64,000 nucleotides of DNA from Geosiphon pyriformis uo1 (lineage: Eukaryota > Fungi > Glomeromycota): the NCBI GenBank assembly GCA_016748015.1, contig JAAOMT010000503.1:62001-126000 (forward strand). Direction: 5' to 3'. Shown piece by piece: positions 1-64,000 of the stretch. Every line of letters begins with the position of its first letter. Positions within the stretch are counted from its first letter, which is position 1. The notes below the pieces were generated by a model. The model saw nothing but the letters and a program-made list of their open reading frames with translations. It had not been told where the DNA came from and did no database searches. Made by a program: the position numbers and the translations under genes.

Positions 1-1352
1 TTTCAATTAAAAAAATTTTTTATCGAGTGGATGGTTTTGGAGGAGCTTCTACTTCCTCAAAGTTTTCTGAGATCATTAGATCCTTTTTTACTTTTGAAAT
101 CAGTTTGAATAAGGCTAGAGAATTGACTGTCAATAGGAAGATTTTAGTTAATGATAATCTGAGAAAAGCAAATATTTGTTTGAATCAGAAGATAATTGTT
201 AAGGAGATTCTGGTTAATCTTTTGAAAGTGGCTGTGGAATCAGTTTTTTCCAAATTTGGCAAGATTATTTCAATCAAAATGCAGCTTATTGGCTTGTGGC
301 AAAAAGCTTTAGTGGAGTTTGATTCATCGGAAATAACTAGCTCAGTTGCGTCTATGTGATCTGTTCTTATGGATAAGGATTTGGTTCATGTGGCATTGGT
401 TGTTGAAGATAAACAAATATGAGTATCAAAGGATCAGCATTGAGCCTTGCTTTATATACTGCCTGTGGGAACCACGGCTCATGATCTTTCTGATTTACTA
501 ATGTCTTATAATAAAAAGACGTGCTTCATTGGTTACAATCCAAATTCATATGTTTGTAATAAGTGTGCAGTTGTTTGTTTTGAAAATAAGGCTGCCAAGT
601 TGGCTGCAACTGGTTCAGTCCCAGTTTTTAGGGGTGTGAATTTGTGCTGGACTGGTCTTTCTTTGGCTTGTTGTGCAATTTGCAAGCATTTTGGTTATGT
701 TGGTGGTGATTGTTTAGTGGGTGAGAATTCTGGCAGTCATAGGAGACGAGTGGTAACTGATTAGGATCGTGTTTGTTTGGCTGGGATTTATAAGAAGAAA
801 TTGGTTTCTGTTGCTCATCTGGTTTCTTTTGGTGGCAAAACATGGACCCAAATTGCTGGTGGCTCTTCCTCTTATGTGGTGTCTTCAGGTCTTCATGGTG
901 CTGATGCATCCTCTGGTGCAAAGGTCCTCTTGATAGATTTTTTTTCTCGTGATGTTTCTGGTCTAAATGACCATTTGGCAGTATTGGAATGCTCCTTAGA
1001 GCTTTTGGCTGATCAAGTCTCTGACATTCTGAAAAGATTGAGTGGTGTTGAGTTGGTGCCATTGGCAGCCTTCTCCCATGTCTTTCCATTGAAGGTTTCT
1101 GCATTTGATGTTCTAATTTCTGGTTTGAATATGGCTGTAGACACTTCATTGCCCTCTTCCAACTCTTCTCATCTGGTTTCTGATGGCCCTATTGCTGAGC
1201 TTGGCCCAAGTAGTTCAAAGATTCTGACCTCTAAGATCAGTGGTCTGGAATCTAAGTTGTTAGCTTTGGAAGCATCAGTTGGTTCTGTGTTGGCAAAATT
1301 GGATCTCTTGTGTTCTGGTTCAGGTTTGGTTGTATCTTCTTCCTCTTAATAA
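1..1352 (+). pseudogene. LINE ORF1 (RRM-like region plus CCHC zinc knuckle), disrupted
   Basis: ORFs 27-359, 447-764 and 777-1349 are in one frame. The knuckle C-AI-C-KHFG-Y-VGGD-C has the His changed to Tyr (CAT>TAT). Confidence 0.85.
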
Positions 1353-4300
1353 TTGAGTTGGTCTGGAAATTTGCTACATGCAACGTTTGGGGTATCAATG
1401 TTCCTGTAAAACAAGCAGATGTTGTTTGCTGACATGTGAATTCTGGGAATATGGTGTTTTTTATTACTGAGACCAAGTTGAGATCTTCTATTGGTTCATG
1501 GATCAAAAATGAATATGATGGTGTTCGTATCTTCATTTCTGGTTTGGAGGTTGGTTTTCTTAGCACTGGTGTTGCCATTATCATGAACAATTCTTTGGCT
1601 TGTTATGTTTCTAAGATTGAGGAGGTGCCTGGCCAGATTGTTGTGGTACGGCTTTTGTTTAAAAACAAGCTTTCGGTTTCTGTTGTTGGTTTGTATGCTG
1701 GTGCCTCTCCCAGTGTCCGTTTTGGTCAGGCTTCTGAGGTTAACTCTTTTATTCCTAAGGCTGCTAATTCTAGCACTTTTGTCATTCTGGGCAGGAACTT
1801 CAATGAAAATAGATCTGGGAGGAGTGCAAGCTTCAAGTTCTGCTCGAGTTTGGGTTTGGTTAATTCGTTCGCTGGTCATTTTTTAGTTGGGGCTCCTACA
1901 TAAAATAATTCTAGAGGGGTTGAGAAAACTATTGATTTCATTTTTGTCAGTGAAAATTTAGCTTCTGCTGTTGCTAACCATGGGTTGAGCTCTGTCTCAG
2001 GCTTCTTCGACACTGATCACAATGCTGTTATGGTTTTAGTCGGATTGGGTGGGCTTTTGGATGTTCATTTAAATAGTTTGCACAAGCATGCTAACAAAAA
2101 TTGTTGGAAGTTTAATATCAAGGATGTGGATGAAGCTAAATGGTCTTGTTTCAGAGACTGCGCCTCTGCTGCAGTTTTAGATATTATGGATAGTTTTAGT
2201 GCTGCTGCTGCTGATTGTGATTTGGACATTATGTGGTTTCTGTTAGAAAAGGTTTTGGTGGATTCTGCAGATGTGACATTTTCCCAGCGTTGGTTTAGTG
2301 AGTTTTATTGTTCAAAAAATAAACAATCTTTTAAATTTCTGGGTTTGGAGTTGCTGATTGTCAAAATTGTCAAAAAATTTGACTCAGCTGATACCTCTAA
2401 TTTTGACTGTTTGGTGAGGAAATGGTCTATGTTGGATGTTGATAAGGCTCTTGTGTTGGTAGACATGGTTGATTTTGGTTGGAAAAAAACCAACATTCTT
2501 AAGTTCTTATTGGTTGTCAGAAGAGAGTACAGGAAATCCAAGATGTATGAATCGAAATTGGCATAGAAGACTGCTATCAGAGAGGCTATTAAGAAGTGCA
2601 TGAAAAAGTTTTGCTCTAACAAGGGCAGCATGATCAGAAGTGTTTTAGATCAGCCATTTTGGAAGGTAGTATTGGATTATTTAGTGGTTGATAATGAGCT
2701 TGTTTTGGAGCCTGAGAAGGTAAAGTTGAAAATTGACAGGATTATGAAGGGTTGGACAAGGAAACAGATGGTGTCTTCAGTGCTGTCTAATCTTTGAGCT
2801 CATCAATATGCCCCTTTGGTCTATGTCAGGGATGATGCTTTTTCTGGTGTTATGGATACTGTTAGTTTAAGTGAGTTGCTCCTGGTCATTGGCAGTCTTC
2901 TTGATGACAAAGCTGCTGGGTTATCTGGCATTACTAATGAACTTTGAAAGCATGGTGGTGAAAAGATAATGGAATGCCTCTTGGTGTTGTTGAATGTGTG
3001 TCTGTCTGTTGGTTCTGTGTCTGCTTTGTGGAAGAGAGCTTGGGTTTTAATGATTTTGAAACCTTATGATTGGGATGAGGTTCTAACAAATACTCATTCT
3101 ATTGCCTTGATCGAAATGGCCAGAAAAATTCTTTCCAAGATTCTTTTGGACAGGATTTTGTTTGTGTGCAGCAAGTTTAACATTCTCCATAGTGACAATT
3201 TTTCAGTGCTAAAGGGTACTTCCACTCAATCTCCTGTGTTTGCTGTTGAATCAGTGGTGGAGAATACTCTTGAAAAAAATAGGAAACTTTGGTTAGTGTT
3301 GCAGGATATGCACAAAACATATGATTCTGTTGGTTGGCACTACTTGAGAACTAGCCTGCGTTGTATCAAGATGTGTGACAGATTTGTTGAATTTTTTGGT
3401 GGGATTCATGAGAACAGGGTTAATAGAATGATGACTGATTTTGGTCTCTTAAATAGTTACAGGGTACATGATGACCTTGATCAAGGTGAGGTCTTTTCGC
3501 CTCTTTTTTGGTATATCTTCTATGACCTGCTCTTGTGTGAGGTTAAAAGACATGAACATTTGTGTGGATATCATATTAATACAAAGTTTGTGGCGAAAAC
3601 TGGCAGGATCAAAAATAATGGTGGGATGTTTTCATTCTTTGCTGCTGGTGCTTTTGTGGATAATACAATTTGGGTTAGAGATTGCCAATCTTCCATGCAG
3701 TATGCTTTGAATATTGCTAGTGATTTCTTCTCTATCAATGACATCTCTATAAACAATAAAAAAATGGTGGCTATACTAATTAATTAGGGTGTTAGATTTG
3801 CTTCTTTGAGTATAAGTGATCAGCTAATCTCTATCACCAAGAAGGGCAAAGCTCACAGATATTTGGGTATTTTTTTATTAACTGAAGGGTTTTCTAAACC
3901 AAGTTTGGCCAAGGCTCACTCAGATGTTTGTTTTTTTGTCCACACAGTGCTAAGGAAAACAATTACGGATAAGCAATTTCTTATTTGGTCTTGGCTGTTT
4001 TACAGCCCATTGTTAGTTACCAAACACAGTTCAGTTTTGTTTCATCTGGTGTTTGCTGCAAGTGAGATGTTTTGGTTAAGAAGGGCTTCAAGTCCAAGGC
4101 ATATTTACCCTGTGATTTCCCTGATATTGCTCTGTATCACTCTTCTCTATATGGCTTAAAGTTTTTTAAGCAAGTGCAATCTGAGGCAAAAGTGGCCTCT
4201 TTGATTTCCTTTTTTAATGACCCTAGCATCCTTGGTTGCTTGTTTAAACATAGGTGTTTGGACTTGCAGGTCTAGGGGTAGGCTCCCTTAAATCCTCTTC

Positions 4301-6028
4301 AAGCTCCTGTCAAGCTGCGTGTTAGTCCAGTGAACAATTTTTTGGTGAGTGTAATGAAGATTTTTTTGAACAATAGTCTCTCTTTGGTGAACAACCTCCT
4401 TAATGCATTTCATCATCCTGGTTGTTTTCCAATGTCTTTGATTCTTGGGGAGTCTTTGTACTTTGATTCTGTTCGGTCTCTTAAATGTTATAATGTTGCT
4501 TTTGGAGATTGGATCTTCGATAAAAAGAGTGTTCTGTTGGATTGAAAGACTTTTTGTCATTGGAAATGGTTAGATCTATGGGGCCCAGTGTCTCTTTGAT
4601 TTGTGGCTGCTTCTAAGTATTTGCTGAATAAGAGTTTCTTCTCTTTTGGTTCTTCTGGCACTGCTTATTCTTGTGGTTTGAACATTTTGGAGTCTGATGT
4701 GTTTTCCTCTGTGTGGGATGGTTTACATGGGGTCTGGTCTGGCTGTTTTGAAATTTACACAGACAGGTCTTTGATGAGTGCTGGTTCTGCTGATGTGTCG
4801 AGTAGTGCTGCTGCATATTTTCTGGCTTTGAATTTGAGCATTGGTGTCAGAATTTGTGGCCTCTTATTTTCTACTATGGCTGAGTTGTAGGCTGTCGCTC
4901 TTACTTTGGAATGTGTTCCATCCTCTTGTTCAGTGTTCTTGTTTCTTGACAGTCAAGCTGCTATTGATGCGTGTGTCTCTGAGTTGTCATCTGGGGTTCC
5001 AGATTTCTGCAACTGCTGTTGGGTCAAGTATAAGCATGTTTTTAATTTGATTAAGGATAAGGATCTTAGTGTGAGTTGGGCCAAGATCAAGGGCTATGCT
5101 GGTGTTTCTAGTAATATAAAAGCTGACAGATTTGTGGATGAGGCTGCTGGCTCTTTTTATGTTTTACCAGTAAGGGTCTGTGAATGTTTTTTGGTGGCTG
5201 AAGACACTGTGGTTTCAGGCAATGCTTGTCACTTCATCAGGAATTTATTTAGGTCTGTTTGTCATGCTCGTTGAGAAGCTGGTCCAGGCCATAATGTGGT
5301 TTTTGTTGAAATGTTGAGGAATTTTGATTGGGTTGCTTCTGTGAGGGTCTGGCATTCTGACTCACACTTGCTTGCTGGGTTTACCAGCCAAAAATCAGTG
5401 GATCTTTATATGTATTTGATGAAAGCTTTGCATAGGAGGTTGCTGGAAAAGATTGTATGATAGATGTTATCTAAGTGTTCAATGCTTGTTGTATGGGAAG
5501 GTGGAATTGCCTGACCATGTTTTCTTTTGTCCACAAGATGCTCACACTTGTGAGAAGATTCTATTAGAGGCTTCTGCACATTGGGTTTCTCTGATTGGCG
5601 TTTGCGATCTGTCTTCTTTTTTTGTTCTTCTGAATCTTAATTCTTGCCTTTTGAATGTTGGCAGATATTCGGTTTTATGTAAGGGATTTGTGATGAAAAA
5701 TTGGTGTGCTAAAGTGGCTGGTGTTTTTGATGATGTTAAGAAAGCTTCTTGTGTAGTTGTTGATTTTGTAAGGTTCTTGGTTGAGTTGTATTGTTCTAGG
5801 GTGTAGTTAATTAGATTTAAGTTTAGGTCAGATATGGAGAGAGCTGGCTTGGTCAGTGACAATAACTTGATATTGGATTTATCACATGATATGTCTTTTG
5901 TGCTTTTTGACAGTGTGATTAGGTTGCTTGGCATTGCTGAGTCTTTTGCTATAGGTTTTGGTTGTCACAGGCCTTGCCTTTTTTTTTCGGGTTTGGATGG
6001 TAGTCCTTGTATTTGTGTTAGTGCATAG
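1349..6028 (+). pseudogene. LINE ORF2 (APE endonuclease, reverse transcriptase, RNase H, zinc finger), disrupted
   Basis: APE motifs ATCNVWGIN, ITETKL and IDFIFVS...TDH. RT motifs LQDMHKTYDSV, DQGEVFSP, AFVDN and YLG. RNase H motifs YTDRS, AEL, LDSQAAI and KGYAGVSSNIKAD. C-terminal CLLYGKVELPDHVFFC. Confidence 0.93.
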
Positions 6029-6619
6029 TGTTGCCTTGTTTGGCCTAAGTGGCTAGCCACATGTAGGAAGTGCGTGAGTCGTATTTAGTTTGAGCCACTT
6101 AGTCTGGCTCTATGTACTAGATAGTGGTTGGGCTTCACTCATTAAACAGTTAAAAAAAAAATTAAATATAAATAAATTAGTTTAGTATATTTAAAAATTA
6201 ATATAGTTTTAGCAAATTATATTTTAATATTAAAATTTTTATACAAAATAATATATATAAAAAATTGTAAAACCAAAAATAATAAAAACAAAATATTAAT
6301 AAATAAAATTCAAAATTTAGCTAAATTTATTAACAATTTATGTAAATTATTATATTTAATTTGTATATAAAAATGTAATTTGAATTTTTATTTTTTTATA
6401 ATAAAAACAAAAAACTTTAAAATATTGTTTATTATATAAATATTAAATAACAATAAATAATTATTTATAAATTATTTTTACCAAATAAGTATATAAACTA
6501 ATTATAAATTGCTAATAAAACTTACATAAAAATTAAAATATAAAATTAAAAATATATAATTTTAAGTTTAATTTTTATTAAATATAATACACTATTTTTA
6601 TTTTTATTTTATAATTATT

Positions 6620-8150
6620 TTATGAATAAAGTTTAATTACTACCTAGTACATAGAATCAAATTATATAGTTTAAATTAAATATAATTTACATTTTTACTA
6701 TATATAATTAGCTATTTAGATTAAATAAAACTATACTATATATTTATATAAATTTTGACTTTATTACTCAATTTTGAAAAAAAAAGCACAATATGTATTT
6801 ATTAAAATTAACTACAAAAGACTTAATTATATCTAACATATATATTATACTATTTAAAAATTCAGTCATTATTATATATGACAATTCAAATACTAAATTA
6901 TTATCTTTAATTAAACTGGTTTTTTTTATATTTGCTCTGTGCTTTAATCTAATAAACTAAATTTTTAAATAATATAATTCAACCAGATACTTCACAAAAT
7001 CTACAATAATCAAAACAGTTTTTTTTCTATCTTTTAAAATTTTAGCCATTTTTAAAACTATTTTTTTAGCACAAAACTTTTAAAAACTGTAGTATATAGG
7101 CCCAAATCCAATAAATATCAAGAAACAGTACACAAAACAGCAGAAAATAAATAAGTACAAATACTTATCAATAATATTTACAGTTTCAAAAAAATTTTTG
7201 ATATTTTTTCATACATATTAGTGTTTTTTAAACAAGTAAACACATAATTTAACAGCTTTACTTTATTACACAATAAACACAAAACACTTGAATAAATTCT
7301 ATTATATAATTTTTTTCCAATTATAATTAAGAATTTTTTGTATATAATTTTTATTAAATACATATGCAAATTAGCTGTTTTTTTACTTATAAATTTAAAT
7401 AACATATGTAAGTCAAGATACTAAATTTGTATAATTAGCAATTAGTCTATATTTTATATTAACAAGCAAAAAATTATATTACAATTAGAACTAGCTTTTT
7501 AATAAATATAGCAAACAGATTTGTATATATTTTAAACAAAATAATAAATATTATTAGACATTACTATATTTTTAACCATAATAAAATATTTATGTATTTT
7601 ACTTAACAAAAATAAAAAAAAAGTGGTCTTACTTACTAACAAATTTATTCTATTATTGTCCAGAATTTCTGAATAATTCTTAACATTTATCTACTTAACT
7701 AAGAAATTCTTATTCTTAATTAAATTTACAACATGTTTTTTTTAATTTAACACTAATCCTAAAAGTCAGATATAATAAAGTTGAATTCAGAAATACATTT
7801 TAAAAACAGAGTAATAGCTTGTAATTTAACCAATATAGAGAACAAAAGTTTTTAAATTTCAATACTTATATCTATATTAATAACTGAAAAATAAGCAATG
7901 ACTTTACAAACAACTTTAACAAAATTCATATTTTTTAAAAACTTATTAATATATATTTTAATATTATTTAACCAAACTTTATGTAATCTTTCTTACATAT
8001 TAACAAAATTTTCAGAATTTAAAACACTTAAACATGTGGATTACTGATTTAATTACAACTAATATTATTTAATACATATTACAAACAAAATTATTATTAT
8101 TATTTAAAATAGTATATTATTAATTTAAAAATATCTTTTACAAATTGAAA
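6620..8150 (-). mobile_element. Heavily mutated 3' part of the same LINE family, tail-to-tail with the first copy
   Basis: The reverse complement of 6620-6750 aligns to 3' UTR 6025-6150 almost only by C>T/G>A changes. ORF 7178-7405 (LYNRIYSSVLCLLCNKVKLLNYVFTC) matches LYDRCYLSVQCLLYGKVELPDHVFFC. The 5' boundary is approximate. Confidence 0.88.
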
Positions 8151-8699
8151 CAAAAAAATATAAAAATAAATAAGTAGTTATATTAGCCAAATTATTAACA
8201 ATAAATTTATTAATAATTTTTAATTTTAGACCAAATAACTAAAATGTTTTTTTTATAAATAAAATTAACAATCTATTTTTTTAATTTAATAATAATTATA
8301 AAAATTCAATAATCTCAAATCAAATTTAAAAATATAAATAATTTTATAAAAAAAAACATAACTAAAATATTTAATTAATTAAAACACTATTATTAAAATC
8401 CAATTTTTAACAATATAATACTTTTTAGTATTTAATTAATATTATAATAAAAACAAAATTAAGTAATAAAATCAACAGTTTATTTAATAAAGTAAAACAT
8501 AATATAAAATATTAATTAAACATATTAAAAAACCAAAAAGTAATAGAAAATTTAAAAAAGTAATAAGGAATATATATATACTTTAAATATTAATAAGAAG
8601 TATTTAAAGCTTAAAAAAAAGAAAAAAAAGAAATATAAGAAAAAAATAACTAATTGCTTACTATAAAGCTATAAAAAAAAGTTAATTAGTATAAAACTA

Positions 8700-9175
8700 A
8701 TATTTTTTTTAATAAGTTATTTATAAAAATATTAATAATAAATAAATTTGTTTTTATTAAATCATTTTTTAATTACAGAAAAACCATATAAATTATGTAT
8801 ACCTTAACTTATTTTAAAGAAATTTAATAACAATATTAAATTATTAAGATATAAATTCTTTTGAATTTAGTCTTTTTTAATAATAAAAAGTTTTTTAATT
8901 AAAATTTTAATCATATTTATTAAGCAAATATTTACTAAAAATTACATCAAATTTTTAAAAAAATTAATTACTTTATATATAATAATATATTTAAAATGTT
9001 TAATATAGAAAAACCACTTACAAAACAAAATAATATAAACAAAAAATTTATAAAAATAACATTATAATTCAATAAAATTATGATTATATTAACCAAAAAA
9101 TTGTTAATTAAATTGACTTTTAACTTAATAAAAAACTATAATGAATTTTTAAAAGTCTAATTTGCAATTTACAAA
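8700..9175 (+). repeat. Unclassified decayed dispersed repeat; related copy on the opposite strand at about 12290-12800
   Basis: 9085-9160 (atattaaccaaaaaattgttaattaaattgacttttaacttaataaaaaac) matches the reverse complement of about 12315-12390. Family not identifiable. Confidence 0.6.
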
Positions 9176-9894
9176 TTTAAAAATTAGTAATTAAAAAGCT
9201 AATTAATAATATTAAACTATTTAAAAAAACCAGCAATAATGTAATTTTACTTTTATTTTAAATTTGCTTAAAGAATTAAAGAATTATATTTATTTTTAAC
9301 ACATATTTTTAAAAATAAAAATAAATTAAAATCTGTAATTAAAAATTAGATATAATAACAAAAACCAAATACAAAATTTGTTTATTTAAAATATTTTTTT
9401 TTAAGATTATATTAATAAAAATTTGATATTAAAATAAGTATTGATTAAACTAAGCTTAAAAAAAATTATATATTAATAAAAAAATGTTTAGTTATCTGTA
9501 TAACTTTTTTTTGGCAATTACAATAAATAATTTATAGCCAAAAATAATATAAAATTTGTATTTAATCTATTTTGGTTATAAATTTAATATTAATATAATA
9601 TTTACAGAATTGTTTATATTTCTTAATTTTATATAATAAAAGTTATAAAAATTTGTTATAACAAAGAAAAAAAACTTTATTTTAATTCAAACTATTATGT
9701 ATTTTATATTTGTAAGTTTAAAATTTGTTATAATATAGTTAATAAATATTATTAAAAACTTATCAAACTTATTACATATCTTAATTTTTTATAAATTTTT
9801 TATTATATAAAACTAATTAACCAAATTATATGTTTTATATATATCTTATAAAACCAATTATAGTTTATGATTTTTTTTAAAATATCTTTATAAA

Positions 9895-10130
9895 TTTTTT
9901 AATATTTAGTTTAGGTTAATTTAAATTCCATTGAATTATTAAATTAAATTAAACTTAAACTGAATTTAAAATCATTGAATTAAACTAAACTCAAATTCAA
10001 ACAACAAATTTAATTCAAGTTTAGTTTAAAGTTTATAAATATATTTAGGTTTAATTATTAAAAATTATGTTATATTATTAACTAATTTTTTTTAATAATT
10101 TTTGTATTTATAATTAAAAACACTAGTATT
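9895..10130 (-). mobile_element. End fragment of the hAT-like non-autonomous element also found at 35047-36111
   Basis: 10018-10125 is the reverse complement of about 35852-35960. It carries the same decayed short subterminal repeats. Confidence 0.7.
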
Positions 10131-11084
10131 ATAATTGTATTTATTTTAAAATAATATTTAATTAAATTTTTTATTGTTATTTTAGCTATTATAATAAGTA
10201 ATAAATCTAATATTAAATATGATAAAATAAATAAATAAATACAATTAAAATTATAATGCTTTACTAAATTTATTATTATTAACTGTATTTTTAACATAAT
10301 TAAAAATAATATTAAAAAAAAAATAATCAAAAAAACAGTATTATTTAAACTAATTAATATTTTGATTATAATATTTTTAAATAATTCGAAAAATTTAGCA
10401 ATTTTATTAAAAACAACTCAATAATTGTATAAAATAACATATTAATAAAATTAATATAAGTACTAATAAAAGTATTAAATATTTATAAATTTATAATTGG
10501 AATTTTTGTATTTAAAATATATAAAATCAGAAATAAAAACTTGCTAATTTAAAAATAATTCATTTTTAATTATATTATAAGTAAAATTCTATTAGATAAG
10601 ATAATTTAAAATGAATTTATGATATTTAATTTGACATGTATTACAAATGTATTCAAAAATATTAAAATATTAAAATTACAAAGTTAACTTTTCTAATTTT
10701 AAATTATAGAAAGTTTATATTAAAAAAATTTTAAGTAAATTATATTTGGTTTAAATTTTTAACAAATATTTTAAAAACATTATTTTTTTTTATCTAAAAC
10801 TATTTGTACTGTTAAGTTAAAAATATAATTAAAACATTAAAATTAAAAATGTTTTGAATTTTGTTAAATGTTTTTTTCTTTTAATTTTCTTTTTAACTTT
10901 TTATAAAAGTATTATTATTTATAATATTATCTAAGATAATAGCAAAAAACTGTTAAAAAAAATTAGTTTAATAACTAATAAAATTAATAATAAAATTATA
11001 TAAAAAAAATAAGTATAACTCTTTTTTAAACTGTTTTTTTAATTTTTTTGAATAAAAATTTAGCTTAAAACAATAATAAAAATA

Positions 11085-11850
11085 ACTTATACTTATTTTA
11101 TAAAAGTGATTTATAAAAAGTTGTCTGTTGTGGTTAAAAAAAAACTTTATAACAAAAAATACTCAAAAGTTTTGTGTTTATAATGTAAAAAGATTAAATT
11201 TTCTAATTATGTATTTATTTATATAGATAAAACTAATATTTACAAACAGATAATACTTAATTATATTGTAATATAAAAGTCTTTAATAAAACTTTGTGGT
11301 TTGTTATTTTCTGTAATAGTGGAGTTTTTTTTTATATTTCTTAAATATAGATTGTATGTACTGCTTTATAAGAACTTTATACTTAATAATTAGTATTGTA
11401 AACTATATAAGTATTTAATAATCAAAAAAAAGTTATTTAGGTATTAATTAATTTTGTGTATAAGTTGGGTAAGCATTATTATTTTGAATTATAAAAGCTT
11501 AAATCTAGATACAAAGTTAATATAAAGAAATATAATTTAGTTAATAATAATAAGATAATATCTAATGTGTTTTATATTTTAGTATTAAGTTTATTAGATA
11601 GAATAGTCAAAATAATTGGTCTTAATAAATTATTTGGTGTTAATTTTGGTTTTTATAAGTCTTGTTTGTTTTTTTAGTTCTAAATAATAAGATTTCTATT
11701 TACATAAGAATATAATATTATCTTAATTGGTTTAAGTAACTAGTCATATATAGAAAAAGTGTAAATTATGTCTAATTAGAACTTCTAATTTTGGTTTTGT
11801 ATATTAAATAGTAATTGAACTATACTTATTAAACTTAATAATAATAAAAA
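11085..11850 (+). mobile_element. 5'-truncated, mutated LINE 3' end
   Basis: Relic of the MKxxHRRLPVAVRKRLY...CLxC region at about 11100-11220. The family 3' UTR at about 11710-11840 ends in an A-rich tail. Confidence 0.8.
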
Positions 11851-11889
11851 TTAATTATTAATAATCTGCTAATCTTAATTATTAAAAAA

Positions 11890-12200
11890 AATATTATTAT
11901 TATTTAAGTATTTATTTGTTTACAAAAAGTATTTAAACCAAGCTTAATTAAAATACATATTAATATTTGGTTATTTTTTTAATATAATGCTTAAAAAAAC
12001 TGTATTAAATAAATAATTTTTGTATTTAATCTTAATTTTACAGTTTATTTTTAGTTATTAAACTTAATTTAGTTTTGTTTTACAAAGTATATGCCAAAGT
12101 AAAATGGTTTGATTAGAAAAAATTTAAAGTTTAAGATTAATTTACTTAAAAATTTTTTCAATAAAGTTTTGTATTATCTTTTATTATATAATATAAAATC
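11890..12200 (+). mobile_element. LINE ORF2 fragment (post-RT YLG...KPSLAKAH...KQF region)
   Basis: Aligns to about 3855-4150 of the first LINE after allowing transitions. Confidence 0.65.
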
Positions 12201-14867
12201 TTTTAATTAGTTGTAAGTTAAAAAAATAGGTTTAATTTTAGTTTTTTTTAATGTTTTTGGTATTTTTTGGTATTTGTTTTATTATAAAATTTTATATTTG
12301 CAGATTATTAATTGAATTTTAAAAAATTTATTGCAATTTTTTATTAAGTTAAAAATTAATTTTATTAATAATTTTTTAGCTAATATTATAAAAATTTTCT
12401 TGGTTTGTAAGATCTTTTTTGTAAACAATTTATTTAATGTTTTTTAATATGTTAATAAATTTTTAATATTTATTATATTAGATAATTTTTTATACTATAA
12501 TATGATTAGATTCTTAAAATATTTTAATATTGTATTTAAATGCAAATTTTTGTATAAACATAATATAATTTTGAATTATTAAATATTTTAACATTAAAAA
12601 AAATTGAATCTAAAAAGACTAATATCTTTTTGGTTTATTTTATATTTGTTTTTATACAATAATAATATAATTTTTGTTAATTGTATAATAAACAATTTTA
12701 AAATATCTTTAATTTAAATATATTTTTAGTAATAAATAATAATTTATAAATAATAGATTTATATATAATTAATATTTTTACAAATAGCTTTTTAAAAAAA
12801 TTGTTATTAACAGTATAATAGTATTTTTTACAAAGCTAAATTTAAATATTAAAGTTAAAGTTTACAAATTAGTTTTTTTAATACTTACTAAATTGCAAAC
12901 TATTATATTAATATTAAAATATGTTTTTAGTATAATAATAATATATTTAAATAGTCAAATTAATTTAAATATATATATTATTAAATTAAGTTTGAATATA
13001 TTTAATTTTTAAATTTGTTATTAAAAAAAAAGATATTATATTATTAATTTAAATTTTAATAAAATTTTTTAATTATAATCAAAAGTTAAAAACTATTTTA
13101 ATATTAATAATAATATTTAAGCTAATATTTTTGTTAATAATATTGTTTTTTTGTTTATATATATAAGTAATATATTTTAATAAATAATATTATTAATTTT
13201 GATAATATTTATTATTTTATTTATAATATATGTAGTATTATGTATTATATTTATTGAAAAACTAAACCAAATTTAAATATAATTACTAATTTTTTGTTTA
13301 AAAAAATGAATTGAATTTGTTTTTTATTAATTTGGTATTCTAATTTATACATATAATTTGGTTTTATAAGTAAATTTATAATTAGTTTACATATTTATTT
13401 TATAAAAACAATATATAAAAAATTGTCAATAATAATTAAAAAAACAACTATATAATAAATTTTATTAGAATATTTGTTGTTTATATTATATTAAGACTGA
13501 GTTTTTTAATTATGTTTTTATATATATAAAAAACATCTATATTTATAAAAAATTATTATAAAAATATTTTAAGTTTTAATTATTAAATTTTAATTGTTTT
13601 AATATTAAAAAATATTGTTTTTTTGTTATTTTAATAATAAATTGTATATTATATTATATAAAAGTTTAATATTAAAAATTTAAATTATTAAAACTAGTAT
13701 AATTTTTAAAGATACCAAGAAAATACTCTCTAAATTAATTTGTTTTGTGTATTATTTGGCCATATATTATTAAAATAAGATTTAATTATACAAATTTAAT
13801 AATAAAACAGTTATAAAAAAAACAAACCAATTATTAATAGTGGTTTTATATTATATATATTATCTAATTTATTAATAAAACTTTCTTTTAAAATAGTTTA
13901 TATGTTAAATATTATTAAAATTTTTGTTATTAATTTCGATTTTTGTAAACATTGTTTTTTTTTTACAGATTTAAATAGCAAAATTTTAATATATATTAAT
14001 ATGTAATAATGTTTTAATTAATTAAATAGCTAATTATATGTAAAAAATATATAAATTGTATTTAATTGAAAATAATTAATCTATTTTTATATATACTAAA
14101 TAGTAACAAAATTTTATTTGTTAAATTATAAAAAAACAAAAAAAAACAAAATTAAATAATTAGTATTAAAAAATTTATAAAAGACTAATTATAGTTTAAA
14201 CTAAAACTTTTAATATTAAAAATCTTGTAAAATTTAAAATTTTTTAATATATTTAAAAGTTTTTGATGTTTTTTTTTAAATAATTTATTTGTAAAAAGAT
14301 TTTTTTATAAAAAACAAAAATATTAAAGCTTATTTAATATTGGTATTTATAATAATATATTTATTAATTGTATTTAACTTTAAATAAAAAAAGATAAATA
14401 AATTTTAATAATAAAATTAGAATTTTAATTCATGGATTTTGTGAGTTTTAATGATAATTTTATTGAATTACAAAGATAAAAATATAATTAAATTCAATTA
14501 TTTTAATTAAATCTTAAATACTAATTCAGAAAATTGAATTTACAGTAAAAAATACCTTTTTTTTAAATTAAAACTATTTTTATATATACCAATTTTCTGT
14601 TTTATAAGATAGTATTTAAAAACTTGATATTTATGGTTATTATTCTGTTATTCTATTATCGTTAGTTATAATTTTGTTATTTTATGTTATTACTAACTAT
14701 TTGGCATTATTATGTTATTGTGTGCTATTACATATTAATCATAGTTTTATGAAGAAATCTAAATTACATAATAGAATTTTGATGTGATTCACATTGGAAC
14801 CAATTAACAGGTGCAGCCCAATCTCAAATTTATTGATCACAATCAGTTTTTTCAGAAACCTTTTCAA

Positions 14868-16436
14868 ATGTTGTCTATAACCTCACGTTTTTCTTTAACA
14901 GCACGCTATGTTTTGCGTTCAACATTGCTTGGGCCAACGCGGTGTTTTGCTTCTCAAGCGCCTGGCGCGTCTGAAAGTTTGTCATACACACTTCCTGAAA
15001 ACAGTTTTAAACCTTACAATATAGAGCCCCCTTCAAGAGAAATATCAGTGAATAAAGACGATTTGGTTAAGTTTTATAAGCAAATGGTCACCATGCGGCG
15101 AATGGAAACTACTGCCGATGGACTTTATAAGTCAAAGTTAATCAGGGGTTTTTGTCATTTGTGCACCGGCCAGGTCAGTCTGAAACTTTATTCTGATTGT
15201 TTGAAAAATCTATGTCTTTCGTTAAGTATGATCTTCAAGACATTGTACTCAATTTTAAAGGAGGCTGTGTCGGTAGGCATGGAGGCGGCGATTACACCAG
15301 AAGATCATATAATTACCGCCTACCGTTGCCATGGTTACACTTATGTTCGTGGAGCATCGGTACACGCGATCTTGGCTGAATTGTTGGGTATGGGCTGTAA
15401 ATTCAGATAAAACTATTCCCTAAAGTCGCTATACTCAACTATCAAGTTCTTGATTTCAGCAAAAAAAACAGGTGTCTCAAAAGGAAAAGGTGGCTCTATG
15501 CACATGTTTGCAAAGAACTTTTATGGGGGAAATGGTATTGTTGGTGCTCAGGTATAATGACGATTCACTTTCTATGAATTTGCCTGGAATTTGGTTAATT
15601 TTGATCAAGTGTGTTTACGTCACTTTTAGGTTCCTGTTGGTGCTGGTATAGCATTCACACAGAAGTATCTTGACACTGGAAATGCCACCTTTATTCTATA
15701 CGGGGATGGTGCTGCAAATCAAGGGCAGGTTTTTGAGGCCTATAACATATCTAAATTGTGGGATTTGCCGGCAATATATGTCTGCGAGAATAATTTCTAT
15801 GGTATGGGCACCTCAGCCAGCCGAAGTTCCGCAAATGCCAACTATTATACACGTGGTCATTATATTCCCGGGCTTCAGGTCCATATGAATTTTATTTTAT
15901 TTCAATCTATGAAAAAAATTTAAATCGTCTGTCTTTTAAACTATGTAGGTTGATGGGATGGACGTCCTTGCCGTACGACAAGCATGTAAATGGGCTAAAG
16001 ATTGGGTGGTTTCAGGCAAGGGTCCTCTGGTGCTGGAAATGGTCACTTATCGTTATGGTGGTCATTCTATGTCAGATCCTGGCACCAGTTATCGAACTAG
16101 AGAAGAAATTGCAAACATGAGAAGTAATAAAGATTCTATTACTAGCCTGAGACAGCGACTTCTGGACTTTGAAGTTTTAACGGATGTCGAGCTCAAAGTA
16201 CGTTCTTCAATTAAAAGGGGGATTTTTTTTAAATAATATAGTTATTTAATTGTCAAATTTTACATTTAAAGCAAATCGATAAAGAAGCTCGTAGCATTGT
16301 GGACGAAGCTTCGAAGAAAGCTCAAGATGATCCTCCACCGCCTCTTTCGGAATTATTTACAGATATATATGTTAAAGGAACAGACCTGCCGTTTCACCGT
16401 GGCAGAGAGCGAGAGGAAATAGGGCATTCGGAATAA
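14868..16436 (+). CDS. PDA1: Pyruvate dehydrogenase E1 alpha subunit, mitochondrial (6 exons)
   Basis: Exons 14868-15173, 15261-15387, 15460-15551, 15630-15878, 15949-16197 and 16272-16436, all GT-AG. Motifs [24 protein letters not shown] and [13 protein letters not shown]. Arg/Ser-rich presequence. Confidence 0.97.
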
Positions 16437-17582
16437 CTGGGTCAATTCATTGAGCTGATCAAGATTGTTGCAAATTGTTAGAAGCTATTTAAATTGAGGA
16501 GGTGGACAATTGGAATTTAGATAACGCTGATTTTGCTACTGATCACAGTTGTCATTTCTCAATTTTGATAGTTTATTTATTTGAATCATTTATGCCTAAC
16601 TTTAGTTTATTTATAGATCCAACAAAATGATTACAAAATTTCCTTTAATATAAAATCCCATCTTCAAACCTTGACACAACTATGAAAATTCCATGTGTCA
16701 ACAGAATAAAATGAGTTTGGCCAGAGAGCTGAATAAACTGAGATCAAGCTTTATCTTCAATGTTTAATACTTAATCCCCATTTTTGCTAATACATAGAAA
16801 AAAAAATTACTTTAAATAATAGAAATAATAAAGGATTATCATTAAACTTCCAAGTTTATCAGATAATATACTGATTTACATTTTTAGAACCAATAATGTA
16901 TTAATAACAATTATTGATTTTTTGCTTATAAAAATAAATAAAAGTTTTTATGTTATTTAAAATATTTATTACCAAGTTATTTCTAAATTAATTAATTTTG
17001 TAATAAAATAATAAATTTAAGTTTTAATTAATAATAATAATATACTTAAAAATTACACTATTGCTAAATATTTAATTTTGGCAATAATGTTTTTTACATA
17101 CTTTAATATAAAAAAAAATACCTAAAAAATATTGATATGTTGTTAATAATTAAACCCACTTTTAAGAAAGTTTATTATATTTTTTACTTTATTAATAATA
17201 AATTTAGCAAAAATAACATTTTATGCAAAACTTATTTTTAACACAAAAAAATAAAAAGCAAAATAAAATAATAATTCAACTGAAAAGATCGAAGTTGTTA
17301 TTTCTAAAAATACAACCAAAAAAAACCAGATTATATAACTATTAAAGCTAAAACCCCAATTGTTAATAAATTTCCAGTTTTTTTAGCAAGATTGATGAAC
17401 AAACCTGATTTAATACATGGTTCTATGGAAACAAATGCATTGCATGATCCTGAAGGCTATGCCAGAAAAAAATGAACCAACGTTGAATAATGAAAGGCAA
17501 ATAAGACGTTAAATAAAAAATTTATACAGCTGAAAATCGAATCTCTAAAGAAAACGCAATAAATTATACACTAAAAATTATT

Positions 17583-19259
17583 TTACATGATATACGTGTT
17601 ATGGCTTTTTCTCGATATATCGGAACCAAGAATACAAGGGAACGCAAACAAGGACATTAAGAAGAGCCAATGTAAGCATGAAATAAAGTACAAATTTCTC
17701 CGTTCGTGTGAGATTTCCTATAGATGAGCTCAAAGGCTCTTCTTCTATCACCAAGTTGTCTGGGTAAAGATTGAGAAATTAAGTAAATGTCAAAGCTTCG
17801 AAATCGAGATTTTTCAATATGGTCTAGGAAAACCTACCCGATGAAGGTGCGACGATGGGTTGGGGATCTTGATCTTCTTGATTGATGGAAAGGTCTGATT
17901 CTTTAGAGGCCTCCAATTTCAGTGTCGCTTTCCTTAAGGATCGCTTACCAAAAACAGACAAACTAACCACGCAGCATCCAACAAAAATAAAGTTCATTGC
18001 AATCACAACTATGTCTAAAAAGGATATGATCACCAAAAGATATTCAGTTATAAATTTCTCTTTAAAATTCAATCATGGTTTTGCGGTTTTTTAAAAACCT
18101 AGATGGCCTTTACCTTTATTTTCTAGTTTCGGTCGATCAATTCCACTTAAACTCTTTACTAACGATCCAATCCAAACAGCATTGAAGGTGCCTGGTAAGA
18201 CACCAATCACAGTTGCCCAGAGGAAAGGAAATAGCTTTGATGATTGGTAAAAAATCCCACTTATTTAGAGACGCGCTTTGCACCGCATCAAAAGAGTATA
18301 TGGATCAAGTAACCAACCTCAATTGAGCTTACGGAAAAGAAGAAACTGATCAAGTTGAAGGGTAATGGAGTCAATCTCAACATAACGACGATCCTCCAAC
18401 CTAAGAAAACATATCGAATCAAAAGATTATAAACAAAATGAGAATCAAAGAAAGGTTATAATTGGTTCATAAATGTGGATTTTTATATATAAGCACTTCA
18501 CTTAAATCACCTTCTTCAGCAATGACATGATTAAGAGCCAAAAAAATTGGCCGTTTCGAAATTTGTGCACGTACCCAATCTGAAAATATGTATCGGCCAA
18601 AAATAAATGTTCCAAAAGCACCCAATAAATCACCAAAAATAATGACAGCACCGGCTAGAATGAGTGGTTTGAAAAGAAATCCGGATGCAATGCTAATTAT
18701 AGACCTTGCGAAAAGCAACAAGGATTACATTATAGCGCAACATTGTTAAGTGACTTTAACGAAAATCTTCCTTTACCCTGGTAAAAAGGTCCAAACGCAA
18801 AGTGTGTATACACCGATATAGATAAGTATTCCATATTCGCGATGTTGCTGGATATATTTCAAAACTTCCTTGATATGATTTTGTATGTGAAACACCTTGA
18901 TTCAAAAAAGCACTTGTATAAATTAAATTCGAATCCCGAGAAAACGATTCAGATACTGGATTCAAACTTACATTTGCGAGAACTACTATCAAAGAAATAA
19001 AAGATATCAGCAATACTATTTTGAAAAAAGTTCCCCAGCAAACCTCTGTGGATCTCAACCATAGTTTCTTTAGCCACGAAGAATTCTCTGTTTTCGAGAG
19101 CGGGCTCACTTCGCCAAGAAGTCCTGAGGTTTCCTCGTGATCTATATCATCCGTAGGATAATCACCCGAGTTACGGCCATATGTCTGTGGTGGTAACTCG
19201 GCAGGCACATCAAGCGCAACGACCACTTCATCAACTTCGCGATTGGATATAGTTGTCAT
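17583..19259 (-). CDS. Tvp38/TMEM64-like SNARE-associated Golgi (VTT/DedA) membrane protein, multi-exon
   Basis: Hydrophobic exons with GAFGTFIFGRYIF...GWRIVVMLRLTPLPFNLISFFFS, typical of the SNARE_assoc domain. ATG at 19259, stop at 17583-17585. Not all exon borders were traced. Confidence 0.85.
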
Positions 19260-20247
19260 ATTTTTGGGGAGTGGTGGTATATAAAGAATATTGAAAAAAT
19301 TTCAATATTATCTCCAATAACGTGATTTCATGCTGGACTTTCATTTCTTATGATTTGATCATTGTTAGTTTTTAGCTAATCTATTATTTTTTCATTTGTA
19401 ATCAAAAAATATTTTTTAGTTTTGTTTCAGCGCTTGAAAGTTTAGGTCATTTAGAAACGGAATTTGTATTTTTTTTTTTGATGGTTCAAATATTTTAATT
19501 TTAATGGTTGCGATACCATTAATGATACTGGCGTACCAAATATTTATTCTATTTATAAAAGTAAATCAGTTATAATTTACTTAACTCATTTAAAGCATAT
19601 GGATCTACAAAAATATAATGTTATAAAAGAAAACTTAAAAATTATTACTTTAAATAAATTATTATTTGACAACACATTATATCGACGTTTGATGATGATG
19701 GTAAAAAATTTTTAGTGATAGCCGCGTTCCAGAAGAAACGCACTCCACGAGGAGAGAGGTGAAGAAACGCATTCAAAGAGCGATGGACGTAGTCCATGAG
19801 AAAGAAAATTTGTTTTTTAAAAATTCTAAATTAACGTAAATAAAATTAATTAGAATCATTAATTATTATTATATTTTTTATAATTTAAGAGTTTAATTAT
19901 AATTTTGTATTATTATTATTAATTAAAATTAAATTTGAAAAAGTATTTCTAAATTTTAAAAAAAATAATGTCAATAATCATATGATGTTATTTGTTTAAT
20001 CAAAATCGTATTAGATTATAATGGAACAAACCTTTTTTTGGAAAAAACTAAAATTTGGATTATGGTTTGGGTAAATATTACGTTGTTAAGAAAATTCGAT
20101 TTGAGCATTTGATTACTTAATCGTTTCGGATTTAATTGATGAGTTTGAAGTTTTTATATTTGATTTTTTATAAAAAAAATAGGTATTATAAATTAAAAAT
20201 TTTCAAGAGGTCAAAAATTTCCCAAAATATTCGTGATATTAGAAGAA

Positions 20248-22475
20248 ATGGACAATTCTGCGAATGAATATTTTTTCAAAATGTCAAACTTTCAAAAATG
20301 GCTAGTAAGCAACGGCGCAGCAATGGAAAAAGTGTTTTTTGATCAAGGTATCCAAATATATTATATATCAAATTTAATAGAGAATTTCTATGTTTAAAAC
20401 TCGAAAATTGAGAAAATTTTTAATCAGATAGCAATGGTCTGGGTGGAGGGTTCGCTAAAGAGCAAATCAATCCCGATGAAGTTTTCGCTACCATTCCATT
20501 CAATATAACGTTAAATAGAGAAGTTGCCTTGAAGAATCTTCCATCTTTGGGTGCGATGAACTTTTCATGCCGCACATTGTTGGCCACATTTTTGATCAAC
20601 GAAAAATCACGAGGCTCGAAATCTTTTTATTATCCATATATTGATATTTTACCTTCACATGTTCCAACACCCCTTTGGTTTGATGAACATCAGATGAGGT
20701 GGTTGAAAGGGACCAACCTAGAGAAAGGTGTCCATAGCCGCAAGGAAATGTTAATTAAGGAATATCAACAAATTAAAAGATACTTACCAGAAAATTTGTC
20801 CAAAGATATTTTTACCTGGTACACCAAAATCTTGGGGGGGGGGGGGAGTTTTTTTGAAGAATTTCGGGAATACTTTATTGATCATTATATTCAAATTTTA
20901 TATATCAAGGGAGGCGTATCTATGGGCATGTGATATTTTATCCTCACGTGGTTTTCCTGGAAAATTGGTCATGTCAAACACATGTGATCAATCATCTGAG
21001 GTGCTCCTCCCTCTTGCCGACTCATTTAATCATCGATCAAGACAAAAAATCACTTTAAGCATACATAATGAGACACTAAAATTGGTTGCCGGGGAGAAGA
21101 TCTTGCCTGGATCACAAATTTGGAGTAACTATGGACCAAAGGTGCTCAAAGTTCATTTTCTCAAAATATTCTGTTTTAAATATTTAAAAATATCATAAGT
21201 TAACTTGTCCTTTTTCTTTGACAATCGGGAACCTAACCTCGAACTGTGTGATCTCAGTCAAATGAGGAGTGTATGTATGCTAGATTTAAACCAATTGGTC
21301 CAAAGATTAAATTGAATAAAGAGAAATCTAATCAGTTCTATTCCAACAGTGCTTTTGGGATATGGGTTTTGTTTACCGAATAACCCCGATGATTGGGTTA
21401 TTGTGAAAGTAAACTTTTCCCATGATCCCCAACGCGAAATTAAACTCAGAATCCTTGAGCAAACAAATCTTTTAGATCTGGTGCATTTCATTAAGCCCAA
21501 TTTCATCCCAACAAAACTACTATCGCAACTAAGGATCCTAGTTATGACAAGTGTCGAGGCTGCACGATATAAAAATATTGCAGTTGATCATGAATTTGAA
21601 TTTATTGGGTACCGCAATGAGATAGCAATGTTGGAGTCATTAAAGTTATTGCTAAGCAAAAAACTTGTTGGCTTAAATGATAAACTGTTGGGGGATGCGA
21701 TTGATGGGATGCCTGAACCCATTAAAATATATAGAAAAGGTTAGTGAGAATCAACCAGAACTCATTCATTTTTTATTGCTTTGTTAATTATCACCATAAT
21801 TTAAACATCACAATAGGTCAAAAAGAAATTTTGAAGTGCGCATTGGACACTATAGAAATTTTTCGAAATTCAATTCTAGCGCGAGCGTTTGTTGATTTTC
21901 AATCAAATCGAATTTCAACACCTCCATTTCTCCAAATTGATAACCGAATGTTAGAAAATACAAATCTGATTGATGATCTTAATCATCAATCTAAAACAAT
22001 GGCATTAGCATCTGACTTATTTATCAACGTCCCAGAAGCGCTTAAAATTAATCCCGAATTTTATAAAGTCGTTAATGCATTATTTCAAGATCCACAAGAG
22101 GAGGAAGATACTGTATTAATGCTGTACTTAATTGCTGAAAGCCATAACTCTAATTCGAAATGGGCATCATTTTTCACCGCCACCCAAGCATTTGCTGAAA
22201 CAAATATGTATGTAACAAATACCATAGTTTTTCAATTTCTAACTTCTTTTTTAATAATCTCTACGAACTTTGACAGAATCCAACACGAAAGATTACAAGA
22301 TCTAAACGAATTGTTCTTAGATATAGGACCATCATTAATAGGTTTATCATCTAAATTGTTTCCCCAGCAAATTGTGACCTTGGAAAAGTTTTTATGGAGT
22401 GCGACCGTATTAGATACATTTTCAGTAAATTTCTTTTATGAAGGGGATCAGCGCATTGGAATAGTGCCTTTATAA
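20248..22475 (+). CDS. SET-domain protein lysine/histidine methyltransferase (Rkm1/Efm1/SETD3-like), with a 13-nt microexon
   Basis: Motifs FQKWLVSNG, YIDILP, LWACDILSSR, LLPLADSFNH and NYGPK|SNEE|LLLGYGF. The SNEE segment comes from exon 21258-21270. Confidence 0.9.
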
Positions 22476-22659
22476 ATATATAAAGAAGTCGGAATCAACT
22501 ACAGATCATTAAACAGTGCTAAGCTGGTGGGTAAAAAATTTTTCGAGTGTTTCGTGGAATATTCCATGATAAAACTAAAGTAATTTATGATGGATGAAAT
22601 GCATGCGAAAAATAAAATCTAATTAGAATTTTGATCAGAAAACGTGTATCTCAATTTGC

Positions 22660-25600
22660 TTATGCAAAGCGATCGAAATAAACGTCAATGTGTCGCCCGC
22701 CGTATGAGTAGCCGTTAAATTTTTCTGAATCATAAAAAGTGTTTTAAAACTTCATAAAACTTGTTTCATTCACACAAAGTATTCTGATACGAAACACTTA
22801 CCAACAGCAAGCCGAGCAGAGTCGTAGGTTTCGAATTGCACTATCCCAGCACCCTTGGGCCTGCCGCCCTGTTCCAAGATTTCCGTTCTCATCACATTTC
22901 CTGAGGTAAGATTTGCAAATAAAAGGGTAAATTATAGAAATTTTGAAATCAAATCAAAATTGGATGGTAACTTACCGCAGTGCTTGAAGAGATCTCTTAA
23001 ATCCAAATTGGTTGTGGTAAAAGGTAGCTAATTTCCCAAAGTGGAAACAACAAAAGAGAAGAATTCGTTGGTTTGTTAATCCTAACAGTGTCAATATAAA
23101 TCAATCTTTGATAGTTTTTTCGCTAATTGAAGTAAATGTCCCGCCGGGACATTATTTACTATAAAACTTTTAAGGTGTTTGATGCCTTTTGTCACTCTTT
23201 CTTAATCTAGACTTATTTACACAAAGGAAAGGCTAGTGAATTTGTCCAATATAAATTAGAATCCAAGTGAAAAACTCAACGTAAAATGATGAGATTGTTC
23301 GAAAATTTCCCCCCAATATCCTCAAAGCACCTCGACCCCAACCTCATTCCTAATAGCTCTTCTGGCTCCTGAAACTCCATGAACCTTACATTTCTGACAA
23401 AGATTTGTGAGCCACTCCCTCCTCCATTGGGATTAGTTGAAGCACCAGCGAAGAAACCTGATGATCCTTCAAAACTAGCTCCGCCACCGTATGGGCCACT
23501 GTAACCACCACCAAATCCGTTGCCACCAAAGTCCATTATACCGACGCCGGACCCAAATTCATTATAACTACCAGTTCCATATCCTTCGTATTGATCTGAA
23601 GGAGCGTTCAATGAAGATGAGTAACTCGAACCATATGCTGCCGTCGTTGAAGATCCATAGAATCCGCTGTTTGATCCAGCTCCACCATAAGATGACCCAG
23701 AAAATGGACGGGAATTCGGGCGACCGGCAAATCTAGGGGGAGGTGGTCCTCCAGCAAAGCGATCCTGCGTGTATGGGAAATGTGAAGTTCGTGTAAAGAA
23801 AACCCACCATCTCAATTTAATATGATTAACCCTCATTTGATCCTCCTTATCCTTTTGAATTCATCACCAACGGCAGAAGCATCAGAGCCAATGCTTAATA
23901 AGCCGGGTGAGCCAATCCTAATATCGGCCTTGTTTATCCCTTCACTTTAAACCAACCCAAAAAAGAGAACCAAACAACGTCCCACCTCTCGGACTTCAAT
24001 CCTTCTATTATTCCATTCGTACCCATCGTACATAGCTAAAGGGAATCAATAGTTTAGCTCGTAAGTATTCTGACACAAACCCAATACTCTTTTTCGTTCA
24101 CATTGACCAGTTTTCTCGCTTATCCAAAAGATCAAAAGCGTCTCAGGTTTTCAAACACACAGACATACAAATTGAATTTGTCGCATCTCTTGGTGTTTCA
24201 AATAGAACAGTCCCCGATCCCTTGGAGCGACCATCATGACCGATGAGGATATCCGCTCGAATAACATTTCCTATCAAATCAAAATAGAAATATGAATTTC
24301 TTACGAGTGAAGGACCTTTAGAAAGTGAAAAATTTCTCCTTACCAGCATTTCTAAACAAATCTTTCAACTCTTGCCACCCTACAGAGTAAGGAAGCTGTG
24401 GAAAAGAAATTGATATTCCATCGTTTAGATTTACGCTTTTTCAATGAATAAGAAAAAGACAATAAGCCTCCGACAAAATACTTGCATTTCCCACAAAAAC
24501 TTGTCGGCCTGTATTTCCAGTATGATTATTAGTGTTATTATTATGATTATTATTGCTATTGCTATTGCTATTTTTATATCCACTACTGCTTCCTTGATGA
24601 GGAGCAGCTCTTTTTTCACTTCCCGTGGCCAAGTTGAGCCCATTCACAAATTTAGCTTCAAGCTCACGATCCTTAATTTAAAAAAAGAAGATTCGTAAGA
24701 TGAAAGCGGGGAATAAATATAAACCATATAAAGAACTACCACTACCTCACGGATGAAAATTGGGCGTCCAAGAAGAAGCGTATCATTAAGAGTATCAATA
24801 GATCGTCTAGCTTCTTCTGGGGTACGGAATTCAACGACACTAGAAAGCAAAATCAACAATAGCATCTTTTGGTGGACTCAATTAAAATTTGAGATTTTAT
24901 TGCAAAACCTTACCCACATCCCTATTTTGGAGAAAGTGTATGAGCAATTATTTAAATCAGTGGTATTCAAAAAAACAGCTTGAGATTTAGAAATAGACTT
25001 CACTTTTGACATGCCATTGGCCTGCAATAGAACATCGGCAAAAACAACTTCACCAGCTGAGAAATAAAAAAAAATAAGTTGCAGTATAGGAGACTATTTG
25101 TGATTACCAATAAATAATACCTTGACGCATGAAATCTTTTAACTGCCCCCATTTCACTTCATACGCTAGGTTCCCAACATATACTCTACATTCTTTTTGA
25201 GATCTTTGAGATGCGGCTATAGCTATGAAAAAAAACAATCTGTGATTAAAAGTGAAAACCTCGAAATTCTACGAGGAATTTATTAACAAATAAAATACCC
25301 GCAGTTTCCCTAGGCGTTAACCTTCCACCATAGTTACGTTCAGAGCGAGAACTACTGCGATACTGTATTCGATCTCTGGAATGAGTTCGTTCACGCCGAT
25401 CACGATGACTCCGGTGGGATTCACGAATCCTTTCGCCATCCCTTTCACGCTTTTCAGGTTCATAATGATCAGTATTAGATGCACGACGACTTGAGGGACG
25501 ATAAGAGTCAGCCCCTTCACGTGCTTGAGGTCTATTTTGTAAACGAGGGGATCGAGAACGTCGATCTCGCCTAGGTGATCTTGAGCGACGAGGAGGAGTA

Positions 25601-25908
25601 CGAGAACGTCGGTGCACTGGAGGTGATTGTGATCTACTACTGGTTCTTCTGGAATTAACAGTTGTTTGTGGTATCAGAGCTGTTATGGAAGGAATAATCT
25701 TTACTAAAATTTTGATTTTAACGTTTTACCTTCGCCGGTTTCTATAAGAATCTTCGTCATCTCCTCTACTGCGATGTCGTTCTTCGCTAGTGTAAAACTC
25801 TTCACCTTCATGTAAAACACCATCAACGGTGTCAACCACGATCTCATGAGTGACATTCATGGAATCATGGTCTTCTATTGGAGTGTGGGGACCTGAACCT
25901 GTTGACAT
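22660..25908 (-). CDS. Gbp2/Hrb1-like SR-type RNA-binding protein with three RRMs
   Basis: RS-rich N-terminus. RRM1 RVYVGNLAYEVKW...SKGCGVVEF, RRM2 QVFVGNLPYSVGW...SKGSGTVLF, RRM3 QIFVRNLPF...PKGAGIVQF. Stop at 22660-22662. Confidence 0.9.
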
Positions 25909-26160
25909 AGCAACGAAGCTTCAAAGAATAATGAGAAAGGGTGAACCTCTATAAAATTTGACAGGAAGAGAATTGGTTTAATACAGTGGACCAATTTTAA
26001 ACTGTTAATTTTCGATGACATCATAGACATTTTAATCACGTAAACAGATACTTTGAGTTAAATGGATTAGTAAACTAAAATTTTTTGTAATACAAAATTA
26101 TATATACGAGCCCTAGACTCACAAAGTAAATAATATTTAATATTCTTCATTAAAACCGCT

Positions 26161-27383
26161 ATGCCAAAATATTATTGTGGTGAGTTTTGTTCTTCAGTTA
26201 ATTCGAACTGCTGAACCTTTTCTTGGCTCTAGCTAATAACCCCTTGCATTTGAAACTTTCTAACTGTCTTCCTGCAAAAGACTATTGTGATGTATATCTT
26301 ACTCATGGTAAAGTTCTAAATGTTGAATAAACATTTTACATGTTTTATAAAATTTTGACCTTTAAATTTTTCTCAAAAGATTCGTCGTCAGTAAGAAAAG
26401 CACATAATAATGGTAAAAATCATATAATGAACGTTCGAAACTACTATGCGGGTCTGTATCAATTTTGAATCGTTTTCAGTTTATCTTGGTTATTCGATTT
26501 AGTGTGATACTTGATTAAAAAAAAAACTTTTTTGATCAACCCAAAAGAATTGGGACAGGATAAAGCCCAAGCGATTATTGATGAAATTACAAAAGCTTAT
26601 GAAAGAGTGGGACAATCAGGTGAGAAAGGATTATTCGAATTAGAGGAAATATTATGAGGAAACCATTATATCAAAATCTTCATTCCAATTGAAGATTTTA
26701 ACTTGTAATTCCATAGGATTCCCACCACAATATGGCTATCCACCAGGTGCTGCTCCACCAGTAGCTGCCACTGCTGTTATTCCGGGTCCACCTTTTTCTG
26801 GTAAGGCAATTGTAGAAATCCTTTCAAGACAAACAAAAATTTATCACCACTTCTATTATTAGGACCTCCTCCTGCTATGATACTTGGTAGGCCACCTACA
26901 TCAGGGGCACCAGGAACTACTGGTGCTCCTGGTATAGTTTCATCTGGACCCCCCCCTGGGATGTCAGGCCCACCACCAGGGATGGGAATGCCACCAGGTT
27001 TAGCTCCTCCGTCAATGATGAGACCACCAATGGTCATTACAACACCTGGTGCTCATTCAAACTATCCTACGATGCCACCATCACCAACTCAATCATATAC
27101 CGGAGCAGGAGGACCTCAAAATTCATCAATTTATATGAGATCACAACTGGTTGGCCAATATTCTGGTCCAACAGGTATCCCCCCCTCACAATATATCTCA
27201 GCTACAGGTATTGGTGGGCCTCCAGTTCCAATCAAAGCCGAATCTCCGACCTCACCATATCAACAATCATACCCAGTTGCACCATCAAATCAATATCATC
27301 ATCCTCCACCACTGGCTCCGACTGGTGGTAATCAACAACCAATATCCATGATTAGAGGAATAAAAAGACAGGCAGAAGATTAA
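26161..27383 (+). CDS. YHC1: U1 snRNP protein C
   Basis: Spliced N-terminus [38 protein letters not shown] (U1-type zinc finger), followed by a Pro/Gly/Met-rich tail. Confidence 0.95.
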
Positions 27384-27677
27384 AATTAAAATTCATGAAA
27401 TCGTAAACCTCAACAACAATGATAATGAAAAAATTAGATAGATTAAAGAAGTATCGAATGAAATCGTAATAAATCCTTTCAAATAATGAATAAATGCTAT
27501 CTCTTGTCCTCTCTTCTAGTAAAAGCTTCTCTATAAGAGTATTCTCAATTTTCTAATTCAATTAACCGCTTTTCTTGTTTTGTTTTATTTTGTAAAAGCA
27601 AGTCTTTAAAAACAAGTTATTGCCCCAATAAAAGATGGCCTTAACTGAAAAATTGGTTCAATTAACGATACCATATT

Positions 27678-28143
27678 TTATTGAGATCTGAGATACCAAG
27701 CACTGTTACGTGAGAATTCAGGTGGTGCAATCGGATTAGTCTACTCGAAATATGAAGAAATTTAAGATTTAGAGAAAATATTAACATATGATCATCTGGA
27801 AGAAATTACAAACACTCTGTCCACGCATGGTTCCTGTTAAGCAGCGGTCCCTTTCCATCATTTTTTTATCCCATATATCTAAAGCATATCTTGGTGGCTG
27901 AAAAATATAAGAAGTATTCAATTATGATAATTGACATCTCAATTATATTAGGAAAATTAAGAAAAACTACCTTTCCTTCGTTTTTGTATTTACTAACGAA
28001 GTCAAGTGAAGCACCAGTTACTCCATACATAGCAACGATGAACCCTGCAAAAGTATTTCCATTTCAAAAGTTTTGGCAAAATACTTTCAATTTGGCTGAA
28101 AATAATTACCGAAAGGAATAAGAGCCGTGAAGGGAATTGGCAT
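27678..28143 (-). CDS. NDUFA1: Complex I accessory subunit NDUFA1 (MWFE/NIMM), 4 exons; missed by the ORF track
   Basis: Spliced MPIPFTALIPFGFIVAMYGVTGASLDFVSKYKNEGKPPRYALDIWDKKMMERDRCLTGTMRGQSTNPIAPPEFSRNSAWYLRSQ, with the W..MMERD.xLTG signature. Confidence 0.9.
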
Positions 28144-28368
28144 GTTTTTTCTTGAGCAGCAGAATGAATAATAGTTATCAGAGGAAACCCAAGTCTTCGA
28201 ATGAGTGTTGATTATATTCTAAATCTCTGATATGGCAGATCATTGGATAAACCGTGTAACGGGATTCAAAGATTCGCGTTTTATATAAATAATAAATAAA
28301 GGGAAGCAACTTCGCTTTAATACTTTTCCCTTCAGTATTTTAATTTTTCCTATTAGCTTTTTAAGATA

Positions 28369-28768
28369 ATGGATAAGGATGATGAGGCTCCGGGTATATA
28401 TAAAGTTTGGTTCACTTTTTCAAACTTTAGATATCCTTACAGTTCAGACAATCTTTTTCCCTCTAGCAATGCAATTAACAGAGGAAGAAATGGCAGCTGA
28501 GGGCATTCCACTTAACTTTCGTGATTGTTGTGCCCACCTGCTAGTTCCTTTAAATAGATGTCGTAAAAAGAATTACTATTTACCTTGGAAATGTGTGGAC
28601 GAAAGACACATATATGAAAAGTGTTTGTTTGAAGAGTAGGTATCTTCACAGCCAAATTTTCTTCCTCTTTCATCCACAAGATTATTAAATTCATATCACA
28701 ATAGCCTCTTACGACGAAAACGTGTTTTTCAAAAACGAAAACAAGAGGAAGCAGCCAAGAAAACTTAA
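28369..28768 (+). CDS. NDUFB7: Complex I accessory subunit NDUFB7 (B18), 3 exons
   Basis: MQLTEEEMAAEGIPLNFRDCCAHLLVPLNRCRKKNYYLPWKCVDERHIYEKC, a twin CX9C-type motif. Exons 28369-28393, 28467-28635 and 28705-28768. Confidence 0.93.
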
Positions 28769-29018
28769 ATTCGAAATTTGAAATAAATGGCTGATATGTT
28801 TCAGTAATCCAAAAAGTTCCAGATTAAACAATTGAATCAAAAAATGACAAGACTCAGAATAAGAATTTGATTTATTTAGATTCATCTAATGAAATGAAAA
28901 TTTTTGAGAAAGGCATATAAATTAGACCGTTCATTGTAGTTTTACCTTCCAGTTTACAGATATGAAATTCACGCACAGGTTCTACAACTCGAACCAAAAG
29001 CCCCTTATTATTATTGCT

Positions 29019-29442
29019 TTAATTTCGTTTCAATTTCTGCTCCAAAAACAAAACATGCGTATTCACTTTCATTATAAAAAAAAATCAATCATGAGGATTG
29101 GCCGGATACGATGAAAAAAGTTACCTATTTTAATTATAAGCACTTACCAGTTGGGTCGTGTTTCATTAGAGATAATTTAGGTGACAACCTAGGACGTCGT
29201 CTTGTATAAAAAAACCCAGTACCGGCTGTTGAAACGAGCTTGACTATAATTACTCTAAATAAAGGAAATAATTCAATGATCAAATTTTTTTATACACTAA
29301 TACATTACCCAATTACTTGTTCTTGAACTCTCTCTTACCTTGCCTTGGTTTTTTGGGCCACTACATCGTGAAAAAGGTTAACCAGATTAAAAAGTATAAA
29401 GCACAAAGCAGAAAACAGAAAACAGAAAAGCCCAAACGTACT
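29019..29442 (-). CDS. MRPL33: Mitochondrial ribosomal protein bL33m, with the ATG split by an intron; missed by the ORF track
   Basis: Spliced MAQKTKARVIIVKLVSTAGTGFFYTRRRPRLSPKLSLMKHDPTVNTHVLFLEQKLKRN. L33 motifs LVSTAGTGFFY and K.DP.V..HVLF.E. Confidence 0.9.
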
Positions 29443-29779
29443 TCCTGGAAATATTAGACTACCAGCCCATGAATTAACTGACGAAGTGATTATTTAAAAG
29501 AAATATGATGTCATTTAAGATTTACCAATTATATATGTTTAAACATATTTATACAGTAAATAATATTTAGAATATTTATATAAAATTAAAGTATTAGACT
29601 TAATTAATTATAATTGAAATATTAATAATTTAAAAATATTATAAACCATTTAAAAATTATAAAAAAAATCTCTTTTTATTTCTTAGTTTTTAGATTTTAT
29701 GTTTACAACCAAAGCAAAAAAAAACTATTTTGCTATTAAAACTGAGAAAACAATAATCTTATTTAGCTGTTAAAGCATA

Positions 29780-30750
29780 GGTTAATGATACGATCTGGAT
29801 TGGCAATTACAAAACTACAATTCAACATATCCTAGATATTATAAATGAATTCTTTGGCATTAATAACATTTTTATTAATAATAATAAAACTGTAATCATT
29901 TTTATTAATTAAGAAACTTAATATACTTTTTTAAATATTAATAGATTACTAATTTTAATAGCTAAAAAAAATGAATTGTACAAATATCTTGGTTTTATTG
30001 TTAATAGAGAATTTTTTAAAGCTTAGTTTGGCTAAAGCTTATATAGATATCAAATTTTTTACAAATAAGATAAACAATTTTTTTACTTGGTTTCTGTAGT
30101 TTTTTAATATATTATTTATTATAAAATACAATTTTGTTTTGTTTTAAAGAATATTTATGTTAAATAAGACACTATTATAAAAAAAGCCTTAAATTTAAAA
30201 TAAAATTACTTAAAAATTTTTCCAATAAATTCATCTTTTTATAATTCAAAACAGTTTAAACAAATTTAAACTGAGAATATATTGGCTTTTGTTATGTAGT
30301 TTTTAAATATAAAAAGCATTTTGAATAGACTTTTTAATTACTGTTATTTAAATTTGTAAATTTTTGTTTGAATATTATTATATCTTTTTTAATAGTCTAT
30401 TAAGTTAAATATTAATTTCAAACCCAATTTTTTGGTTGGTATTACAAGCATTTTTTTAAATAATAATATTTTTTTACTAATTTTATAATTAATATATTTT
30501 GTTTTATTAAAAAAATACCAATATTAATTGTTTTAAATTGGTTTATTTTTTTTTGGTTCCTTATTTTTTAAAAAATTTAGTATTGTTTTTGTAAAACAGC
30601 TTTTAAATAAAAAGTCTGTATTTTAACTAATTAAGTTTTTATTATTAAAAAAAACTGGATTTAAAAAACCCAATTTTTAGATAATTTATATTAATAATTA
30701 CTTGTTTTATTTACTTTTAAAAACTTAATTACAATATTACTAAGTTTTGT
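29780..30750 (+). mobile_element. Decayed LINE ORF2 fragment (RT xxDD region onward)
   Basis: 29781 onward reads VNDTIWIGNY...ILDIINEFFGINNIFINNNKTV, homologous to 3656-3780. Confidence 0.8.
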
Positions 30751-31557
30751 GGAAAAAAATTCTCTGTTAATTCTGATTTAAAATTAGAAAACAAAAAAAA
30801 TTTAAAACCTAGTTAAACAATTTTTAATACTTTAAAATTATTGCTAAATACTTGTAAATATTTAAACAAAAAATTAATATTAAACTATTATTTTTTTTAG
30901 TTTTACTTGCTTAAACTTAAACATTCAATTTATTACTTAATCAATTTTTAAAACCAAAAAACTTTAAACCAAAATAAGCATTCAAAAACATTAGCAAATA
31001 AAAAAAATGTTTTTAAATTAATTAAAAAAAATTCACAAACAATAAAAAATAATAATAATAATAATAACTGCATATATTGTAAAAATTTTTAAATTTACAA
31101 AAAAAAATATTAAAACCAGTTCTTAAAAATAACTTAACAAAGTTATCAAAGCAAAAAATATTAATAAATAAAATACAATAAAAATATTAAAAGCAATTTC
31201 TTATTTTTTATAAAAAATTATTAAGAAATAATTTAAAAATCTTATTTAATTTTTTAAAAATTAACAAACATTTAGAATTGCTTTTTTCGAGCAATTTATT
31301 GACAATAATATCTTAATTACTTTTCAAAATTGGTTTTAAAATATCAAATAAAAACCAATTAAATCTGTTATAATTTATCTTAAAAAGTTTAACAAACATT
31401 TTATATAAATTTAACAATTAAAAACAAATAACTATTATTTTAATACACAAATATTAGACTAATTTATTGTAAAATTAAAAAACAAACTGATCAAAAAAGT
31501 TTATTTACATATTTTAAAAAATTTAACTATTATTATTTACTATACTAGAGTTTATAA

Positions 31558-32570
31558 TATTTGTTAAAATACCATACTGGTTTCTTGTTATTGAAAAAAA
31601 AACCAGTTTCTGAAAATGCTTAATATTTTATTAGACAGCTATATAAAATTGTTGGTTTTGTCAACTGAAAATTCAAATACACTAATAGTATTGTAAATAT
31701 AACATTTTATAATTTTTTCAATATATATAAAACCTTTGGTATATAGTATTTTAATAGTTGTGTTAAATTTGGTTTCACTAGTTTTGCTTCTGTAGTATTT
31801 TGATCCTATTTTATGAAGATTTTACATTACTATTTGTCTATAACCAAGAGAAAAAAACTATATAACTCAAATTATTTTAGTGTATTATGTATTTAATATA
31901 GACTAATTAAAGACTCTGATTATATATTTTTAGGTATTCATAATAATTGTACTAAAAAAAACCTAATCTTAAATACTATCTAAAAATAAATTGATTTACT
32001 GTATATTTGTATTGCTAATTGTAAAGTAATCTGATTTTTGTATAAAGTAGAATCTTTTAATTACTTATATATATTATTGGTTAAAAGTTTTATATTAAAG
32101 AAATAAATGACTAAGATAGTATGCTTATTAAATATTAGGTTTAATAATGATGTGATAGTTATTAATTTAATTAGAAATTTTGTTAAGGATTATAGAGCTG
32201 CTATTTGGTTACCAGACACATAATTAAGAGCACATTATAAAAAACATAATCTTTTGCTTTATGATAGATTAGTTGCTTTATCTATTTCAAGATTGTTATC
32301 TATATGAATTCTTAAAATAATTTATAATTTTAATATCAAATTAGATATATATGTTTGTTTTAGATTATACTCTCTTTTGATTAGTTTTTATTTTATTTTT
32401 ATATAGGATTTTTTTGTAGTAAATAGTGTAAGTATATAGTGTTGTCTTGATTGATCCAAGTTGCTGGTTATATGTAAAAAAAGCATAAACCATACTTAAT
32501 CTAAAATCTTCTTTAATTGATTGTTTTTAAGTAGTAATTGGACTGTATTCATAAAACTTAATAAAAAAAA
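31558..32570 (+). mobile_element. 5'-truncated LINE inserted in the Gypsy gag, with poly(A) and a ~9-bp TSD
   Basis: Family 3' UTR and A-tail at 32435-32570. Flanks are agtttataa (31549-31557) and agcttataa (32570-32578). The uninterrupted site is present at about 53681-53720. Confidence 0.82.
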
Positions 32571-34639
32571 GCTTATAAAATAGCAATAAAAAAAGCCAAT
32601 CAAATTAAGTTTATTAATTTAGTAATAAATAAAACAAGTTTAATAGCTAAATAAAAATTGATTAACTTATTAAGAAAGTTAAAACTTATTTTACTAATTA
32701 ATAGCAAAAATACTAATTACTACAATAATAAAATAAAGACAACTTTTTATTATTATTAAATAATTAATTATAAGACTTAAATTGTTATTATTATAGAATT
32801 TTAGAATACTAAAAACGTAATTGCAAAAAATACAAAAAAATTAACAAAAACAAAATAATTAATATTATTTAATTATAATAATTATAATAATTATTAATTA
32901 TTTTTTAAGATTTTAACTTAATTATTATTAACTTATTTTATTATTAATTTAATAATATCATTACCAATTATCTTTAATATAAAATTATTAACTATTAATA
33001 AAAAGATTGGTTTAATTCAACCAATTTTTATTACAAAATTATTTTAATTTAACAATAATAAAATTGGTTTTAATAATTAATTGGTATTTTATAATAATAA
33101 TTAACAATTACCAAAACATTTTTATATTTACTTCAACTATTTTACAATATTTAAAGACCAATATTTTATTATATTGTATTTTTAAAAAATAAAATTATAA
33201 TTACAGCAACAAAATTTTTTAAACAATAATATTATAATTTTATTTACAAAAATAACTAAAAATACCAATTTATCTGATATTTTTTTTTAAATTTAAAGTT
33301 TACAAATTATTATTTCTATTTAATAATATAATTATTATAAAACAAAAAGCAATTATTATAATATACACTAAAATTAAAATAAAAAAAGCATTTTAGTTAA
33401 TCTTAAATAATAGATTGGCTGAAAATATTATTATTTATTAACTAATACAAAAGTTTATATGAAATATAAACTAATTTGCTTAAATTATAATTGTTATAGT
33501 TAATAATATAAAAAAACACTAATTAGAAAAATTGATAACTTTTTTTTTATAATTAATAAAATTATTATTTTAATCAAAATTTTTATTATATATATACTCT
33601 AATATTAAGCTTTTGTTAAAAATAATTGGCTTTTAAAGCCAATATCAAATTAAATTAATAAATTTAAAAACTAAAGATTTTATATTAAGAATAATAAATT
33701 AGAATATTTATTATTTGTGGTATTTTTAATAAATAATCTAAAAAAGCTTTTGTATTTAAATTTAAGAAAAAAAAACCAGTTATCAAAATTTACATAATAT
33801 TTAATTATAATTTAATCAAATTAAAGAAATATAATAATAACTATTTGAAATACTTAAATTATAATCTATTTTTTATGATTTAAAAATTTAAACAATAAAT
33901 TAATATTATTAATTAAACAAATTAGTAGTAAATATATCATTTATTCAAAAAAAACAAGTTTATATATTATTTAAATACAAAAATTGTGATAAAAAACTCT
34001 TATTTATAAAAACTTATATATTATTTAAAAAAAATATAGAAATTATATTTGTTATTATTATAAAGTTTATTATAATAAATTATATTTTATTTGTAAATAA
34101 TTATTAAATAAATATAATTAAATTAATATTGTAATAAAAAAAATTTTGTAATTAAATCTATTAATATATATTAATAATATTAAAGAAAGTAAAAAAAAAA
34201 ATGTTTTTTATAGTAGTATATAATAATACTTTTAATAAATTACACTATTACTCTTATAATATTAAAATAATTTATAAATTAACAATTGTTATTATTAATA
34301 AAAAAACCCAATAATATATTTGACAGATAAAAAAAGCTAAATCTTAAAATTTGCTAAATTTGACTATAAAAACAAAGTTAAATTATATTATATAATATTT
34401 AATTATGCATATTTTTTAAAAAAAAACTTATATTTAACAATTAAAACAAATAAATATTCAACTTTGTAAAAAATATATCATGTTTTATAATAACTAATAG
34501 TATTTAAAATATTATGCTTTTAATATATTATTATTTATTAAAAATAATAAAAACAAAATTAAATTTGAAAAACCAGAATTAAAAAAATTTTTAATAATTT
34601 AATCTATTTTATTAAAAACCAATTTGCATTATAACTTAA

Positions 34640-35046
34640 ATATTTTGATAATTATATGCAAGAAATTAAACCAAAAAAAGCTTATAAAATTAATATTTAA
34701 AAAAAAAACTTTGGTTTTATAACTAAAATTATTAAAAAAAATCAACTTGAAAATTGCTCTTAAAATTTTTTTAAAAGCAATAATACAAATTGCTTTTTAA
34801 TTATTATTAACAAACAAAAAAATCAATATTAAAAAAGAAGTTATAAATACAAAATACATTAAAAATATTACAATTATGCTTTAAAATAAAACAAAAACAT
34901 TATTTAAAATTAAATATATTAAAAAAATTGCTTAAGTTATTTATTTGTTTTTAATTAATATTTCAAATTTGCAATTAATAAAAATAAAAATAAACTTAGA
35001 AAAAATAAAAAAAACCTAAAAATTTGAATTAATTAAATTATTTATA
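34640..35046 (+). pseudogene. dUTPase domain relic inside Gypsy pol
   Basis: 34741-34980 translates INLKIALKIFLKAIIQIAF*LLLTNKKINIKKEVINTKYIKNITIML*N...KKIA*VI. By transitions alone this becomes IALEIPPGAMVQIASRSSLASKGINVRGGVIDAGYTGDITIMLQN...EKIAQAI. A motif V relic (RGTQGFGSTG) lies at about 35008-35037. Confidence 0.8.
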
Positions 35047-36111
35047 TAAGAATTTAATAAATTAAACCAAATTAAACTTTAAATACTATTTAAGTTCAGT
35101 TTATATTATAAATCAAACCAAATTTTTAAAATAAATTTAATTTAAGTTTTAAATTAAAAATTTTTGACAAGTTTAAATTTAGTTCAAATTTGGATTAAAA
35201 TTTATAAACTTGTTTAACTTTAATAATTAATTAAAAAAGTATATAAAATTATATATATATAACAATTTTACTTTTTAATTTATTAAAATAAATTTGTTGT
35301 TTAATATTATTAAAGATTTAAAATTCAAAATAATAAAATTTGATAACTTAAATAGTTCAAAAATTAATATTTTTAATAAATATAATTTTTAGAGTAAAAT
35401 ATAAAATTATTTTAATAAATTTAAGTAAATATAAAAAAAAACAGCTAAATATTTAAAATATATACATAACTTTTTTTTTTATAAAATTATAAGTATTTAT
35501 AGTATTATTTAGAGACTTTTTATTAAACAATATATATTTAATAAAAAATATTATAAAAAAAAACAAAATATTCAAAAAAATTACAAATTAATTAAATAAA
35601 TATTTTAAATTACTATTTTTTACAATTTTTTGGCCAATTTAACTAAAAAACTGCATTTAAATTATTATTATTATTATTAAAAATTTGATATTTAAATACA
35701 TTAAAATACAATTTTTTTATTTTATACATATATTTTGTAATTACTTAACAATTTAAAAATTATTTGTTGTTTTTAAATATTTTTTTTTACAAATACAAAT
35801 ATAATTACAAATATAAAGTTTTGTTTAGTGTTTAAAACTATAAAAACAGCATAGTGTTTTTGATTATAGATATAAAAACTATTAAAAAAAATTAGTTAAT
35901 AATATAATATAATTTTTAATAATTAAATCTGAATATGTTTATAAACTTTAAATTAAACTTATTATTTAGATTTGAATTTGGTTTAAATTTAATGATTTTA
36001 AGTTCAGTTTGAATTTAAGTTCAAAATTTAGCCAAAATTTTTGTTTAAATTTGATTTAATTTAATAATTTAATTAAATTTAAACCAAACCAAACTAAATA
36101 ACAAAGTCTTA
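35047..36111. mobile_element. Non-autonomous hAT-like DNA transposon inserted between dUTPase and RT
   Basis: Short TIR taagaattt / aaagtctta. Flanking 8-mers are tatttata and aatttaca. Decayed AACC/GGTT-type subterminal repeats lie at both ends. The Gypsy reading appears to resume at 36112. Confidence 0.65.
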
Positions 36112-38784
36112 AATTTACAGTTTTAGTAAATATAGTTTTTAATATACAAAATAAATTTTATTAAATCTTTAAACTACTAAAAATAATTATTTTTTTATTA
36201 TTTAAAGAACTTTATAAAGTATATATTTGTTTAAAACTAATTAATACTTAACAAATTTTTGAATAAATTTATAAAAAACATAAAATTTTAATTTTAAACA
36301 TTTAACTATTCAAAAAAACAAAAGAATTTAATATTATTTTTTACAATTTTTAATAATTATTTTATAATATTAGTAAAACAATTGAAAATTAAAATTATTT
36401 ATAATAATATTTTTTAATAAGCAATATCATAATAAGTTTCAAATTTTACAAAAATTAAATATTTATTCTTAAAATTTAATTTAATTTTTATTTTTAAGAA
36501 TTATTATATTATTATTGAAAAACTATTACGAATTAACATAAGACAATTGGAACCATAACAACAAAAACTACTTAAATAATTTATTACAAAATATATAAAC
36601 ATATTTATTAAAGATAATAATAATAATTTAAAAAGAATAAATTTAATTTAACATTAAATTTATATTAATAATATTTAACCAAAATAACAATAAATCTATT
36701 AAGTACTACTTATTAGTTATTAATTATTAGTTTATTAAAAAAAAAGTCCAAAAAAAACTCAAAAAAGACTTATTTAATTATTAAAAAGCCTATAAACTTT
36801 ATTAATAATTCTAATAAAAAAAAACTAAAAAAAACCAATTTTTTATAAATGATTATTAATTTAACAATATAACAATTAAAAATGCTTATTTCTTATCACA
36901 AATTAATAATATGTTAAATATTTTTTCATATTAAATTTAGAAAATAAATATTAATAAGTAGTTATAAATTTTAAAAATTAGTTAAAAACAGTATTTATTA
37001 CATAAAAAAAAATTATAAGTTTAATATAATGTTTTTTAAATTATGTAATATATTGGTAATATTTTAATATTTTATAGATATTATATATAATAAATTTTTA
37101 TAACAACTAATAGTTGTTTATCTTAATAATACTAATGTTTATTTTTTAATATTTAAAATTTATTTAATTTATTTACAAAAAGTTTTTTAATAATTACAAG
37201 AAAAAAAATTAAAATATAATATTAAAAAATATTATTTTAATAAACAAATTAGTTATATTATTAGTAAAAAAAAAATTAAACTTGATTCAGAAAAAATAAA
37301 TACAGTACAAAATTTTAAAATTCTTTAAAACATAATTAAATTAAGAAAATTTATAAGATTAATATTTTATTATTAAAAATTTATTAAAAAATTTTCAAAA
37401 ATTACCAAATTTTTCAACTATCTGGTCAACAAAAATATAAAATATTAATAAATTAAAATTCAATAAAAAGTTTTTAATACTTTTAAAACAAGATTAATAA
37501 CTGTTTTAATTTTTGTCTATTTTAATTTTAACAAAAAATTTCAATTAATTACTAATATTTTTTATATAATATTTAGTATTATTTTATTATAATTAAATAA
37601 CTAAAACAATAAAAAACAGTTATTTATATAACTTTTAAACCAACAGAAACCAAATAGTTGTTTATTAAATTAAAAATAATAACAATTATTTAAATTTTAA
37701 AACACTTTTAATAATATTTAAAAAAAAATTAAAAATTTAATAATAATATTAATAATATTAGACTTAAATTATTCAAGAAAAAAAATCAAAGCTCAATATT
37801 AAACAGTTATAAAAAACTGATTTCTTAGTTAAATATATTTATATTGTATATTATAAACCAAAAAAAATTACACACAAATGTAAATAATTTTTTAAGAATA
37901 AAACAAAATTAATACAAAACCAACTTAATAATTTAAATAAATTAACAAACAATAAATTTTAACAAATACAACAATATTAAAAATTATTTAAAAACACTTA
38001 CAATGCCAAAAAACTGGATTTTAAATAAAAAACATTAGTTATAATATTAATTAAAACAATATTTTATATACAACAATTTAAATAATCTATTTAGATTAAT
38101 ATAAAAACATAAAAAAAAACAAATTTAAACAATATATATTTAAATTTATTATTAATATATTTGAGAAAAAACAACACAATTTAAAAAATACTAAAATATT
38201 ATTTTTGGCCCAAAATAAAAAAATATATATTAAATTTTGTAATAATTATTAAAAAAAAACACATTTTATTAAATCTTTAACAATATTAATAATAATAATA
38301 ATAATAAAATCAACTAATTTTAATATTATAATAAACTTAACAATCTTAAATATTATTATTAATTAAAACTTAATATAAAATAATTTAGACTTTTATTATT
38401 AATTTAACTTATATTATTGTTTTATATTTTAATATTAATTAATTAATTATATTTATTTAAAAAAATTTACTGAAATTTTTGTAAAATTAACAGTATTAAA
38501 ACTCAAAATAACATTACTTAAAAATAGATAAAAAACCTTTTTTTAAAAAATGTATTTTAATTAAAATTAATAAATAGTTTAAAAGTTTTAATATTTAATA
38601 TAAATATTATTTACTAAAACAAATATTAAATATATTAAAGTTTTTTAAAAACAACAATAAATACTTTTTAAGTAATAAGAAAGTTTATTTTAATATAATA
38701 ATAGCTAAAAAAAAGTTAAGCAAATATGCATTATAAATTGTTTCTTATAATTTTATTATAATTATACCATTTCATAGGGATTTA

Positions 38785-38792
38785 TCACGTGA
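38785..38792. promoter_or_regulatory. TCACGTGA E-box (bHLH site) about 140 bp upstream of PCMT1
   Basis: Perfect palindrome at the edge of the AT-rich block. Function is inferred. Confidence 0.4.
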
Positions 38793-38934
38793 CCATGAAT
38801 TTTTTATTAAAGGACCCTTTTTCTTTTATATTTTGTCAAGTTCAAAAACCTGACTTCTATCACAATCTTTTATGCCGAATTTTCCCTCAAAACATAAAGT
38901 GACCAGATCTATAAACCGTTTTCTCTCTTTGAAC

Positions 38935-40168
38935 ATGGCGTGGCTTTGCTCAGGTTTGCATGAATTCTACACAAGTACTATAATAAATTTGGGTATTCGA
39001 ATGATACTTGGTAAAGCTTGTCGAACTGGATTTTACTCATAGGTAAAAGCAACGAGGACCTAGTGAACAACTTGAAACGGGCGAAAATCATAAATAATCC
39101 TCGAGTCGAGGAAGCTATGAAGGCCGTTGACAGGGGGAACTACATAGATCATGAACCTTATCACGATTCACCCCAACGATTGGGTTATGGGGCTACAATC
39201 TCAGCTCCGTCAGTAGTAATTTCAGACTCGATGCTTTGATATATAAATAAAATTTATTCCGAAAAGAATGAAGAAAATATATACATCTTTTTTTTAATAG
39301 GCACATGCACGCTTATGCTCTCGAGTATTTAGAAAAATATCTATTACCTGGGGCTAAAGGTTGTTTTAATTCCTCGGAATCAAAACTTTCTTATAGGATC
39401 TGAATTACAAAACTCCAGAGCCGATTGTTATCTTTGATACAATTTCTAGTTCTCGACGTCGGTTCGGGATCGGGATATTTGACTGCTTGCCTTGCCCATA
39501 TGGTAAATATTTGATATTTCACATTTACAAAACTCTGATCATAATTCTGCTTCAAACAGGTTGGCCCTACGGGAAAAGCTATTGGTGTCGATCACATCCC
39601 CCAACTAGTAAAACATGCGGAAAAGAATGTGAAAAAAGATCATCCTGAATTCCTTGAATCTAACAGAATAATTTTTATCGAAGGGGACGGCAGAGAAGGA
39701 TATCCCCCATTAGCACCATATGACTGCATGTATGGATAGTCCTATTGCCCATGATATAAATGCATTTGTTTTTTAATTTATCCTCACATGAAAGTTTTTT
39801 AAAAGCCATGTTGGGGCAGCAGCGGGAAAAACACCTAGAGCTTTGATAGATCAATTAAAAGCTCCTGGGCGGTAGGTTAACTGCTCGAAATGGTCAAATA
39901 GCTTTATTCCGTATTGAAATGGTTTTTTTTTGTGTGGAAAGATTATTCATCCCTGTAGGAGTATACTCTCAAGATATTTACGTGATTGACAAGGATGTTG
40001 AAGGGAATATAAAAGAGCAATCTTTAATGGGAGTGATGGTATCATAAGTTTCTTTTAAAATCTGACATCTGTTGATTTTTTATAAGTAATATATTGATCT
40101 TGGTTTCTATTTCTTCCTTTCAGTACGTTCCTCTCACTGATGCACAGAAGCAATTGTATGGACACTAA
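38935..40168 (+). CDS. PCMT1: Protein-L-isoaspartate O-methyltransferase
   Basis: Motifs MAWLCSG, AMKAVDR, GATISAPHMHA, LDVGSGSGYL, GDGREG, PYDCIHVGAAA and VMYVPLTD across GT-AG introns. Confidence 0.96.
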
Positions 40169-40313
40169 CATTGGGAGTCGATTTGTACCATCAATTTTTT
40201 TATTTTTGCTTGTTGGCTGGGCTTTTTCTTTGAAATTCTGCAAATAATAAATAAAAAAGTAATATCTTATAATAAGAATAATTTGAAGATCAATAGTCCA
40301 CTTTAGACTGTTG

Positions 40314-43300
40314 TTAATTCAATTGTCCAATAAGGATAGCATTAACAATTTGTCCCTGATTCAATTCCCTTAATTGATTGGTACCAGCTGGTAGAACTAA
40401 TAAAGCGTTACAGCTTTGGAAACTTTGCATTCTACTGCTTTGCTGAAGACCGGTGGATCTTGCAATCAATTTTCTAGTCAAATGATCAAATGATATTGTG
40501 GCGCGTTGATACTCTGGTCGAGGGTCAAGAATTACTTTATGGGAAAGCTAAGAATTTCCAAAATCAGTAGGTAATAAATGGCTCTGTGACCAAACTGAAC
40601 ATAATAAAAAAGTACCTCGGCTGAAACAATTTTCCATTTCCAAGTTTGATACCCAGCCATTTTCCTCAAGGCCGGCAAAACAAAAAAGTAGAACATGACG
40701 ATAGCCGAGACAGGATTTCCTGGCAGAGAAAAAATAAGTTTATGAAATTTGTGTAATGATTTTGGTTCTTGCAAGGTGGCAAAAGTTGTCGGTTTTCTGT
40801 AATGTACAAATGGTTCAGTCTAAAATATGAAAGTATGATCGGAAATGAAAGTTGTGATTTTACCCAGGTTTGATTTTGACACGGCCAAAATGTATTTTGG
40901 CACCCAAGGAATGTTCTAGCGTTGGTTTCAATAAATCTTTTTCACCCATCGATACTCCTCCCGTTGTGATGAGAACATCCACTTGGGATAGTGCCAATCG
41001 GAGTCTACGTTCTATTTCTTGAGGGCTGGAAAAATACGAAGGAATAAATGGCGCTTTAAAAATCGGGTACATTTTATTAAATGATATGGGAGGGATTAGT
41101 ATGAAAGCTTATCATAATATTTGGAGACATACTTATCTGGAACGATTCCAAAATCTATCATTTCGAATCCTGTTGCTTTCGCAATCGCCAAGAGAGTAGG
41201 TCTATTGCAATCTCGAATTTCTCCATTTTTAAGCTGCACGGAATTATTATAATCAACGACTTCATCACCAGTTGAAAGAATCCCTAATTTTGGATGTTGA
41301 TACACAAGTACCTATATTATTTAATAAGTTTATTGAACATATTTGGGATAAAGGAGGTATAGAAGTGATCATCTTTCACGAACCTTTGTGATTCCTACTG
41401 ATGCCAAAACACCAATCTCCCCACCAACAGCAGATGCAATTTCATTTGCGTGAACTACTGTTTCCCCAATTTTTGTATCTGACCCAACTTCTCTGATATT
41501 TTCCCCATTGCAAGATTGAACAAGAATTTCGACTAATTCTTCTTGAATACCATCTAAAGTGGCTCTTATGAGATTAGTATCTTCTACCATTACAACAGCT
41601 GTTGCCCCATTAGGTATTGATCCTCCAGTGGTTATTCGGACAATTTGGCCCGACTCGAGAGTCTCGTTATAATCAGATGCGTCAGCTAATGACACAGATT
41701 TCACTTTATATATCCCAGGCCCATCACTCGCTTGAGAAATTGAACATATTGGGAAAAGCAAATATCAGGTGTTACCATAAAGAAGATAAAAGAATATCGC
41801 CTTGGGTTATCATTATCGAAGATGACTGCCAGGGTGGTCCAAAAAATTGTCGACTACCGACCAACCCACAAATCCCCCAGTAATAACCTCCGGTTTTACG
41901 TTGAGTTTGATATTAGGAATAGGACGAGGAAATTTTAACGACACCCAAAGATCGTCTCGCATAATTTTCGAAAATTACGAACTCTTAAATTGATCGAGAT
42001 GCAAGACTATTGAAATCGGTATAAATTCATCCCCAGAAAAGTAATTACTTCCCAGATAAATAGACCTATTTTCAGATGTCAATTCCCCCAGACACATTTC
42101 AAAACAAGTTCCAAGGATTAATTCGTCTTACGGATTGTTTACCTAAAGCTCTAAAATGAGTTGAGGTCGATTTCTGACATCGGTGGGATGGCGGTTTGCC
42201 GAGAAAATTTGGACTACCCAGGATTATTCTTGGACAATGATTACTCTAGGATTGTTCGTTTATGGCTTTTTCATCAATTAGGATAATCATGAGGATTGAT
42301 TCGCACCAATTACAGCATAACCGTCGACGATAGAAGCACGATATCCTGGAACATTTTCTAATGCAGGAACATCTTTAGCAAAGACATGTCCGATCAAATT
42401 ATTATCGACAGGGAGCTCTATCGTTCCAAGGACATTGGTATAACTATCTATAATGCTCATCGCTTCTTCTACGCTCAACATTGGATAAGGTGATTGACGA
42501 TGGCGTTGTGAAACTAGTTGTCATATTATGGTGTTATATGTAATGAAAGGCGTGAATCAAGATTTTTTTTAGTTTGATTCTTTACCAGGAGTAGATGGAG
42601 ATTTTGACAGAATTAATTCTTTCTGATCTCCATTTCTGTGATTATCGTCGTGTTCGTGACGCTCGCGATGAACACAACGATGATTGAGGACAACAGTGTT
42701 GTCTCCTGGAACAGAGACCACACGCTCTGAATCCTTAAATCCAGAATGAATATTTTCTCCGGATCCACCATTGGCTAGTTCAATAGCATGGGGCAAAATA
42801 TTCAAGACCGCCTGCAAGTTCTCTTTGGCTCCTTTAGGACTGCCAGGGACCGTCAATATTATGGTATTACCACGAATTCCACTTACGGGACGACTTAGGG
42901 CAGCAAATGGGGTGTTTAGCAATGAGGCAGAGATCATGGCATGAGTAATACCCGGAGAATGTTTTTGTATTAAGGGATTAATTGCCTATATTTTTTAAAG
43001 TTGAGAGTAAAATAAAATTGTATGGCAAGGAACTTTTTCGCATTTTATTCAAACTATTATGATTTCTCGCTTTACTTCAGGGGTGATGTCTCTAATACCA
43101 AAGCCAGTCCCTCCAGTTGTGATCACTAAATCCAATTTGATCGTATCACACCAAGTCTTGACAACTTGCTGAATTCTTTCAAGTTCATCAGGGACACAAG
43201 CAGTTGCTGTAACGCAAAAAACGGTTTTATCTGTTCTATATTCTTCCAAAAGATTCTTTAGCGCCGGACCGCTAAGATCTTTACTTGGGTTGGCTGTTGC

Positions 43301-43501
43301 AGTATCGCTTACTAAGAATTATAGTTTGAGACTTGGAGTTGATTGTTTAGTGAACTGATAATAAAACTTCAAAAGCATAAAACATACTTGTTAAGACACC
43401 AACTTTCACTTTAGTCTCTGGAAAAAGGTTTAATTTTAATAAAAAAAATTTCCGAAAAAGAGAATTCTAGACAGTTCTACTGAATAACCTTTGGTAGTCA
43501 T
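40314..43501 (-). CDS. Gephyrin/Cnx1-like molybdenum cofactor biosynthesis protein (MogA G domain plus MoeA E domain)
   Basis: G domain [15 protein letters not shown] and VPGSPKG. E domain [38 protein letters not shown] and [10 protein letters not shown] at 43501, stop at 40314-40316. Confidence 0.95.
41762..42281 (-). ncRNA. Candidate structured intronic RNA in gephyrin intron 41731-42306
   Basis: Long imperfect helix between 42183-42266 and 41774-41869, several internal hairpins with G-U pairs on the sense strand, UGAUGA at 42276-42271 and CUGA at 41768-41765. Confidence 0.55.
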
Positions 43502-43801
43502 TCCCAAAAAGGTTCTTATTGTCAAAAAACAGTGGTTGGAAAAATTAGAAGCTGTCAAAAAAAAAAAATTTGAATGGTAAAACGCAATATAATATGATGA
43601 GATTTTTAATTTTGGTAATATTTACTAATAAACAATCATAAATATGAATATAATAAATTTGATTTTGATTTATTAATTTGATTTGATTTGATTTGATTTA
43701 AGAAATATTGTTTTTGTAAAATATGCAAAAAAATAAATAAATAAGATTAAAATAATTAATCATTTTTAATTAATAATTAAATTATCATACTGATAAAAAT
43801 A

Positions 43802-43803
<2 letters not shown>

Positions 43804-43880
<77 letters not shown>

Positions 43881-44426
43881 NNNNNNNNNNNNNNNNNNNN
43901 NNNNNNNNNNNNNNNNNNNNNNNNNNNNNNNNNNNNNNNNNNNNNNNNNNNNNNNNNNNNNNNNNNNNNNNNNNNNNNNNNNNNNNNNNNNNNNNNNNNN
44001 NNNNNNNNNNNNNNNNNNNNNNNNNNNNNNNNNNNNNNNNNNNNNNNNNNNNNNNNNNNNNNNNNNNNNNNNNNNNNNNNNNNNNNNNNNNNNNNNNNNN
44101 NNNNNNNNNNNNNNNNNNNNNNNNNNNNNNNNNNNNNNNNNNNNNNNNNNNNNNNNNNNNNNNNNNNNNNNNNNNNNNNNNNNNNNNNNNNNNNNNNNNN
44201 NNNNNNNNNNNNNNNNNNNNNNNNNNNNNNNNNNNNNNNNNNNNNNNNNNNNNNNNNNNNNNNNNNNNNNNNNNNNNNNNNNNNNNNNNNNNNNNNNNNN
44301 NNNNNNNNNNNNNNNNNNNNNNNNNNNNNNNNNNNNNNNNNNNNNNNNNNNNNNNNNNNNNNNNNNNNNNNNNNNNNNNNNNNNNNNNNNNNNNNNNNNN
44401 NNNNTTTTTTTTTTTTTTTTTTTTCT
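43804..44426. other. Poly(T) runs flanking an assembly gap (N 43881-44404)
   Basis: Directly visible. A second small gap lies at 45179-45198. Confidence 0.99.
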
Positions 44427-44482
44427 TTGGGTTCATACTGTTCACCAAATTTCGAATCGGGATTTTCCTCAAAAGGAAGATC

Positions 44483-44580
44483 AATAATAATAATAATAAT
44501 AATAATAATAATCATAATAATGATGATAATAATAATAATAATAATAATAATTATAATAATTATAATAATAATAATAATGA
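44483..44580. repeat. (ATA)n microsatellite
   Basis: Directly visible. Confidence 0.95.
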
Positions 44581-44871
44581 TCATGATGATGCATTATTCA
44601 ATGATAAGTGTAGTAAAAAATTGTCATCTAATCTAATATTAACCATTATAGATTTTTAAACGATTTATTAATTTCCCTTTCAGATGGTTGTTTTTTTTTT
44701 TCTTGGAGATTTCCCTTAATTTAATAATTTCTTATGTCATTAAGACGACAATGTCAAATCCATTTTACCAAAACAAACAGGTTTCATTGATTTGTGAAAT
44801 TTCATACTTTCGGCCGTCTATTCCATATGGAATTTCTCTCTTACCCCCTTCCTTGTATTTCGTTATATTCG

Positions 44872-44964
44872 CCTCTCTCTCTCTCTCTCTTTCCGCCCCT
44901 TTTTTTTAACAAAAAAATTACTTGAAATTTTCTCTTTAAATATTCCGGATTCTTTCTCATGTTT

Positions 44965-45001
<37 letters not shown>

Positions 45002-45797
45002 AGATCACATTCATTCATTCTAATGGCGTCATTTTTTAATCTAAAAAAAGAAAATTTTCTCTATGCATCAAGTCCCCTTCTCTCGAAATTGAATTTCCTT
45101 TTGTAGCCTAGCATACATTGAATTTTTTGGAATCCCTGTTAATTTTTTTTTATTTTTTTAAAAAAAAAAAAAAAAAAANNNNNNNNNNNNNNNNNNNNTT
45201 TTTTTTTTGAATTTATAGATTAAAAAAAAAAAAAGAAAAAAAAGAAAAAAATTTATCCTAAAATTTGATACATTTCAGATTTCAAATTTCTTGGTAAAAT
45301 GAAATCCTTTGACCCATCATGAGTCTTAATGACTAGATCTTTGGGTTTACATAATGAAAAATGATGATTTATTGATGAGCTACGTTATTTGAAAATATCT
45401 TTTTTTGTTATTGTAAATTTTTTAACAACAGCAAAACCTTTTTTATCCATGGAAAAAAATATATTAAATACCTTATATGATAATAATAGGTGTTGGTTCA
45501 AAAGAAATGATCATCATAATCATCAGGTAATGATTAAAGAGGTTCTCTTTCATTCTCTCCCCTCACTGAACTTGTGATGATAATAGTATAAAAATAATGA
45601 TAAACCAAAATGATACAGTAATTGATAAATTCAACTGGTCGCTTTCTGTCATACAACACAGCATACATGATTTACCCTTTTCTCTTACAGTATAACAACT
45701 CTCATTCTCTTTTCATTCTATCTCTTGCTCCCTCTCTACCTCTTTCTCACACTCGCTCACTCACTCACTCACTCACTCACTCACTCACTCACTCACT
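44872..45797. repeat. Cluster of simple repeats: (CT)n 44872-44891, (CA)n 44968-44997, (CTCA)n about 45750-45797
   Basis: Directly visible upstream of the makorin gene. Confidence 0.9.
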
Positions 45798-46085
45798 TAC
45801 TCACACTTCTTCCATCTTTGATTCCCCTCTTTCTTCCTCCTTCATTTTTTAAATATTACTACTTCTTTCTAAAGAAGTGGTGACAGCCACAAAAAAAAAA
45901 AAAGGAATCTTTAAACTGAACAATAAAATTAAAACCCGAGAACTCTTGGTCTCTTCCGGAAATTATAAAAAGTTGTTCAAAATATTTTACATTTTATTAT
46001 ACCATTATTCTTTTTGTTAATATTATAAAGTATTTTAAAAAAAAAAAAAAAAAAACTGGAATAAAAAATTTGGGAAAAAAAAGTT

Positions 46086-48229
46086 ATGTTAACCACTCCC
46101 CAACTACTATCACCACCGCCGTCACTTCAAGACACCGTGATGGCCGCAGCAGTCCCTGGTCAAGCAAAAAATAGCTCCCTCAATCCGTTAATATACGCTT
46201 TTCCCTTAGCAGAAACCAATAAAAGTTTGCAAGCAAACTCCCCAAAAATGGCTGCCTCTCTTCCGAACCCTCCCTCTGTCCTAAGCCAACTTTATACCCA
46301 AAGGCAAACTGATTCCCACTTTCTAAATATACCTTCCATTATTACCTCACCCTCTACCTCCGAGACTTTCACCTTTTTTCCTTTACCACACGAAGCTCTC
46401 AAAAAGCAAATACCACAGGCCATTTCAGCTCCAGGTACCCCTACTAGTAATGGCTCAAATGGCTTCGCTCAGCCTCCAAGAAGAGGAAAAACTAACAACA
46501 ACAACAACAACAACAATAATAATAATAATAGTAATAATAGTAATAGTAATATTAATAATACTAGCAACAACAATAATATTATCAACACTAGCGGTAACAA
46601 CAATAACAATGTTCAAAACAGTAATACATCACCAGACGGGAAACAAAATGGCTCGAAAAGTAAGTAAAAAATAACGGTCCATTTTTGTTATCTAAAGTCC
46701 TTGATTGAATTGCTAGTAATTTTCGATGTCGGAGTTAAAAACGGTGACCTATGAAACAATTCGATATCAAAATTCTCAATCGATTATATGCATAAAACTT
46801 CATTTTTGTCCGTGACCAATGTAGATTCTATCGATAATCAAATCCTCCTTCACAGTTGCCAAATCAAGCTACCAATAATTTCTATTTCTAACGTCTGACC
46901 TTTTTTTTTTGTCGATTTTGGCTACTACAATGTCACCAGGCAACAGCAATTTGGCTCACATTCCTTGCAAGTTTTTCAAGAGTGGCGCCTGTACTGCTGG
47001 AAAAAATTGCATTTTCTCTCATGATAAAAATTCTTCAGCAGATAATTATGTTTGTAAATACTTTCTGAAAGGAAACTGCAAATTTGGAAGCAAATGCGCC
47101 TTATCTCATAATTTGCAGAGCGATCGAAAGATCACCAATAATGGTCGTGCCGGAAAAAATGGTTTGTCCATTCAAAGGACAAACGTCAATATTCCAGAAA
47201 TTCGTTCCCCCATTATGCCTCCTCAAGGTTTTGGTCAGGAAATGCACGAGTTCTCACCTGGTAGTCCCTTCTCTCGAATCCCACTGAGCCCAACGACAGA
47301 TTTCAATCATAATCGTCGACACAGTCAACTTACTGCTTCTTTAAATGATCAACCATTTCTCGAGGATCCTTATGATATGAGAATGCGAAGTTTTTCTCCA
47401 ACTTTTGGTGATCATTTAACGGCACCTATCCAAATTCATAATCATCCTCGAAGATCTTTGCCAGATATCTTTCATTGCCCATCTTCCGATCATTTTGGAA
47501 CTTCCCCATTTCCTCCGAACAGTGTCAAATCACTTTACTTACCTCCTGGAACTTCTTACGGAAGTGATGGTGGAATGTTATCACCCACCAACAACGTTCC
47601 TTTACTACAGAGTATTCCAGAATTGCATGATTATAATCATTATGACGATACTTTGGAAGAAGGACCCCTGGAGTGTGAAGAGCTTTTACCTTCCTCTTTA
47701 AATGATTTGTTGACACCAATGGAACGGGAAAGACGTCGAAGCCGTCAAGAAGAAGTTTTTGAAAGTCCTAGACGCTGGTTAAATAATCAATCTTTGCTTC
47801 CTTTACCTTTGAATGACCCTCAAAATTCATTCTTCAACAATAATGTTGATCCGTCACATATTCATCCATTTGCCGCGGGAAGATCATTGCCCCATGGTGT
47901 TAGTATGGGTTTGGCAGCTTCTAATTTTTTGAATAACAATGACCACGGTGATGTTCAACACCTTAGTCCTGTTTTCCCATCATACGGTTTCTCGGCTAAC
48001 ACCACTACCGCTGCTGCTGGAATTAACAATGGAAATAGCAATAGCAATTTAAGAGGCCCCTCTCATTCAAATACCCCTATCTTTTCACAAACATCTGACA
48101 ATTGGGGCCATCATAATCAACAACAACAACAAACACCTCAACAGTCGATCAGCAACGGTAATGGCCATCTTTCACATCATCTCCCTTCTCAACATCATCA
48201 TCACCATCATCATCATCATCACCACCATC

Positions 48230-48276
<47 letters not shown>

Positions 48277-50113
48277 CTACAACTACAACAACTACAACTA
48301 CAACTACAACTACAACAACATCCAATCCATCCTCCTAACTCGGCTCATTTCTCAAACTTTTCAAATGATCTTTCCCACACCACACTTAACGGTTCAACCC
48401 CAGCCATTAACATTCCTCATCCCCATGATCTTCCAACAATTGATCTTAATTCACCGCTGATCAATTATGATTATAAAAATGGAAGCTCAACCAATGGTGG
48501 TCAAGGTACACCACATACTCCTCTTACACCAGACCCTTTCAGTCCTTTTGAAGACGACGTTCCTTTTTACATGGACGACGAAAAAAACGATCAAATTTCC
48601 TCGGAAATGTCCAGAATTTCTGAAACACCAAAACTCCCGCTATCTTATTCTGCCATAACTAAGACTGGCTTGAAAGACTCGGGTGCTACTCCTGGTCTTA
48701 GTATTGACTCGAGAAAGTTCGAGCCGGTATGTTAGTAATTTATTTTTCCAATTTCCTTTACTTGCCAATATACACCACCACTTATAATAGTAAATGTACA
48801 TGTCGGATAAATCTTTTTGTAATATATATTGATATACATAAAAATTATATATACATGGTGACCATGGATATTTATCAAAACAATAAAATTAAAATTTATT
48901 TTGAAATATTTATAATATTTATCCCTATTAATTTTTGGTTTGACTTTTTCGAAATTTTTACTTAATATACGGGGATTATTAATTATTTTTAGCTGTGTCC
49001 TTTCGGTATGGCTGGAAATTGCCGTTACGGTGACCGCTGTCATTATTTGCACGGCAAGCCTTGTCCTTCCTGCTTGAAACATGTTCTTCATCCATACCAA
49101 ACCCCAGAGGAGCATCAAGGTTTGTATTATGAGGGAATTTTTATCTTTATAAATTTTTCTATTAAATTTCTAATTAAATTTCGGATCTATTAAAAAGAGC
49201 ACATCGATGAATGTGTTACCAAGCAAATACGCGTTGCCGATGGAGTTAAACCCGAGGATCTTGAATGTGGAATTTGTTTTGAAAAGGTTTTGTCCAAGGA
49301 TGACGCTCGTTTTGGCCTCTTGAGTGAGCTTTCTTTTCGAAAATTTACCATTTCAAAATTTTCGCTTGACTGTTTTTTTCTCTCACTCATTAATCTATTT
49401 GCATTTTTACAGATTGTGAACATGCATTCTGTCTCCAGTGCATCCGGCAATGGCGCTCCAATGTCAGTATGGATAATCAGGTGGTTCGCAGCTGTCCACT
49501 TTGTCGAACACCTACCCACTTTATCACTCCTAGTACCACTTGGATTACAGATCGCCAAGAAAAAGAATGGATGATCAATGAATATAAACGAAAGTGCAGG
49601 CAAGTATCCTTTTATTTGTTTGGTTTTTTAAAAAAAAAAAAAAAGTCCAATCCTTTTATTAAAAATATCTAATGATCGGAATCTGGGACTCTTGCCTTCA
49701 GTGGCATTCCTTGTAAACACTTCAATTATGGTGATGGTCAATGCCAATTTGGAACATCATGCTTTTACGCACACGTTTATCGTGATGGCACCAAAGAAGA
49801 GGTGAACATTCGCAAAATCCAGAACGGCGATGAAGTCAAAGTTTTAAATAACGTGCGCCTTTGGGATTTTATGGAAGATTTTGCCAACAAGCGTGGAGCT
49901 GCCGTAGTTGCCACCGCCTCTATTGCGGCTGGGAGTCATGGTGTTATCGGTAGTGGGAGTGGTAGGAGTACCACCTTGTATAATACGAGTAGCGATGATA
50001 TTGAATCCATCACCGCCTCAACTTCTACTTTGTCGATAAACTCGCCAGTTTTTACACCCTCCGGATTGGGGAATTATGGTGGTATAACTGAACCCCTGCC
50101 CGAGGAGGAATGA
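46086..50113 (+). CDS. Makorin-family RING E3 ligase (CCCH fingers plus C3HC4 RING) with a long Lee1/Cps3-like low-complexity middle
   Basis: Exons 46086-46659, 46940-48726, 48993-49119, 49198-49323, 49413-49599 and 49702-50113. Motifs: two CCCH (PCKFFKSGAC, VCKYFLKGNC); LCPFGMAGNCRYGDRCHYLH; RING CGICFE...CEHAFCLQCIRQW...CPLCR; terminal PCKHFNYGDGQCQFGTSCFYAH. Confidence 0.92.
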
Positions 50114-50314
50114 AAGATGTCTCGTCCATAAAAAATCGCCAATTTAATCAATTTGGGTTTTCAAAAGCGCATTAGAGAAGGTTGTGGCCTCAACACAAAG
50201 AGTCATTAAGACATTAATCCACATTTTCTAGGGCATACCAATAGCAAAAATTCCAAAAAGAACAGCTTTTTTGCTTCAAAATGTTTTGTATAAATTCCTT
50301 TATTTATCCATCTT

Positions 50315-50372
50315 TCTATCTGTCTATCTATCTATCTGTCTATCTATCTATCTATCTATATATCTATATATC
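50315..50372. repeat. (CTAT)n microsatellite in the makorin 3' region
   Basis: Directly visible. Confidence 0.9.
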
Positions 50373-51529
50373 TTTTTACCTCCTCTGAAACGGTTACATT
50401 ATTTGTATTTTTTCATTATATCGTCGCAAATGCCCTAATCTTTGTATTACTTTAAAATTTAGTTTCAAAATCAAAAACTGTTTTTCCTTTTTTTCTCTGT
50501 CATCACAACAAACTTTTTTTTGTATTTCTAAAAAACGCGAGCTTCATATCATCACGCTTTTTCGTGTTAAATGGGCTCTAATTATTGTAGCTAGAGTAGA
50601 TTTTCTAAAAAGTATAAAAATCCCAAAATTAGTTTTCTCTTCTTTCAGTATGTAATAAAAAAAGTATTTCAAGCCGAGCCAATCCTAATCGGGATTTGGT
50701 AAATGTTAAGGTTTATAGCTTGAATGGTACAATCACAAAAAATTTTAAGATGGACTTTAACTTATTGAGATTAGCACTGATCGATTTGTTTTCTTATAAA
50801 GATTTTAAAGGCTAATAGATAATACAATTCAGATATAATTGTTTTTTCATCATCAATTGCATAATGTTTAGAAATGCGTACATTTGTAATCACGAATAAT
50901 TAGCTTCTAATACATATTTAGACTAGATTTTCTTTGGATGGTATAATACTAAACCAAATGGATCAGGGACTATCAATTAATTAGACTTCAATATTGCAAA
51001 GCACGAAACAAAGAATTTTTTATATATTTATTATTTCTCGAAATGTTGTTTGATTATCAATTTTTTATTGAAACAATCAGTTGAAGATTTTTTTTTAATT
51101 AAAAAAAAAACGGAAATGGAAAATGACGATTGATTTTTCTTTGATTACACAAATCGTTTTAAATCATGAACAGGTAAGACAATACAAAAATGTCGTTTAC
51201 TTTCCTTTGTCAACCTTTTGATAACAATTAGATAAACCGAGTTAAACCAGTATTGGTAAACAATTTAATAAAATTTTTTTTTAATAAAACTAAACTTTTA
51301 CCATATACATATACAGCTTATTATAAAAAACAAAACTCCAAAAGTTCGAAAAACTGACTAAAAAAAGTAACTTTAAAGTACTGTTTTAAAGCAGTATATC
51401 GACTCTATATACTGTTTTAAAACTGCCCAAAAGTAATGTTGACAAATAAAATAAATATACTCACTCTTAATAGAATTGGAAAACTTATTAACAACAAATT
51501 CTAAGACTTATAAGAACGAAAACTTTTAT

Positions 51530-52340
51530 ATTAGACATTACCAGTAAAATTTTAGTCGGTAATTAAACATAAAATTACTCTTATAATTTTTATCAGTAAT
51601 TAGCATATATTATTATTATTTTATTTATTACTTATTATTTAATTAAATTATTATAATATTTCTATCTAAGTAGTAATTTGATTTATATAATATATTAATA
51701 TAACCAAATATAATGATCAAATCATACAATATTCTGAACTCTGTAACATTTAAAATTTTGCTAAAATTTGTAAAATATCTTAATAATACACCAAAATAAT
51801 TCATAATTCATAGAAACAATTTGTAGTTCACCAAAATATATCTTTATTTTATCAAAATTATAACAAAAAAAAAGTTAAAGTTATAGACTAGTACTACAAT
51901 AAACTGTATAAAAGAAGAGCTTTTCTCTTTAAAAAAATATATCTTATCTTAGAATCATTTTCTTTAGAACAAGTTTCTTAGTACAAATTAATTAGTTATA
52001 AATTGAAATTTTCCAAATCCCAATTAATGTTTTAAAATTAATTAACTACTAATTTTAATAATTTATTAATTACTTTAGGTCTAAACAAAAAACAATTCTA
52101 TTTAAACAAAATTATTTTCTTTTATTTTTTTTATTATATATATTAGAATAGTTTACAAATAAAATTTTTGTAAAAAAGTTGACTTTTACAACAAAGTAAT
52201 TACACATTTTTAATAAGCTTCCAGATAAGCATTTCTTAAAAAAAAGTTGATTTTTATTACAAAGTAACTACACAAAATAATTGGCATAAAATTGGCCATT
52301 TTACTTATAAGTTTAGTAATTTAAATTATAAGAGATAATT
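51530..52340 (+). repeat. ~800-bp repeat with an inverted copy at about 59480-61245 (that copy is interrupted by a solo LTR)
   Basis: 51530-51990 is the reverse complement of 60795-61245. 51985-52340 is the reverse complement of about 59480-59850. Confidence 0.85.
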
Positions 52341-52899
52341 TAAAGATAAATTCAGATATTAAAAGTTCAATAGCTTGTAATAATCAGAATTAACAATAAA
52401 ACAACATTAACAATATTTAAGAAAAGAGACCAAAAATTTTTAGTATCATTTAGTGCTTAAATTAATATAGTAATAACAACTTTAAAGTGACAACTGCTTC
52501 AAACATAACAACTCTAGAATACTATTAGTTAATTTATACTTACTGCAAACAACAATTTGAAATTCGAAACAAAATTATAATTTTCAAGAAAACACACATT
52601 TAATACATTAAAAACTGAATTAATAATTATCTTTTTAGAAACTATAATATTTTAAAATTCAAGCAAAATCTTCTTAAAAATTTTATTTATTACTTAAACA
52701 AAGATTCAAAAAATATTAGTGCTAATAATTGTGCTACTTACTTTGAAAAACTTGATTATAATATTATTAAATTTTATAAAAAAAATACTCTGCCAATTTA
52801 CAATTTATTTTTAAACTTAAATTTAAATCTAAAACAAGCAAAAAAGACAAAAAAAACACTTAACCAATTTATATAATGTTTAACACACCAAAAAAAAAT

Positions 52900-54464
52900 T
52901 TTTAACACTTGTAAACATTTAAACAAGAAGCCAATTCTAAATTATTATTTTTAATCATATAATTTTTAGTTTTATTTGCTTAAGTTTAAATACTAAATTT
53001 ATTACTTAATTGTTTTTAAAACCAGAAAACTTTACATTACCAAAAAGCTTAACATAATAATCTAAACAAATTTTTACTAACACAAATTTTCTTAATTACT
53101 TAGCAGAAAACCAGAATAATTACTCTGACAATATAGACAACAATAAAAATATTTCTGAATTCATTAAGAAAAAAACTGCTAAAAACAAAAACACAGAAGA
53201 AATAACAACTGTTTATATTATAAAAATTACTAAATTTACAGAAAAAAAGACTGATATTAGTTTTTAAAAATAGTTAAACAAAGTCTTAAAAACAAAAAAT
53301 GCCAATAGATAAAATACTACAAAAATGCTTAAAACTATTCTTTACTTTTTTTAAAGAACTGTAAACAAATAATTCGAAAATTTGAATAAATTTTTTAAAA
53401 ACTGGCAAGCATTTAAAGATGTTTTTCTTAAACAGTTCATTAATAATAACACATTTATTATTTTCTAAAATTAATCCAAAACATTAAACAAAAACCAGCA
53501 GAATCTGTTATAATTTATTTTAAGAAGTTTAACAAACTTTTTTAATAAATTTGTCAATTAAAAACCAATAATTACTATTCCAATACTTAAATATTAAATT
53601 AATTTATTATTGAATTCAAGAATAAATTAATTATAAAAGTTTGTTTATATGTACTAAAAAATTTAATCACAGCTATTTAATATATTAAAGTTTACAAAAT
53701 AACAATAAAAAAAGCTAATTACATAAAACTTATTAACCTTATAATTAGAAAAACTAGTTTAACAACTGAGAAAAAAATCAATTAACTTATTAAAAAAACT
53801 GAAAATTATTTTATCAATTAACAATAACAGTAATAACAGAAATATTAACTATTATAATAATAAAATTAAAATAACTTTTTATTATTATCCAACAACCAAC
53901 TTTAAAATTGCTACTATTGTAGAATTTTAAAACATTGAAAATAAGATTACAAAAAGATACAAAGAAACCAACAACAAAAAAATAATTTATATTAATCTAA
54001 ATTTTAGTAATTTTACTATCAATTTTTATTATTAGCTTATTATTTTTTTAGACTTTAATATCAAAATAATTACTATTAACTTCTTTTACAACCAATTTAA
54101 CAACAGTATTAACAACCACTATCTGCTTAATGATACCAAGTATCTGCAAGAAAATTGGTTTAACAAAACCAATTTTTAACAAATAATAACAGAATTAATA
54201 TTAATTATTAATTAGTTTTTTAAAACAATTTATAATAAAAATTTATCTATTATTACACTCAATTTAGTTATTTAAAAATATCAAAAAAACTGAATTTTTA
54301 ATAAACTGTACTTTCTAAAGATAAAACTATAGCACTAAAACAAAACTTTTTTAAAAACAACCATTTTATTTTACCAGTTAAAATTGCTAAAAATACCAAT
54401 CTATTAGACATATTTTCATTTAAGTTTGAAGCAAATAAATCATTATTTTTGCTTAGCAATACAG
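52900..54464 (+). mobile_element. Second Gypsy gag relic of the same family as 30.8-33.3 kb
   Basis: Colinear with 30800-33330 (for example NWQAFKDVFLKQF at about 53400 and the knuckle CYYC at about 53908). Cut by the LTR at 54465. Confidence 0.85.
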
Positions 54465-55261
54465 TATTATAGGTGATTATTTAGAGTATTAGAACAAATA
54501 ACAAACCAGTAACTTAGTGCTCAATAGTTGAAAATGTTGATAATTTTTAAAGACTTTGGAGTTTGAAGATTTTGGTTAAGCTTTTTGTATAATAAATAAA
54601 GATTTAATTAATAATTTCTTCTGTGATTTTTTTTTAGTATGGTAGTTAGTTTATTTTAATAGTTATGCTCTTCTGGTACTCTATTTTTAAATTTTTACTC
54701 TTTGTTTTTGGGTTTTTTACTAAACTATTCTTGACATTAATTATTTAGCACTTAATTTTTTTAATCAATTAGTAAATAAAAAAATAAAATAAAATAAAAT
54801 AAAATAAAATAAAATAAAAAAATAAATAAAAAATTAGTATCTTGTTAATAGTCATAATTAAGAATTATTGGTTTAATATAGTTAAGTATTGGATTTTATC
54901 AATATGGAATGTTAATAGAATAGAATAGATTATTATTTTTTTAATCAAGTAATGATAACATAAATTCAATAAAAATTAAATATTTTATTAATATTAATGT
55001 AATTTCATTTCAAGTTATAGAAAACTATTTTTTAAAGAAAAAAGTATGAGATAAGTAGTTATTATTAATTATTGTTTTGTCTGAGTTAAATACTTTTTCT
55101 GTTTTTAATACTCTTATTATATATATATAATTCATGTTATACAAAATTTCTTGGAATCTTGCAATTTTTTAAAAAAAATTCTGAAATTTTTTCTTTTACT
55201 ATGTCTCTTTTTAATTGGCTATTTTACTTATTATTATAACTTCTATTTTTTATAAGTAACA
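54465..55261 (-). mobile_element. Solo LTR, family A
   Basis: Termini tattatagg...agtaaca. Colinear with the other family A copies. Flanks acag/atat do not form a clean TSD. Confidence 0.8.
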
Positions 55262-55469
55262 ATATATATTAAATTACAAACAGTTAAACTATATCTCAGT
55301 GCTTTATAATTAAAAAACTTTACAAATAAATTTACATCTATTAAAAATTTTTAGAGATTAATAATCTTGATTTGTTTTTTATACCAAACAAAAAACTCTT
55401 CAAGTTTTTTTATTTAAATATAAAACACTAAATATTACTATTATATCTTATTAAATTTATCTATAACAT

Positions 55470-56880
55470 TAAACTTTGCTGTATATGTTACTAATTGGCA
55501 TAAGTACTTATAATTTTTCTGATTTGTTGGCATTTTATAATAAAAAATCTTAAATTATTGGCTATAATTAAAATATATATAAGTATAATAAGTGTGTTAT
55601 TATTTGTTTTGCTGATAAAATTTCACAAAAAACTGCTATTAATCCTGTTTTAGTCTTCAAAAGTGTGAATTTGTATTAAATTGGTTTATTATTAGTTTAT
55701 TGTATTTAGTATAAGCAATTTAATTATATTTTTAATGTATGCTGTTACAGATGATTATTTGGAATCTCAAAGCAAATAACAAATCCATAACCTGGTACTT
55801 AATAATTGATATAATAATAATAATAATTTTTGAAGGTTTATGTGATCTGAAGATTTTGTTAATCTGAAGGTTTTGGATTTGAGTTCTTTGTATAATAGAC
55901 AGAGTCTTCCAGAATTACAATTCTGTCAAATTTTTTTTTCAGTATGGTAGTAGTTATCCTCAATTTGATAAGTTTCTACTCTTGTTCTTAAGTTTTTTAC
56001 CAGTTCTTTGATGTCAACAATTCAATGCTTAATTTTTACTCAATTTAGTAATCACAAACAAAATACAAATGAAAAAAATAAATGAAAATAAGAAATTAAG
56101 TCAAGACAAGTTAGTATCCTGTCAATAGTTGTGATCAAAAACTATTGTTCCAATGTGATCAAGTATGATTTACTATTAACATAAAGTGTTGATAGTGGAC
56201 AATTGGATTGATAAAATCAATAAGTATTTTTATTGATAGTGTAAATATATGAATGTTAACTAGGAAGTAGAACTCAGATGTTTGTCTTTTCTGTTTCTAA
56301 TACTATCACTATATATACATAATTGAGATTTTGCAATTCCTTAATTCTTTGTACCAAGAATTCTGTAATTCCTTAAGAAGAATCCTGGAATTCTGAAATC
56401 CTGCAATTTTTTATACAAAAATCCTGTAATTCTGAAATTCTGCGATTTTTTTGAGAGAAATCCTGGAATTCCTTATTTATTATATCTACTTCTAATTGGC
56501 TAGTTTATATGTTAATATAATTCCTATATTTTATGAGTAATAATGCTTAATTAATAAGAATTTAAGTAATTATAATAGAAAGTTAATTATTTTTTAAAAT
56601 TGGATAAAATTAGTCAATATATAAAAAAAAACAAATGTTAATTATTTATTAAATCTTATTTAGTAAAAACACATAAGCTCAAATTGCTGGCAGTTCTTTT
56701 TTTTATATAATCTCTTTGGTTTTTTTTAGTATAGATTTATCTTTAGATATTAAATTTTTTTTATTAGTGTTTTTAGAAATAAATAATAGGTTTATTACTC
56801 TTAAGTGCAGTTTTATTAGTTTTGTAAAGTAAATTAAAAAACTGGTATTATAAAACTGTTTTTTTTTAAAAATTGTATTA
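55470..56880 (+). mobile_element. LINE ORF1 relic interrupted by the solo LTR at 55743-56542
   Basis: 55470-55742 aligns to about 440-713. 56547 onward aligns to about 714-860 (GKTWAQIAG relic). Confidence 0.75.
55743..56542 (-). mobile_element. Solo LTR, family A, with perfect 4-bp TSD ATGC
   Basis: atgc|tgttacag ... gagtaata|atgc. Internal GGAATTCC/GAAATCC-type repeat array. Confidence 0.88.
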
Positions 56881-56899
56881 TAATTAATTTTTTATATAG

Positions 56900-57667
56900 T
56901 ATTACAAATGATTATTTAGGTGTTAAAGTAAATAATAAACTTGTAACTTGATACTTAATAACTGGTAATGTTGATAATTTTTGAAGGTTTTAAAGTCTAA
57001 AGGTTTTGGTTAAGTCTTTTATATAATGAACAAAGATTTAATTAATAGTTTCTTTTATGAATTTTTTTTTAGCATAATAACCAGTTTATTTTGACAGTCA
57101 TGTCTTTTTGATAAACTATCTTTAAATTTTTACTTTTATTTCTAGGTTTTTTACCAGACTATTTTTGACATTAAATACTCAGTACTTAATTCTTTTAATT
57201 AATCAATAAACAACAAAAAAACAAAACAAAAAAAAACAAAAAAAGAAAATAAGAAATTAATATTCTGTTAATAGTCATGATCAAAAGCTATTGGTCCAGT
57301 ATAATTAAGTGTTAAATTTTATTAACATGAAGTGTTAATAATGAGTAAGTAATTAATATTCTTAATCAAGTAATGATAATATAGATTGGATTATAATTAG
57401 AGATTTTTATTAATATAGATGTGTTTTTATTTTAAGTCATAGAAAATTATTTTTTGAAGAAAGAGTATTAGAGTTCTAAATTTTATTGAATTCTAGATAT
57501 TTTTCTGTTTCTAATACTCTCACTATATATACATAATTTGTATTATACAAAATTTTTAGGGAATTCTGCAATTTTCCAAAAAAATCCTAGAATTTCTTAT
57601 TTTACTATGCCTATTTCTGATTGGCTATTTTATTTATTATTATAATTTCTAATTTTTATGAGTAACA
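56900..57667 (-). mobile_element. Solo LTR, family A, TSD atag/atgg
   Basis: atag|tattaca ... gagtaaca|atgg. Colinear with 54465-55261. Confidence 0.85.
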
Positions 57668-58724
57668 ATGGTGTTAAATTAAATAATAATACAAAAAATT
57701 ATTTAATTTTGATATGTAAATAAGTATATTAGTCTTAATAAATGCTGTTTTTAATTTATGTTAAATTTTTATTTAATAAATTATTACTATTTTTTTATTT
57801 TAAAACTTAAAAAATAACTTAATAAGTTTTTTTAATTCTTAATAAGTATTAGATAATTTTTTCTGATAAGTATTCTTTTTATTTGATTTAATATATTATA
57901 TAATATTTACATTGAAATCACTATTGATAACTATTACTATATTAATTTTTTAAAAAAAATTCCTGTTATATTTTTATATTTTTATTTGTGTTTTTTCTTA
58001 AGACTTTTATAAAAATACTTTTTTTATCTTATACTAATATCAAATGTCTGTATTTTTTTATTTGTAATAAAGCAGTACTTTATTTTTAATAAATTTAAAG
58101 AAAATTAAATAAAAAAATAAAATTTAACAAAATTAATATTTGAAAATATTATGATTAAAGATTATTTTTTAAGACATAAAGAGGTTGTTTTAAATTTTTA
58201 AGTTAATTATTGATTTTGGCCAAGATATTATAAGTAAATTCTATATAATTACATATAGTTAATATTTTTTTAACATGTTTTTAATTTTGTTAAGCTTGGG
58301 TTTTGTTTACACTCTATTATTATATTAAGTATTTTATTGTTTTTATTAATAAAAAATAATAATAAGAGTTTGAAATTTTTATTAAGGCCTAATTATAAAG
58401 GAAAAAAAAGTTTAATTCTATTAATTTTAGTATCAATAAGTATTATAATACAAAATTAGGAAGATATTTTTCAGCTTTTCTTGAAATTATAATTTATTTT
58501 TTCTTCTTTTATTTTATTTAATTGATTTTTGTCTGTCTGTTCTTTTTTTTAGTTAGAAAGCTATTATATATATACATATTTTAAGTTATATATAATTGTG
58601 TCTATTTTAAATAATTAGTAAGTAATTATTAAGTTATTAAATTTTCTATTTAACTGTAAGTGCTTTTTGGTTTATTTGTTTATAATTGTATTAAATTGAG
58701 TGTATTTATATATGTTTTGTATAC

Positions 58725-59428
58725 TGTTATAGTTGAAACTCATAATTTTTATTAGTTATCACATGTATAAGCCACTGATGTCATATAATTAGCCACTCTA
58801 TTTTTAGATAGTAATCATTGATCTGATCAATGACCTGACCATTGACCTGATCATTGACTTGATTATTGACCTGATCATTGACCTAGTCTTTAACCTGGTC
58901 GTTGACCACTTTCAATAGCTATATAAGTAATGAGTCTCTTAGCTGTAAAAAATCATCTCTTAGACAAGAATCAAATAAATAAAAATAACAACTTTCATCT
59001 CAATCATTCTCTTATCACTAATTTCCCTTTCCCTACTTTTAAGTATCCGAACATCTTAGGATAAAAAATTACTTGTTGGCCTTTTCCTGTTTAAATAATT
59101 GTAGTATTTGAAAACTATTTGTATAAACATGACTGAAGAGCACAAGTTGATACCTAATATTGAATTCTAAGAGCACCAACATGAAGGCATAGAATTAATA
59201 CCAGTGGTAATTAATTGTTGACAGTATGGACTATCTCTCTATCTTTAGATTCTCTTGTTACTTTTTGAAAAGAATAGTGACTGAGATATTTTATGAGACT
59301 GATCTCGCACATTGAATCTATACTCATTCAATTTGCTCATTGAAGTTGAATTCCCTTTGATTATTTCCATCACCCTACAATCCTGTTTTCCTTTGCTATC
59401 TATTAGCTTGTTACTCCAATCTGTAACA
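58725..59428 (+). mobile_element. Solo LTR, family B, with perfect 4-bp TSD ATAC
   Basis: atac|tgttatag ... ctgtaaca|atac. Contains a 12-bp tandem array (58815-58890), TATATAA at about 58920 and AATAAA at about 58974. Confidence 0.8.
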
Positions 59429-59871
59429 ATACTATTGTGTACATATTATATTTTCTAATTTTATTTATTGCTTTGTATAATTTATATTATCTTCTATAAT
59501 TTAAATTGTTGAAATTATAAATAAAATAGCCAATTTTATGCCAGTTATTTTGTATAGTTACTTTGCAGTAAAAGTCAACTTTTTTTCAAAAAATACTTGT
59601 TTGGAAGCTTACTAAAATATATAGTTACTTTACTATAATAGTTAACTTTTTTACAGAAATTTTATCTGTAAACTATTTTAATATATATAATAAGAAAAAT
59701 AAAAAAAAATAAAAAAAAATAAAAAAAATGAATTTCATTTAATAAATTTTTTTTCTGTTTAGGTCTGGAGTAATTGAAATTAATAACTAATTAATTTTAA
59801 AATGTTAATTAGGATTTAAAAAAGTTCAATTTGTAACTAATTAAAATAAATTATGTTAAAGTATTTGATAC

Positions 59872-60790
59872 TGTTACTCATAGAATATAGAAATTAAATA
59901 TTAGTACATAAATTAGCCAATCAAAATAGATGTAGTAAAAATGGAATTTCAAGATTTCTTTTAGAGGAATTACAAGATTTCAAAATTACAGGATTTCTGT
60001 ATAAAAAATTACAGGATTTCAGGAATTTCAAGATTTCTGGTTAGAGAATTAAAGAATTCAAGAAATCTTATACAATAAAATTTATGTATATATAGCAGTA
60101 GTATCAGAAGCTAGAAAATTAGTCAAAAAAACTTAGAGTTAATTAGACTTGCAGATCATAATTATTAAATACCCTTTCTTTAAAAAATAGAATATTATAA
60201 CTTAAAGTGAAATCACTCCCATATTAATAAAATTATTCATTATTCTTAAATCTATGTTATTGTTGTTTGTTTAAAAATCTAATTACTCTTCCATTTATCA
60301 ACACTTCATGTTGATAAAATCCAATACTTAACCACACTGGAACAATAGCTCTTGATTATGACTATTAACAAGATACTAATTTTTTATTTTATTTTCTTTA
60401 TTTCTTTATTTTCTTTTTATTCTCTTTATTTTATTTTATTTTATTTTGTTGTTTACTAAATTGATTAAAAGAATTAAGCATTGAATTATTGACATCATGA
60501 ATAGTCTAGTAAAAGACCCAAAAATAAGGGTATAAGATTTATAAATTAATAGATAACTTATTAAAAAAACATAACTGCCAAAATAAACTAGCCACCAAGC
60601 TAAAAAAAAAAATTGGGAAATGCATCACCAAAAAATTGCATATCATTGAATTTTTGTCTATTATACAAAGAACTCCAACAAAAATCTTCAGATACAAAAC
60701 TTTCAGATATTACCAACATTATTTTATCAATTGAGCACCAAGTTATGGGTTTGTTATTTGATTTAAGACCCCAAATAATCACCTGTAACA
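59872..60790 (+). mobile_element. Solo LTR, family A, TSD atac/atgt
   Basis: tgttactcat ... cctgtaaca. CCAAT (agccaatca), a repeat array, then TATATATAG. Confidence 0.85.
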
Positions 60791-61734
60791 ATGTTTTATT
60801 AATTTGTATTAAGAAACTTGTTTTAAAGAAGATAATTCTAAAATAAAATAAATTTTCTCAAAAAAAAGCTCTTCTTTTATCCAGTTTGTTGTAGTACTAG
60901 TTTATAAACTTGAACTTTTTTTTTGCTATAATTTTAACAAATTACAAGTTGTTTTTATAAACTATAAATTATTTTGGTGTACTATTAAGATATTTCATAA
61001 ATTTTGACAAATTTTAACAAATTTTTAAATGTTATAAAGTTCGAAATATTGCATAATCTGATTATTGTATTTGTTTACATTGATATATTATACAAATTAA
61101 ACTATTAATTATATAAAAATATTGTAATAATTTAATTAAATAATAAGTAATAAATAAAATAATAATAATATATGTTAATTATTAATAGAAATTATAAAAA
61201 TAATTTTATGTTTAATTATTGACTAAAATTTTATTAATAATATAATTTCTTTAAGACTGAGCTTTATCAAAATTCAAGTATTATCTGAAATATTTAAAGA
61301 ATAATTTAGTATTATTAAAGTAATTTGGTTTGAAAATTGTTGAAATTTTAGTTCTGTAAACTTGTTAATATATTGAATTTTCATTGATTAGAGTATTAAA
61401 TTTTGTAAGACATTTTTATAAATATCAAATAGATTATAAAATCTAAAAGCTGCTTTAAGTTTGTATTGCATATTTATTGATTTAGTTGTTGTCTTAAATT
61501 TGTAATGTATTTGTTTTTATATAATTTTTTTAATGTTGTTGTTTTACCAAAAAAAAATTAAAAAAATCAAAAAAAAAATTAAAAAAAATTAGTATTATCA
61601 ATTGTTATAATTAAGAACAATTAATTCAAGTTATTAAGGTTCTGAAGCTATTTTATGCTAATAATATCTGGTTTAAAACAAGAATAAAAGAAATAATTAA
61701 TTTGATTTCAATAACACAAATTCTGAGATTATTA

Positions 61735-62619
61735 TTTTTTTTTTATTAAGTTTTATGAATGCAGCCCAATCGCTACTTAAGTACATAAAATTAAACAGGA
61801 TTTTAAATTATGTATGGCTTATGCCTTTTCTACATGTGACTGGACACTCGACCCAGTCAAGGCAGCACTACACACCTACAGAATCCACTACAGAGACATG
61901 ACTTAAGAAACCAAAGTCCAAATTGGACAAATAAGGATGCAGACCAAAACACACATGAATGTCCAATCTAACACTAAAACTGCAGATAATTTCAGCAGGC
62001 TTAACAGATAACAAACTGACTACCAAAGAGACAGCAGAGCCATTGCTTGGCAGCAAACTATATTTCTCATAAAAAAATCTTAATTTAGCAGCAGACAGCC
62101 AAATGCTGGATCTGTAATACCCAACAATATTGTGAACCAATCCGATGATCACATCACCACCAGACTGAAAGCCAAAATGGCGGGCAGCATCCGCCACCCA
62201 GCTTTTTAAAACAAACTCTTTGGCCAATATTATGTATAAGCCACCAGCAGATCCAGTCTCATGAAGAGACTTAATAATTACATTCTCTAGGACCAAACAA
62301 CCAACCATCCCACACCATTTTACTCGAATGGTCAACAATAAAGCCTCACTGATACTATCATCCTGCACACACAAAAAAGAGTGATCTGAATCTTCAACTA
62401 AATCACATTTGATGCACAATACACTGGGATATTTGGGATCATACAACCTCTTTTTCATAACAACTGGCAAGTGATAGTGAAGTGACTTCATAAGATATGA
62501 ATGCAGCGAAGCTGAAAATAAACTGGTGTAACCTGACTGGATCTTACCATCTGGATGCCAAACACTAAAAAATCTACTTATATCAACTATACAGGTGACA
62601 TTCTTGTTTACAACATCGG
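61735..62619 (-). mobile_element. LINE 3' end with poly(A), truncated by an LTR insertion
   Basis: ORF 61868-62491 (KRLYDPKYPSVLCIKCDLVEDSDHSFLC) is the ORF2 C-terminus. The family 3' UTR is followed by a T-run at 61735-61744 on the + strand. Confidence 0.9.
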
Positions 62620-64000
62620 TGTTACAGATGAACTTTGTTGGTTGTTAAAATAAATAACAAACCTGTAACTTGGTGCTCAAAACTGTTGTCAATGATGGCA
62701 ATCTGAAGGTGTGTTTATCTGAAGGTTTTGGTTGAGTCTTTTGTATAATAGACAGAGATTCAGTAGTAATAGTTTTTTCCATAACTTTTCGAAACTGCAG
62801 TTTCATCAATTTCTTTCTCAGTGTGATGGCCAGTGTTTCTTCTGGTAAGCTAACCTCAATCAAGTGTTCTACTCTTATTTCTGGATTTTTTACCAGTGTT
62901 ATATCCTGACGTCCGTACTCTGCATGTTAATCCTCAATAAAGTTAGTAATAACAAAAATTAAGACAAGAAAATAACAGAAATAACATAAAGAAATAAGTT
63001 AAGGCAATGAACAAGTTAGTATCTTGTCAATAGCCATGATCAAGAGCTATTGGTCTAGTGTGGTTACATATTAATAACTATCAACATAAAGTGTTGATAG
63101 TGGAGAGTGGAATTGGATGGTAAATGATTTTTTTTATTTATTATTTGTGAATAAAAGATTTCTAACTAATGAATTCTCTCTTTCTACTTTTAACACTACT
63201 GCTATATATACATAATTGATGTTTTATGAGATTGCTCATATTTCCGAGCAATGTGCTATGATTTTTTGAGCAATGCTTACATTGCTGAGTGATGTGTTCT
63301 AATTTTCTAATATCACTCCATATTGCTAAGCAATATGCTGTGTTTTCTGATATTGCTTTATATTGCTGAGCAATGTGCCATGATTTCTGATATTGCTCCA
63401 CATTGCTGAGCAATGTGTTCACATGCTAAATACTATTCTCTCATTGGTCTGTTATTTTCTATATCTGTTTTTTTTTTATGAGTAACATTATCTCCTCCTT
63501 TTAATATTGAGCTCCATCAAAATCTTTGTTTTGAATTAATTCTAATACTTCTTTTTCAAGTATTGTTTGTTCGACTTTGATTTTCACTTTTTTTACTTGT
63601 GTATTGTTTATTCTTCTCTATTGGTTAATGGTTATGGTTTCCATGTCAGAGTATAACAATATTTCTGGATAGTTCTAAAATATGTTGTGTAGTCGGTATA
63701 TTGTTTTAACATGTAGTGTTAAATTAGTTTTCTTTCCAATAAATTCTTCAATTTGTTGTATCATGTCTTAGTTAAATATTCTCTTGGATTTGTCAATATA
63801 CAACTCCTGAATATTCAACTTTCGATCTAACTGGTAGTAGCAATATGATATTGGAAGTCATTCTGTCTATTGCTTTCAATTTTTTTTTGTAAGCTCTTTT
63901 GTTGGTGCCATAATAGATATTTTCCCAAAAGTATTCTTCACTTTTTCTATTAAGTTATTTGTTCAGTTTTTATTATTCTTTGGTGGCTGCTAATATGATG
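62620..64000 (-). mobile_element. 3' LTR (62620-63487) of a minus-strand LTR retrotransposon, with polypurine tract and adjoining internal sequence
   Basis: On the minus strand aaaaggaggagataa directly precedes tgttactcat, and the LTR ends ctgtaaca. The internal region runs off the window. Confidence 0.8.

What the first reader, a model, noticed from the sequence alone, without database searches (positions are those of the whole stretch)
1..14700. RIP-like, broad-context C>T hypermutation confined to repeats, with a graded series of copies
Seen: five 3' ends of one LINE family show a decay ladder: 6025-6161 and 61735-61870 are mild, 32435-32570 and 11710-11850 are strong, and 6620-6750 is extreme. 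For example GGCCTAAGTGGCTAGCCACATG becomes AATCTAAATAGCTAATTATATA. Changes are almost all C>T and G>A on both strands, in CpG, CpA and CpC contexts (CGG>TGG, CAG>TAG, TGG>TGA/TAA), with reading frames largely preserved. Neighbouring genes keep their CpGs and the borders are abrupt. Established: RIP is a Pezizomycotina process with mainly CpA preference, with RIP-like TpCpG signatures in some basidiomycetes; passive 5mC deamination mostly affects CpG. Inference: a repeat-targeted genome defence with relaxed context in an early-diverging fungus, where to my knowledge RIP is not established.
Basis: partly seen in the sequence, partly recalled or inferred. Interest (0 to 1): 0.75.

Follow-up and report, generated by a model that had tools for sequence, protein, structure and literature searches.

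The report
All-context C-to-T erosion of Geosiphon transposons
In the fungus Geosiphon pyriformis, a relative of mycorrhizal fungi, dead jumping genes have lost up to three quarters of their cytosines to C-to-T change on both strands while neighbouring genes keep theirs, likely through slow decay of heavily methylated repeat DNA rather than the burst-like repeat-killing process (RIP) of sac fungi.

Summary
The window is Geosiphon pyriformis (Glomeromycotina): gephyrin is 100% identical to G9A89_021488. Against an ancestor inferred from 234 related LINE proteins, the mild copy at 1-6165 has 120 C>T changes at 815 C/G sites and 14 transversions at 1,905 sites. AT-rich copies have lost 52-77% of their cytosines, and block GC falls to 10-19%. 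Neighbouring introns keep 27% GC and CpG o/e 0.82. But the RIP hallmarks fail. CpG is the hotspot (22/31), CpA, CpC and CpT are about equal (10-16%), RIP indices miss published thresholds, and 194 other copies show equal, unclustered C>T and G>A (17.3% vs 17.6%). Transversions and indels rise along the ladder, so it reads as an age series. Best explanation (0.6): deamination of densely methylated cytosines in all contexts inside silenced repeats; methylation and enzymes were not testable. A RID/DIM-2-driven mutator acting one base at a time is not excluded. A published survey scored all seven Glomeromycetes it held as RIP-free and lacked Geosiphon. This scan has already noted a similar pattern on other DNA, in Jimgerdemannia (Endogonales).

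The parts
1..6170 (+). LINE copy A (mild). ORF1 part, RT and RNase H regions, 3' end with poly(A); 5' end lies outside the window. GC 0.39, CpG o/e 0.17, 15% of ancestral C/G changed.
   Evidence: (RVT_1 above cut-off, RNase_H below cut-off)
6170..14700 (.). AT-rich block 1 (GC 0.12, 2 CpG in 8.45 kb): a stack of decayed elements
6620..8040 (-). LINE copy E, 3' part; C>T at 92 of 147 ancestral C/G sites
8953..9881 (-). LINE pieces H (8953-9237) and E2 (9351-9881), RT region; C>T at 59 of 77 sites
11082..11850 (+). LINE copy D, 3' part; C>T at 37 of 59 sites
11851..14150 (+). LINE copy F, with a sixth 3' end at about 14000-14150; C>T at 160 of 221 sites; the most decayed long copy
14868..16436 (+). 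Intact 395-aa host gene with 5 introns (pyruvate dehydrogenase E1 alpha; name recalled from the sequence, no call). Single-copy control: CpG kept, GC4 0.35.
29550..38770 (.). AT-rich block 2 (GC 0.13); ends within 100-200 bp, about 165 bp before the next start codon
29730..30662 (+). LINE piece G; C>T at 71 of 123 sites
31561..32570 (+). LINE copy C (second subfamily), inserted into an older repeat. The roughly 11-bp target-site duplication has two copies that differ by two transitions; the empty site is at about 53685. C>T at 24 of 41 sites.
38935..40168 (+). Intact 225-aa host gene with 7 introns (protein-L-isoaspartate methyltransferase-like; name recalled, no call). Single-copy control, GC4 0.34.
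42569..42985 (-). Gephyrin exon used to fix the taxon (100% identical to G. pyriformis G9A89_021488)
51300..61750 (.). AT-rich block 3 (GC 0.19), with close repeat pairs 51535-52000/60798-61243, 51988-52339/59486-59844 and 54459-55245/56894-57651
55467..55766 (+). LINE ORF1 piece; C>T at 24 of 38 sites
61735..62731 (-). LINE copy B (mild, second subfamily, 5'-truncated); C>T at 4 of 41 sites

Best explanation
Dead transposon copies in Geosiphon pyriformis lose cytosines to C-to-T change independently on both strands and in every context, fastest at CpG, likely because silenced repeats are densely methylated at CpG and partly at all other cytosines and the methylated bases deaminate over time without efficient repair. 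Shown: the spectrum, its symmetry, the lack of clusters, the contrast with introns and the ladder down to about 10% GC. Inferred: (1) after insertion a copy is marked by CpG methylation (DNMT1/DNMT5 type) plus lower all-context methylation (DIM-2 type); (2) 5mC deaminates to T, at roughly 7 times the non-CpG rate at CpG; (3) genes and their introns stay unmethylated and are spared; (4) load grows with time in place, so the ladder is mainly an age series and old stacks drift toward an equilibrium of roughly 5-14% GC. Inactivation of the elements (nonsense codons) follows whether or not it was selected as a defence.
For: Spectrum vs protein-inferred ancestor: copy A C>T 120/815, C>A 1, C>G 1, T>C 20/1090, T>A 9, T>G 3. 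All 234 proteins: C>T 13.5%, C>A 0.44%, C>G 0.25%. Ancestor-free: three close pairs differ by 195 transitions and 36 transversions in 1,308 columns. Of the 40 best-supported differences between copy A and other copies in public run X1 (2,512 more not shown), 28 are C>T losses in A, before T 12, A 10, C 6. Context in A: CpG 22/31, CpA 34/343, CpC 47/288, CpT 17/151. Symmetry: 194 of 234 proteins had enough events; coding-strand C>T 1716/9931 vs G>A 4449/25226; strand-share dispersion 0.72, against 2.8-48 simulated for 16 to 1 single-strand rounds; strand switches 2463 vs null 2479; within-copy clustering dispersion 1.06. Clock: corrected C>T per transversion is 22 in A and 29 in the AT-rich pool; C>T load correlates weakly with transversion load over 220 proteins (rho 0.26); nested copy C (0.59) is less decayed than its host (63/96 and 33/45). 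Control: 19 introns GC 0.27, CpG 18 observed vs 22 expected; 622 four-fold sites GC 0.305. Literature (passages): R. irregularis has 32.5-49.5% of cytosines methylated, and AMF are stated to encode DNMT1, DNMT2, DNMT5, DIM-2 and RID (PMC8298701). Phycomyces has repeat-restricted 5mC at CG 3.4%, CHG 0.5%, CHH 0.9% and encodes DIM2 and DNMT1 (PMC11258239), a CG:CH ratio of 4-7, close to the mutation ratio here.
Against: No methylation data and no methyltransferase inventory for Geosiphon could be obtained (no genome held; literature search found none). CpG>TpG runs at roughly 250 times a single transversion type in copy A (my arithmetic), several times the mammalian ratio (recalled), so plain passive decay needs weak T:G repair or long dormancy. 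4 of 35 strand-run tests on window pairs had p<=0.05, and one (A vs F, p=0.001) survives correction. A 5' pyrimidine preference (TpC 0.80-0.83 vs ApC/GpC 0.59-0.70; p=3e-5 to 1e-3 in DNA alignments; only p=0.054 in protein-only alignments) is not predicted by simple deamination. The C>T/transversion ratio varies 2-27 between pieces in the protein-only analysis, and pieces E1 and E2/H differ (p=0.05), so position may matter as well as age. In Zymoseptoria, Dim2-dependent mutation hits CpA, not the most methylated CpG sites (PMC8016269), so mutation need not follow methylation level. A 2026 review lists RID as Ascomycota only (PMC13297926), which conflicts with PMC8298701. The ancestor comes from annotated, hence mild, copies found with copy A as query.
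Confidence: 0.6

Rival explanations
1. An active methyltransferase-linked mutator (DIM-2 or RID) converts cytosines in repeats enzymatically, in mitosis or in very many small rounds, with no 3' preference: a dispersed, RIP-like defence.
For: Very high C>T ratios (non-CpG C>T about 37-42 times each C transversion). Precedent of Dim2-dependent mitotic C>T in TEs (PMC8016269; equilibrium GC 2.7% in PMC8497519). AMF are stated to have DIM-2 and RID. The mild TpC bias looks like an enzyme preference.
Against: CpG is the hotspot and CpH contexts are flat, as passive decay of methylated DNA predicts. No clustering. The sequence alone cannot separate this from the best explanation.
Confidence: 0.23
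2. Classical RIP with relaxed context: homology-triggered, premeiotic, single-strand bursts of C>T.
For: Repeat-restricted C>T with abrupt borders. Stops come from C>T/G>A. One pair shows a strand-run deficit. RID is reported in AMF.
Against: 91.9% of Neurospora RIP clusters are single-strand (PMC7296669), whereas 194 copies here show no strand heterogeneity or clustering. No CpA preference; Trp codons in A go to TGA 9, TAG 2, TAA 1. TpA/ApT is 1.07-1.11 and (CpA+TpG)/(ApC+GpT) 0.82-1.01, against thresholds of >2 and <0.7. The family reached hundreds of copies (445 protein representatives at E<=0.001).
Confidence: 0.06
3. A genome-wide AT-biased mutation pressure plus CpG decay acts everywhere; genes stay GC-richer only through selection or GC-biased gene conversion, and the repeats are simply old and unconstrained.
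For: Transversions are also AT-directed and rise with decay (C>A 49/784 vs T>G 14/1096). Short intergenic patches reach 10% GC. The ladder behaves as a clock.
Against: Introns and four-fold sites hold 27-30% GC with CpG o/e 0.82, against an equilibrium of 0.055-0.14 computed from the repeat spectrum. GC steps from about 10% to about 30-38% within 100-300 bp. The control is compositional, not a measured spectrum; 5 of the 19 introns have approximate borders.
Confidence: 0.08
4. A cytidine deaminase acting on retrotransposon cDNA, or UV damage at dipyrimidines, made the changes.
For: 5' pyrimidine (TpC > RpC) bias.
Against: cDNA editing would be one-stranded and fixed at insertion, but strands are symmetric and the two target-site copies of C diverged after insertion. 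Cytosines flanked by purines mutate almost as often (ACA 148/214, GCA 75/116).
Confidence: 0.02
5. Sequencing or assembly artefact.
For: Very AT-rich, low-complexity DNA; the window has N gaps elsewhere.
Against: 86% of sampled 31-mers of 1-10000 are in public run X1 (possibly the source data, so not independent). The same spectrum appears in 234 separately annotated proteins. Both change types are interleaved in each copy.
Confidence: 0.01

Closest known systems
Dim2-dependent mitotic C-to-T mutation of TEs in Zymoseptoria tritici (PMC8016269, abstract and section 11; PMC8497519, passages)
   Same: TE-restricted C>T, >95% of mutations, drives TEs toward very low GC, linked to a cytosine methyltransferase, needs no sexual cycle.
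   Different: There >98% of changes are at CpA and methylated CpG is spared; here CpG is the hotspot and CpA, CpC and CpT are about equal. There the enzyme dependence is shown by experiment; here it is inferred.
Repeat-induced point mutation (RIP) of Neurospora crassa and other Pezizomycotina (PMC7296669, passages; PMC12543289, abstract, section 9, tables)
   Same: Repeats riddled with C>T/G>A, nonsense codons, AT-rich blocks with sharp borders next to intact genes.
   Different: No CpA preference, no single-strand clusters, RIP indices below threshold, clock-like ladder, a very large family persists; homology trigger and premeiotic timing untested.
TpCpG hypermutation of TEs in Pucciniomycotina (PMC3318451, passages)
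   Same: CpG hotspot and a 5' T effect in repeats of a non-ascomycete.
   Different: There non-CpG cytosines are not elevated; here most losses are outside CpG and the 5' T effect is mild.
Repeat-restricted CG plus CHH methylation in Phycomyces blakesleeanus (PMC11258239, passages) and high 5mC in Rhizophagus irregularis (PMC8298701, PMC8647823, passages)
   Same: Same phylum; methylation is concentrated in TEs, with CG several times higher than CH, which fits the mutation ratio here.
   Different: Those papers report methylation, not mutational erosion to about 10% GC; RIP signatures are stated to be undetected in Gigaspora and Mucoromycotina (PMC8647823).

Membership tests
RIP (Pezizomycotina) | C:G>T:A transitions dominate in repeated DNA | tested here: met
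   120/154 changes in copy A; 443/518 to 494/639 in AT-rich copies
RIP (Pezizomycotina) | Single-copy genes largely spared | tested here: met
   Intron GC 0.27, CpG o/e 0.82, GC4 0.305, open frames; compositional control only
RIP (Pezizomycotina) | CpA/TpG dinucleotide preference and RIP indices | tested here: not met
   CpA 0.10, CpC 0.16, CpT 0.11, CpG 0.71; TpA/ApT 1.07-1.11, substrate index 0.82-1.01 vs >2 and <0.7
RIP (Pezizomycotina) | Mutations clustered and on one strand per round | tested here: not met
   194 copies: strand dispersion 0.72, switches 2463 vs 2479, clustering dispersion 1.06; copy A null; 4 of 35 window-pair tests p<=0.05, one at 0.001
RIP (Pezizomycotina) | Triggered by sequence homology (duplicated genes hit, unique linkers spared) | tested here: inconclusive
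   No duplicated host gene or proven unique linker in the window; copy number of the AT-rich patches could not be measured
RIP (Pezizomycotina) | Requires RID (and DIM-2) and a premeiotic stage | not testable with these tools
   No genome held; RID and DIM-2 are stated for AMF in PMC8298701, but RID is listed as Ascomycota only in PMC13297926
Pucciniomycotina TpCpG hypermutation | Excess confined to TpCpG, other cytosines at background | tested here: not met
   Non-CpG C>T 1,557/11,998 vs C>A 42 and C>G 37
Dim2-type mitotic C>T mutation (Zymoseptoria) | TE-restricted C>T | tested here: met
Dim2-type mitotic C>T mutation (Zymoseptoria) | CpA-specific, CpG spared | tested here: not met
5mC deamination decay of methylated repeats | CpG is the fastest context; both strands independent; load grows with age | tested here: met
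   the age link is modest (rho 0.26; ratio varies 2-27 between pieces)
5mC deamination decay of methylated repeats | Mutated contexts are methylated in vivo (non-CpG 5mC in these repeats) | not testable with these tools
   No methylome for Geosiphon found

The most novel reading that the evidence does not exclude
Geosiphon runs an active, methyltransferase-driven repeat mutator (RID or DIM-2) that ignores 3' context, prefers TpC slightly and works one base at a time on both strands: a dispersed, probably mitotic form of RIP in Glomeromycotina. With the scan's Endogonales cases, it would place repeat-directed mutagenesis before the split of Mucoromycota and Dikarya.
Probability: 0.23. Interest if true: 0.8.

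Novelty: new variant of a known kind. Interest (0 to 1): 0.55.

Why it matters
It shows repeat-restricted, all-context C-to-T erosion down to about 10% GC in a Glomeromycotina lineage. The group was scored RIP-free (7 of 7 Glomeromycetes and 30 of 30 Mucoromycota 'no_rip' in PMC12543289; Geosiphon not sampled). CpA-based RIP indices cannot see this pattern. It makes a sharp prediction, dense non-CpG 5mC in Geosiphon repeats, and gives a dated substrate to ask what the DIM-2/RID genes reported in AMF do. The tests also warn against citing this signature as evidence of a sexual cycle in these supposedly ancient asexuals, because it lacks the single-strand clusters of premeiotic RIP. Practically, many annotated G9A89 'hypothetical proteins' are decayed LINE copies.

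Tried and rejected
No whole genome was held, so there was no genome-wide OcculterCut/RIPCAL run and no methyltransferase search. Plain BLASTN self-comparison was swamped by low-complexity hits; purine/pyrimidine seeding replaced it. Raw copy-vs-copy spectra were set aside because subfamily divergence adds about 15% transversions. One long alignment (A vs E) ran through non-homologous DNA and was used only after a confidence filter. The genome-wide dinucleotide split (CpC 0.048) is biased by amino acids with ambiguous codons and by invisible stops; it was replaced by guaranteed non-CpG exchanges. The apparent protection of cytosines behind A-runs was weak or inconsistent in alignments and is not claimed. 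No RNA holder listed. A second read-laying, meant to give copy number of the AT-rich patches and within-sample variation, gave no data, so those questions stay open. No DNA of other Geosiphon copies was found in prokaryote genomes or viral contigs. Fifteen related LINE loci from metagenomes have GC 0.30-0.43 and CpG o/e 0.46-1.17; they are single snapshots of unknown organisms and were not used further. Pfam matched 2 of 7 LINE fragments. The two Geosiphon genome papers are not held, so they may mention this pattern. The U1-C-like gene model stopped at 40 aa, so only 13 of its four-fold sites and approximate introns entered the control.
Full report
Organism and layout. No whole genome was held. 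A gephyrin exon (42572-42985, minus strand) is 100% identical to Geosiphon pyriformis G9A89_021488; the next named hits are Glomus, Rhizophagus and Ambispora. The LINE RT fragment hit 44 proteins, 41 of them named G. pyriformis; the RNase H fragment hit 45, all named G. pyriformis. So the window comes from a Glomeromycotina fungus, not from a RIP-competent ascomycete. It alternates gene islands (GC 0.35-0.37, CpG o/e 0.75-0.84) with three AT-rich blocks: 6200-14650 (GC 0.12, 2 CpG), 29600-38750 (0.13, 4 CpG) and 51300-61750 (0.19, 11 CpG). LINE copy A (1-6160) has GC 0.39 but CpG o/e 0.17. 86% of sampled 31-mers of 1-10000 are in public run X1, which may be the source data but shows that the AT-rich DNA is in reads.

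The observation. The five 3' ends align, fall into two subfamilies (A/D/E plus a sixth end F at about 14000-14150; B/C), and form a GC ladder of 0.41, 0.34, 0.24, 0.16, 0.13 and 0.09. Mapping 234 related proteins onto the window finds 12 LINE stretches beyond copy A. Direct A-vs-copy alignments show C>T/G>A at 55-70% of C/G sites, but also about 15% transversions, because the copies descend from different master elements. To remove that, I mapped the 234 proteins held at that point onto A and took codon positions where at least 60% of at least 8 proteins agree and the base is fixed by the amino acid (1,905 positions). Copy A then shows C>T 120/815, C>A 1, C>G 1, T>C 20/1090, T>A 9, T>G 3. Seven AT-rich pieces show C>T 443/665 and 58 transversions in 1,555 sites (B and C were left out of this pool because the consensus fits them poorly, and were scored on their own consensus: 4/41 and 24/41). 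A protein-only alignment that uses no DNA scoring matrix gives C>T 494/784, C>A 49, C>G 5, T>C 19/1096, T>A 58, T>G 14 for seven AT-rich pieces including C. Two ancestor-free checks agree. Three close repeat pairs in block 3 differ by 195 transitions and 36 transversions in 1,308 columns. Contigs of X1 laid on copy A show 2,095 transition and 457 transversion places; 28 of the 40 listed best-supported differences are cytosines lost in A. 16 of 18 in-frame stops in A are C>T/G>A products, with only 3 frame switches.

Context. In copy A, CpG changed at 22/31 sites, CpA 34/343, CpC 47/288 and CpT 17/151. Allowing for loss on either strand, CpG is about 7 times faster than the rest (my arithmetic). 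From mild to AT-rich copies the 3' neighbour makes no difference (CpA 0.73, CpC 0.71, CpT 0.74, CpG 0.82; p=0.46), while a 5' T or C raises loss (TpC 0.80, CpC 0.78, ApC 0.70, GpC 0.66; p=3e-5). That bias is only borderline in the protein-only alignment (p=0.054). In the other copies, amino-acid exchanges that cannot involve CpG give C>T 1,557 of 11,998 against C>A 42 and C>G 37. So most of the loss is outside CpG and has no CpA preference. The RIP indices of the blocks (TpA/ApT 1.07-1.11; substrate index 0.82-1.01) miss the thresholds quoted in PMC7296669 (>2, <0.7; passages), although looser thresholds that I recall would pass them.

Bursts or clock. [quoted passage not shown] Among 194 of 234 proteins with at least 10 events, coding-strand C>T is 17.3% and G>A 17.6%. 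The spread of strand share between copies is 0.72 of binomial, whereas simulations with 1-16 single-strand rounds give 48-2.8. Strand switches (2463 vs null 2479) and within-copy clustering (dispersion 1.06) are at random expectation, while total load differs four-fold in dispersion between copies. Copy A alone is also random. Against this, 4 of 35 tests on window pairs had p<=0.05 and A vs F had p=0.001; neighbour dependence in nearly saturated DNA may explain it (inference). The ladder looks like age. Transversions rise from 0.7% in A to 3.7-6.7% in AT-rich copies, and corrected C>T per transversion is 22 vs 29. Gaps are far denser in AT-rich copies. Copy C sits inside an older repeat, with a target-site duplication whose two copies differ by transitions, and it is less decayed than its host (0.59 vs 63/96 and 33/45). 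The link is loose: rho is 0.26 across 220 proteins and ratios run from 2 to 27 between pieces, so a position effect is not excluded. There is no gradient along A toward the AT block.

Single-copy control. Nineteen introns from four genes have GC 0.27 and 18 CpG against 22 expected; 622 four-fold sites have GC 0.305 (five introns have approximate borders). The repeat spectrum implies an equilibrium GC of 0.055-0.14, near the blocks and far below the introns. Borders fall within 100-300 bp of genes. This argues against a uniform genome-wide bias, but it is compositional: selection or biased gene conversion in genes cannot be excluded, and three short intergenic patches of 10-20% GC have no detected homology.

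Mechanism. The pattern that fits is dense methylation of silenced repeats at CpG and, more thinly, at all other cytosines, followed by deamination with poor repair (inferred). AMF are stated to encode DNMT1, DNMT2, DNMT5, DIM-2 and RID, and R. irregularis has 32.5-49.5% of cytosines methylated (PMC8298701, passages). R. irregularis TEs are CG-methylated (PMC8647823, passages). Phycomyces, with DIM2 and DNMT1, has repeat-restricted 5mC at CG 3.4%, CHG 0.5% and CHH 0.9% (PMC11258239, passages). A review lists RID as ascomycete only (PMC13297926, passages), so RID in Geosiphon is open. The very high C>T ratios leave room for an enzymatic mutator such as the Dim2-dependent mitotic one of Zymoseptoria (PMC8016269, abstract and section 11; PMC8497519, passages), though that one is CpA-specific. 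cDNA deamination and UV are rejected as main causes by strand symmetry, post-insertion divergence and high loss at purine-flanked cytosines.

What is known. Badet and Croll (PMC12543289; abstract, section 9, passages; supplementary files 1-12 and 14 searched, 13 and 15-19 not, three too large) restrict RIP-like signatures to ascomycetes. All 30 Mucoromycota rows, 7 of them Glomeromycetes, are 'no_rip', and Geosiphon is absent from the files searched. PMC8647823 states that RIP signatures were not detected in Gigaspora or Mucoromycotina. PMC11952901 (passages) reports 41.2% LTR cover in G. pyriformis and does not mention RIP. PMC3318451 (passages) describes TpCpG-only hypermutation in Pucciniomycotina. 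PMC12344493 and PMC13443276 (passages) had nothing on Geosiphon methyltransferases. Searches listed no paper on C>T erosion of Geosiphon repeats; the two Geosiphon genome papers are not held. Earlier notes of this scan describe a similar pattern in Jimgerdemannia (Endogonales); they are unchecked AI notes on another genome, and I did not test them.

Verdict. The feature is real and unusual for this group: repeat-restricted, all-context C>T erosion to about 10% GC. It works like RIP in outcome but fails RIP's context and strand tests, so it should not be filed as RIP. It is best read as a new variant of methylation-linked transposon decay. Interest 0.55.

Noticed in passing
window 14000-14150: A sixth LINE 3' end (copy F), more decayed than the five listed (GC 0.09).
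   Followed up: yes
window 31550-32575 and 53660-53715: Nested LINE insertion with a target-site duplication of about 11 bp and an empty-site copy in the same window; usable as a dating pair.
   Followed up: yes
window 16480-17330, 19800-20000, 43600-43800: Short intergenic patches of 10-20% GC, almost CpG-free, between intact genes, with no homology found in the window; tiny TE relics or methylated spacers.
   Followed up: partly
window 54445-57650, 59940-60800, 62600-63250: A family of about 600-800 bp present five times (direct and inverted), with no LINE-protein match inside it; its copies lose 17-51 of 107 shared C/G sites. Family not identified.
   Followed up: partly
window 51535-52340 with 59486-61243: Two adjacent close repeat pairs in inverted orientation about 8-9 kb apart; possibly long terminal inverted repeats or a split duplicate.
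   Followed up: partly
window 9980-10125 and 35852-35986: 110 bp of exact purine/pyrimidine identity between blocks 1 and 2, in an unidentified repeat rich in short AATTNAA-like units.
   Followed up: no
proteins P0001-P0234: Many proteins annotated as G. pyriformis 'hypothetical protein G9A89_' are decayed LINE copies (445 representatives at E<=0.001 for the RNase H region); they inflate the gene count.
   Followed up: partly
window 43805-44425 and 45179-45198: Assembly gaps (544 N in all) flanked by long poly(T)/poly(A) runs.
   Followed up: no
window 46930-48735 and 49008-50113: CCCH zinc-finger ORF of 601 aa with poly-His/poly-Gln tracts, followed by a second zinc-finger/RING-like ORF (makorin-like; label recalled, no call); one gene or two is unresolved.
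   Followed up: no
L001-L015: Related LINEs with RT in metagenome contigs keep GC 0.30-0.43 and CpG o/e 0.46-1.17, i.e. no such erosion in these snapshots.
   Followed up: partly
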